Positions 1 through 64,000 of a DNA stretch of 64,000 nt are shown here, piece by piece (within the stretch, counting starts at the first letter, position 1; the number at the start of each line of letters is the position of its first letter). Under the pieces are notes generated by a model, which worked only from the letters and a program-made list of their open reading frames with translations, searched no databases and was not told where the DNA came from. The stretch is from Macrostomum lignano. Taxonomy: Eukaryota. The stretch covers positions 1 through 64,000 of the forward strand of contig NIVC01000365.1 in assembly GCA_002269645.1 (NCBI GenBank), in the 5' to 3' direction. Position numbers and translations under genes: made by a program.

Positions 1-1818
1 GCCTGCGAGTGCGTGCTGCGGGGCCGTGTGTGCGTGCAATAGAGGGATTAGCGAGTCTTGGCACAGAATGGCAGTAGGAAGGTTGCAACCCCATGCTGAC
101 GCGTCCCTTCGCCCTGAGCAATCTAAACTATAGACAGTACATGTTCGCCTCATACTACTCTTAGTAATCCAATGTAGAGTATTATATCTCCCAGAAAAGT
201 TATTTAAAATTGTTAACGTACTACTTAAATAGTTGTAATTTGAGGAGCATGTATAAGGATATGCGCTGAACCATACATATATTCGAATTAACCAATAGAA
301 AGAGAGAAATCTCGAGCATGCTAATTTTAGAAATCACCAATCACGTGCGACCAACAACTGTCAATTCAAACCCCACCTTCAAGTCATCATTTGGTTTGCA
401 CTCGGGTTGCACCCGGATGAACCAATCAAAGTCTACCAGCTACGGTAACCAATCATGCGCTTTTACAGTAGACTAGTTGCGCAACTTTCTACCCTGTCAT
501 GCTTGACAGCCACCGAATCGTGACCCTTTGACATTTGCAAAGACAGTGATGTACGACCTCGAGAGAGGTCTGAACGCCTATAAATACAAGTGGTCCGGAA
601 CGGACCCGGAGCCACAATTCCTCCGGAAGGAGAAGAGCTCCGAAGAGGAAGCCACTACAGGACTTCCTACAGAAGACTCGTCGAGTTCTTGCGGTAAGCC
701 TTACTCATTTGCGCCTGTGTTTTGAGACGTCTCGTTGGAGTTTAGTTTGAGTCTGTTGAGACTCCTGAGTCTGTCTAGACTCTACTGGTTGCAGTCTCCA
801 GAAGGACTGCCCCTGATAGATCTTAGAAGACTATCAGTGGTTTCCGGAGCTATACCTAGAGTGCATAGAGGCACTGCTAGAAGGAGTAGGCTTATATTAA
901 ACCGCAGTTTGGCGCAGGGTACCCATTGTTAATTTGGAAGCTTCTTATTGGTCCGAACGACAGATACCGGCCGCGCAAAAGAAGAAAAGAGAAACTCGGA
1001 CCAGGACTACAAGTCGAGTCGAATTCAGGCCTGAACTACAGATCGAGATCTACACGAGATCTACGAAGGACTAAAAGAAGGAGAGATATCTCATAAGAAG
1101 TCAAGGTAATTGAATACTTTCGTTTGAATTACTGGGTTGCCTAGCTAAAGAGCTAGAAGTGATTGTTCTTTGATTACCGAAGTCGGGTAATAAGGAACAC
1201 ATCACCAAGTCGCAAGTCAGCCTCGCTCACAGCCACAAAGGATCCCCTGCTGAGAAATCCTCCAGATTGAGCCAGAGTTCCCGATCATGCCCCAAGCAGA
1301 GTCCCTGTACTCGGCTGCATGTGTCTCCCCTGTTGGCCTAAATCTCCTGGTAACCATCCCAGGCGGGGCTCTAGCCTCGAGAGGTCTGGTAGAAAGATCT
1401 AGGTGCGCCAGGTCACATAGAGTGGTGGCAGCCACTCGGTCATACTATGACCGAGTGACCAACTATTGCACCTTGGCTACAGGTGGGGTCCATGTGGGTC
1501 CTTAGCCCTCTGGTCACAAAGCGCTACCAAAGCTATCAATCATGTGGGCGGGACAGTCTGGTGCTGGAGGTCCGTCAGGTCATTGCCCGGTCATAGGCAG
1601 CCTACGGTCATTGCCCCTCTAGTCATGCGTTCGTCTCTCTACGGAGCGGACAGGCGACAAGGGCGGTTACATCAAAGGACTAAAAAATGATTGCCAAGAG
1701 TTACAGACTTCCAGTTCCTTTGCTTGGAAGTTTTACGGTGTTGTATTTTAACTCTCAAAAACTTTACCAGTGTGTGAGACGAAATTTTGATGCAATTCTT
1801 CATCATATCTGTGCAGCT

Positions 1819-3054
1819 TCACACCTGCAGCATCATCCGCATCGAACGGAGGGCCTTCCAGCTTCTAATGCAATAAGAGGCCATGTGGGAGTAACCGGTC
1901 GTCTGCTTGGCTGAGTACACACCGTTCGGGTTGGACGTCATGCAGTGACCCCACCAGTAGCCGCCGCTTCCATATTTGGTGCTGCAGCTGTAAGAATAAG
2001 CGTCGTTGTCCCTGTCGAAGGTGGAGAACTGCTGGCCTCGATGGTGAGACAAAAAGTCGCAGTTGATGGTGGATCTGCCGCTCCCGAAGCTGCCATAGTT
2101 CATCCTGTAGTTCTTGCTGGAGTCTCCAACGTTAAAGCCGAGCCACTCGAACACGTAGAACTCTCCATTGAAAGTCTGGGCCTCGACTCTCAAGTTGCTG
2201 GTGTGGTTCAGTGTGAACTCGTGGATTCTATTCAGTCCTGAGTACAGATGGAGCATATTGCACATTGCTTTTTATTCTTTTTGCACTTGCATTTAAGTGA
2301 AAACTTTAATAGACTCACCGATCCAGAACTCGACGGCATTCCCGAAGCCGCTGACATACTCGCCCCAGGTCCTGTTGAAGGCCACCTCTCCGGTCTGTCT
2401 CTGCTGGAACACCCAGAAGGTCCTGTCCCCGATCTGCTGCTGGTATCCGGGATGCGAAACCGGCAGGAGAGTCTCAGAGGCGGACGTGTGAGTGGGGGAT
2501 GCTGAGGTGCTCTCGGTTTTAGTCGGACCTGCAAACAATGCAAATCTGTGTAGGCCAATGAGTGACTGCTAGCTACCTGGCTATTTGCACGAGTTTGTGC
2601 CTGCAGACTTCGCAACTCACCGCTGCCCGACAGCCTCAGCCGCTCGACCGTCTGCCAGAAGTCCTCGGCCAGCCACACCTCATCGCCGGCCTCGGATCCC
2701 AGCTCACCAAGTCTCGCCGATTCAGGCGAAGCTTCAACCAGCCGCAGAGTCCTGCAGAGGCGGCTGCCGCTATTGAAGGTGGTGAGCGCGCAGTCGCTGG
2801 ACGCGATGACGCACTTGAGCGCGCAGTCCTGTGAGCTGGCTGCGGGTTCGGCAGCGATGACGGAGCTGCCGACGCCGGCGTCCAAAGCGACCGGGCCGGG
2901 CGACTTAACGAGTCTACGGCAGCTGGGAGTCCCGGCGGCTGCAACTGATGGCATAATCGTTGGCATGATGGCATAAATAATTTTGACATAATCGGCGAGA
3001 CTCACCAGCAATGCAGAGGCTCAGAAGCGTGAACAGCTGAGGGCTCATCCGCAT
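1819..3054 (-). CDS. Secreted PAN/apple + fibrinogen-related domain (FReD) protein, copy 1, 4 exons, ~333 aa
   Basis: Exons 3054-3006 (MRMSPQLFTLLSLCIA signal peptide), 2944-2621 (CALKC...FNSGSRLC PAN-like), 2528-2319 (S/T linker, FQQRQTGEVAFNRTWGEYVSGFG), 2237-1819 (FSTFDRDND, GGYWWGHC, SNPNG, MRMMLQV*). GT-AG junctions, all phase 1. Confidence 0.85.
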
Positions 3055-3503
3055 CCTGATGAAGGTTTTCCAAGACGTGGGTGTCTAAACTGCCAGGCTC
3101 CCCGTTTCTGCGAGCGCATGCCTCGTTGTTTGGATTTTTATCTCCAAAAATCTTGAAGCAGCTTGTCAGAAAGAAACCTGCCTCCAGGAAGTGATGCAGG
3201 AGAGCTGCTTGAGTGGCAATCAACTCTGCGTGCTCTTCGGGACACCTGGACACCAAGTATTTTAGTGCGATGAGAATGCTGACAGAATCCCAGAAGACTG
3301 TCCTCTGCATTGCACCAGATGTGCTGAATTGTCAATTCCATCTGTCGTGCAGTGGCAGTTGTGGCGGTGAAATCGGTACCCTCGAATAAATGCAGAAAAA
3401 TGCTGGCATCACTCATACCCGTATCCAATTTGATTGCCAGTGAGAATTGCTTTTGTGTCGAGTCGGGAGCACGAGAATTTCCCGCAGGTCGTTTTCCAGT
3501 GGG

Positions 3504-3767
3504 CAGGCGCGTCGCCACCGGGGGGACAGAGGGGACATGCCCCCCACGGTAAAAGCTATGGGGGACATGCCAATGCTTTTTCCCCCACCCCACCTTGTGA
3601 CCCGTTGTGGTAATCAATAATAAATGGAGTGCCTGCGGCGCCAAAATGAGTGCTGACAACACGATTCTTTAAATAATGGATATGTAGGAATTTAGTCATA
3701 TACATGCATGTATACGTTGAATTCTTGGCTTTGTCCCCCCACCATAAAATCCATGGCGACGCCATTG
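3504..3767. mobile_element. hAT-like MITE
   Basis: Ends CAGGCGCGTCGCCA...TGGCGACGCCATTG; flanking 8-mers CCAGTGGG (3496-3503) and CCAGTAGG (3768-3775) match 7/8, as for a hAT target-site duplication. Confidence 0.6.
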
Positions 3768-4171
3768 CCAGTAGGAATTTCAAGTCAAATCCAGTCGGAT
3801 TTGATCGCTAGTCTAGTCTTGCTCTAATCTAGTCTAGTGTAGTATAGTCGACTCTATAGACTGGATTAACTATAAACGGGAAAAGCTCCCGCGGGAAAAC
3901 CACCTGCGGAAAAAATCTCATAGACCCCTTCTCGGCGACAGGTTTTTTTGACGAGCTGTCATCCAGCTGTCGATATTCTGTCAAACTTGCTTTTTGGCGT
4001 TTTTATCGTGACATGTGGAAAATTACTACGGCAACAAGGTTGATTGATTGACAGGTGTGTGAAGACTGGTTTGAGGTTTGAATGGAATTCCGTATTTATA
4101 CTCCGTGTCTGCTACTTGTGAGTAGAGTTTTAAAAGTTAGTCCAATTTTTTAATCAAATATTTGTTTGACG

Positions 4172-4447
4172 AGGGGGTTGCAGCCTAGTGGTTAGAGCGT
4201 CGGACTCACGAATGAAAGGTCGGGGTTTCGATTCTCGACCCACTTGGAGCAGTTTGTGTCCTTGAGCAAGATACTTAACTCTGCATTGCTTCAGTTCACC
4301 CAGCTGTAAATTGGGGTGCCAGCATTAGCTGGGGTAATTGAGGAGGTGTGGCGAACCAACAGTCCTTGGACTGAACAGCCGTACGCAGCCTTCAGGCTGA
4401 GATGTCTGGCCCAATTGGGGCAGGTGTACTCAATTATTATTATTATT
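4172..4447 (+). mobile_element. tRNA-derived CORE-type SINE
   Basis: A-box-like TAGTGGTTAGAGCG, B-box-like GGTTTCGATTC, then TGTGTCCTTGAGCAAGATACTTAACTCTG...CAGCTGTAAATTGGG resembling the MIR CORE domain, (ATT)n tail. Second copy near 48015-48290. Confidence 0.75.
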
Positions 4448-4792
4448 GATCTCTACACGTTCTCGACTAGTTCAAGCCTGATGAGACACAAAATACCATT
4501 TGCATTAATAAGAATCTTTCTTCCCATTCCGCCGACTAATCAATAAAAAATCAATAGAAAATCAAAAGCTAAAATTTATGGCTCACAGAGCAGAAATGCC
4601 TGGCCAAAGAAGCACACTCTCAAGCTCCGTCACCCTAGTGAGGGCTGTATTTGACTCGCTCGCATCATAGGCAGTCAAAATGCTAAAAGCATCAACAGGT
4701 GATAAATATGAATGCGAATTCAGCTAACAAGAACAACAGGTAGGACCAATTATAATTATAATGGCTTCAGTTGCTGCAATCTGGCACCGAAT

Positions 4793-6669
4793 TCACGCTG
4801 TGCCAGTCAGTTTGCTGATCACTTCGGATTTTTTTGAGGACTGCTGCTGCTGCTGCTGGTGCTGGAGCAGCTCCTGGTGCTGAATGAAGATGTCCTTGAA
4901 GGCGTAGTCAGCATCGGGCACGGGCACCCTGTTGAGGTACTGGTCCAACAGGTCGTACCTCTTGTAGGCCTTTGAGAATTCGATTGCTTTGGCAACGTCT
5001 TTGTCGCTCAGGTAGCTGTACAGGTGCTCCAGGTCTATGCCCTGGTAGCCGTGCAGGTGCCACTTGCACATCCAGGGTGGAGGGTTCAGCCGCACCTGGA
5101 GGGCAGAATTCCGGATGCTTGCATGTAACTTAGGTAGTATTAGACCTACACGTATGTTGACAAGACTTGTTTGTGTCACCCAGGATTCGAGCTAAGGACT
5201 TAGATCGACCGCCCGGCAGATTAGAACTCTCAAACTCAGGACTGATGGTGAGCACTGGGATTCGAACTCGGGACTGATGGTGAGCACTAGGATTCGAACT
5301 CGGGACTGATGGTGAGCACTAGGATTCGAATTCGGGACTGATGATAATCTCTGGAATTCAAATTCAGGACTGATGCACTGGGATTCGAACTCGGTACTGA
5401 TGGTGATTCGAATCCCACTCACCCGCTCCCTATTGACGGGCACCGGGTCGTTGCGCGAATACGGTTCCGGCACCATGTCGAAGGGGATCGTGCAGTGACT
5501 ATGCGGCGCGTCCATCAGGTACAGCAGGTTGTCGTCAAGGCGACGCTCGAGCTTCAGCAGCTGGATGGACACGATGCTGGGGCTGTAGAGCTCGTATTCG
5601 ATCTGCACGCACACCTGGTCGACCATATTGCGCAGGGTGAATGTGGTGAAGAGGCCGGTGTGCCTGCGCAGGATGCACAGGCCAACAAAACGGTTCACCT
5701 GGCGGAGGGTTGGAACGAGCAATGAGATTCGCTACTCAGTGTAGTGAGTAGTATATTGCATGTTAGATGTCAGATCTTAGCATGTGCAATGGGAGCCCAG
5801 CAGATAGAGAATGACCGTTGAAAAGGCCATTCCTTGTGATTTAAAGGGCGATTCTTTGAGATTTAGGGGCAATTCTTTGAGATTGAAGGGGCGATTCTTT
5901 GAGATTGAAAGGGCGATTCTTTGAGATTGAAGGGGCGATTCTTTGAGATTGAAAGGGCGATTCTTTGAGATTGAAGGGGCGATTCTTTGAGATTGAAAGG
6001 GCGATTCTTTGAGATTGAAGGGGCGATTCTTTGAGATTGAAAGGGCGATTCCTTGGGATTGAAGGGGCGATTCCTTGGGATTGAAGGGGCGATTCTTTGG
6101 AATTGAAGGGGCGATTAAGGAGTTAAGTCAGCAGATTGATCGAAGCGAAAGGAAGGCCCGCCAACCTTGTTAGGCGCGTGCTTGTCCATCACGCTGACGG
6201 CAAGAATGGAGCCGACGTGGAACTCCGGAATGTTGATGACCCGCCGTCGCCGCATCATCTCGGCCCGGTGCAGCGACTCCACAATGGGGTCGCGGTAGTC
6301 CTGGCTCACTATGGGTGGCAGCGCCTCCTGGTACAGCCGCTTGATCTCCGGCGGCACCTCGGCCTGCTGGTCGGCTGCCTTGGCCCGGCTGTGGTCCGGC
6401 CCGATGCCCGACAGGCGCCAGAACTCCTTCATGGCCTCCGGCGACAGGCGCGGCTTGTACACCCGCGCAATTCCGGCCGGAGCCAGCGGCGGCCCTGGCG
6501 GCACGGCTGGAGATGCGGCTGCTGATGCAGCGGCGATGGAGGCTGGACAGGCGAAGCGGCGAACCGGTGGGCGGCGGTCACTCGGCAGCCGAAGAGGAAC
6601 CTGGAGCCCAGGGACAGGGCGCAGCTGCCAGCTGCTGCTGATGGCGCTGGTGGCATCTCTAGCTGGATG
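4793..6669 (-). CDS. MRPL19: Mitochondrial ribosomal protein L19, 3 coding exons; start codon uncertain
   Basis: Exons ~6669-6166, 5698-5423, 5095-4793, phase 0, GT-AG. Motifs RRRVINIPEFHVGSILAV, FVGLCI.R...GL..TFTLRN, EYELYSPSI..I.LLKLERRLDDNLLYL.DAP, PPPW. No in-frame ATG ahead of the transit-peptide-like segment. Confidence 0.9.
5239..5410. repeat. 32-bp minisatellite, ~5 copies, MRPL19 intron 2
   Basis: GGACTGATGGTGAGCACTAGGATTCGAACTCG recurs at 5239, 5271, 5303. Confidence 0.85.
5841..6116. repeat. 22-bp minisatellite, ~12 copies, MRPL19 intron 1
   Basis: GGGCGATTCTTTGAGATTGAA(A/G) in tandem. Confidence 0.9.
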
Positions 6670-6696
6670 CTGGCAGCATGAACAGGAGTTTGGCCC

Positions 6697-7177
6697 TGTG
6701 ATCTGTGCTGTGACTGGCACTGTGATCTGTGCATGCTGTGACTGGCACTGTGATCTGTGCATGCTGTGACTGGCACTGTGATCTGTGCATGCTGTGACTG
6801 GCACTGTGATCTGTGCTGTGACTGGCACTGTGATCTGTGCTGTGACTGGCACTGTGATCTGTGCTGTGACTGGCACTGATCTGTGCTGTGACTGGAACTG
6901 TGATCTGTGCTGTGACTGGCACTGTGATCTGTGCTGTGACTGGCACTGATCTGTGCTGTGACTGGAACTGTGATCTGTGCTGTGACTGGCACTGTGATCT
7001 GTGCTGTGACTGGCACTGATCTGTGCTGTGACTGGCACTGTGATCTGTGCTGTGACTGGCACTGATCTGTGCTGTGACTGGCACTGATCTGTGCTGTGAC
7101 TGGCACTGTGATCTGTGCATGCTGTGACTGGCACTGTGATCTGTGCATGCTGTGACTGGCACTGTGATCTGTGCATG
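6697..7177. repeat. 22/24/28-bp minisatellite between CAPN7 and MRPL19
   Basis: GTGATCTGTGC(ATGC)TGTGACTGGCACT units; explains the repetitive ORFs on the track. Confidence 0.95.
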
Positions 7178-8212
7178 CCTAGGTTATTATACTCTAAATT
7201 TGAAGAACATTGATCATGAAAGTATTTAGTAAGTCACAGAATAATATTTAGGTTAAAGAACATATTTTAAACACATTTATTTACAATTCAAACTTAAATA
7301 TTAATTTGTTATCTGCACACACACACAGAATAACAAATCAAAGAAGGCTCTTAAGCAAGATAAAATAAGCAGAGTTAACTCAAACACAATCTAATAGCAA
7401 TCAGCTGCAAATGTACTTTAAATGATACTTTTAGTAAGTAAATTTCAGATCTGAATAAAGTACAGTGGCAATCAATAGCAAATTGGGTACCTGGAAACTA
7501 TTTATATTTATAAGTCGAGCACCAGAGGCAAAAATAAAATTCAATTCACAAGTCGCGCACAATGCGCAGCTCCAGCATAACTCTCTGTTTGCGAGTTAAT
7601 ATAAGCCCGGAAGAAAGCATCACAGAACTCATAGGTTGGTTGATGCTAATGACTTATTATTACAATACTTCGAAGTTAACAAGGCAAATTACTGAGTTGC
7701 CAAAAGTGTCCTCATAGTGTCCTATATGATCCTCAAACCAATAAAAATTTTAAATAAACTTAAAAACAGGAGGTTAAGTACATAGTCAACAGCAGTAACA
7801 CTTTTATTCTAAGTAATTCAAACGGGCCTCACTATTGATATGTTGCAAAATTAACTTTGAAAAACTACTGCAAAGCCTTTATTTGAAGATCAAAGCTCAG
7901 GGTCTTAAATTTATGTCAGATCAACTTGTCACTTTGTTTACGGTATATAAGAGTCAACCTAATTTTCTAAACTACCGATATGTAGCGCAATCAACTTTAA
8001 ACTAAGCAATTTGTTAAGTGCTGTGATGAACCCCAAATTTGCAGGTGGGAAAATTTGTTATTATATGTTTTTAAGTAGATTGAATTTAGAAACAATTTTA
8101 GTATATAGAATTCTGAAACTACCGATATGTAGCGTAACCAACTTATCAGCCAAGAAGAAATATGAATTTTCTGAGAAACATGAAATTTTTACTCAGGTGA
8201 CGGTCCGGCCCG

Positions 8213-13322
<5,110 letters not shown>

Positions 13323-13424
13323 GCTCTATAACAGTGCGGCCGCGGGCCCGCTGCGACAGGCAGGAGGGGTCCGCGTGTGCACTTTTACACTGCTGAGCAT
13401 TCTCTAGCTTTCAGGTTGTCTCTG

Positions 13425-13985
13425 AGCACACTTCTCAGCTTAATCTCCTCTCCTCTCAGCCTAATCTCCTCTTCTCTCAGCCAAAGTTTCTCTCCTATCA
13501 GCCTAATCTCCTCTCCTCTCAGCCTAATCTCCTCTTCTCTCAGCCCAATCTCCTTTTCTCTCAGCCTAATCTCCTCTTCTCTCAGCCAAAGTTTCTCTCC
13601 TATCAGCCTAATCTCCTCTCCTCTCAGCCTAATCTCCTCTTCTCTCAGCCCAATCTCCTCTCCTCTCAGCCCAAGCTTCTCTCCTCTCAGCCTAACCCTC
13701 ACTCCTCTCAGCCTAATCTCCTCTCCTCTCAGCCTAATCTCCTCTCCTCTCAGCCTAAGCTTCTCTCCTCTCAGCCTAATCTCATTTCCTCTCAGCCTAA
13801 TCTCTCCTCTCAGCCTAATCTCCTCTCCTCTCAGCCTAAGCTTCTCTCCTCTCAGCCTATATCCTCTCAGCCTAACCTTCACTTCTCTCAGCCTAATCTC
13901 CTTTCCTCTCAGCCTAATCTCTCCTCTCAGTTTAATCTCCTCCTATTAGCCTAATCTCCTCCTATTAGCCTAATCTCCTCTATAA
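13425..13985. repeat. ~21-bp pyrimidine-rich minisatellite between TRAPPC5 and CAPN7
   Basis: CTCTCAGCCTAATCTCCTCTC and variants. Confidence 0.9.
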
Positions 13986-14310
13986 TCATCCTAAACGTAC
14001 CTTATCTCTGAGGCCTCTCTACTTCACCGCCTCTCAGCAGTCTGCTTATCAGAATTCTTTTAACAATTATACTGAATCCTTTTTTAACTCTACTACTTCT
14101 TGTAAGTAGCAAAGAAGCGAAAACCAACACAAACTCGCTTAGAGTATTTCGGCTCACAAGTACAGAATTTATTGCCATAATTGTACACGTATTTCATATC
14201 ACAAACAAGCAGAGACGCTCAACAATGCCAATGGAATACTGCATACAATATAATATTGAGACAGGGTCGCAATTTTAGTTTTAACAATCATGGGTTTATT
14301 GACTAATCAA

Positions 14311-14871
14311 TCAACGAGAGTCCAGCGACCGGTCCCTGGTGAGCACTGAGGGCTCAAACTTCACCTCATAATAGGTGACATCGTTGGAGAAGAACGTGGC
14401 CACCTGGCACTGGAAGCCGGCGGAGCACAGGGCCCCCTCCAGCACGCCGCCGATGAAAGCGGCGCAGTTCACGTTGGTGTCGGCCTTCTGGCTGAAGGAC
14501 ACGAACCTGTTGGTGACGGGCTCCCGCTCAACAAAGTAGAAGGTTCGCTCGTCGTCGGTGCTCTGCTCAAGGTCGTCGCAGTCCTTGCCGAACAGCATCC
14601 GCCACAGGCTGGATTTCACCAGGAACAGCGCGTTCTTCAGCCGGAGCTCGCGGCGGCCATTGCGCTCGCGGAAGAACAGCAGGTCCAGCGACCGGCTGCC
14701 GATGTGGCGGCCGAAGTCCGCCAGCTTGGACTGCAGCTCCTGCACTGTGCGAGAGCGGCCGTTCGAGTACTTGATCATCTCGGACAGCAGCAGGCTGAAG
14801 GTGGCCAGCGGCAGGTCCGTCTTGGGGCGGAGCAGCGACCGGTCTAGCGGAGATCGGGATAGCTGCGACAT
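14311..14871 (-). CDS. TRAPPC5: TRAPP complex subunit 5, single coding exon, 186 aa
   Basis: LATFSLLLSEMIKYS, LWRMLFGK.CDDLE, EREPVTNRFVS, NCAAFIGGVLEGAL...GF.C.V are Bet3-fold TRAPPC5/Trs31 motifs. Confidence 0.95.
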   Translation of the reverse strand: MSQLSRSPLDRSLLRPKTDLPLATFSLLLSEMIKYSNGRSRTVQELQSKLADFGRHIGSRSLDLLFFRERNGRRELRLKNALFLVKSSLWRMLFGKDCDDLEQSTDDERTFYFVEREPVTNRFVSFSQKADTNVNCAAFIGGVLEGALCSAGFQCQVATFFSNDVTYYEVKFEPSVLTRDRSLDSR

Positions 14872-14883
14872 GCTTAGCGGGGC

Positions 14884-17800
14884 ATCGGTAGATTGCGGAG
14901 TGAATCGGTAGATTGCGGAGTGAATCGGTAGATGTTGGAGTGAATCGGTAGATGTTGGAGTGAATCGGTAGATGTTGGAGTGAATCGGTAGATTGCGGAG
15001 TGAATCGGTAGATTGTGGAGTGAATCGGTAGATGTTGGAGTGAATCGGTAGATGTTGGAGTGAATCGGTAGATGTTGGGGTGAATCGGTAGATTGCGGAG
15101 TGAATCGGTAGATGTTGGAGTGAATCGGTAGATGTTGGAGTGAATCGGTAGATTGTGGAGGGAATCGGTAGATTGTGGAGTGAATCGGTAGATTGTGGAG
15201 GGAATCGGTAGATTGTGGAGTGAATCGGTAGATTTTGGAGTGAATCGGTAGATTGTGGAGTGAATCGGTAGATTTTGGAGTGAATCGGTAGATTGTGGAG
15301 TGAATCGGTAGATGTTGGAGTGAATCGGTAGATGTTGGAGTGAATCGGTAGATTGCGGAGTAAATCGGTAGATTGCGAAGTGAATCGGTAGATTGTTGAG
15401 TTAATCAGTAGATTGCGGGAGTGAATCGGTAGATTGTTGAGTGAATCAGTAGATTGCGGAGTGAATCGGTAGATTGCGAAGTGAATCGGTAGATTGCGGA
15501 GTGAATCGGTAGATGTTGGAGTGAATCGGTAGATGTTGGAGTGAATCGGTAGATGTTGGAGTGAATCGGTAGATTGCGGAGTGAATCGGTAGATTGCGAA
15601 GTGAATCGGTAGATTGTTGAGTGAATCAGTAGATTGCGGGAGTGAATCGGTAGATTGCGGAGTGAACGGTAGATTGCGGAGTGAATCGGTAGATTGCGGA
15701 GTGAATCGGTAGATTGTTGAGTGAATCGGTAGATGTTGGAGTGAATCGGTAGATTGCGGAGTGAATCGGTAGATTGTAGAGTGAATCGGTAGATGTTGGA
15801 GTGAATCGGTAGATGTTGGAGTGAATCGGTAGATGTTGGAGTGAATCGGTAGATGTTGGAGTGAATCGGTAGATTGCGGAGTGAATCGGTAGATGTTGGA
15901 GTGAATCGGTAGATTGTGGAGTGAATCGGTAGATTGTGGAGTGAATCGGTAGATTGTGGAGTGAATCGGTAGATGTTGGAGTGAATCGGTAGATTGGAGT
16001 GAATCGGTAGATTGTGGAGTGAATCGGTAGATGTTGGAGTGAATCGGTAGATGTTGGAGTGAATCGGTAGATGTTGGAGTGAATCGGTAGATGTTGGAGT
16101 GAATCGGTAGATGTTGGAGTGAATCGGTAGATTGGAGTGAATCGGTAGATTGTGGAGTGAATCGGTAGATTGTGGAGGGAATCGGTAGATTGTGGAGTGA
16201 ATCGGTAGATGTTGGAGTGAATCGGTAGATTGCGGAGTGAATCGGTAGATTGTGGAGTGAATCGGTAGATGTTGGAGTGAATCGGTAGATTTTGGAGTGA
16301 ATCGGTAGATGTTGGAGTGAATCGGTAGATGTTGGAGTGAATCGGTAGATTGTGGAGGGAATCGGTAGATTGTGGAGTGAATCGGTAGATTGTGGAGTGA
16401 ATCGGTAGATTGTGGAGTGAATCGGTAGATGTTGGAGTGAATCGGTAGATTGCGGAGTGAATCGGTAGATGATGGAGTGAATCGGTAGATGTTGGAGTGA
16501 ATCGGTAGATGTTGGAGTGAATCGGTAGATTGCGGAGTGAATCGGTAGATGTTGGAGTGAATCGGTAGATTGTGGAGGGAATCGGTAGATTGTGGAGTGA
16601 ATCGGTAGATTGTGGAGTGAATCGGTAGATGTTGGAGTGAATTGGTAGATTGCGGAGTGAATCGGTAGATTGTGGAGTGAATCGGTAGATGTTGGAGTGA
16701 ATCGGTAGATGTTGGAGTGAATCGGTAGATGTTGGGGTGAATCGGTAGATTGCGGAGTGAATCGGTAGATGTTGGAGTGAATCGGTAGATGTTGGAGTGA
16801 ATCGGTAGATTGTGGAGGGAATCGGTAGATTGTGGAGTGAATCGGTAGATTGTGGAGGGAATCGGTAGATTGTGGAGTGAATCGGTAGATGTTGGAGTGA
16901 ATCGGTAGATTGCGGAGTGAATCGGTAGATTGTGGAGTGAATCGGTAGATGTTGGAGTGAATCGGTAGATGTTGGAGTGAATCGGTAGATTGCGGAGTAA
17001 ATCAGTAGATTGCAAAGTGAATCGGTAGATTGTTGAGTTAATCAGTAGATTGCGGGAGTGAATCGGTAGATTGTTGAGTGAATCAGTAGATTGCGGAGTG
17101 AATCGGTAGATTGCGAAGTGAATCGGTAGATTGCGGAGTGAATCGGTAGATGTTGGAGTGAATCGGTAGATGTTGGAGTGAATCGGTAGATGTTGGAGTG
17201 AATCGGTAGATTGCGGAGTGAATCGGTAGATTGCGAAGTGAATCGGTAGATTGTTGAGTGAATCAGTAGATTGTTGAGTGAATCGGTAGATTGCGGAGTG
17301 AATCGGTAGATTGCGGAGTGAATCGGTAGATTGTTGAGTGAATCGGTAGATGTTGGAGTGAATCGGTAGATTGCGGAGTGAATCGGTAGATTGTAGAGTG
17401 AATCGGTAGATGTTGGAGTGAATCGGTAGATGTTGGAGTGAATCGGTAGATGTTGGAGTGAATCGGTAGATGTTGGAGTGAATCGGTAGATGTTGGAGTG
17501 AATCGGTAGATTGCGGAGTGAATCGGTAGATGTTGGAGTGAATCGGTAGATTGTGGAGGGAATCGGTAGATTGTGGAGTGAATCGGTAGATTGTGGAGGG
17601 AATCGGTAGATTGTGGAGTGAATCGGTAGATTGTGGAGTGAATCGGTAGATTGTGGAGTGAATCGGTAGATGTTGGAGTGAATCGGTAGATTGCGGAGTG
17701 AATCGGTAGATGTTGGAGTGAATCGGTAGATGTTGGAGTGAATCGGTAGATGTTGGAGTGAATCGGTAGATTGCGGAGTGAATCGGTAGATGTTGGAGTG

Positions 17801-20800
17801 AATCGGTAGATTGTGGAGGGAATCGGTAGATTGTGGAGTGAATCGGTAGATTGTGGAGTGAATCGGTAGATGTTGGAGTGAATTGGTAGATTGCGGAGTG
17901 AATCGGTAGATTGTGGAGTGAATCGGTAGATGTTGGAGTGAATCGGTAGATGTTGGAGTGAATCGGTAGATGTTGGGGTGAATCGGTAGATTGCGGAGTG
18001 AATCGGTAGATGTTGGAGTGAATCGGTAGATGTTGGAGTGAATCGGTAGATTGTGGAGGGAATCGGTAGATTGTGGAGTGAATCGGTAGATTGTGGAGGG
18101 AATCGGTAGATTGTGGAGTGAATCGGTAGATGTTGGAGTGAATCGGTAGATTGCGGAGTGAATCGGTAGATTGTGGAGTGAATCGGTAGATGTTGGAGTG
18201 AATCGGTAGATGTTGGAGTGAATCGGTAGATTGCGGAGTAAATCGGTAGATTGCGAAGTGAATCGGTAGATTGTTGAGTTAATCAGTAGATTGCGGGAGT
18301 GAATCGGTAGATTGTTGAGTGAATCAGTAGATTGCGGAGTGAATCGGTAGATTGCGAAGTGAATCGGTAGATGTTGGAGTGAATCGGTAGATGTTGGAGT
18401 GAATCGGTAGATGTTGGAGTGAATCGGTAGATGTTGGAGTGAATCGGTAGATTGCGGAGTGAATCGGTAGATTGCGGAGTGAATCGGTAGATTGTTGAGT
18501 GAATCGGTAGATGTTGGAGTGAATCGGTAGATTGCGGAGTGAATCGGTAGATTGTAGAGTGAATCGGTAGATGTTGGAGTGAATCGGTAGATGTTGGAGT
18601 GAATCGGTAGATGTTGGAGTGAATCGGTAGATGTTGGAGTGAATCGGTAGATTGCGGAGTGAATCGGTAGATGTTGGAGTGAATCGGTAGATTGTGGAGG
18701 GAATCGGTAGATTGTGGAGTGAATCGGTAGATTGTGGAGGGAATCGGTAGATTGTGGAGTGAATCGGTAGATTGTGGAGTGAATCGGTAGATTGTGGAGT
18801 GAATCGGTAGATGTTGGAGTGAATCGGTAGATTGCGGAGTGAATCGGTAGATGTTGGAGTGAATCGGTAGATGTTGGAGTGAATCGGTAGATGTTGGAGT
18901 GAATCGGTAGATTGCGGAGTGAATCGGTAGATGTTGGAGTGAATCGGTAGATTGTGGAGGGAATCGGTAGATTGTGGAGTGAATCGGTAGATTGTGGAGT
19001 GAATCGGTAGATGTTGGAGTGAATTGGTAGATTGCGGAGTGAATCGGTAGATTGTGGAGTGAATCGGTAGATGTTGGAGTGAATCGGTAGATGTTGGAGT
19101 GAATCGGTAGATGTTGGGGTGAATCGGTAGATTGCGGAGTGAATCGGTAGATGTTGGAGTGAATCGGTAGATGTTGGAGTGAATCGGTAGATTGTGGAGG
19201 GAATCGGTAGATTGTGGAGTGAATCGGTAGATTGTGGAGGGAATCGGTAGATTGTGGAGTGAATCGGTAGATGTTGGAGTGAATCGGTAGATTGCGGAGT
19301 GAATCGGTAGATTGTGGAGTGAATCGGTAGATGTTGGAGTGAATCGGTAGATGTTGGAGTGAATCGGTAGATTGCGGAGTAAATCGGTAGATTGCGAAGT
19401 GAATCGGTAGATTGTTGAGTTAATCAGTAGATTGCGGGAGTGAATCGGTAGATTGTTGAGTGAATCAGTAGATTGCGGAGTGAATCGGTAGATTGCGAAG
19501 TGAATCGGTAGATTGCGGAGTGAATCGGTAGATGTTGGAGTGAATCGGTAGATGTTGGAGTGAATCGGTAGATGTTGGAGTGAATCGGTAGATTGCGGAG
19601 TGAATCGGTAGATTGCGGAGTGAATCGGTAGATTGTTGAGTGAATCGGTAGATGTTGGAGTGAATCGGTAGATTGCGGAGTGAATCGGTAGATTGTAGAG
19701 TGAATCGGTAGATGTTGGAGTGAATCGGTAGATGTTGGAGTGAATCGGTAGATGTTGGAGTGAATCGGTAGATGTTGGAGTGAATCGGTAGATTGCGGAG
19801 TGAATCGGTAGATGTTGGAGTGAATCGGTAGATTGTGGAGGGAATCGGTAGATTGTGGAGTGAATCGGTAGATTGTGGAGTGAATCGGTAGATGTTGGAG
19901 TGAATCGGTAGATTGCGGAGTGAATCGGTAGATTGTGGAGGGAATCGGTAGATGTTGGAGTGAATCGGTAGATGTTGGAGTGAATCGGTAGATGTTGGAG
20001 TGAATCGGTAGATGTTGGGGTGAATCGGTAGATTGCGGAGTGAATCGGTAGATGTTGGAGTGAATCGGTAGATGTTGGAGTGAATCGGTAGATTGTGGAG
20101 GGAATCGGTAGATTGTGGAGTGAATCGGTAGATTGTGGAGGGAATCGGTAGATTGTGGAGTTAATCGGTAGATGTTGGAGTGAATCGGTAGATTGCGGAG
20201 TGAATCGGTAGATTGTGGAGTGAATCGGTAGATGTTGGAGTGAATCGGTAGATTGTTGAGTGAATCGGTAGATTGCGAAGTGAATCGGTAGATTGTTGAG
20301 TTAATCAGTAGATTGCGGGAGTGAATCGGTAGATTGTTGAGTGAATCAGTAGATTGCGGAGTGAATCGGTAGATTGCGAAGTGAATCGGTAGATTGCGAA
20401 GTGAATCGGTAGATTGCGGAGTGAATCGGTAGATGTTGGAGTGAATCGGTAGATGTTGGAGTGAATCGGTAGATGTTGGAGTGAATCGGTAGATTGCGGA
20501 GTGAATCGGTAGATTGCGAAGTGAATCGGTAGATTGTTGAGTGAATCAGTAGATTGTTGAGTGAATCGGTAGATTGCGGAGTGAATCGGTAGATTGCGGA
20601 GTGAATCGGTAGATTGTTGAGTGAATCGGTAGATTGCGGAGTGAATCGGTAGATTGTGGAGTGAATCGGTAGATTGTGGAGTGAATCGGTAGATTGCGGA
20701 GTGAATCGGTAGATTGTGGAGTGAATCAGTAGATTGTGAAGTGAATCGGTAGATTGTGGAGTGAATCGGTAGATTGGGGAGTGAATCGGTAGATTGTGGA

Positions 20801-21019
20801 GTGAATCGGTAGATTGTGGAGTGAATCGGTAGATTGTGGAGTGAATCGGTAGATTGTGGAGTGAATCGGTAGATTGTAGAGTGAATCGGTAGATTGTGGA
20901 GTGAATCGGTAGATTGGGGAGTGAATCGGTAGATTGGGGAGTGAATCGGTAGATTGCGGAGTGAATCGGTAGATTGCGGAGTGAATCGGTAGATTGTTTA
21001 GTGAATCGGTAGATTGTGG
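14884..21019. repeat. 6.1-kb array of a 20-bp unit (~305 copies) with higher-order structure
   Basis: GTGAATCGGTAGAT(TGC/GTT/TGT)GGA; ends 13 bp upstream of the TRAPPC5 ATG. Confidence 0.98.
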
Positions 21020-21584
21020 AAAACATCGGATGATTAAATCCTAAACACATAAACAAATGATTTTTATTTTTAGTACGAGTAAAGAAATGAAAATCAAGGA
21101 CAGCGAGATACTTCAATAGCCTTGTGGACACCAGTTTAATTAGCTGTGCTCAGAGACAACAGACAGAGCAACACCAGCAACGAAGCGCAGCAGAATTTGC
21201 AGTTGTTAAACAGAGAACAAGTAATATGAGTAGAACAAGTAGTATAACAAAAAAATGGAAATTGCAATATTCAAGAGTGAAATTTCGATAAAAAATTAAC
21301 GAACACGCGACATGAACGCAAATGTGGAAAACTTTAACTACTTTAGCGTTAGATATGATCTGTACATGCTAACAAATTTTCTCAATACTCAACATCAAAA
21401 TCGTACACATTTTGATTGCGAGCGAAATTTTATATAATAGTTGGAGAAACGACAAGCGACAACACAGTTAAATTAAATAATATAAACAATGCCTAGAGCA
21501 ACTTTGAAATGCTACTTTAAGTAAGCTGGAAGCTTTTTACTAGCTTTCACTGGTATGCAAATCTCATGGTGATATGAGTACCTG

Positions 21585-21960
21585 TGTGATTTGAGGACTC
21601 CTCAGTGTGATTTAAGGACCTCTTTGTGTGATTTAAGAACCACTCCCAGTATGATTTGAGGACCTCTCTCAGTGTGATTTGAGGACCACTCCCAGTGTGA
21701 TTTGAGGACCACTCCCAGTGTGATTTGAGGACCACTCCCAGTGTGATTTGAGGACCTCTCTCAGTGTGATTTGAGGACCTCTCTCAGTGTGATTTGAGGA
21801 CCTCTATCATTGTGGCTTGAGGACCACTCTCAGTATGCTTTGAGGACCACTTTTAGTGTGAATTGAGCACCACTCTGTGATTTGTGCACCTCTGTATGAT
21901 TTAAGGACCTCTCTGTGATTTGAGGACCTTTCTCATATATTGATTTTAGGACCACTCTGT
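21585..21960. repeat. ~23-bp minisatellite downstream of the MED14 stop
   Basis: GTGTGATTTGAGGACC(ACTCCCA/TCTCTCA) units. Confidence 0.85.
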
Positions 21961-22080
21961 GAATGTCAAAATGATTTAAATAGGATTTGGGATGTGTAAG
22001 AGTAAGATTCCTAAAGCAGTGCAAGGGCAAACACATAGAAAACTCGGCAGCAAACTATACTTGGCAATGTACAAACTGCA

Positions 22081-25000
22081 TCACTGGATCCAGCGCCCAG
22101 ACGCGATGGCCCGGAACAGATGCGGCAGCGAGCACTCGCGGCCCTCGCCGCTGCAGGCAGTCTGCACCGGCTTGATCGCCTCCGCGTCCAGCCGCATCAG
22201 CGCAGCCGCAATCAGGCCGCCGCCGCCGCTAGCAGCGAACGGATTAAACAATTTGGCGTCGTTCTTCAATTCGTCGTAGAGAATCATGATTGACAGGCAG
22301 CGGCGGGACTCCGAGTCCGTTAGCAACAGGCTGAAGTACAGCTCGGGCCGCTGGTCGTGCAGCAGGTAGATGCCAACTGCGGGCATGCCCAGCCGGTAGA
22401 ACTGCGTGCTCGGGTAGTCCTTGACTGTCAGCAGCTGCAGCTGGGTGAGCAGCGGCTTGTTAGGCGGCGGCAGCAGCCGAGGATCCTCCAGGCAGAGACA
22501 GGCCCTGAGAGCTCCCGGGCTGCACAGCAGGGCCTGCAGGGAGGCCACAGCCTGCCAGCGGTAGGGCGGGTGGAACAGCAGGCGCTGGACGAAGGTGGCC
22601 AGGGCGGGCTCCCCGGCGTCCACGTGGCAGAGGACGCCTTCGAGGCAGAGGCGGACATTCAGACAGCCCAGCCGTTCGGTGCGCAGAGTCAGAAGGCAGC
22701 CATCGTCCAGGAGTTCGTGCCGCTGCTGCTGCTGGCGCTCGCAGGACTGCGAATTAGCAAAATTATCATTATTATTTTTTAACATTATGCCTCATTAATA
22801 CATTTATGAGCCTCATTATGTTAGATGAGGATCTCTGAAGGAGCTTCTAAACAAAAGGATGTGGCTCACAAGGAGAGAATGCAGCTTTTAACAGGCTTTA
22901 TGGGGCTCCCATGGGAGTAGGATGGGGCTCTCAACGAGAGTTTGATGAGGCTCTCGAAAGGAGTAGGATGGGGTTATCAACGAGATTGCTGAGACTCTTG
23001 AAGGGAGTAGGATGGGGCTCTCAACAAGAGTTTAATGAGGCTCTTAACGGGAGTAGGATAGGGCTCTCAACGGGAGTAGGATAGGGCTCTCAACGGGAGT
23101 AGGATAGGGCTCTCAACGGGAGTAGGATAGGGCTCTCAACGAGAGTTTGATGATGAGACTCTAAAGGGAGTAGGTTGGGCTCTCGACGAAAGTTGGATGT
23201 GGCTCCTAACGAGATGTGTGTCTTAAAGGATGCGGATCTTAGTGAAAGGATGGGGCTTCAACGAGAGGCTGAGGCTCGAGTCAATAGGATGGGGCTCCCA
23301 AAGAGCTTCCTTAGCTCGTATCAATATTGCTCCGAGGGCCCCGCACAATTGTATCCTGGAGTTCTCACCTGACACAGAGCCAAGAATTGGCAAGCGCAGG
23401 CCAGCCAATGGTACGGCCTGAGATCGGCCCAATCAGCGGCCGGCAGGGCCACGGACTGGTCGCTGTCAATCCGGGCGGCCGGGTGCAGGCGGATGAGCTG
23501 CAGCGGGGTCAGCTGAGGCGACGCCAGACGGACGCAGTTGTCAGCGTCCAGACGGACAGAGAGGGTGACTCTGCCGCGGTGCTCAAGCTGCAGTCGGTAG
23601 GGATGTGCCAGTAGGACAGTCTGGCGGCAGCAGGTGAGCTGCGGGCTGATGTGCCAGCCGCCAGCCAGGCAGGCCAGAGGCGCCAGGGCCCGATAGGAGG
23701 AGGCGAGCTGGCGCAGCAGGTGCAGCACGCTGTGATGCCTGAGAAAGTCCTTGGACAGCTGCTCTCGGACTGGAAAATGCGGATTAGGGGCGGACGGCCG
23801 GCGGCTGACGAAGTTAATGTAGATGTCCGGCTTCTGGCCGGCGGCGGCCTTCTGGATCATGTGCATCTCCCACACTGGGACGCCTTCCTCGTCGCGAACG
23901 GGGCCGTAGGCGATCCGCAGGCCGGGGAAGCCGAAGGAGACCAGGCAGGTGTCCGGCGGCCAGTTGGAGCGCCGGGTCAGCGGCAGGCACATCTGGGTGG
24001 CGTCGGGACAGGAGGGCACGGCTTTAACAATGAGACAGAAGGAGTCAAAGCAGAGGGCATATTCAGGGGAAGATGCAGGGAGGGTGGATATGCAGGGTTG
24101 GATATGCAGGGAGGGTGAAGATGCAGAGAGGGTGGAAATGCAGGGGGTGGAGATGCAGGGGGTGGAGATGCAGGGAAGGTGGAGATGCAAGGAGGGTGGA
24201 GATGCAGAGAGGGTGGAGATGCAGAGAGGGTGGAGATGCAGAGAGGGTGGAGATGCAGAGAGGGTGGAGATGCTGAGAGGGTGGAGATGCAGAGAGGGTG
24301 GAAATGCAGGGAGGGTGGAGATGCTGAGAGGGTGGAGATGCAGGGAGGGTGGAGATGCAGGGAGGGTGGAGATGCAGGGAGGGTGGAGATGCAGAGAGGG
24401 TGGAGATGCAGAGAGGGTGGAGATGCAGGGAAGGTGGAGATGCAGGGAGGGTGGAGATGCAGAGAGGGTGGAGATGCAGGGAGGGTGGAGATGCAGGGAG
24501 GGTGGAGATGCAGGGAGGGTGGAGATGCAGGGAGGGTGGAGATGCAGGGAGGGTGGAGATGCTGAGAGGGTGGAGATGCTGAGAGGGTGGAGATGCTGAG
24601 AGGGTGGAGATGCTGAGAGGGTGGAGATGTAGGGAGGGTGGAGATTTAAGGAGAGTAGAAAGATTAAAGACACGAATATCCTCACCTGCACCAGGTGGCA
24701 AAGCTGTTGCCACTCAGACTGCACGCTGCCGACGGCCTCGGCGCAGCGGCTGGACGGGCCCAGCTCGTTGACGCCCAGGTGGACGCAGGGCGGGCAGGTC
24801 CGGACGCGGCGCTCCGGCGGGTCAAGCGGGCAGCCGCTGAGGCGCCACTCGCGCACCAGAGCCACCAGGGAGGCGCGGGGCGGCGGCACGCGGAAGTTGA
24901 CAGGCGGCTGGTACTGGCCAGACCGGTACAGCCGCAGTGTCAGCGACTGCACCAGGGAGCTGGCGTGGGCGGCGGCCTCCGCGCTGATGCCCGGCGGCGT

Positions 25001-28000
25001 AGGCAGACTGCGGGCGGAGTTTCGCGGCAATTTTACTAGTAGATAGACATTGAAGGGAGGTTCCTAATTTCCTCTCTGGCTTCCCTAATTCCCTCTCTGG
25101 CTTCCCTAATTCCCTCTCTGGCTTCCCTAATTTCCTCTCTGGCTACCCTAATTCCCTCTCTGGCTTCCCTAATTTCCTCTCTGGCTACCGTAATTCCCTC
25201 TCTGGCTTCCTTAGTTACCTCTGGCTTCCTTAGTTACCTCTGGCTTCCTTAGTTACCTCTGGCTTCCTTAACTCCCTCTCTGGCTTCCCTAATTTCCTCC
25301 CTGGCTACCCTAATTGCCTCTCTGGCTTCCCTAATTCCCTCTCTGGCTTCCTTAGTTACCTCTGGCTTCCTTAGTTACCTCTGGCTTCCTTAACTCCCTC
25401 TCTGGCTTCCCTAATTTCCTCTCTGGCTTCCCTAATTTCCTCTCTGGCTACCCTAATTCCCTCACTAGCTTCCCTAATTCCCTCTCTGGCTTCCCTAATT
25501 CCCTCTCTGGCTTCCCTAATTCCCCTCAGCCTTCCCTAATTCCCTCCCTGGCTTCCCTAATTCCCTCCCTGGCTTCCCTAATTTCCTCTCTGGCTACCCT
25601 AATTCCCTCTCTGGCTTCCCTAATTCCCTCTGGCTTCCTTAATTCCCTCTGGCTTCCTTAATTCTCTCTCTGGCTTCTCTAATTCCTTCTCCGGCTTCCT
25701 TAACCGTTCTGCATATTTAACACTCTCTCAGGCTCTCGAAACCCGTCTCAGGCCTTGATAACAATATTATGATGATCCAACAGCAGGCGCCCCACCTGTG
25801 CAACGTGAGCGCGCTCATCCCAGCCGAGTCCGGCGCGAACTCCCTGTGAGGCAGGCCGGATCTGGCCAGCTCGCACATCACTTGGTGCAGCAGGTGGTCC
25901 TCTTCGATCAAATCCACATAGTCCGTAAGCCAGGCGGCCCGCAGCAGGCTGAACTGGTCCGGCCGCGGCGCGCTGAGCAGCTTTGTCCGTCGGCGGCGGG
26001 CCAGGACGGCCAGCGGATCCGAGGCGGACGGATCTGTCCGGCTAGGCAGCGACAAGTCTGGCGGCCGCATCGGACAGATCTTGGCCGGCCGGATATAGTA
26101 GCCAGCGTGGGCGGAGCCGGTCACGTAGAAGCAGGCAAAGCTGGGATTGAGGCCGCCAGTGGGCACCAGGGCCAGGTAGTTGTTCTGGTAGCGGTGCAGC
26201 TGCACAAAGCAGGCGTGCTGTGCCGGCCCGATTACGCTGGCCAGGGCGGACGGCAGCGGCTTGGCGGTCGGTAGGCTGGAGGCGACCCGGCGATCGGGGA
26301 ACAGGGCGCGGACGCGGCGGCAGAGAAGCCAAGCACGGAGGCCGGCCAAAGCCAGGGCGACACGGCGAAGAGACGGCTGATCTTCGTTGAGGCGGTCCTC
26401 CAGCTCGGCCACGTGCGGACATGGCCGGCCACCGGACGCGGGCAGCCGGACAGAGTAGAGGCCGCGATAGGCGTTGACGCCGATTGACAGGCGCTCGTGA
26501 GTGGCGGCCGGCTGCAGCAGGCTGAGGGTGAGCGACTCGGCCGATCTCGCGGGCGGCTCGGCCACCAGCAGGGCCAGCAGTTTGTAGGCGCGGTACAGCA
26601 GGTCGCGGCACCGGCACTGGATGGTCCGGTCTAGGAGGCGCTCCAGCGACAGCTCGTCCGACCGGATGCAGCGGCCGATGGAGGTGGCGTCGCTGTATTG
26701 GTTGTGGGTGGGGAGAGCATTGGCTTCAGCAGTGAGTGACTGCCTGTCTTTTGATTGTCACACTGACAGGTCAGAATTGTCACACTGACAGGTCAGAATT
26801 GTCACACTGACAGGTCAGAATTGTCTGACAGGTCAGTGTTGACACACTGACAGGTCAGAATTGTCACACTGACAGGTCAGAATTGTCACACTGACAGGTC
26901 AGAATTGTCACACTGACAGGTTAGTGTTGACACACTGACAGGTCAGAATTGTCACACTGACAGGTCAGAATGGTCACACTGACAGGTCAGAATTGTCACA
27001 CTGACAGGTCAGAATGGTCACACTGACAGGTCAGAATTGTCACACTGACAGGTCAGAATTGTCACACTGACAGGTCAGAATGGTCACACTGACAGGTCAG
27101 AATTGTCACACTGACAGGTCAGTGTTGACACACTGTAGTCAGTTGTGAAGATGGGTGTCCAGACAGCCCATTCTCACCTGTCCGGCAGGTCGGGGAAGTG
27201 GGTGACGCAGATGGGCCGCCTGGCATCAAGGGGATCGGTGTGCAGGCGGAGGCCGTGCCCGCGCACCCGGTAGCCGGCGGTCGCGGGCCGGCGCAGGTCG
27301 CGCCAGTAGACCAACTGCAGCGAACTGCCGGCCGTATACTTTTCAACCGCTAGCAGGTCGCCGAATCGCAGGCGAATCAATCGGCAGGCCTGCTCGTACA
27401 GCAGGTCGAGCTGCAGGAACGTGCAGAACGAATGCAGCATGTCGTACAGGTGCACAAGAGGCGGCCTGGGGTCGAAGTCCTTGCTGATGATGCGGTCCTG
27501 GCAGCGCTGATGAAGCCACTGCATCTGCAGAGGATGCACCAGCGGCTTGCCTCGGCCAGTGTGCAGGTCGCGCAGCAGGCACTTGATGTTGAGAATGCGC
27601 CACGGGTTGCTAAGCGAGTCGGACATCAGCGTCAGCGAGACGGAGAACTCGTGCGGCACAGTCAGCACTGCCCGGCCGTTGTACACCTGCGGGACAGGTG
27701 AAAATGACATGTTAAACTAAAAAAGTTTACTTGAACCATTCGAAGGTCATTGGAAGGTCACTGCAGTACCTTAATCTGCCGCATAGCCGTGGGAATCTCG
27801 GTAATAGTTAACCGATACAAGATGAGGCAATCCAGCTGCTCCAGGCACTCGCGCTGCTCCCAGGGTTTGATTGGCGCCGGCGGGATGCCAGCCAGGCGTT
27901 TAACGCAGGCCGGCAGCCTGGTGTAGGTGTGCTGGGTGAACACGTCCACGGCCATGATGGTGGCGAAGGGCGGCAGGCGGGCGCTGGTCAGGGCGCCCTT

Positions 28001-28447
28001 GGCCAGCTCCATGAGCCAGTTGGCAGTGCCGAACATCAGGCCGCTCTGCTCCTCCAAGTAGGCGATGATCTGGTCGCACTGGTCCACCCTGCCGGCCCCG
28101 CTGGCCCACTTCACCAGGGCCAACAGGCGGATGAGGGTGTAGCGCACCCGGCTCAGGTACTTCACCAATTCAATCTTTCTCTCCATGTCATTCTTGCTGT
28201 GCAGCAGTTCGCTCAACAGGTTCAGATCGGTGTAGGCTTTCTGGCAGGTGAACTCGATGACCCGGGCCAGCGGTATCATGTCCTGCCGGACTGGAGGCTG
28301 CAGCATCATCATCTGCTGCTGCTGCTGTTGTTGTTGTTGCTGCTGCTGCTGCTGAAGCTGCAACTGCTGCTGGGGCGACATAGACATTGTCATAGCATGT
28401 GGACCCGGCGGCGGGCCCTGGTGCATTTGCGGATGATGCGGATACAT
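22081..28447 (-). CDS. MED14: Mediator subunit 14, 6 exons, ~1230 aa
   Basis: Exons 28447-27770, 27686-27178, 26692-25796, 25007-24686, 23992-23369, 22746-22081 with consistent phases (0,2,2,0,0). N-terminal Med14 domain (KAYTDLNLLSELL...RKIELVKY...R..LIRLLALVKWA; LPPFATIMAVDV...TYTRLP), LHSFC..LQLDLL, C-terminal ILYD...ECSL resembling the MED14 C-terminus; polyQ at N-terminus. Exon 5 acceptor is the least certain. Confidence 0.9.
22890..23180. repeat. 23-bp degenerate minisatellite, MED14 intron 5
   Basis: CGGGAGTAGGATAGGGCTCTCAA near-exact at 23048-23130, decaying on both sides. Confidence 0.8.
24065..24645. repeat. 17-bp minisatellite, MED14 intron 4
   Basis: GAGGGTGGAGATGCAG(G/A) units. 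Confidence 0.9.
25060..25700. repeat. 21-bp minisatellite, MED14 intron 3
   Basis: CCCTAATTCCCTCTCTGGCTT units. Confidence 0.9.
26755..27132. repeat. 22-bp minisatellite, MED14 intron 2
   Basis: GTCACACTGACAGGTCAGAATT units. Confidence 0.95.
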
Positions 28448-30319
28448 GTTGGCCCGCTGCAGAAATTAGTGCACAAATTGGTCAATCAGACTGAAAGCAA
28501 CTAGCAGTAAAATAGATGCACCGATTATGTACAATAATTTATGGAAGCAATACATTGTGATTTTTGTAACACCTATATTTTTCTAAGCCAGATGCCACTA
28601 AAAAAAGAGCCAAATATTCTGTAATCCATATTTATCAATAATTTTACAATTATAGCGCTTCTTGGGTTTTTCAAGACTTCAAAGTCTTATTCAATTGTCA
28701 AATTCAAGCAATGTATGAACACAGAGCCTGCATAGAAGCAACGCAAAGTCAGCCATTAATGAGCGCATTGCATGGCCCCTCCCCTCATATAAAGATAAAA
28801 GTATTTGCTTGTTATTGATTTTACTCTATCAAGTCTTCACTCAGGTCTATGAAGTGTTTATATGCCCTCTAGACCTGTGTTCACCTCTTTGCTGTTGTCA
28901 AGTGGCTATCTGCTTGCAGCCTCATCATCTGCTACTCCCCTTTGTTGTAGGGCTAGATAAGTATTAGTAAAACTCCTAGCCCACCCACTTCTACTCTGGA
29001 ATGTTTCCATACCCAAGGGTTGCTATTCTTAGCCCTCCCTCATATTAATAAAAAGCCTTATTAAATTAAATGATTTATCTAGTCATTCTAATATGATAAC
29101 TCTGTGTATATAACCATAATTTGTTTTTTTAGAAAATAGAAATTAGCTAGACTTTAGGTTTTTGAACATTGTCATCAACAGAGCTCTGCTGACTATGCTA
29201 TTTTTATAGTCTAAAAATAATAGAATAAAAAATCTAACCATAGACAAAAATATTGGATACAGAAGCTAAGGCTAGAAGGGGCCAGCAAGGGTTATTAAGA
29301 AAGTGTCTAGTGTAAACTATCAGATAAAGCATGTTGACAAAAGGAACAAAATGATAAGTAAAATTGTGCACACCAACAACTTATAGAAAGTGCCCAAGTG
29401 GCCAGAGTATTGTAGTGCTAGGGGCATACCTACTTGTGCAAATAGAGTTAAGTCAAGAGCCACCTAAGCTAGAAGCTGAGTCAGAGATTAAGGAAGAGAA
29501 GTTTTTCTAATGTTACAGTTGTGCTTTATTCTTAACATGAGATAGTGTGGCTGGTAGCACCAGTTGTGTCAATAGCTTAAGTAACACTAGCCATCTCCAT
29601 ATAGGCTACATAAGTGTCAGGGTGTGCCCTTAGCATATTATAGAAATCCTATGCTATATTGTTGATTTGTATACAAGGGGTTTGCAAGGTAGATATGATG
29701 CCCAGATGCATTTCTTATACCAACTTGCATTTATATCATGCTTCATATAACTGTACATTCATATATTTAATATATAATAGCAGCAGGTTCTTTGCTAGCT
29801 TAGCTTAAAAGTTTGAGAGAGCACCATACACTGTTTTTTGTGAGCTTCTTAGATGTGGCTGCTTGTGTCATTGACCTTCTTTGTATTATCTGTGTCCACA
29901 CTACTATGTATGGTAAAAAGCCAAAGGTCACAATTCTTAATAAACAATAAAAATATATATGTACTTTTTGCCTATTTTGATCATTTTTGATCATTTGTTT
30001 GATAAGCATTTGAGTGCATTGTGTTGGCTATGTGGTGTTTTGAGTTGTGTGAGCCAAACTATAGACAATAAAACCCTATTTATATTTCTTTTATAATTTT
30101 TAAAAACTATATCTACAATCTATTTAGTAATTTATATTTACTTGCTTGCAAGCTAAATAAACTTTATTTTACTATGTTTTAAAAGCACTCATTTTGTCTG
30201 CCAATAGGCAAACTGACCATGCATTGCATAGATGAACAAATGACAAAAGGTGTCCAACTGTCTGTTGCAAATTTGGGAATTTACTAGTTTCACATTGTGG
30301 CTAGAGTCAAGGCTAGGTT

Positions 30320-31075
30320 CAACTTGAAAATTGCGACTTCCAAGCAATGATTTTTTACAACTTTATGCGCAGTTTAATGAGGCAGCAGTGCTATGAGCAG
30401 CTTGCAACCACTTTCGGGTATCAGGCTCTATCCCTGACCACAGTCAAGAACTGGTATTGGGAGTTTACCAGTGGCCAGATGAGCCTGTCCAACGAGGAGT
30501 GAAGCAGCCAATCAGTCACTGCTGTGATGCCAGAGAACGTAGAGCAGATGGAGTAGCTATTGCTGGCAGATTGCCAAATAACCACAGCACAGCTTCAGGA
30601 GGCTCTGGACATTGGGGCTGGCCAGGTGCAAAGCATCCTACACTAACAATTGCATGTCTGGAAGCTCTGTGCCCAATGGGTGCCTCATTCACTCACAAAG
30701 CCGCAGAAGGCAGCTTGCATACAGTGGTGCCATCAGATGCTCACTGACTTGATGGAGACACTAGTCGTGACATTCTGGACATTGTCACAGGCAATGAGAC
30801 ATGAATCTAATAGTTTGATCCAGAAACAAAGTGCCAGTTAGCCATCTGGTGCTTCGAGGGCGAGTCATCACCTTCAAAGTCACAGAGGTCACGGAGGGCT
30901 AGCAAGAAGATGGTGGCAACTTTTTTCTCAAAAACTGGTCACATCACCACAGTGGCGCTGGAAGATCAACGGACATTTACAGTGCAGTGGTACATCAGTG
31001 TCTGTCTACCACAGGTGCTGCAGCAGTGGCAACAAAAGTATCAAGGACAGCCACTGTGGCATTGCAAAGGATGGA
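30320..31075 (+). pseudogene. Degenerate, 3'-truncated mariner transposase
   Basis: Translates with stops and frameshifts to FQAMIFYNF..., LCAQWVPHSLT, IVTGNET, KKMVATFF; matches mariner HTH, WVPHxL and first catalytic D (GDET) motifs. Confidence 0.85.
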
Positions 31076-34000
31076 AAAAAATTTTTTATCAATACTTGTA
31101 GATCCCAAAAGCAAGGTCAGAATGAGCTGATTTTGCACAGATAACTTTTACCCCATTCAGGCTTTCATTGGATTACATTGTTACCGAATTCTCCCAGGAG
31201 AAGTTGACTAAAGGTGCATTGTCAAAATTGAACCAGAGTTTGTCAAAATTGAAGCTTGATCAGTCAATATTGATTGTAGATTTCGAATGCCCAACCATAG
31301 ATTGTCAATATTGAAGAGGAGTTTGTCAGTTTCGAAGTTCTCCTTGTTCAAAATCAAGGGTAAAATGGTATAGTTTGCGATTAGTGACATAAAGAATTTA
31401 AAGTTAACTAAAAAGTAAAATTTTGTGGTTCCCTTTTGGTGTCCAAGGTGGAGCCCTTAATCTGTAGTGTTAGTCTATATGGTGGTTTATCTCAATCTGT
31501 GGTGAAGCCCCCAATATGTACTATTAGTGATCTATGGTGGTTTATGGAATGTATGGAAAACAAAATATATGGAATAGATGCATGGATATGGAATATATTT
31601 ATATATTCGCAAGGCATGAATTCTGAAGCCGGAATAACTGCACCAGGCTGTGTTATGTGTTTTCCATTTTTTATCTCTTATTAATTATCAATTTTATACT
31701 GCCAAATCTATCTCTGTGTCTATAGAGATCCGGCTTTTTATCTGGATATTCACCTAGTATTTCATCTTGCACTGCCAATCTGGATTTGATCTGGTTTGTT
31801 ATCCACATATATTTGCTAAAAACCAGAGGGAAACCAGAGATTTTTCTGGATGTACCCTAGGAGCTAGACCTAGATAAAAGTACTTAAAATTCACACTTTT
31901 ATCCAGAATGTTAACAATTCATTCAGCTTTTGTCTAGCATTTTAAATGGACATTTTATATTATAAACCAGATGAAAATCTAGAATTGTGCCTAGAGAAAT
32001 TGCTAGATGATTGGGCTAGGTGGGCATTATGGCATGGTATATAGCAAATGATAGATTGACATTAAAGTAATATATGAATTTTTTTGAAAAAAATATATTA
32101 AAAAACATTAAAAATGTATACATATAGGCTATAATGTTAGATTTGTTTTCATCAAAGCTTATATTGATAAAAATTGTGGTGAAAATTTGAATTGCTAAAA
32201 AGGTCTTAGCTTTATTATTGCAAGTGCAAAAAGGTCCTTTATTGTTATAACTGCAATTGGCACTAGTATGCACATAGTCTGGATTATGCTTGGTGCATAG
32301 GCCTATTGAAACAAAAACTGCTAAATAGTTACAAATGCACACCAAAAAATTTAGTGCATACCCACACTTTTATATCTATGCCAATGTTGCAATAATAAAT
32401 GACCTTTTTTAACATTAGTAACACTAGGCCTAACTCTTCCACATAATTCTATAAAGTGCATGCCAAGTATATATATGTATACTATTTTTTAGTAGTTGCA
32501 TGCCAACTATACATGCCAACTTTTGGTGTGCAAGGCCAATGCACATCCAAATTTTCAGGTATAAATTACATGGTCTAGAGTGCAGAATATGCATTGGTTC
32601 AAAGCATTCTAGCATGCACTAAGTGTGATCTAGATTATGGAGTTTAGCAAATGTTTTATGAAGATCATTATGGCCATTATTGCAAATAGTATCTAGCATA
32701 GATTGGTCCTCAATAGTGCAGCTATGTAGATGTGGCAATGTTGCAGTTTTTTGTGTAATTATTTTTACTTTTGAATATGTGCCAACGTGTCACGGAGGGT
32801 TTAAATTTGTGTTGACTTATCATGCCACATCATCCTAAAAGGCCATAGACACTTTTGGGCAAGTTTTAGTGAGGGGTGAAGGCAGCAATCTTTTACACTG
32901 CTCAAGATTTCCCAACCTAGAATTGCTTAAGATATACAATATTTTGCAAGTCATGGCAGGATGTCCAGCTGCATAATCATTTATAATCCCACCTGCTGAG
33001 GTTGTACCTGCTGCCAAGCTACTGAATCTGATAGATAGCACATTCCCTTTGCGCTACATGTATGATGTGACTCACGACACAGTATCAATCATTTGTTGGC
33101 TAGATAAGTTCCACCTGCTGGCTAATCTTTGGTATAGTACTGTATTGGATTGCCCATTATTATCCCCTACGAGGATTTAGATTTAGTTTTAAGACTTGTT
33201 TTGAGCAACTTTTGAGGATTCAGTGATTAAGGAGCGATGTTATAGTCCTATTAATGTTCACTTGTTTGATTGTTCATGAAATTGGTGTATATTCAAAAGT
33301 AAAAATAATTATGCGAAACAAACTGCAACATTGCCATAGATGCAAGTATATAGTCTAGCATATTAATGTAGTTTAATACAAGAAAGGAGATATCTAGCAC
33401 AGTTTAAACTTGGCTATAGTAGGGATTAAATGCAATCCTAAAGTCGTAAACCTAAATCCTAAACAAAGCTGTCACTAGGCCTAGGCCAAGATAATCTGTC
33501 ACTACTTTGTCTATTGCCAAATCATTTGTCCTATATAGCCTAGGCCTAGCCCTATAATCCGGATCATACTAGGTATACACCTAAACAAAAATTAAATAAT
33601 TACAAATGCACTCTGAAAAAATGAATGTATGCCCATTCTCAAAACTATGCTAGTTTTGCAATAATAAATGACATTTTTTATATCACAACAATTAAAAACT
33701 TTTTTAAATTGCATTATAGACCCTTTTTTAAGAAAAATTTAATTAGGTTAATTTTTCTGCTTTTTTGATTATACTAAGCATATTCATAATTGAAAATGCA
33801 TAGGGCCTACATGCAAAGATTTGTTTAAATGCTTTTTTATAAGCTTAAAAAAACTAGAAAGCTTGAAATTTACACTTTAAAATGAACTTTTTTTCATATT
33901 TTTTCTACTTTACAACAACTCTCATGTGATTCTATGATTAGGCCTATGAAGTGCATGCCAGGTATGCACACATAATATTTTCTTAGGAGTGGTGTATGCC

Positions 34001-34320
34001 AGCTGTACATATCTACTTTTGGCATGCAAGGCCAATACACGCCCAAATTTTTGGGCATATACTACAAGATCTAGAGTATAGGCCTAGCCTAGTTGTCAGT
34101 TGTCACTATCTGTTCTATTATATTAGGCCTAGTATTACCATAAAAATTTAAATATTGAACAAATTATTTCTTAATTTTAGGCAATCCTTTGCCTTTGGTT
34201 TCTTGCTCTAAATTATTTAAATCTCTTTTTTGGACTTTTTTGCTATTGCCAGCCAGTATGGCTAGCCAACCTCCAATGCCACAACCACAATCTATTGTCC
34301 CTGTAGCTGAAGTCCCCAAC

Positions 34321-34513
34321 AACCTAGCGGCTCACACAAATACTATAGAGGGAATGTGGGGCTACTGCAAAGCCACGTTCCAAGCTTTGCATGGAACCAG
34401 CAACAAGTTATTCAAAACATACCTCGTACCTGCAGGAGTTCATGTGGCGACAAGCTTTTTCCCATAACACTTCAGCAATATCCTCTACTGGATAAGACAC
34501 TACTACCGTGTAG
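34321..34513 (+). pseudogene. Merlin/ISXO2-like (IS1595-type) transposase C-terminal fragment
   Basis: HTNTIEGMWGYCK...HGTS..LFKTYL[7-bp duplication]QEFMWR fits the ISXO2 motif HTNxIEGxW...YLxEFxWR. Confidence 0.7.
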
Positions 34514-36383
34514 AACTCTGTGAGCTTGTTAGACTCTAAAAAGTTCAAAAAGGGGTTTAAATAATTAAGAGTGGGAAACCAAAGGATCGCGAGTGACGAA
34601 GAAAGAATTGAATACTACTTAAGTGACTTTAAGCCTAGCCCTAGGGCTATCACAGTAGTCAGTAAGTATCAATACAATAGAACTATGCCTATCTAATCAT
34701 TTAGTTTAGGCTTAAGTTAAGGCATAAATAAATAAAGTTTTAAACACAATCAATTTTGATTCAATTGAACAGCTTCTCGTTTTTTCTGCAGAATTCTTGA
34801 GTGCAATGCTTCAATTGTAAATATAAAAAATCGCTGGATAATATTACAATTGTACAGTCGAGAGTAAGACGTGCAAGGTAATCCTTGGGTTGTGGATATT
34901 TGTTCTCTGAAGCCCTGCTTGTCTTAAAACGAATTTCAAAGAAACCCTTTGAAACAAAGTGACCAACTTTAGCTTCGTGTGATTCTTTTCGTGCGACGTG
35001 CAAGTAAAATTCTAGCTTCAACAGGAAACATTTTTTTAAATAAACTGTTAAAAGCAACTATTATTTACCTTATAAATACACTATAAATGAAGCGTAAAAC
35101 CTGTTATAATACGTATTTTTATTTCAAAGCCGGAAGTTTTTACCCTTCAAGCTTGATAGAAATCGCGAGTATATAAATATGAAGTTTTACGTTTTATCAT
35201 AGTTTAAAGAAAAGTGACGTATTTTAGACGACTCGCGTCAAACGTGTATAAAGCTTAAAAAATGTTGAAAGGCGACTTCTCAGCGAGACTGGAACTGTAA
35301 AACGAACACACATCTGCCGCTGAAGATGAAAATAAAAAGCTGTGAGAAACGCAACAACTGTTTTTATCGTATTTTGTTAACATGCCCATAAAAATCACAT
35401 GTATGCATATAAGATATTCTCTAACTCAGTTTACAACATTTAAAACGGTGTGAACAATCAGATTGTAATATATATATCGAATTATATATAGACCTTAATA
35501 TATATATTAACCCTCGTTGCTCTAAGGTTGGCGCAGCACTGGTAGGGCTGTCATTGAAACAATATGTGCGTATAAGCAATCGCTTACCGCACAACAGGAC
35601 CACCTTTTAAAATTGTGACTGCTACTTGGATTTCTAGTGGAAATTAAGTCAAAATTAAAAACAATTTATTATAACCTTTGCTTTCCCGTCTTTCCGATTC
35701 GATCTTTTGCAAAGAGATTCGACATTGTGCTTCTGGCTGACTATTTCCCCACCAAGTGTTTTGTACTAGCCACCCCTTACGTAATAAAATCCTATATGAT
35801 GAGGACGCACCTTTTTTCAATCTTAGAACTGCACTTTTTGCTTCGATGCGCTTTTCCCCTACTGTCAGTAGGCTAGTTTGGGAATTTCTCTCCGTTCTCT
35901 CACCTAGGCAAAGTTCTATACTAATGTATAACATTACTATTAATTATCTTAGATACTCAATGTACTTCTCTTAGGATTCTAATTTTGGATTGTTTACGCA
36001 TCTTTGAAGGTCAGACTGTCTGGGTTTGAGACGGATTGACCTCTAACAGTCTAGACAGGCGACACTAAGTCTGGGAGGAATGTTTTCAACCCCATTCTGA
36101 CCCACAGATGTGTGGCTTTTTCACTGTTTTCAGTGATTTATGGCGGCATAGCTGTCACTTTTGGCTCCAGCCTGTCTGGGTCAAAGAGGTCTCTCCAGCT
36201 TTCTCCCCACTCGCTCTGTTACTTTCTCCTTTGATTTATGGGCGTTTTGCTGTCACTTTTGGCGCCAGGATGTCTAGACAAGGGACTTTTATTGCGTTTC
36301 GCTCATGATTTATGACCGCACCTGTCAACTTCCCTGGGGTCTGAAGGCCACCTGGCAGGGTGGGTTTTGGGGTTTTGAGCTCA

Positions 36384-36530
36384 GCCAATCAGAGTCGACC
36401 TGACTGCCCTTGGCTCGACCAATCAGAAAATTCGGCGCCTTTTTTAACAAAAGCTCTTAGCCAATCATAAAATTCGGCGTGCGTTATAACAAATCGGCCG
36501 CGTGAGAGCTATAAAAGGCGGCAACTCGAA
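36384..36530 (+). promoter_or_regulatory. Pol II promoter-like module: 3 CCAAT boxes + TATA
   Basis: AGCCAATCA (~36384), GACCAATCA (~36417), AGCCAATCA (~36460), GCTATAAAAG (~36508). No recognisable downstream ORF. Confidence 0.5.
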
Positions 36531-37995
36531 CCGCACTCGAGGTTACCGGGTCATTATCCCTACCTTGGCCTTGGCCAGACCTGCCGACCTTATCCCCTTC
36601 GGCTTCTGCAGAGTCTTCGACGTCTGATCCCCCTTCACCCGGCAGTTTCGGCTTCACCAGCTAAGTTCCCCTTGAGAGGTTTCACCAGTACTTCTCGGCC
36701 GTGAACAAAGGGCAGCAACAGCAATCGGCAGGTGAAGAGTAACGGCGGCACTCGTCAGTTAAGATCAGCAGCAGCATCCCATCTGAGCGCTGCGGTCTCT
36801 GTGGATTTCTTGGCCACCGGCAGATAGGTCCTCTGATTGGTTGGGTGAGAGGCTTTCTTGACCTGCTAAACTGGGTGCGCCCTTTGTCTGACCCCTTCCT
36901 AGGTAGTCTGATAGGATTTGCACTTTTGCTTACTTGCTTTTGCGTGTCGAACTCGAGGCAGAAGTGTCAGTTAATATTAAAAGTAGCCATTCGCTCTAAC
37001 TCAATTTAAAGTGTTTAGGATTGCGGATTAAGTGAGAAAGTTAAACCTGGAAGTTAAAGACTTAACGTTTTCTTTCTTTTTCGCAATGCCAGCTGAGATG
37101 AGCGGCTAGACCTAGAGGCAGGGGTCACAGTGAACCGGAAGCGACACAGTTCCCAGTCAATCAGTCGATCTAAGAAAACATGATAAGCATGCAAATTAAG
37201 TGCCAGACTGGTGCTTTCGCGCGGTCTCAGGCAGCTAAGCGGCTAAAACGAGTTAAATGTTAGTCTAAAGATCTCCAAAAGTAACAATGTACCTACATCA
37301 TCGCTATCTGTCGACGTGTTAACACATTTAGTGCCAAAAGCGTGCAGTCACGTGTACTGATACATGTACTTCTGGGAATTTGGTAATGAAATAGTACTTT
37401 TAGTTGTGTACCGGTATGAAGGCTCGCCAGCGCAAGAACCCCCTGCAAAAGTCCTCTCTGTCCCTGCATGGCCAATGTGATCTTAGTCCCAGCAGCGTCC
37501 CTTCTATTCGGCTATGACTTCGAGATTTAGACAGCTAAAAGACACTAGATGGCAGGTAAGTGCAGTGCCCCTCTAGTCGGAAGTCCGATTTCGATAGTTC
37601 CGGTTTGGTGAGCCGGGGCGCACGGACTGGTGGCAGCGGGTTAGTTAATCTGCGGATTAGCTAATCTCTACCTTTCAAATTCTCCCTGCTTGTCTCTCGC
37701 TGTCTTCTCTTAGCTATAGGACCTTGTTGCTCGCCCACAATCTAGCTACCATGGGGCTGACCATCTGACAGGAGTGAGAGGCCAGAGTTCTAAGTGATTC
37801 ATTTCTGAGTTCTGAGGCCCGAAGCTATAGGCTTAAAAAGGCCGAACCCATCATATAGCTGAAATTCATTTAACAAAAACATTTACAGACCATTTAAAGT
37901 TGGTTTATTATGCAGTAAAGTAGTAAGTAATCATTAATATATGCCCCATTAATTATTGTCAGTATCATGACGTAGCGAGAAACCCCGAACAGCCT

Positions 37996-40377
37996 CTAAA
38001 CAGTGTAGAGGCCCAAGCAGGCTGAGTTGCTAGTATGGAACTGAGTCGCGACCAGACTGACCGCCATGCACACTGCGCAGACTTCAGACACGGCAAAGAA
38101 TAGCCTGTCAGCAGCGCATAAAACGGCGGCCCATTCGTTGCTCCTCTGTTTTACCTGAGCTCCACTGACTGATGAAGATTGCAGCTGAGACTCCTCGGCG
38201 ATTGTCGGCTGCGAGCTTCTCACGAATCTGTTAAGGAAGAGAGCTCGGATGAGCCGATTGTTCACCGGAGCGCCGCTCTTCATTGCGAATTGGCAGTTGA
38301 GCACGAATGCGTTGCAGAACACGTTCAGAATTGTCATTAGCAGCGTCACGCTGAAGTACCAAGCTGCAATGAGAGAAATCATCAAGTTAGTTACTCTAAA
38401 ACAAATTGATGCATTGGAACTCTAAGAGATAAAATAGGTGTCGATCTGAGATAGAAGAGCATATATATCAGAACCAATGATGCTGGGGGGAGGGGTTTCA
38501 GCAGTTTTTCTGAAATCGAAGAAGCTTTGTGCATTGGACTCACTGATGAGCGGCACGGACTCGCTCTGAGCAGGCGTGTAGTCGCCAGCCAGCTGCAGGA
38601 ACACGCACATTGACAGCAAGATGGTGACGCTGAACGACACTCGCTCGCCGCACTCGGGCGGCAGGCGAAAGACGAGCGCAGCGATGGCAAGGAGAAGCAC
38701 GCTGGGCAGCATCAGGTTCACCACGTAGAATGTTGATCTCCGCTGCGGCAAGATTGTTAAAAAATTAATTTATTTACCAGCTAGTCCAGGTTCGAAAATT
38801 CTAGTCATAACCCGTACCGCAATCCGACGTCGGTCGATATTTCCCGACGTTTTTCGACGTCTATGACAAATATGAACTTTAACATTGCAACGACGTTCAG
38901 CCGACGTATTTTGGACGTCGTTATCTGTTCGATGTATTGTAAAAGTACATGGCTGTCATAGACGTTGAAAGACGTCGGGAAGGTCGGCCGACGTCGGATT
39001 GCGGTGCGGGTAAGAATTAATAATTGTAATATTATTCCAGTCACCTGAAAAGTGACGCCTAAGATTGCGGTAGTAGTTAAAAAAACCGGGTCAGCTTCCA
39101 TGACAGCGCTGAGCACGCAGTACTCGTTGTTGCTGAACATGTAGGAGGCCACAGCATCGCTTGGAGTGACTGGCTGAACAACAAGCCGCAAGTTCTTTGG
39201 AATTTGCATCCAGGTCGAGATCCTAGTTCTACAGGTCTGCGTATCGAATGGAAAGCGGAACATCAGCATCTGGCACTTCAAAGTGATGCTGACGTCAGAG
39301 GCTTTCATGACTGATCCGTTGTTGTGCACCAAAAGCTGCGAACTGTCGGTTGACAGGAACTTAATATCGAGACTGGAATTTGTTATTATCAAATGCGCAC
39401 GTTGAGAGGGAAAGGAAAAATAGAGAAAGCTAGTAAATAAAAGTTTTTATACATGTGCGACGTAACGGGAGTAAAAATGAAGTCTCATGCGCATACAGAG
39501 CTAGGGGTATTCAAGCTTATTTTTTCGTTTTCCGTGTTTAAAATATATTACTGTACGAAATTTCCAACTACACTTAAACATGAAAGTAAACGTTACTTTC
39601 TCTCCCACATAACGCTTTGGACAGGTCCTGTTCTCGTAAGGGATGTTTTCGGTCCCGCAGTCTTCATTATATCACAGGCCAGTTTATGGTTCATATGGAG
39701 TACAGTCGCAATTAAACAAAAATGGCGTTAGTGCTGTCTTACACGTTGTTTACTATAAGGTCCGGCTGCCACACCAGTTCAGCTGGCAAACTGATGGAGT
39801 CCAAGCTATTCAAACTGGAGTTCCGCTTGCCATACCACGACAGGCGTCGATCCACCCATTTCTAAAATATTGCAGCATCGTGTAAGAGTTGATTAAAACG
39901 AACCCAATCTCAAGAAAATTTACCTGCACTATCCACAGTCGAAGCGAAACCTCTTGAGCCGCCGAGTCCTGCAAAAGATGCAACAGCTGGATACATTACC
40001 GTGTTTGGGTAAATGAGTTGACCCTTCGATCTCAGATCAATGAATCTCTTGTGAAACAAAAAACTAAGCATGATTCAGTGTGGTTTAATATAATGTCAGC
40101 ACTTGCACTTGCGAATATCAACAATGAAAATTGACAAGGCGGGGCCCACCCCCCTGCTCACCACTCTGGCCAAGCTGGTCAGGTAGGCAAATATCTGCAC
40201 TGTGTTTGCGGACCCATTGTCGGGTGGCGGGCGTACGGCTTTGTTGTACTCCGTCCTGAAATTCAGCGCATCGAACACAGCCTGATCCAGAAAAACTTCA
40301 GAGGACTCCGTACCGAATGCGCCACTGAAGAGCGAGGGGGCGACCTGAAAAAAGACGACAAGGCCCAGTAAGCCCAT
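37996..40377 (-). CDS. Cys-loop ligand-gated ion channel subunit, nAChR/5-HT3-like, non-alpha, 6 exons, ~424 aa
   Basis: Exons 40377-40162, 39968-39924, 39861-39743, 39372-39045, 38742-38544, 38363-37996. Signal peptide, YNKAVRP, W.D.RLSW, VWQPDL, Cys loop CQMLMFRFPFDTQTC (C-x13-C), RRSTFYVVNL (M1), GERVSF (M2), M4 DRLFF. Confidence 0.9.
38811..39010. mobile_element. 200-bp MITE with ~58-bp TIRs and TAA target duplication, in receptor intron 4
   Basis: CCCGTACCGCAATCCGACGTCGG...CTATGACA and its reverse complement at the right end; TAA on both flanks (PIF/Harbinger-type TSD). Confidence 0.8.
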
Positions 40378-41905
40378 GCTGGATAGTCGGGCAGGCGCTG
40401 GAGAATGGACCAAAATTTCATGGTTTGTCAAGGATTTTATGCCAGAATTATTTACTATGAGAAATACTTCTGGGCCGGCCGGTGTCTTGGATTTCAGGGG
40501 TTTATCAAGATAGCAAATCAAACACTCATGCTCTGTATGCAGTATTTGCCTCTTCAACAGACTTTCTAGTTTAGCCTTTACAGTCGGCAGGATGCTGTCC
40601 CCCTTCAACCTGCCTCTTCTAGAGAAAATCAATATACTGGTAGCTCGTAAAATCCATCATAGAACTTACCTACGAGTGAATTCTTTCAAAGAGTCTCATG
40701 TGAATAGACCCCTTAGATACACGTACTTTATTTGATGAATTCAGCAAAGGAAACCGGCGTTTTGTATGGCTGCGTGATGTGCGTGTGTGACACTGTATTG
40801 CCTGTCAGGTGAAGTCGCAGCTGGTGCAGGAGATGCTGCCTCTGATGCTACAGGCCACCCTATACTGGCGGGGACAGGCGCGCACTTGGCTCCAAATTCT
40901 GTCATTGAATTACTTTAAAATACATCGCACCAATTCTTTGCAGTCTATGTGTTCAAATTGCTTTGATTTGGGACCAAATTATATTATAATTTAATGGTCC
41001 TCCTCGTACAGGACCCATTAACGCAGACACACGAATTTCAAAAAAACGGACTAAATTTTTTCGCGCACCTTCTCAAATAAGAATTAAGTCTCAGCCCTCC
41101 AGACCGTCGAGACAGGCAACGATTTGAAGGTCGGATTCTTCCCTTAAGCGCTAGTGTATTCAATGTTCAGCACTGCTTCTCAGTGCAGCCTTGACGAAGA
41201 CATATGTCTCAATTAGCTCTGACTTTAGTTGGTCAATGGCTTTCAACAAGCTGGCCCCAGGTGACTATGAACACCCTGTTGCGAATTTCTCTGAAGTCTC
41301 TGATCAGGCCTCAACTGCTAGGCATCCCCAGCCAGTCTCTCAAGTATTCAGTCGTCATTCAGACGTCGTCGCCTCCTTTAACGGATGGCACCAAGGTTTC
41401 GATCGGTTTCAGAAGTTCCTGTTTCTAAATATTTTGCCCGAAGCGTAATGTGTATCAGTTTCCCACTGAGAATTCCATTGGAGAAGTTCGACACGCTCAC
41501 ATGAAGAAGCGAAGCCATGACAACATCACATTTGAGATTGCAATAGACTGTCAGATAATAAAATATTTTTCAGGTATGTGCTGATTTTATTTAGATGGAG
41601 AACAGTTTGCTCGTATAAAATAATATTTTTAAGAAGCTTAAATCAACTTTTTGTAGATAGGTTGGGATTCAGTTCTGGGGGTTGGGATTGGGTTTTGAAG
41701 GCTGTGACGCTTTGAGTTTGCATATTAGATTATTTAACAAAGAAAAATTATACTTCTGTTTTTGCAGAAATCTCCATCGGCCAAAAATTTATCGTAGAAT
41801 TATTAAAACTTCTCTGATTTTCTGAACAAAAAAAGCAACATCGGTTTTCCCGTGAAGACTAAACGTAGTAGATTAACTTCAGCTGAAACCATGGCAGCCT
41901 AAAAT

Positions 41906-43253
41906 TCACACCTGCAGCATCATCCGCATCTCACGGAAAGCCTTGTAGCTTCCAATGCAAGCCGAGGCCATGCAGGAGGAACCGGATGTCTGGCTGGCTG
42001 AGTACACACCGTTCGGGTTGGAGTTCATGCAAGATTTCCACCAGTAGCCGCCGCTCCCATATTTGGTGCTGCAGCTGGTGGAAGAAGCGTCGTTGTCCCT
42101 GTCGAAGGTGGAGAACTGCTGGCCGCGAGCCGTCGACAAAAAGTCGCAGTTGGTGGTGGAGTTGGCGCTGAGGAAGCTGGCGTAGTTCATCCTGTAGTTC
42201 GTGCTGGAATTCCCAACAGTGAAGCCGAGCCACTCGAACGCGTAGAACTCTCCATCGAAAGTCAGGATCTCGACTCGCAGGTTTCTCGGGCTGGCTGCAG
42301 TCACATTGTGGATGCTTTCGAGGCCTGAAGTTTTGACAGGAACTTGTTAACTCTTCAATATGAGCTGTTATGAAGAGCCACACCCTCACGAGCCAATATA
42401 CTCTCGAACTTTCACAGTTGAAATGTAAAATTTCAATAAAACGGCAATGCCTTGCTTTTGAAACTGAAGACACTCACCAGCCCAGAACTCCGTGGCATTC
42501 CCGAAGCCGCTGACGTAGTCATTCCAGTTCCTGTTGAAGGCGATTTGACCCGTCTGTCTCTGCTGGAACACCCAGAATGTCCGGCCGCTGATCTGCTGCT
42601 GGTATCCGAAAGTCCCGATCAGCATGGCAGTCGGGCTGCTGGAACTCATTCCGGTGGCCTCGGTAGTTTCGGTAGTTTCAGACGTTTCAGTAGCTTCAGA
42701 TGTTCCGGTTGTTTCAGATGTTTCTTCATCCGTTTCAGGTGATCCGGTAGGTTCAGAAATTCTGGTAGTTTCAGTAGCTTCGATGGCAGCTGTTGCGTCT
42801 GGAGTTCAAATAGTACAGTATTGAAAGCATTGAAAGTCGGTTAGAAGGATAATCTGAACTTTAGTTACTCACCCGGTGCAGCGCGCATCCGGTACACGGT
42901 CGCAGCACCGGATGCGGCGCAGTCAGCATTGTCGGACAGGACGCAGACTCCGTTGATGAAGCTGTAGGAGAGGCTGTCGCCGGCCTGAGCGCATTTCACT
43001 GCGCATTCGATGTCGCTGCGAGCGCTCACGGTGACCGAGCTGGCATCGCAGGAGGCTTCCGCAATGACCGCGTCAAATCCGATGCTGGCGATGTTGTTGT
43101 TCAAGTCTGTATTGAAATTTATTACCGGACCGTATTTGAGTTGTTACGAGTATTAAGTATTTAATGATCGCTTAACAAACCGGACCTGAACTCACCTGAG
43201 GCAGCTGCAAAGGCAGCAAAAAACTGTAGACTGAGAAAAGCAAGGAGTTTCAT
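41906..43253 (-). CDS. Secreted PAN/apple + FReD protein, copy 2, 4 exons, ~343 aa
   Basis: Exons 43253-43196 (MKLLAFLSLQFFAAFAAAS), 43106-42873 (ECAVKC...FINGVCVL), 42798-42478 (T/E/S-rich linker + FQQRQTG...GFG), 42324-41906 (FSTFDRDND...MRMMLQV*); all phase 1, same intron positions as copy 1. Confidence 0.88.
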
Positions 43254-43870
43254 TTCTTCAGGGACAATTTCAATTATTTTCTTTCTGTTGCTTTCTTCCA
43301 GGCAACTGGCCTTGTTCTTCTTCTGCTTAAATGCAGCTTGGCTTTCTTGCGTTTCTGTCACGGCCGATGGCTCAGGCTTTATCTGCCTGGCTGAGCCTGC
43401 GAACAATGTCCTCATCCCAAACTTCTTGGCTCTCATGGCAGTGAGAGATGCGAGATGAGCTTCTTGACAACCGGCCTTCCAGCAACTGGTGCCTGCAGAG
43501 TGGGCCCAGGCGACACCCTCTGGAACACAGAAATAATGTCTCACGCAGTCGCCACGCTTTGTTGCCATTGCGGAAACGTGCAGATATTAAACTGTCTGAA
43601 TAGAATTTATTGCTGTCAGAGCAGACATGAGAGTTGGGCAGAAGCGCTGATCGAAGAGTAGAATTCATTGCATGTCTGGTTATTGATTAAACATTGAGGC
43701 TGCTGCATGCTTCCCTAGGACACTTTATTGTTTTCGTAGAGTGAAAGCCTTGCTCTGACTTAACCAGAAAATACAGGTGATTTATCTTCCAAATAAAATT
43801 TGAGACAGATCTCTCTCACCATGACTGTTGGCACAAATTTTTAAAATCAAAATTACATGACAGTGCAGCA

Positions 43871-44200
43871 GGGAGCGAAGCAGTTAAGCGGTAAACGCGT
43901 CCGATTCTCGAGCCACGACCCCGGGTTCGATCCCGTGCGCGGCCGCATTCTTTGGGGCTTGTGCGTGAAATTGGATGAGAGGGTTTTCGTGCGATTCCCC
44001 AGATGCAGGGGAATACCACACTGCCACACTGCCCGCTGGAAGGTGGGCGAGCGAGGTGACAGAGGACCTTGTGTGGCAGCACCTGCGGAGTGGAGACACG
44101 GCATTCTGCTTTCGGCTTGAAACAACGCCCGAATCATTTCCTACTAAGCGAGCATCTTGCAGGGCGGCTCCTTTCAGCAGGCCGGTCGAGACGTAGTGCA
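43871..44200 (+). mobile_element. Possible second tRNA-derived SINE family
   Basis: tRNA-like head ending in B-box GGTTCGATCC (43924-43933); 3' end not defined. Confidence 0.4.
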
Positions 44201-44721
44201 ATGCGCGGGGTCCGCGGTGTGGAGTGCAGGCAGGAAGCGGACGAACCGGAATTGGCCGTTGCTCAGTCTCTTATGACCCTCGGGTATTCAGAATGCATTT
44301 CCTGCGTTATTTAAACTCCTTCCTGCATCCTGTGCAGCTGCTGCTTTTTGTAAGTTACTCGGTTGATTTAAGCTCGATAATTCTATATTTTCTGAAGATT
44401 TCAAAGCTTTTCACAGCTATAGGTCAGGTAACTTGTGCTATAAAAACATTTGAATGTTTCAGCATAAATCCTCGGATTTTTATTACGTCAAATACTTTTG
44501 CACTCTACGAGTCTGTACAACAGTACCTGTGCGAGCAGCGTGTGCATAGACTTCAGGTCGCTAGTATTGCTCAGCTGATCACCCTAATGGGAAATAGTTT
44601 GTAGCGATCGGCTTCCATGCACCGAACCGAAAACAATTGGGTTATATTGGATTTGCAACCTCAATGGTAGCGCTCCTTCAGTAGACCAAGGATCGGAATG
44701 TCTAAAGAGTTCAATGTATTA

Positions 44722-46471
44722 CGAGGGGTGTCCAAAAAGTAGTGATACTTTTGCTCATATAGCTTTACTGCATGCTTGAAAATCAGAAAGTTTTGTGTTG
44801 TTGGAAAGCGGAAAATATCAACTTTAATTTGACTGAAAAATCAACCTCATATGTTGTTTTTAAAAAAAGTTATCACTGTCTATTTGAGCAAGGATGGCCC
44901 ATAGACTTACAAAAAAACTGTATGGTAGATCTTGCTGAGTTTTTACGAGCCGGAGAATATCGAGCAGCCAGAGAATATCGAGCGCTCAATATTCTCTGTT
45001 ACTATATTCTATTTTATAAGCGTTCGAGTGGTGCTGTTTTGTCTGTGGTAAAATTATGGCTAAGTCTTCTTTGCACTGCCAGCTTGCTTCATTCTTCTTT
45101 CTCAAGCGCTTGCTTTTTCAAGACCAGATTTTGTTCAGCCGACAGTTATGGACGTGCACTCAAAGGAAGGACAGCGACACGCAATTCACACCCTATGGAG
45201 TATCGGAAAAAGTGGACAGGAGATTTACCATCATCTGTGCAGCATTCATGGAGCCGAAGCAGTAAGTCGCATGACGGTGTACCGATGGGTCGAGCAATTT
45301 GAGTCAGGAAGAACAAATTTGGCTGACTTGCCAAGGTCAGGAAGGCCATCCGCACCAAGCTCAAAGGCTTTGGCTGACCGGATTCTTGATCTTCTGGAAG
45401 AAGACTGCAGATTAACAATTCGTGAGATTGCTGACAGACTCGACACCCCACGATCAACGGTCCATCTCTGCCTGACCAACATGAACTTCGCTAAGCTGAG
45501 CGCCCGCTGGGTCCCGAAGCTCCTCACTGCTGATATGCGACTGCAGCGCCAGCAGACATGCCAAAGCAACCTGAATCTGGTGAGTCAACGCGGTGGCTGG
45601 AATCAGTTCCGCCAGTTGATTGTTACTGGCGACGAGACGTGGGTTCCACATTTTGACCCGTCGATAAAGCAAGAGTCTAAAGTGTGGGCACTCAAGGGTT
45701 CCGACCCACCACTCAAGGCTCGCCGTGAAACTCACTGTAAGAAAATCATGCTGTCAGTTTTCTTTGACTGTAATGGCCCAATTACCATTGACTTCCTGGA
45801 GCCGAATACGACGATCAACGCAGACCGTTATTCATCTCTCCTTGCAAGCCTGAAGGCAGACATCCAAAACAAGCGGCGCTCAGGAGTCAAGCCAGTCATC
45901 TTGCATCATGACAACGCCCGGCCGCATACTGCCCGCCAAACAATGGAGGCCATCAAAAAGCTAAAGTTTGACCTTCTGCCTCATCCGCCATATTCGCCAG
46001 ATCTGGCACCTGCGGATTTTGCCCTTTTCCCTCAATTGAAGCGCCACCTGAGGGGCCATGTCCATGCCAACCGTGATCATCTGGAACAGGAAGTCCGCAG
46101 AGTACTTCTGCATGTGATTCCACGACAGATCTACGCAGATGCGATTGATTGCTTGTTTCGTCGCTGGGAGAAGTGCGTGCAATTGATGGGCAATTATGTC
46201 GAGAAAGCTTCCCTCCCTGATGATGATGAGGCGTACTAACTGTCGCAACTTCTTGACCTGTTGCACCATGCACAAATTCATTGTAACTCTATGGTCGACC
46301 TTGTTGTGTGTTTCTATCCATAACTTTGTTATAGGTTGTGTTTTTGTTAAATGTTTGCAGTCAAATTAAAGCTGATATGTTCCGCTTTCCAACAACACCA
46401 AACTTGCTGATTTTCAAGCATACAGTAAAGCTATACGAGCAAAAGTATCACTACTTTTTGGACACCCCTCG
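44722..46471 (+). mobile_element. Full-length mariner (Tc1/mariner DD34D), 1750 bp, 114-bp imperfect TIRs, TA TSD
   Basis: CGAGGGGTGTCCAAAAAGTAG...TTTGACTG (44722-44835) is inverted at 46358-46471; TA at 44720-21 and 46472-73. Confidence 0.95.
45148..46239 (+). CDS. Mariner transposase, intact ORF, 363 aa
   Basis: HTH region, WVPKLL, IVTGDETW, HHDNARPH, YSPDLAPAD; 34 residues between the 2nd and 3rd catalytic D. Confidence 0.95.
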   Translation: MDVHSKEGQRHAIHTLWSIGKSGQEIYHHLCSIHGAEAVSRMTVYRWVEQFESGRTNLADLPRSGRPSAPSSKALADRILDLLEEDCRLTIREIADRLDTPRSTVHLCLTNMNFAKLSARWVPKLLTADMRLQRQQTCQSNLNLVSQRGGWNQFRQLIVTGDETWVPHFDPSIKQESKVWALKGSDPPLKARRETHCKKIMLSVFFDCNGPITIDFLEPNTTINADRYSSLLASLKADIQNKRRSGVKPVILHHDNARPHTARQTMEAIKKLKFDLLPHPPYSPDLAPADFALFPQLKRHLRGHVHANRDHLEQEVRRVLLHVIPRQIYADAIDCLFRRWEKCVQLMGNYVEKASLPDDDEAY

Positions 46472-46828
46472 TAGATTAACTATATTGGACTGACTGGGAA
46501 GGCAAACACGGTGGCCTTTTCAATGTTGAATTTTAGCACATTATTCCCCGCCGGCGTGACGTGCCTGACAATAGGTAAAACATGATTGACAGGTGCGCCG
46601 GTGGATTGCCCAACATTCAAACTAAGAGAATTGATACTTTTTATAATCCCTTTATTAGAATACTCAGCTATAAACAAAAACAGCTGTTGCAGCAACGAAA
46701 AACTGGGAAAATCCATCGCAAACTCGTTGCTAGGAATCGCCGAAAAAACTCAATCCGCCAACTAGAAAAAAAACCCGAATTCTCGGGAATCGAGAAAGTT
46801 GGAAAGAGCTGCATAGCAACTCGCAACG

Positions 46829-47960
46829 ATGCTCACACCACTACTCAGTCTGCTGCTGCTTGTGACTGCTGCTGCAGCCGCTAATCCAGGTAAGCAACCG
46901 GTAAATTGTCTACCTGTGAATGTACATTTTTCATACCAGATATTGATATCTCACGAACTGATCAATCATCTCATAGCATTCGAGTTCGACTTAGCCGCTG
47001 CAAAATTCTCCTGCTCAGCCAGCTCGATCTCCGTGAGCGCTCGAGGCGAAATCGAGTGCGCAATGAAATGCGGTCAAGCTGGCGACATGTTCTCAATCAG
47101 CTTCATCAACGGAGTCTGCGTCCTGTCCACGAGCACGAGCATAAGCTGTTCCGCACCATCTACTGGAGTTGTGTACATGAAGCGCAGGGGTGAGTTTTTA
47201 CATTGTAGCCTTGCTGGCTTGGAAATCATGACAGTCGGCGAACAAAATGGTGATTTTTAATTCATCATTCCCATAAACCGCACTCCTTCCACCATATCAT
47301 GCAGTTTTTCCCGAAAAAAGTCCCGGCTACCAGCAGCAGATCGGTGGCCGGACAGGGTGTTCCAGCCGGCCGGGTGTGCGGCCGGGTGTTCCAGCGGCGA
47401 CAGACGGGAGAGATCGCCTTCGGCAGGAATTGACTGGACCGACTACGCTAGCGGCTTCGGGAATGCCGTCAAGTTCTGGATTGGTGAGCCCGCCGTCCGA
47501 TTGGCCAGTCTTCTTAGGACACCAGAGGCAATCGAAAGGATTCTCTCCCGTCAACTGCAGGATTCGAGAGCATCCGCAGTGTTACTGTGACTGGTGCTAA
47601 GGAACTCCGAGTCGAGGCCCTGACTTTCAACGGAGAGTTCTGCGCGCTCGAGTGGCTCGGCTTCACCGTCAGAGACTCCAGCACGAACTACAGGATGAAC
47701 TACGCCAGCTTCCTCAGCGGCAACTCCACCATCAACTGCGACTTTCTGTTCTCAGCTGAAGGCCGGCCGTTCTCCACCTTCGACAGGGACGACGGTGCTT
47801 TCGGATCGAGCTGCAGCAGCAACTTCGGTGGCGGCGGCTACTGGTGGGAAACGTGCATGAACTCCAACCTGAACGGTCTGTACTCATTCACTAAGGCGTC
47901 CGGCGCCTCCTTCATGGCCTCGTCTTGCATTGGAAGATACAAGGCTGATGCTGCAGGTGT
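46829..47960 (+). pseudogene. PAN/apple + FReD copy 3, probably disabled
   Basis: Exons 46829-46889, 46977-47189, 47305-47483, 47561-~47960, homologous to copies 1 and 2. Exon 3 has a net +25-bp duplication (GGGTGTTCCAGC) and a 4-bp insertion giving TGA at 47431 in the homologous frame; a ~16-bp deletion near the end removes MRM and the stop. Confidence 0.8.
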
Positions 47961-48014
47961 GCGGAGGTGCTCCTTGATTAACATCAGTCTTGCGAGCAAC
48001 TTTTTCACCAAAAT

Positions 48015-48290
48015 AACTGTAGGTCTAACCGACTTGATGATCAGGGGTTCTCGATCCCACTGGAACAATTTGTCCTTGAGCAAGACACAATTAACTCTGC
48101 ATCGCTTCAGTTCATCCAGTTTTAAAATGAGTGCCAGCATTAGCTGAGTTAATTGAGGGTGTGTGGCGACCCCCAGTCCTTGAACTGAACAGCCGTACGC
48201 AGCCTTCATAGATACGCCTCGCAATAGCTGCGCTCCTGTCGGTTGCACACCTGGCCCAATTAGGGCAGGTGTAATCAATTATTATTATAT
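48015..48290 (+). mobile_element. CORE-type SINE, second copy (5'-degenerate)
   Basis: Aligns by eye with 4172-4447 through CORE, GAACAGCCGTACGCAGCCTTCA and the (ATT)n tail. Confidence 0.75.
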
Positions 48291-49726
48291 AATTCAGTCA
48301 ATTAAAAGCGATTGGGATTTTCGCTTACTACGGCTTCAGATTGTGAGGCAAAGACTCATTTTCAGTGTCCGGAGGCTAATCGCGCTCAAGTTCCTGAGTT
48401 CGATTCTGGCTGGGATCTTGTCGCGAGAGATTATAACGCCCGAGCTAGGGTCGACCACAAAGACACGGAGTCTGTCAGCCTGGACATAGGAAATCAGGGC
48501 CTCTTCGTGTACAGCCAGTGGTGTGTTACTGCATATTCGTGTGCTTTTCCGTTAACCCAACCAAAGTTTCTCCTCTTCATGATCACCAGAATAGTGAATT
48601 CCAGGTGATCAATCTAAACAGCTGCTGCTGGCTGAAGCCTTGAGCTACGGATCAAGTTTGAGCAAGAGAAAACACTGATTGACAGGTGCACCAGTGGATG
48701 AATTTATATGCATCAGAGAGTAGTGAAGGCGCTGAGCTGTTTTGCAATCCGACTCAAAATCTGAAGAAAAAAACAGAACAAAACTGTCTGCAATTCTTCG
48801 TCAAAGCTTGCTTCAAAAATGATGCACACGCTGCATCTCAGACACGTGGAAAACTTTGGGGGGCTGCAGAAAAACCTGACGATGCTCGCCTCCATACTGA
48901 GTCTGCTGCTGTGGCTTTTGTTTTCACATCAAGTCAGTAAAACTGAAAGTCACACAAGAGACAGTTATGGTGTGATCTATCTCAATCTAAATCAAGACTA
49001 AGTTGCAATGCAGTCTTGTGCTATGCAGCCACACACCAAAGTGAATCTTGTCTTGCGGTCACAATTCAGCCAGTCAACTGAAAAAAAATCAAAGACTGAG
49101 TAGAAAGTGCAAACTGTAATCAAATTTAGCACTGCAAAACAACAGGCGGCTGCTGACCAAAAGATGACGAGCGGAATTGAAATGACTGACGGCCTGCCTG
49201 ATTTTTTTGTATTTCAACACGATATGGCAACGCGACAAGCCCAGTTATTAATAATGTTCACCTTGCGCTCTTATAGCTGACTAAAACACCGCGTTATTTG
49301 GCACAACACCAATATAGGGTGACAGATAGCCATAAATATTTTAGAAACAAAAGGTAATGCGGCTATTTAATAGAATTACTAATCAGGTTACTATAAGCTT
49401 TCGCGTCAAATAGAGTTTTGATCGAGCTGAAGCTGGTAGAATTTGAATATTTATTGCAAAGCAGAACAGATACGAGTATAACATAAAGCAACAATGGCTA
49501 CCATACGAGTACAAACTTATTGAGTCTATTTTTCTAAGAAACAGCTAGCAAGGCGAAGATAAAGCAAAAGTTCTGGAAACCAATTATTTATTTTATTTTT
49601 TAATTAGCTAAACAGAGTTGATAACGGCAGAACCGGAACTTATTCTTCTCAGACCAACTATATGAAACTTGGGGCGGCATGGCAGTAAAGAAAGGTAATT
49701 AAGGTGCAAATATTTTCACTAACAAC

Positions 49727-50480
49727 TTGAAATCCCAGAATCCCGATTTGAAATCCCACGATCCCAATCTAAAATCCCAGGATCCCAATCTGAAATCCCG
49801 GCATCCCAATCTGAAATCCCGGCAACTCAATCTAAAATCCCGGAATCCCAATCTGAAATCCCAGGATCTCAATCTGAAATCCCAGGATCTCAATCTGAAT
49901 TCCCAGCATTCCAACCTGAAATCTCAATCTGAAATCCCAGGATCTCAATCTGAAATCCCAGGATCTCAATCTAAAATCCCAGGATCTCAATCTGAAATCC
50001 CGGAATCCCAATCTGAAATCCCAGGATCTCAATCTGAAATCCCAGGATCTCAATCTGAATTCCCAGCATTCCAACCTGAAATCTCAATCTGAAATCCCAG
50101 GATCTCAATCTGAAATCCCAGGATCTCAATCTAAAATCCCAGGATCTCAATCTGAAATCCCAGGATCTCAATCTGAAATCCCAGGATCCCAATCTGAAAT
50201 CCCGGCATCCCAATCTGAAATCCCGGCAACCCAATCTGAAATCCCGGCATCCCAATCTGAAATCCCAGGATCTCAATCTGAAATCCCAGGATCTCAATCT
50301 GAATTCCCAGCATCCCAACCTGAAATCTCAATCTGAAATCCCAGGATCTCAATCTGAAATCCCGGCATCCCAATCTGAAATCCCGGGATCTCAATCTGAA
50401 TTCCCAGCACCCCAACCTGAAATCCCAGGATCCCAATTTGAAATCCCAGGATCCCAACCTGAATTCCCAGCATAATAATC
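49727..50480. repeat. 21-bp minisatellite downstream of the RPN1 stop
   Basis: AATCTGAAATCCCAGGATCTC units. Confidence 0.9.
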
Positions 50481-50602
50481 TGAAATCCAGGTACAAGTGT
50501 ATCGGTAGGATGCAGAAGCCGAATATTACTAGCTGACAGTGTTAGCCCCAACAACCACTCAGCGTCAAGCCAGCCCCGGTCCGAGAGCTCGCACCAGTCC
50601 GC

Positions 50603-53600
50603 TTACAGGCCTTCAACCAGCTGCTCGATGCGAGCCACAGCGTCCTCCTTGTTCTTGACGTGCTTGGCGTCGGCGTCCAGGTACTGCTGGCGGGTGATCT
50701 TGTTGGCAACCAGAGCCTCAGCCTGACTGGCCGCGGTCTGCAGCAGTTCAGCCAGGCGGCTGTCCTGACGCTGCAGTTCGTCAAGTCGCTCCAGCAGGTC
50801 GCCGGGCGGAGCGAAGGCCGGGTCGCTGCGGATGGCCTTCACCAGCTCAGCGACCTTCTTGGTCAGAGCTTTGTGGTCAGTAGTGACCTGCGACAGGGGC
50901 AGTAGTTGGGCATCTCTTGGTGTATAAATCTTAAAGGAAATTTCTTAGCGGGGCTCATACACAGGGAAAAGACCTGGCAGGAAATCCCAATTTCAGGGAA
51001 ATTCCCATTTCAGAGGAATCCCCATTTCAGGGGAATCTCCATTTCAGGAAAATTTCTATTTCAGGAAAATTCCCATTTCAGGGGAATCTCCATTTCAGGA
51101 AAATTCCCATTTCAGGGGAATCTCCATTTCAGGAAAATTCCCATTTCAGGGGAATCTCAATTTCAGGAAAATTCCCATTTCAGGGAAATCCCCATTTAAG
51201 GGGAATTCTTATTTAAGGGGAATTCCAATTTTAGGGGAATTCCCATTTCTAAAATTGTGGGATATTCCCATTTCGGAAGTAAACAAGTTTTAGTGGAAGA
51301 ATCCTGTGGATACTGGTAATTTCAATAGACTTCTTGGGCCGAATTCCGTGGATATAAATATTGTATTTTAGGAATTCTAAAAGACGAAATTCTTTTGCAA
51401 GGAATTCTTGAGGATATAAAAATCGATAAATGGACATCCCAGAAGCCTGACAGGGAAGTTCCCAGCGCGCCGGTGCTTTCAAAACCCTGAAATCGATCGG
51501 TTGAGGTAGAGATCCCACCTTATTAACGTCGGACTTGAACCGGCCGTGGTCTTTGCCGGACTTGAACTTGTTAATGGCGTCCTCGTAGCACTGGTACAGG
51601 GCGGAGCGCCTGTCCTGCAGGCCGACAATCTCGGAAGTCAGGCAGCCGAGGCGCTGCTTCATCTCGGTGCTGGCGTCCTGCACGATAGAGAAGTTGAGCC
51701 GCACGGCCAGGATGACGGTGAGGAACAGCACGAGGAAGAAGGTGGTGGCCATCAGCGGCTCGCGGATCAGCGACCAAGAGGCGAACTCGTAGCGGACAAC
51801 CAGCTCCTGGATGTGCTGGTCCACGAGGTTGGCCTGCGGGGTGGGGGGGGAGCTCACGGCTTCAGATTTGGAGCAGAGTAACTGACAATGTGGGATAGAT
51901 CAACTAAGGGTTTGGGATAGATCAGGTGTGGGATAGATCAGCTGTAGGTTAGATCAGCTGTAGGTTAGATCAGGTGTGGGATAGATCAGCTGTAGGTTAG
52001 ATCAGGTGTGGGATAGATCAGGTGTGGGGTAGATCAGGTGTGGGATAGATCAGCTGTAGGTTAGATCAGGTGTGGGATAGATCAGGTGTAGGTTAGATCA
52101 GCTGTAGGTTAGATCAGGTGTGGGGTAGATCAGGTGTGGGGTAGATCAGGTGTGGGATAGATCAGCTGTAGGTTAGATCAGGTGTGGGATAGATCAGGTG
52201 TGGGATAGATCAGCTGTAGGTTAGATCAGCTGTAGGTTAGATCAGCTGTAGGTTAGATCAGGTGTGGGGTAGATCAGGTGTGGGATAGATCAGCTGTAGG
52301 TTAGATCAGGTGTGGGATAGATCAGGTGTGGGATAGATCAGCTGTAGGTTAGATCAGGTGTGGGATAGATCAGGTGTGGGATAGATCAGCTGTAGGTTAG
52401 AATAGATCAGGTGTGGGATAGATCAGGTGTGGGATAGATCAGCTGTAGGTTAGATCAGGTGTGGGATAGATCAGGTGTGGGATAGATCAGCTGTAGGTTA
52501 GATCAGGTGTGGGATAGATCAGGTGTGGGATAGATCAGCTGTAGGTTAGATCAGGTGTAGCTTAGATCAGCTGTAGGATAGATCAGCTGTAGCTTAGATC
52601 AGGTGTGGAATAGATCAGCTGTAGGTTAGATCAGGTGTGGGATAGATCAGGTGTGGGATAGATCAGCTGTAGGTTAGATCAGGTGTGGGATAGATCAGGT
52701 GTGGGATAGATCAGGTGTGGGATAGATCAGGTGTGGGATAGATCAGGTGTGGGATAGATCAGCTGTAGGATAGATCAGCTGTAGCTTAGATCAGGTGTGG
52801 AATAGATCAGCTGTAGGATAGATCAGCTGTAGCTTAGATCAGGTGTGGAATAGATCAGCTGTAGGATAGATCAGCTGTAGGTTAGATCAGCTGTAGGTTA
52901 GATCAGGTGTGGGGTAGAGCAGCTGTAGCTTCGATCAGGTGTGGGGTTCAGTAAAATTTTCCCAGCCGCTTACCTTGCTCAGCACAAGCACGGGCCGCCC
53001 CACGGTATCCAGGTAAGTCTTAATCAGCTCCCTGGGGCCTTCGATCACAGGGTAAGGCGCCTCGTATCGAATGTTGGTGGCCAGCTCGGGCAGCACAATC
53101 TTGAGGGTGATCCGGTCCACCACCATATCGTCGTGCACGTGATCAATGAAGCGAATGCGCAGAGCATACTGGTTGCCGCTACTGAACAGGTACTCGTAGC
53201 TGGGCACATTGTACCCGATGATGTAGTCGGTGTTCCAGCCGCCGAACAGTGGGAACCTGGGCCGCAGTTCGATCTCAACGGAGTCGATCAGCTCGCGCAG
53301 ATTGGACGTACTGATGTTGCCGATGTCGTCGCGGTAGTACACGTCCTTGGCGGCGGCCGCAGCACGGTCTTGTAGGCTCGGACGCTGGACACGCCATCGT
53401 TCTTGCGCTGATACTCGTAGCGGGAGAAGCTGCCCTTGAGCTTGGCGCCGGAGTGGACAACGTGGATTTTCTCTTCAATAGCAACGTTGCCCCAGTGGGA
53501 CACCTCGACATGGCGCAGCATGTCGACGACGTGAGGAATGGAGCGTTGTTCTCGTAGTGAACGCTCACCTGCAAATGGGGTGTGGCGGCAATCAATGCTG

Positions 53601-56183
53601 TCGATTGCGTTAACTAGCCGAGCAGGGTCGGGAAACTTTTTAAAAATTAAGGGTCAGATAAAGAATCTAGCGCATGACTGCGGGCCAGATGAGAGAAGAG
53701 AGAAGAGAAAAGGTAGAGATCAAGGAGATGAGAGGAATAAGAGAGGAGGGATGAGATGAGAGATGAGAGGTGAGAAGAGATGAGAGGAGAGGTGAGAGGA
53801 GAGAGGAGAGAGAGGAGAGCAGAGAGATGGAGAGAGGAGAGAGAGATAGAGAGAGAGAGAGAGAGGAGAGAGAGGAGAGAGAGAGGAGGGGAGAGAGATG
53901 AGAGAGAGAGGAGAGAGATGAGAGAAGGGGAGGGGAGAGAGTGAGAGAAGCGAGGTGAGAAGAGATGAGAGAGGAAAGGTGAGAGAAGGGGAGAGAGTGA
54001 GAGAGAGGAGAGATGAGAGAGAGGAGGGGAGAGAGATGAGAGAAGAGAGGTGAGAGAAAGATGAGAGGGAGGTGAGAGAGAGAGGGGAGAGGAGAGAGGA
54101 GGGCAGAGAGATGAGAGAGGAAAGGTGAGAGAGGGGAGAGAGGGGAGAGAGGTGAGAGAGAGGAGAGATGAGAGAGAGGAGGGGAGAGAGATGAGAGAAG
54201 AGAGGTGAGGAGAGGTGAGAGAAGAGAGGGGAGAGGAGAGAGGAAGGCAGAGAGATGAGAGAGGAAAGGTGAGAGAAGGGGAGAGAGGTGAGAGAGAGGT
54301 GAGAGATGAGAGAAGAGGAGGAAAAGAAAAATGAGCTGAGATTCTGACACAATCTTGAGCGGCCGGATTGCTATTGTGGATTTCAAAGGACCGAGGCCAG
54401 ATAGAGAGGCTTTCGCGGCCGGAGTGTGCCGACCCCAGTGACCAGTGCCGTGTGATGCACAGCCTGCGGCCCTCGTGAGCCATGGATATTATAATATTAA
54501 AGCCTTCATACCCTATTCTTGCTACTTTTTTAAGTAGGCGATTGCAAGCGATAAGTGAATGGAATGAATGATAGAGATTCGCACCTCCTGCTGGGTGAAG
54601 GCGGGCACGTTAGCGAAGGGCCGTAGGTGATGGTGGACTCCTGCTTGTTCACCGGCTGCAGGTTGGTAAATCCAGGATGTTCGGATTGGCCGTACGAATC
54701 TGAGTCTCAACAGAGTCGCTGGGGTAGGGCGAGTAGAAATTGGCATTGCCAGTGAAGCGCAGGTACTGCCTCTCTGACTGGGTGATCTCGCTGGGGTAGG
54801 GCGCGAGCTTGTGCGTGTAGTAGGCCGTCACCACCAGGCTGGAGGGCCGCGACCCGATGGAGATTTCGTACAGCCTGGTAGAGGTTGGGGCGAGTGGCGT
54901 GCAAGTCAATAGGAACAGCTTTGAGTTATTTCAACTGCAATTCAGCACTGCATCTACAGGGCACACTCACTGCTTTCCATTCTTGGATACAGGCTTGATT
55001 GGCAGAGCTGGGCTGTCTTCACCGGATTTGGTCTAAAATGAAATAGTAATTCTATTGTTATATTTCAATCCATTACCCTAAAAAAATAAAGTATTGTGTT
55101 ATCTCATTTGTTTATTTACTATTAGAGTTCCAATCTTTCACATTTGTGCCTTTTCAAATTGGTGACTATTTTTCTATGCTTTTCTCAGTGATAACTTCAT
55201 GAGAACAATCCTCCATATTTATATATTTGAATGTTAGCCAGTGAGCCAGTATGTTATCAATAATAACAAAGTGATAAACAAATAAACCCTTAAAAGAATG
55301 TTAAATATGTTGTAGCATCATAGAATGTAATAATATAAGATACATGAAGTTATTAAATACATTAGTAGAGTTTTTCTATAATTTTTATTATAGGCCTAGT
55401 CAGTTTGGTTGTAATTAAATTTACCATTTTAACAAATCATTTTATAAAAAATAAGGCTATATGTGAATAATTTGTGCTTTTAAAGATGTTTTTAACTTTT
55501 TAAAACTTAAATAAATTCTATAGCTTTTTTGCTTTCAAATCAACAAAAACGAATTTTCAAAAAATTTGCCCTTGATTTTTGGATTTCGCCATATAATAAT
55601 ATAAATATAAATAAATGGAAATCATCAATCGAACAAAGCCAAAGATTAAAAAACTGCTTTAGATCAATTCAAAGAAAATTGAATATAAATAAAAATTGGT
55701 AATAAGAAATAAAATTAAAATTGGTATATATCAGGGGTATACTCTTATACTTGTATAGAACTAATTTTTAATCTATCACTAAATTTGTAATTTATTTTCT
55801 CTTTGCTAATTTATTTCTAAAAAAGTCTTAGTCCTAAAACGAACTTACAGTACAAACTATTAATAGGAATATCCTGAATAATTAAATTTGGAGAATTTCA
55901 AGTAAAAAATTTAATAAATTTTGGGGTTCATTATTGTTCAAAATTCAAAATGAAATTTAATGCTTACAGAGGCACCAATAAATGCCATGTTGTCCTCATA
56001 ACCAGGTTCGGCAGCAAAAAGGTATGTAGAGCCAAAACTTTCAGACGAAATAACTGTTTCGATTTTGACGATTTGAGTAGTTAAATCCACTTTCCTAACA
56101 ACCTTTGAGTTCTTCGCCTGCTCACTGCAGTTTGAGGCAGAAAGCATCAGCAGAAAGTAGGCAATTAGAAGTGTCTTGTCCAT
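50603..56183 (-). CDS. RPN1: Ribophorin I (OST subunit 1), 5 exons; several single-base frameshifts as assembled
   Basis: Exons 56183-55968, 54934-54585, 53568-52974, 51833-51519, 50887-50603. Motifs [75 protein letters not shown] + TM helix. Confidence 0.9.
50985..51250. repeat. ~17-18-bp minisatellite, RPN1 intron 4
   Basis: AGGAAAATTCCCATTTC / AGGGGAATCTCCATTTC units. Confidence 0.85.
51890..52945. repeat. 16-bp two-variant minisatellite, RPN1 intron 3
   Basis: GATCAGGTGTGGGATA interspersed with GATCAGCTGTAGGTTA. Confidence 0.95.
53690..54330. repeat. GA-rich low-complexity repeat, RPN1 intron 2
   Basis: Almost purely purine tract on the + strand. Confidence 0.9.
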
Positions 56184-56792
56184 TTTCGTTTGTAAGAAAG
56201 ACAAACGATGTTCGATTAGGTTGGTTTGGTTGATTGATGAGTTGGAATAAAATAAAAAGCAAGTTTCAATTCATGAAATTGTTATTAAATCCAAGCTCAA
56301 TTTTACGCGGACACGTAGAAGCTTAGAAATTAAAGTTAAATATTGTTAAGAAATTATGTTGAATTATTCCATGCAATAACATAGTTGTTAACAATGTCTT
56401 TGAATTTTAAATCATGTGCTTATTAACGTATCGTTTAACTGCAGACGGTGTTTTACTAATATTGCTAGAAAGCGCTAAATTTCAACTTTTTTATTCCTGG
56501 AATGAGACACGTTTTAGCCCAACTTTTTATATGATATCCACGCTTCGTTCATTCGTTCATGCTATCATGACCCTGACGGTCAGCCGCTTGTAAATTAGAG
56601 TCACCAGTTTTTAAACCTGACTAACAGTCAGCATCGCATAGATATTCTAGACAAAAATACATTTCAGAGTTGTATTGTAGTACGTTTCCTTTGACGGCTT
56701 TGTACTTCTGCTTTTTTAGTTTTAGCTTGAACCTAGCTAAATGACACCAAATTAGTCATAAGACTAGTTTCTTCCAGTAGTTTACTCGAGTA
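56184..56792. promoter_or_regulatory. Probable bidirectional promoter between RPN1 and the STAR gene
   Basis: Divergent ATGs 610 bp apart; AT-rich but with many CpGs. Confidence 0.6.
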
Positions 56793-59700
56793 ATGTCCGT
56801 TGCTATTGCAGAGTCTTCACTTGCCAATTCAATGCAGTCAGTGAGCGGCAGTTCGAACCACATGAATCCTCAGAGTTCATCTATGCTTCCACATATGCAC
56901 CACTCACCAGGTGGAAGCAGCCAATCATCTCTATCTACTTTAGCCACAGCAGCAAATATCAGTCTCCCAAAAATAACACCAGAATATTTGCAGGAACTGT
57001 TAAAAGATAAGAAGAATCTTCAAAGCCTACCAAATTTGTTCAATCATTTGGACAAAATCCTTGAAACAGGTTAGTTTTTATATCATTGTCTTTTACTTTA
57101 GTGTATACCTTTTTATCTTAAAGAAGAATTTATAATTTTAGCTTTAAGTACAGCAATTATATTTTATAAGCTAAGAAATATTTAAATATTACAAAACTCC
57201 CTAATATATTTATATATTGACATTGTTATTATCTAGTATTAGGACTATATATTAGGTAGTATATGACAGAATGAAATTTGCTTCCCTAGCTTTTGATTTG
57301 TATGTTAGCCACTGACTTATATTACACACAAAATATACCAAGAAAAAAATAAAAAATGGCAATATATATATCTAGGCTAGGGCTTTAACTTTAAAATTAA
57401 ATCATTACAAAAATGGAACCTATTAAAAATATGCCTAATATTTTACTTAACTATAAATAATTAGTTCTTTTCTTTTTTGTTTTACTTTTGATTTTTTAGA
57501 AAAGTAAAATGCAATTTTCAGTTTAGTTGTTTGTTTTTTTATTCCTTGTTCTGTAAATCTATGTTGACAATGTTATATTTAGTCTATTTTTTGTAAAGTC
57601 ACTTTATTTGAGCCTAAAATATACACAGGTAATCAGGTATGCCATAGATCTTAGCCAAAAAATGACAAGTACCCTTGTTTGCTTAAAAATCTTGGCATAA
57701 ATGTCACCTTCTAATCTATAGTAGCCACATTGGTCTATGGCTACCTTGGTCTATCATCTATTATATCAATATATATGGAGACTATACTAAATTTGAACTT
57801 GGTCATTTTTTGTTTGCCAACTGTATATTGTTGAGACTCAGAACTTTGTCTCATCTGCTATCTTGATGATCTCTATGCCAAATTATATACCAAAAGCTAT
57901 ACTAGATCTCTCTATATGCCTATTTAAATATACTCATTATATATGCATCTAGTATTTGTCTAGATGCAGAGGCAAGGGTCACCCATTCCACGAGCCCCTA
58001 AAGGCCCACATATAGACCATAGCTGAAAGCAGGAAGGAGTGAACCGAGTCACAAAAGAAAGAGGAAAGAAGAGAAAGAAAAAAAGGACTGCTAACTACTA
58101 GACTACAGGACGAGTACCCCTGGGTCAACTTGCAAGACAGCATGGGGAGTGGGGTCTGTGGCTGCTAGCAGCAAATAGAGGGTGTAGACCTCCCACCAGC
58201 CTTAACTTGCTGAAGATAGAGGCAGGTGTAAAGCATCATAGACTATAGCCCATAGGCCTAGTCTGTCTCATACTTCATTGGCATACTGAATACACCTTTG
58301 TGTGCATAAATCAGGGGATGTGCATGTATGTAGTTGCCTATTTATATATAGTTTAAATATATAATCCTACATACTAAAATTTGTAAGCTTATTACTATTT
58401 TTACAAATTTTATATTAAAAACAAAATAAGAAAACAAAGGCAAAGGTTCAAATCTGTTATTTTCTTTTTTTTTTTGAAGTAAGTGGAGTTATTAAAATAG
58501 TAAATCAATATTCTTGAACTATTGAAAATCATCTAATTAGGAAATCATCCAATTCAAATTGCATAAAAGCCTATTTCTACTAAACCAGTAACAAAAAAAC
58601 TAAAAAACTGTTACTTTTGATTATGAAAATGTAAAATTGTTTGTGATCCTACATTATGTAGCTCTATACCTGGGATCAATATATGCTTACACACCTATTA
58701 GCATAATAGGGTATTACAATTTTTTTGATGTACTCAAATATGATTATCTCTAATGTCTATGTGTTCCTTGTATAAAACTTTATGTCTACTAGGCAAAATC
58801 ATATCCACTGGAACCTCTGAAACTCTAAAAATGTGTTATTCGTGGAATTTTTCTTTTTACCATTTTTACATACTCATTTAACATTAATAATTAAAAACAC
58901 TCAAAAAACACCAGAGATCACAAGAGTTCGCAGCCAGCTCTTCCACTTCAATGGCGCCAAGCGAGCATCTGACGATCTGCCTGAAGGCGAGGGCCCCATA
59001 GTGACGGTGCAGGAGAAAGTGTTCATTCCTGTGAAAGACAATCCCTCCTACAACTTTGTTGGCCGACTGTTGGGGCCACGCGGCATGACGGCCAAGCAGC
59101 TGGAGACCGACCTGGACTGCAAGATCATGGTCCGCGGCAAGGGCTCCATGCGGGATAAGAAAAAGGTTGGCTGGCTTTTCACTTGGCCTTAGAAATGTGT
59201 TCTCAATTAAGATCTTAGTCTGACACTCTTATTGTTATGTGGGTATTAGACCAATGCTAATCATTAGGTGGGGTATTAGACTTACACTAATCATCAGGTG
59301 GGGTATTAGACTGACACTCTAATCATAATGTGGGATACTAGACTGACACTAATCATCAGGTGGGATACTAGACTGACACTAATCATCAGGTGGGATACTA
59401 GACTGACACTAATCATCAGGTGGGATACTAGACTGACACTAATCATCAGGTGGGATACTAGACTGACACTAATCATCAGGTAGGATACTAGACTGACACT
59501 AATCATCAGGTAGGATACTAGACTGACACTAATCATCAGGTGGGATACTAGACTGACACTAATCATCAGGTAGGATACTAGACTGACACTAATCATCAGG
59601 TGGGATACTAGACTGACACTAATCATCAGGTAGGATACTAGACTGACACTAATCATCAGGTAGGATACTAGACTGACACTAATCATCAGGTAGGATACTA

Positions 59701-60341
59701 GACTGACACTAATCATCAGGTAGGATACTAGACTGGCACTAATCATCAGGTGGGATACTAGACTGACACTAATCATCAGGTGGGATACTAGACTGACACT
59801 AATCATCAGGTGGGATACTAGACTGACACTAATCATCAGGTAGGATACTAGACTGACACTAATCATCAGGTGGGATACTAGACTGACACTAATCATCAGG
59901 TAGGATACTAGACTGACACTAATCATCAGGTGGGATACTAGACTGACACTAATCATCAGGTGGGATACTAGACTGACACTAATCATCAGGTGGGATACTA
60001 GACTGACACTAATCATCAGGTAGGATACTAGACTGACACTAATCATCAGGTAGGATACTAGACTGACACTAATCATCAGGTAGGATACTAGACTGACACT
60101 AATCATCAGGTAGGATACTAGACTGACACTAATCATCAGGTGGGATACTAGATTCAATCAAATCCCAATTCCTGCGCCAATTCCGCAGGAGGACCAGAAC
60201 CGGGGCAAGCCGAACTGGGAGCACCTGGCTGAGGAGCTGCACGTGCTCATCTGCGTTGAGGACCACCAGAATCGCGCCGAAATGAAAGCCAAGCGGGCGG
60301 CCGAGGAGATCAAAGCTTTCCTTGAGCAAGCGGTCAAGATG
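56793..60341 (+). CDS. QKI: STAR-family KH RNA-binding protein (quaking/how-like), first 3 exons; 3' exons not found in window
   Basis: Exons 56793-57069 (QUA1: [20 protein letters not shown]), 58915-59165 ([31 protein letters not shown]...[13 protein letters not shown]), 60189-60341 ([19 protein letters not shown]). Family certain, exact orthology less so. Confidence 0.85.
59270..60150. repeat. 30-bp minisatellite (~29 copies), STAR gene intron 2
   Basis: GACTGACACTAATCATCAGGT(G/A)GGATACTA. Confidence 0.95.
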
Positions 60342-60879
60342 GTGAGGGTCCCCAGCTCGAACCTGCTAATGGGATTATTATTAATAACCGCGGGTCAGAA
60401 AGTGTCGCATCGGATTAGCCGCAACGCCAGCAGGGGGGCAATCGGGGCCCTCGTCAGGATGATCGATTATTGGTTGGCTCTACTTCTGCCGTCTTCTGAT
60501 GTCTTCTTCTTCTGCGAAAGATCGCCAATTGCTGTCAGACCGCTGCCCAGGGGGATTCGGGAATTCTGGACAAGGCTGGGAGAGAAATTCGATACCACTT
60601 TAACGATCATTTGAGCGCTTTCTGTAGCTGGAATATAGGATTAGGAATTCGGCACTACTGTGGGCGCCCGCGGCCCAGCCTGTTGCCCGCCTGCCCACTT
60701 CTCTGTCGCTATTTTCACTTTCTTGAGTCCTCTGCTCAAGGCTTTCTACAACTCGGCCTCTGTTTTGATCGAATAGTGGCAGCGTTTTACTTTTCTTATC
60801 ACATATTTTACACTTAGATTTCTATTGCATTTCTGTCTGAGTCTGAATCTGCCTCATCTGCCTGTCTACCCGTGTGTGT

Positions 60880-60894
60880 CTATCTGTGTCTGCC

Positions 60895-60937
<43 letters not shown>
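60880..60937. repeat. (GTCT)n microsatellite
   Basis: Directly visible. Confidence 0.8.
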
Positions 60938-60940
<3 letters not shown>

Positions 60941-61875
60941 CATCATCTCTCTATCCGTCATTTGCTACTTCTATCATTTCTGTCTCCCCCAGCTCTCACT
61001 CCCAGTCAGCCCATCACCATCGGGCGTCTTCCGTGTCAGCTGAGGGCGGCACTTTGCAGTTGCGGGGGCCTGCTTCAGCAATCACATGTGATTACGCTTG
61101 ATGCCCCGGCCTGCTGCGCTGGTTCTGCCCCTTCACTCGCCTCTCTCTCATTGCTTCTGCCCACTTTTCGACTCCAGACTCCGTTCTTCATCATCATCAT
61201 ATACTCATAGACTTGTAACTTATTCTCTGTCTCTCCGAGCTGCGTATTAATGTATTACTAGTATAACCGGCCCATGGCTGTAATAGAACTCTTAAAAAGG
61301 TGTTCTACTGCTATTAGCGGGTATGTTGCGAATCGCTGCCGACTTTAATCTTAGCCAAATTTGAGCTGCTAATTTTATTCCTGTTCCTCTCCCTGTCACT
61401 GCCTCTTAATATTTTGTCCCAGCTTGCAAAAGCTACTAATCTAGAGGGAGAGGAGGCAGGGGAGGCGGCCATGCCCAGGACAGGCCGGAGGTCGATTCGC
61501 TGCCAGGCGGCTGCGACTGCCGCTGCCGCTCGTCTCTGGCCAGCAGAAGAAGCAAATTGCTGGCGGAGCCTGTGTGCTAATTAGCTGGAGCTGGGCCGGG
61601 CTGGTCCCCCAGCTTCCCCTCTGTCTCCTCGATGCCTCCTATTCCCATTTTTGAGAGAGAGAGGCTCTGTCGATCCCGGTGCCTCATCGCATCAGCTGTT
61701 CTATCGAGGCCTAACCGGCTCTGATTATCACGCTTAACCAGCCGCAAAGACTTTCTGGCTGACCGTGATCTGTCTGTCTGTCTATCTGTAGGCCTATCCT
61801 GGGTACTCTTTCAAATTTGGAAAGTTTGTGGCATCTCTATTCAACTGTAATGTGGCAATGAGACGCCATTTTTAA

Positions 61876-62586
61876 TATAGCATTTTGCAGCCCATCTGGG
61901 CTTGCGCGCATTTAGTTTGATCCAAGATAAGTTTGCCAATGTACCGGAGCTTTTGTCTATGGTAGCAAGGCTGGCACAGCGGCATTTGGTTTGGTCCAAC
62001 AAAACTCAATTTGGTCCATAACTTCATTTGCAACTGCTGTGATGGAGCAAGATCAGTCCCGCAATTGTGGACCATATGCTAGGGCTAGGCTGTCGAACCA
62101 TTGGCTTGCGATCGAAGCGCTCGACAGAGATGAAAACCCAAATGACATTGCAAGGCTGCTGAATGTAAAAGAAAATATGGTTTACAGCATCCACCAGTGT
62201 GTTGAAACCACTGCCGGCAGAGATCGCCTGCGAAGAGGTGGCAATCGCCAAGACAAGTTGCGAGAGCCTCAGGTCCAACTGACTACTCGATGCAGTTGAG
62301 ACAAATCCTTTGTTGACGGTGCAGAAGTGCAGCAGAAGTTGAAGGAACAGCTCCAGTTAGTTATCTGATTTCGAATATCAGCAAAGCTCTAGAAAAGCGA
62401 CTGAAAATTGTTGGTAGAGACGCTGACATTCCAGCGGTACGCAATAACCAAATTGATTCTTGTTGGACCAAATTAAATGCCGCTGTGCCAGCCTCGCTAC
62501 CATAGACAAAAACTCCGTTACATTGGCTAACCTATTTGGGATTAAATTCAATGCGCGTGGGCCCAGATGGGCTGCAAAAAGCTATA
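61876..62586. mobile_element. Non-autonomous Tc1/IS630-like element with ~140-bp TIRs and an HTH remnant
   Basis: TATAGC...TTTGCAGCCCATCTGGG...CAATTTGGT (61876-~62015) inverted at ~62447-62586; internal ENPNDIARLLNVKENMVYSI...RRGGNRQDKL resembles a transposase N-terminal HTH. Confidence 0.75.
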
Positions 62587-62770
62587 CCTATTGAAGCTGC
62601 CGGATGGTCAGTAGAAGCTGTTCCTGACTATGAAAGCCTTATAGTCTATGGTCGGTCCTGGTGACCGCGCTTTAGTGTGTGAACTAGGTTGACCCAATGG
62701 AATCCAGGCGCGGTTAGCGGGACTGGCCATAAACTATGACACTGCCAGTTAAACCCATTTTTTCTATACA

Positions 62771-62850
62771 ATGGGTTGTAGCCTAGTGGTTAGAGCGGCG
62801 GGCTCACGACTGAAAGGTTGGGGGTTCGATTCAAGACTTGGCTGTACTGG
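62771..62850 (+). mobile_element. Isolated tRNA-like head of the CORE-SINE family
   Basis: GGGTTGTAGCCTAGTGGTTAGAGCG...GGTTCGATTC matches the 4172 head. Confidence 0.6.
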
Positions 62851-63654
62851 CGCACTTGTCCTACTTGAATCCAACGCAGCGCATATTCCACCCAGTATGC
62901 CTTCCATCACTCGCACGCCTTCTCACTTAATAATCACCCGAGCCTGTCGGACTTGCTCGAGGCGTCGAGGGCCGGCTGTAAGGAATTATCCAGCGAATCT
63001 GAGGCCGCCTCCTCGCATCGAAGGGATTTGGGGTGGGTGGGTGGTGGTGTGGCTGGCGTGGATGAAGACGGGAAGAGGCACGCGCCTCCCTCCTGCGGCC
63101 CTGTCCTGCCTCGCGGCTGGGAGCCCTCATGTATCAGCCATCTCCCTGTCCAGCTCCCCACGAGAGACAGTCTGGGAGATCTTCCCCAGCAGCAACACTC
63201 TTAGTATTAGTAATGAAAGTTTTTTAACCCCGTTGGTGAAAATTTGCTTCAACTGTCCCGAAAGGGCCAAGCAGCTGAGCAGATCAATTTGTACCCGGCA
63301 CTAATTGTCCGCATTGAATTCTTTCGCTTTTGTTGGCCCACATCCTCCCAAGGGAATTCCGAAACTTTGGGTCTCGTTTTATGACTCCGCCGGATACCCC
63401 CCCCCCCCAGAAAAGTTTTCTTCCCATGTTGGCCAAGAAGCGGATGAGGGCGGCCAGATCCCCCAATTTGCGTTGGGGATTTACTCGAATCTGCGCCCCG
63501 CCACACTTCTATCTATCCATCGGCCTGGTGGGCCTCTGCATCGATCCCTTTGCAATCAGGGACGGCTCCAGAGTCTGCCTTTCTGTCTCTGTCTGTCTTC
63601 AATAATATGGCCCCATTTCTCTGGCCATCTGAGTTGCACAGTTCTATGTTGCAC

Positions 63655-63658
<4 letters not shown>

Positions 63659-63702
<44 letters not shown>
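63659..63702. repeat. (CT)n microsatellite
   Basis: Directly visible. Confidence 0.9.
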
Positions 63703-63705
<3 letters not shown>

Positions 63706-64000
63706 CATTGTGTCGCAGGTAGAGCGGCGCTTTGATTCTGCCGCCTTGCAGCATATCTGTTTTCAGTTTCGTGTTAGAATGAATACGGTAGCAACAATAG
63801 CAGTTACATAATAAATCTTAACTCCTTTTATGGAGGCTCCGTGCTCAAGTGGCGCCAGTCCTGGTCTGGCGGCCTACGCGTTTTTGGTTTTGTTAAATTT
63901 CTTTTTCAACTCGAGCCCTTGGGGCAGTATAAGATATTTATGGGAAATGTCTCTGTGTTGCATTCGTTTAGAGATGAGATGGGATACGTCAGATATTATT

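What the first reader, a model, noticed from the sequence alone, without database searches (positions are those of the whole stretch)
4793..28460. Candidate SL trans-spliced operon: MED14 > TRAPPC5 > CAPN7 > MRPL19
Seen: four functionally unrelated housekeeping genes on one strand, each with a 3' splice acceptor just before the coding start: CTAATTTCTGCAG|CGGGCCAAC-ATG (MED14, 9 nt), CCGCTAAG|C-ATG (TRAPPC5, 1 nt, weak), TGTTATAG|AGC-ATG (CAPN7, 3 nt), CTGCCAG|CAT (MRPL19). The three downstream genes have GC-rich first exons, unlike the AT-rich first exons beside the RPN1/STAR promoter, and no promoter-like stretch is evident between them. Established: SL trans-splicing and polycistronic transcription occur in flatworms, nematodes and tunicates. 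Inference: one ~30-kb primary transcript starting near 34.6-35.4 kb.
Basis: partly seen in the sequence, partly recalled or inferred. Interest (0 to 1): 0.75.

Follow-up and report, generated by a model that had tools for sequence, protein, structure and literature searches.

The report
Probable flatworm operon, known kind
Four housekeeping genes lie head to tail in the flatworm Macrostomum lignano and fit the published layout of that species' spliced-leader operons, but only RNA data, which I could not reach, can prove it, and such operons are already catalogued genome-wide there.

Summary
The window is the first 64 kb of contig NIVC01000365.1 of the Macrostomum lignano Mlig_3_7 assembly. [quoted passage not shown] The quoted strings and the four genes (MED14, TRAPPC5, CAPN7, MRPL19, minus strand) are real. 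The acceptor observation alone is not above chance, because 48% of all ATGs on that strand have an AG within 9 nt upstream. Only the MED14 site matches the published SL-acceptor motif. Each spacer is mostly a minisatellite (6137, 549 and 484 nt). The MRPL19 start was misread because this copy has a 1-nt frameshift; the gene's own ATG is at 6656. After subtracting repeats, stop-to-acceptor distances are about 700, 435 and 1010 nt or less. They fall to roughly 35–700 nt when measured from AATAAA signals. That meets the published M. lignano operon criterion if the downstream genes are SL-spliced. The MED14–TRAPPC5 spacer has no AG, one GT and no consensus donor, so TRAPPC5 has almost no room for a promoter of its own outside MED14's transcript. 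A transcription start at 34.6–35.4 kb is unsupported. Verdict: a plausible, unproven, ordinary member of a known class.

The parts
22081..28447 (-). MED14 coding span. ATG at 28447-28445, stop at 22083-22081. Multi-exon, with minisatellites in its introns at 22900-23205, 24071-24645, 25063-25703 and 26754-27135.
28457..28469 (-). Candidate SL acceptor of MED14, CTAATTTCTGCAG|, with the exon starting at 28456, 9 nt before the ATG. It matches the published motif [T/C]TNCAG. The SL's terminal ATG would be in frame. A second motif match, TTTCAG|, ends at 28491.
21021..22080 (-). AT-rich (GC 0.38) sequence after the MED14 stop, 3'UTR-like, with a small array at 21584-21958. ATTAAA lies at 21140 and AATAAA at 21068-21063, about 45 nt before the big array.
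14884..21020 (-). Minisatellite of 6137 nt with a 20-nt unit (sense strand CTCCRCAATCTACCGATTCA), about 307 copies. On the sense strand it has 0 AG, 1 GT and no GT[GA]AG. It ends 13 nt before the TRAPPC5 ATG. In the paralogous copy L002 it is only 1373 nt.
14311..14871 (-). TRAPPC5, a single coding exon of 186 aa.
14863..14880 (-). TRAPPC5 candidate acceptors. The alternative TGTCGCAG| ends at 14863, inside codons 2-3, and the SL ATG would be in frame. A 3-codon uORF, ATGCCCCGCTAA, lies at 14882-14871.
13323..14310 (-). TRAPPC5-CAPN7 spacer. It has AATAAA at 14300 and 14173, AT-rich unique DNA at 13982-14310, a 21-nt-unit minisatellite at 13433-13981, and 110 nt of GC-rich unique DNA. Candidate acceptors are TGTCGCAG| ending at 13351 and TGTTATAG| ending at 13326.
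8213..13322 (-). CAPN7 (PalB-type calpain, MIT + Peptidase_C2). About 6 coding exons; four of the five introns carry a minisatellite.
6671..8212 (-). CAPN7-MRPL19 spacer. It has 1038 nt of AT-rich unique DNA (GC 0.32) with AATAAA at 7883, 7808 and 7281, then a 24-nt-unit minisatellite at 6691-7174, then the acceptor-like CTGCCAG| ending at 6670.
4793..6656 (-). MRPL19. Its own ATG is at 6656-6654 and the stop at 4795-4793. At the G-run 6462-6464 the window copy is one G shorter than copy L003, which breaks the frame between the ATG and the L19 domain.
28470..37995 (.). A 9.5-kb AT-rich region (GC 0.33-0.48) between MED14 and the next minus-strand gene upstream, a Cys-loop receptor ending at 37996. 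It has no long minisatellite (only one 32-nt repeat at 37636-37667). It holds a decayed mariner at about 30.35-31.14 kb and a diverged local duplication. The promoter of MED14, or of the operon, must lie here, but its position is unknown.

Best explanation
MED14, TRAPPC5, CAPN7 and MRPL19 of Macrostomum lignano form a spliced-leader operon of the type already described for this species. One promoter, somewhere in the AT-rich DNA upstream of 28.47 kb, drives a long precursor. Each upstream cistron is cleaved and polyadenylated at an AATAAA in its AT-rich 3'UTR. Each downstream cistron receives the 35-nt SL (which ends in ATG) at a CAG or AG a few to about 30 nt from its start codon. The intercistronic regions were originally short and have been inflated by minisatellite arrays that are discarded with the spacer RNA.

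Shown here: species identity, gene identities and order, spacer anatomy, repeat-adjusted distances, and the absence of donors and acceptors in the large array.

Inferred: that the downstream genes are actually SL-spliced, that transcription is continuous, which AG is used, and where the promoter lies.
For: (1) The window is identical to M. lignano contig NIVC01000365.1.
(2) In this species 30% of genes are SL-spliced and 15% are placed in operons. 45% of human-conserved genes are SL-spliced. Operon spacers peak at about 100 nt once repeats are subtracted, and the published cut-off is 1 kb.
(3) Stop-to-acceptor distances minus tandem repeats are 696, 435 and 1008 nt. Measured from AATAAA signals they are about 35, 270-400 and 100-700 nt.
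(4) The TRAPPC5 ATG lies 13 nt after a 6.1-kb array. The array has no AG, one GT and no GT[GA]AG donor on the sense strand, and it begins about 45 nt after MED14's AATAAA. Any TRAPPC5 transcript must therefore start inside MED14's 3'UTR or inside the array, and the first AG after the array sits directly at the start codon.
(5) The MED14 acceptor CTGCAG| fits the published SL-acceptor motif.
(6) All four starts have a CAG|C within 30 nt. Two exact words (GCAGCGGGCC and TGTCGCAGC) occur in the whole window only at these starts (empirical p about 0.02-0.03, post hoc).
(7) The same four-gene order is kept in two other copies in the assembly.
Against: I could obtain no RNA evidence of any kind. Exact-protein look-ups found only genome contigs, and the supplements of three M. 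lignano papers do not list these genes.

A nearby AG is expected by chance. Three of the four acceptors do not match the published motif, although only 44% of real sites do.

The spacers after CAPN7 and TRAPPC5 keep 330-1040 nt of AT-rich unique DNA that could hold internal promoters, and TATA-like words are present at chance level.

60% of SL-spliced genes in this species are not in operons.

The other two copies are about 99% identical, so conserved order among them carries no evolutionary weight.

The third spacer passes the 1-kb rule only if a 3'UTR is allowed for.
Confidence: 0.5

Rival explanations
1. The genes are separate transcription units that merely sit close together. Each gene, or some of them, has its own promoter in the AT-rich unique part of the preceding spacer. 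The pre-mRNA carries the minisatellite as an outron and is SL trans-spliced as a monocistronic gene. A mixed version is also possible, for example MED14+TRAPPC5 as one unit and CAPN7 and/or MRPL19 with internal promoters, like C. elegans 'hybrid operons'.
For: 60% of SL-spliced M. lignano genes are outside operons. There are 329 nt (TRAPPC5-CAPN7) and 1038 nt (CAPN7-MRPL19) of AT-rich unique DNA between the stop codon and the array, similar in composition to the RPN1/STAR promoter region (GC 0.32-0.36 versus 0.33) and with TATA-like words at 7512 and 7506. Published reporter work found that 2 kb or less upstream is sufficient as a promoter in this species.
Against: For TRAPPC5 there is essentially no unique DNA outside MED14's 3'UTR. 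The repeat-adjusted distances fall in the short, operon mode of the published bimodal distribution. TATA-like words are not enriched.
Confidence: 0.33
2. The genes are conventional and use no SL. The AGs near the start codons are cis acceptors joined to unannotated 5'-UTR exons, with the minisatellites lying in 5'-UTR introns. Alternatively they are not splice sites at all, and transcription starts just upstream of each ATG.
For: Minisatellites lie in most of the ordinary introns of these genes, so an array next to a start codon could be a 5'-UTR intron. AG near ATG is expected by chance. GT[GA]AG words exist at 14157 and 7832 in two of the spacers.
Against: There is no consensus donor anywhere in the 7.2 kb before TRAPPC5. 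A start immediately upstream of the TRAPPC5 or MRPL19 ATG would lie inside a minisatellite. Conserved housekeeping genes are the class most often SL-spliced in this species.
Confidence: 0.12
3. One reading: one ~30-kb primary transcript that starts at 34.6-35.4 kb.
For: None beyond the fact that the promoter must lie somewhere in 28.47-38.0 kb.
Against: I found nothing distinctive at 34.6-35.4 kb. The interval is AT-rich and has no tandem repeats. A decayed mariner and a local duplication lie between it and MED14. From general knowledge, outrons in other SL organisms are usually hundreds of nt long, not 6-7 kb.
Confidence: 0.05

Closest known systems
Macrostomum lignano SL operons as defined by Ustyantsev & Berezikov 2021 (PMC8629364) and the multi-acceptor 'transcriptional units' of Wudarski et al. 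2017 (PMC5730564)
   Same: Same species and assembly. Co-oriented conserved housekeeping genes. Spacers are short once repeats are removed and are inflated by simple repeats. The published size range is two to nine genes. The acceptor is CAG-type.
   Different: Nothing in kind differs. SL-read support for these particular genes could not be checked here. The 6.1-kb array is a large spacer insertion, but I did not compare it with the published distribution.
Caenorhabditis elegans SL2-type operons
   Same: Unrelated housekeeping genes are transcribed from one promoter. An intercistronic region of about 100 nt lies between the poly(A) signal and the trans-splice acceptor. Operons hold 2-8 genes (general knowledge).
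   Different: M. lignano has a single SL rather than a specialised SL2. The SL ends in ATG. The spacers here carry kilobase minisatellites. No U-rich (Ur) element was examined.
Operons of parasitic flatworms (Schistosoma, cestodes; PMC12582326)
   Same: Flatworm SLs ending in AUG. Mostly 2-gene operons, up to nine genes. Candidate operons are defined by same-strand spacing (300 bp or less) plus an SL acceptor on the downstream gene.
   Different: The raw spacers here (1-7 kb) would fail the 300-bp rule and pass only after repeat subtraction.
Ciona / Oikopleura operons
   Same: SL-resolved polycistrons of housekeeping genes.
   Different: From general knowledge, those operons have no or minimal intercistronic sequence. 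Here clear 3'UTR-like DNA and spacers exist.

Membership tests
M. lignano SL operon (published operational definition) | Adjacent genes in the same orientation, not interrupted by an opposite-strand gene | tested here: met
   The four genes are consecutive on the minus strand. I recognised no plus-strand gene in the spacers, only short ORFs that I did not search.
M. lignano SL operon (published operational definition) | Intergenic distance under 1 kb after subtracting repeats | tested here: met
   Stop-to-acceptor distances minus TRF arrays are 696, 435 and 1008 nt. All are under 1 kb once any 3'UTR is allowed (AATAAA-based estimates of about 35, 270-400 and 100-700 nt). The poly(A) sites themselves are inferred, not observed.
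M. lignano SL operon (published operational definition) | Downstream gene carries the SL (SL-containing reads at its 5' end) | not testable with these tools
   No M. lignano transcript data were reachable. No SL copy is present in the window, as expected.
M. lignano SL operon (published operational definition) | Acceptor motif [T/C]TNCAG at the exon-outron junction (found at 44% of real sites) | tested here: inconclusive
   The motif is met at MED14 (CTGCAG|). It is not met at the other three starts, which have TCGCAG|, TAAG|, TATAG| and GCCAG|.
Eukaryotic operon in the strict sense | One promoter and a polycistronic precursor spanning all cistrons | not testable with these tools
   This needs long-read or RT-PCR data and 5'-end or chromatin data. 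Indirect support exists only for MED14-TRAPPC5.
Eukaryotic operon in the strict sense | Gene order conserved in related species | tested here: inconclusive
   The order is kept in two other copies in the same assembly, but they are about 99% identical. No related flatworm locus was retrievable.

The most novel reading that the evidence does not exclude
RNA polymerase II reads straight through the 6.1-kb minisatellite, which has no AG and almost no GT, between the MED14 poly(A) site and the TRAPPC5 acceptor. Cleavage and polyadenylation of one cistron and SL addition to the next would then be separated by kilobases of repeat RNA rather than about 100 nt. This would suggest that the two events need not be physically coupled in flatworm operons. 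It might also mean that spacer arrays survive only if they carry no splice signals. The shared CAG|C-containing words at the four starts could be part of a trans-splice acceptor signal richer than the published hexamer.
Probability: 0.3. Interest if true: 0.35.

Novelty: new member of a known kind. Interest (0 to 1): 0.15.

Why it matters
If confirmed, this is one more four-gene operon among the thousands already predicted in M. lignano, so its value is mainly practical. It shows that raw spacing misleads in this repeat-rich genome. It warns that promoter fragments for TRAPPC5, CAPN7 or MRPL19 reporters may not exist next to those genes. It also flags a frameshift in the assembly that corrupts the MRPL19 model. 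The only point of wider interest is how polycistron resolution copes with a 6-kb repeat-filled spacer.

Tried and rejected
(1) Direct RNA evidence. Exact look-ups of the TRAPPC5 protein, both with its own Met and with an SL-donated Met, found no transcript-derived contigs. The protein cluster holds only genome-derived members.

(2) Published per-gene annotation. The supplements of Wudarski 2017, Grudniewska 2018 and Grudniewska 2016 held as text do not contain MED14, TRAPPC5, CAPN7 or MRPL19. No paper links these genes to Macrostomum.

(3) Footprinting with the two paralogous copies. They are about 99% identical and differ mainly by 1-nt indels and array length, so they carry no information.

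(4) Synteny in other species. CAPN7 homologues with long contigs turned out to be metagenome eukaryote contigs without TRAPP or L19 neighbours. [quoted passage not shown]

(5) The idea that MRPL19 lacks its own ATG and depends on the SL's ATG. I rejected it. Copy L003 has an intact ATG-to-L19 frame, and codon statistics favour that frame.

(6) The idea that AG-free arrays are a general feature of the spacers. I rejected it, because the other two spacer arrays are AG-rich on the sense strand.

(7) An SL or SL RNA gene in the window, or any Rfam family. None was found.

(8) TATA-word scan of the spacers. Frequencies were at chance level and uninformative.

(9) Repeats shared between spacers or with the rest of the window. 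None were found, so I could identify no transposable-element content to subtract.
Full report
**Origin of the window.** The TRAPPC5 reading frame at 14311-14871 (minus strand) matches a gene call on NCBI assembly GCA_002269645.1, contig NIVC01000365.1, positions 14311-14859. The 20.5 kb fetched from that contig is base-for-base the reverse complement of window 4311-24859. The window is therefore the first 64 kb of that contig. NIVC00000000 is the Mlig_3_7 genome of the free-living flatworm Macrostomum lignano (PMC5730564).

**What is already known for this species.**
- M. lignano has a single 35-nt spliced leader, CGGTCTCTTACTGCGAAGACTCAATTTATTGCATG, which ends in ATG (PMC8629364).
- SL-containing reads were mapped genome-wide. 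About 7% of assembled transcripts are precursors with several trans-splice sites.
- A later analysis estimates that 30% of genes are SL-spliced and 15% lie in operons of two to nine genes.
[quoted passage not shown] The top acceptor motif is [T/C]TNCAG, found at 9551 of 21754 sites.
- Operon spacers are inflated by repeats. After subtracting repeats, the spacing between SL-spliced neighbours is bimodal with a main peak near 100 bp, and 1 kb was chosen as the operon cut-off.

What remains open is whether this particular cluster belongs to the catalogue.

**Check of the observation.**
- The quoted strings are present exactly where stated.
- The genes are MED14 (first exon aligns to human MED14, E 4e-39), TRAPPC5, a calpain-7 type protease with MIT domains and mitochondrial ribosomal protein L19.
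- They are consecutive on the minus strand. Coding spans are 28447-22081, 14871-14311, 13322-8213 and 6656-4793.
- Their first coding exons have GC3 of 0.83-0.90. The first exons of RPN1 (ATG 56183, minus) and of the STAR/QKI-like gene (ATG 56793, plus) have GC3 of 0.43 and 0.37, although their later exons are GC3-rich. That contrast is real but rests on two control genes.

**The acceptor argument is weak on its own.**
- On this strand 48% of all ATGs have an AG ending within 9 nt upstream, and 25% within 3 nt.
- Only the MED14 site, CTAATTTCTGCAG|CGGGCCAAC-ATG, matches the published motif. The background rate of that motif within 12 nt of an ATG is 4.6%.
- The STAR control gene also carries TTCTTCCAG 15 nt before its ATG.

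**The MRPL19 start was misread.**
- The gene has an ATG at 6656-6654, 13 nt after the CAG ending at 6670.
- In the window copy this ATG is out of frame with the L19 domain.
- In copy L003 one additional G in the run at 6462-6464 joins the ATG to the L19 frame without interruption.
- A codon-usage log-likelihood trained on the neighbouring exons favours the ATG frame between about 6640 and 6520.
- I therefore dropped my own intermediate idea that the SL donates the start codon of MRPL19.

Each of the three spacers has the same layout:
- a stop codon;
- AT-rich unique DNA with one or more AATAAA;
- a minisatellite;
- a short unique stretch;
- the next start codon.

The arrays lie at 14884-21020 (20-nt unit, 6137 nt), 13433-13981 (21-nt unit) and 6691-7174 (24-nt unit).

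| Spacer | Stop to acceptor minus arrays | From an assumed cleavage site ~20 nt after the AATAAA |
|---|---|---|
| MED14 to TRAPPC5 | 696 nt | about 35 nt |
| TRAPPC5 to CAPN7 | 435 nt | 270-400 nt |
| CAPN7 to MRPL19 | 1008 nt | 100-700 nt, depending on which signal is used |

These values fall in the operon mode of the published distribution.

**The MED14-TRAPPC5 junction is the most telling.**
- The array begins about 45 nt after AATAAA at 21068 and ends 13 nt before the TRAPPC5 ATG.
- On the sense strand the array has no AG and a single GT.
- The whole 7.2-kb spacer has no GT[GA]AG donor.
- The first AG after the array is the one at the start codon.
- A TRAPPC5 promoter would therefore have to lie inside MED14's 3'UTR or inside the array. 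Either way the array must be transcribed and then removed, or else form a 5'UTR made of repeat sequence.
- In the paralogous copy L002 the array is only 1373 nt. Its length is therefore unstable and presumably not functional.

**Which AG is used cannot be decided here.**
The CAG at 14865-14863 (ATG TCG CAG|CTA) would put it in frame.
- The exact 10-mer GCAGCGGGCC occurs in the whole window only at the MED14 and CAPN7 starts. The exact 9-mer TGTCGCAGC occurs only at the CAPN7 and TRAPPC5 starts.
- Two of six window pairs sharing a 9-mer happens in 2-3% of random draws from the same region. This is a post-hoc hint that CAG|C sites are the real acceptors, and nothing more.

**What could not be tested.**
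- No transcript-derived sequence of M. lignano was reachable.
- The text-held supplements of three M. lignano papers do not list these genes.
- The two other copies of the cluster in the assembly (NIVC01000592.1 and NIVC01003988.1) keep the order. They are about 99% identical and differ by 1-nt indels and array length, so they say nothing about selection.
- CAPN7 homologues on long contigs were metagenome eukaryotes without TRAPP or L19 neighbours.

**The upstream end.**
- Between the MED14 acceptor (28457) and the next minus-strand gene, a Cys-loop receptor ending at 37996, lie 9.5 kb of AT-rich DNA.
- This stretch has no long minisatellite (only a 32-nt repeat at 37636-37667). It contains a decayed mariner (30.35-31.14 kb) and a diverged local duplication.
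- Nothing marks 34.6-35.4 kb as a start site.
- TATA-like words occur at chance frequency in all spacers, upstream of MED14 and in the RPN1/STAR intergenic region. Sequence alone can neither find nor exclude promoters.

**Verdict.**
- The best reading is an ordinary M. lignano SL operon with spacers inflated by minisatellites. My confidence is about 0.5 for the full four-gene unit.
- Confidence is higher for the MED14-TRAPPC5 pair. It is lower for CAPN7-MRPL19, where about 1 kb of unique AT-rich DNA could hold an internal promoter.
- The main rival is closely spaced but separately promoted genes, possibly themselves SL-spliced (about 0.33).
- Conventional cis-spliced 5'UTRs are less likely (about 0.12).
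- The kind of system is already known and catalogued in this species, so interest is low.
- The only mildly unusual element is the 6-kb splice-signal-free array inside a putative intercistronic region.

Noticed in passing
window 6462-6464 (also L002:18258-18880 and L003:10477-11100): The three near-identical copies of the MRPL19 first exon differ by 1-nt indels in short homopolymer runs. The window and L002 lack a G that L003 has. L002 has two further single-base insertions that break the L19 frame. These are either assembly errors of the long-read assembly or decay of redundant copies.
   Followed up: partly
window 14884-21020; L002:8625-9997: The same 20-nt-unit array is 6137 nt in the window copy and 1373 nt in the otherwise ~99% identical copy. 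This causes the extreme GC skew (0.73) at 16-20 kb.
   Followed up: partly
window 5233-27135: Most of the introns I traced in MED14, CAPN7 and MRPL19 carry their own, mutually unrelated minisatellite (units of 4-32 nt). The 9.5 kb upstream of MED14 carries none longer than 32 nt.
   Followed up: no
window 28451-28460, 13345-13358, 14862-14870 (minus strand): The exact words GCAGCGGGCC (MED14, CAPN7) and TGTCGCAGC (CAPN7, TRAPPC5) occur nowhere else in the 64 kb. Both contain a CAG|C next to a start codon. The empirical chance is about 0.02-0.03, post hoc.
   Followed up: partly
window 45148-46239 (+) and 30347-31144 (+): An intact 363-aa mariner/Mos1-type transposase ORF (HTH_48, Transposase_1, DDE_3) and a decayed copy in the AT-rich region upstream of MED14.
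   Followed up: partly
window 1819-3011 (-), 41906-42473 (-), 47587-48147 (+): Three fibrinogen-related-domain gene copies. Two of them lie in inverted orientation on either side of the intact mariner.
   Followed up: no
window 55938-57074: RPN1 (minus, ATG 56183) and a STAR/QKI-like KH-domain gene (plus, ATG 56793) are head to head, 609 nt apart. Both have AT-rich first coding exons (GC3 0.43 and 0.37) but GC3-rich later exons. This is a 5'-to-3' composition gradient that the four cluster genes lack.
   Followed up: partly
window 37996-40632 (-): A Cys-loop ligand-gated ion channel gene (Neur_chan_LBD and Neur_chan_memb) is the next minus-strand gene upstream of MED14.
   Followed up: no
window 32274-32778 and 33289-34077: A diverged local duplication (73-90% identity in three blocks, one of them inverted) inside the AT-rich region.
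   Followed up: no
window 14871-14882 (minus strand): A three-codon upstream ORF, ATG CCC CGC TAA, ends directly at the TRAPPC5 ATG. It would be removed if the SL is added at either candidate acceptor.
   Followed up: no
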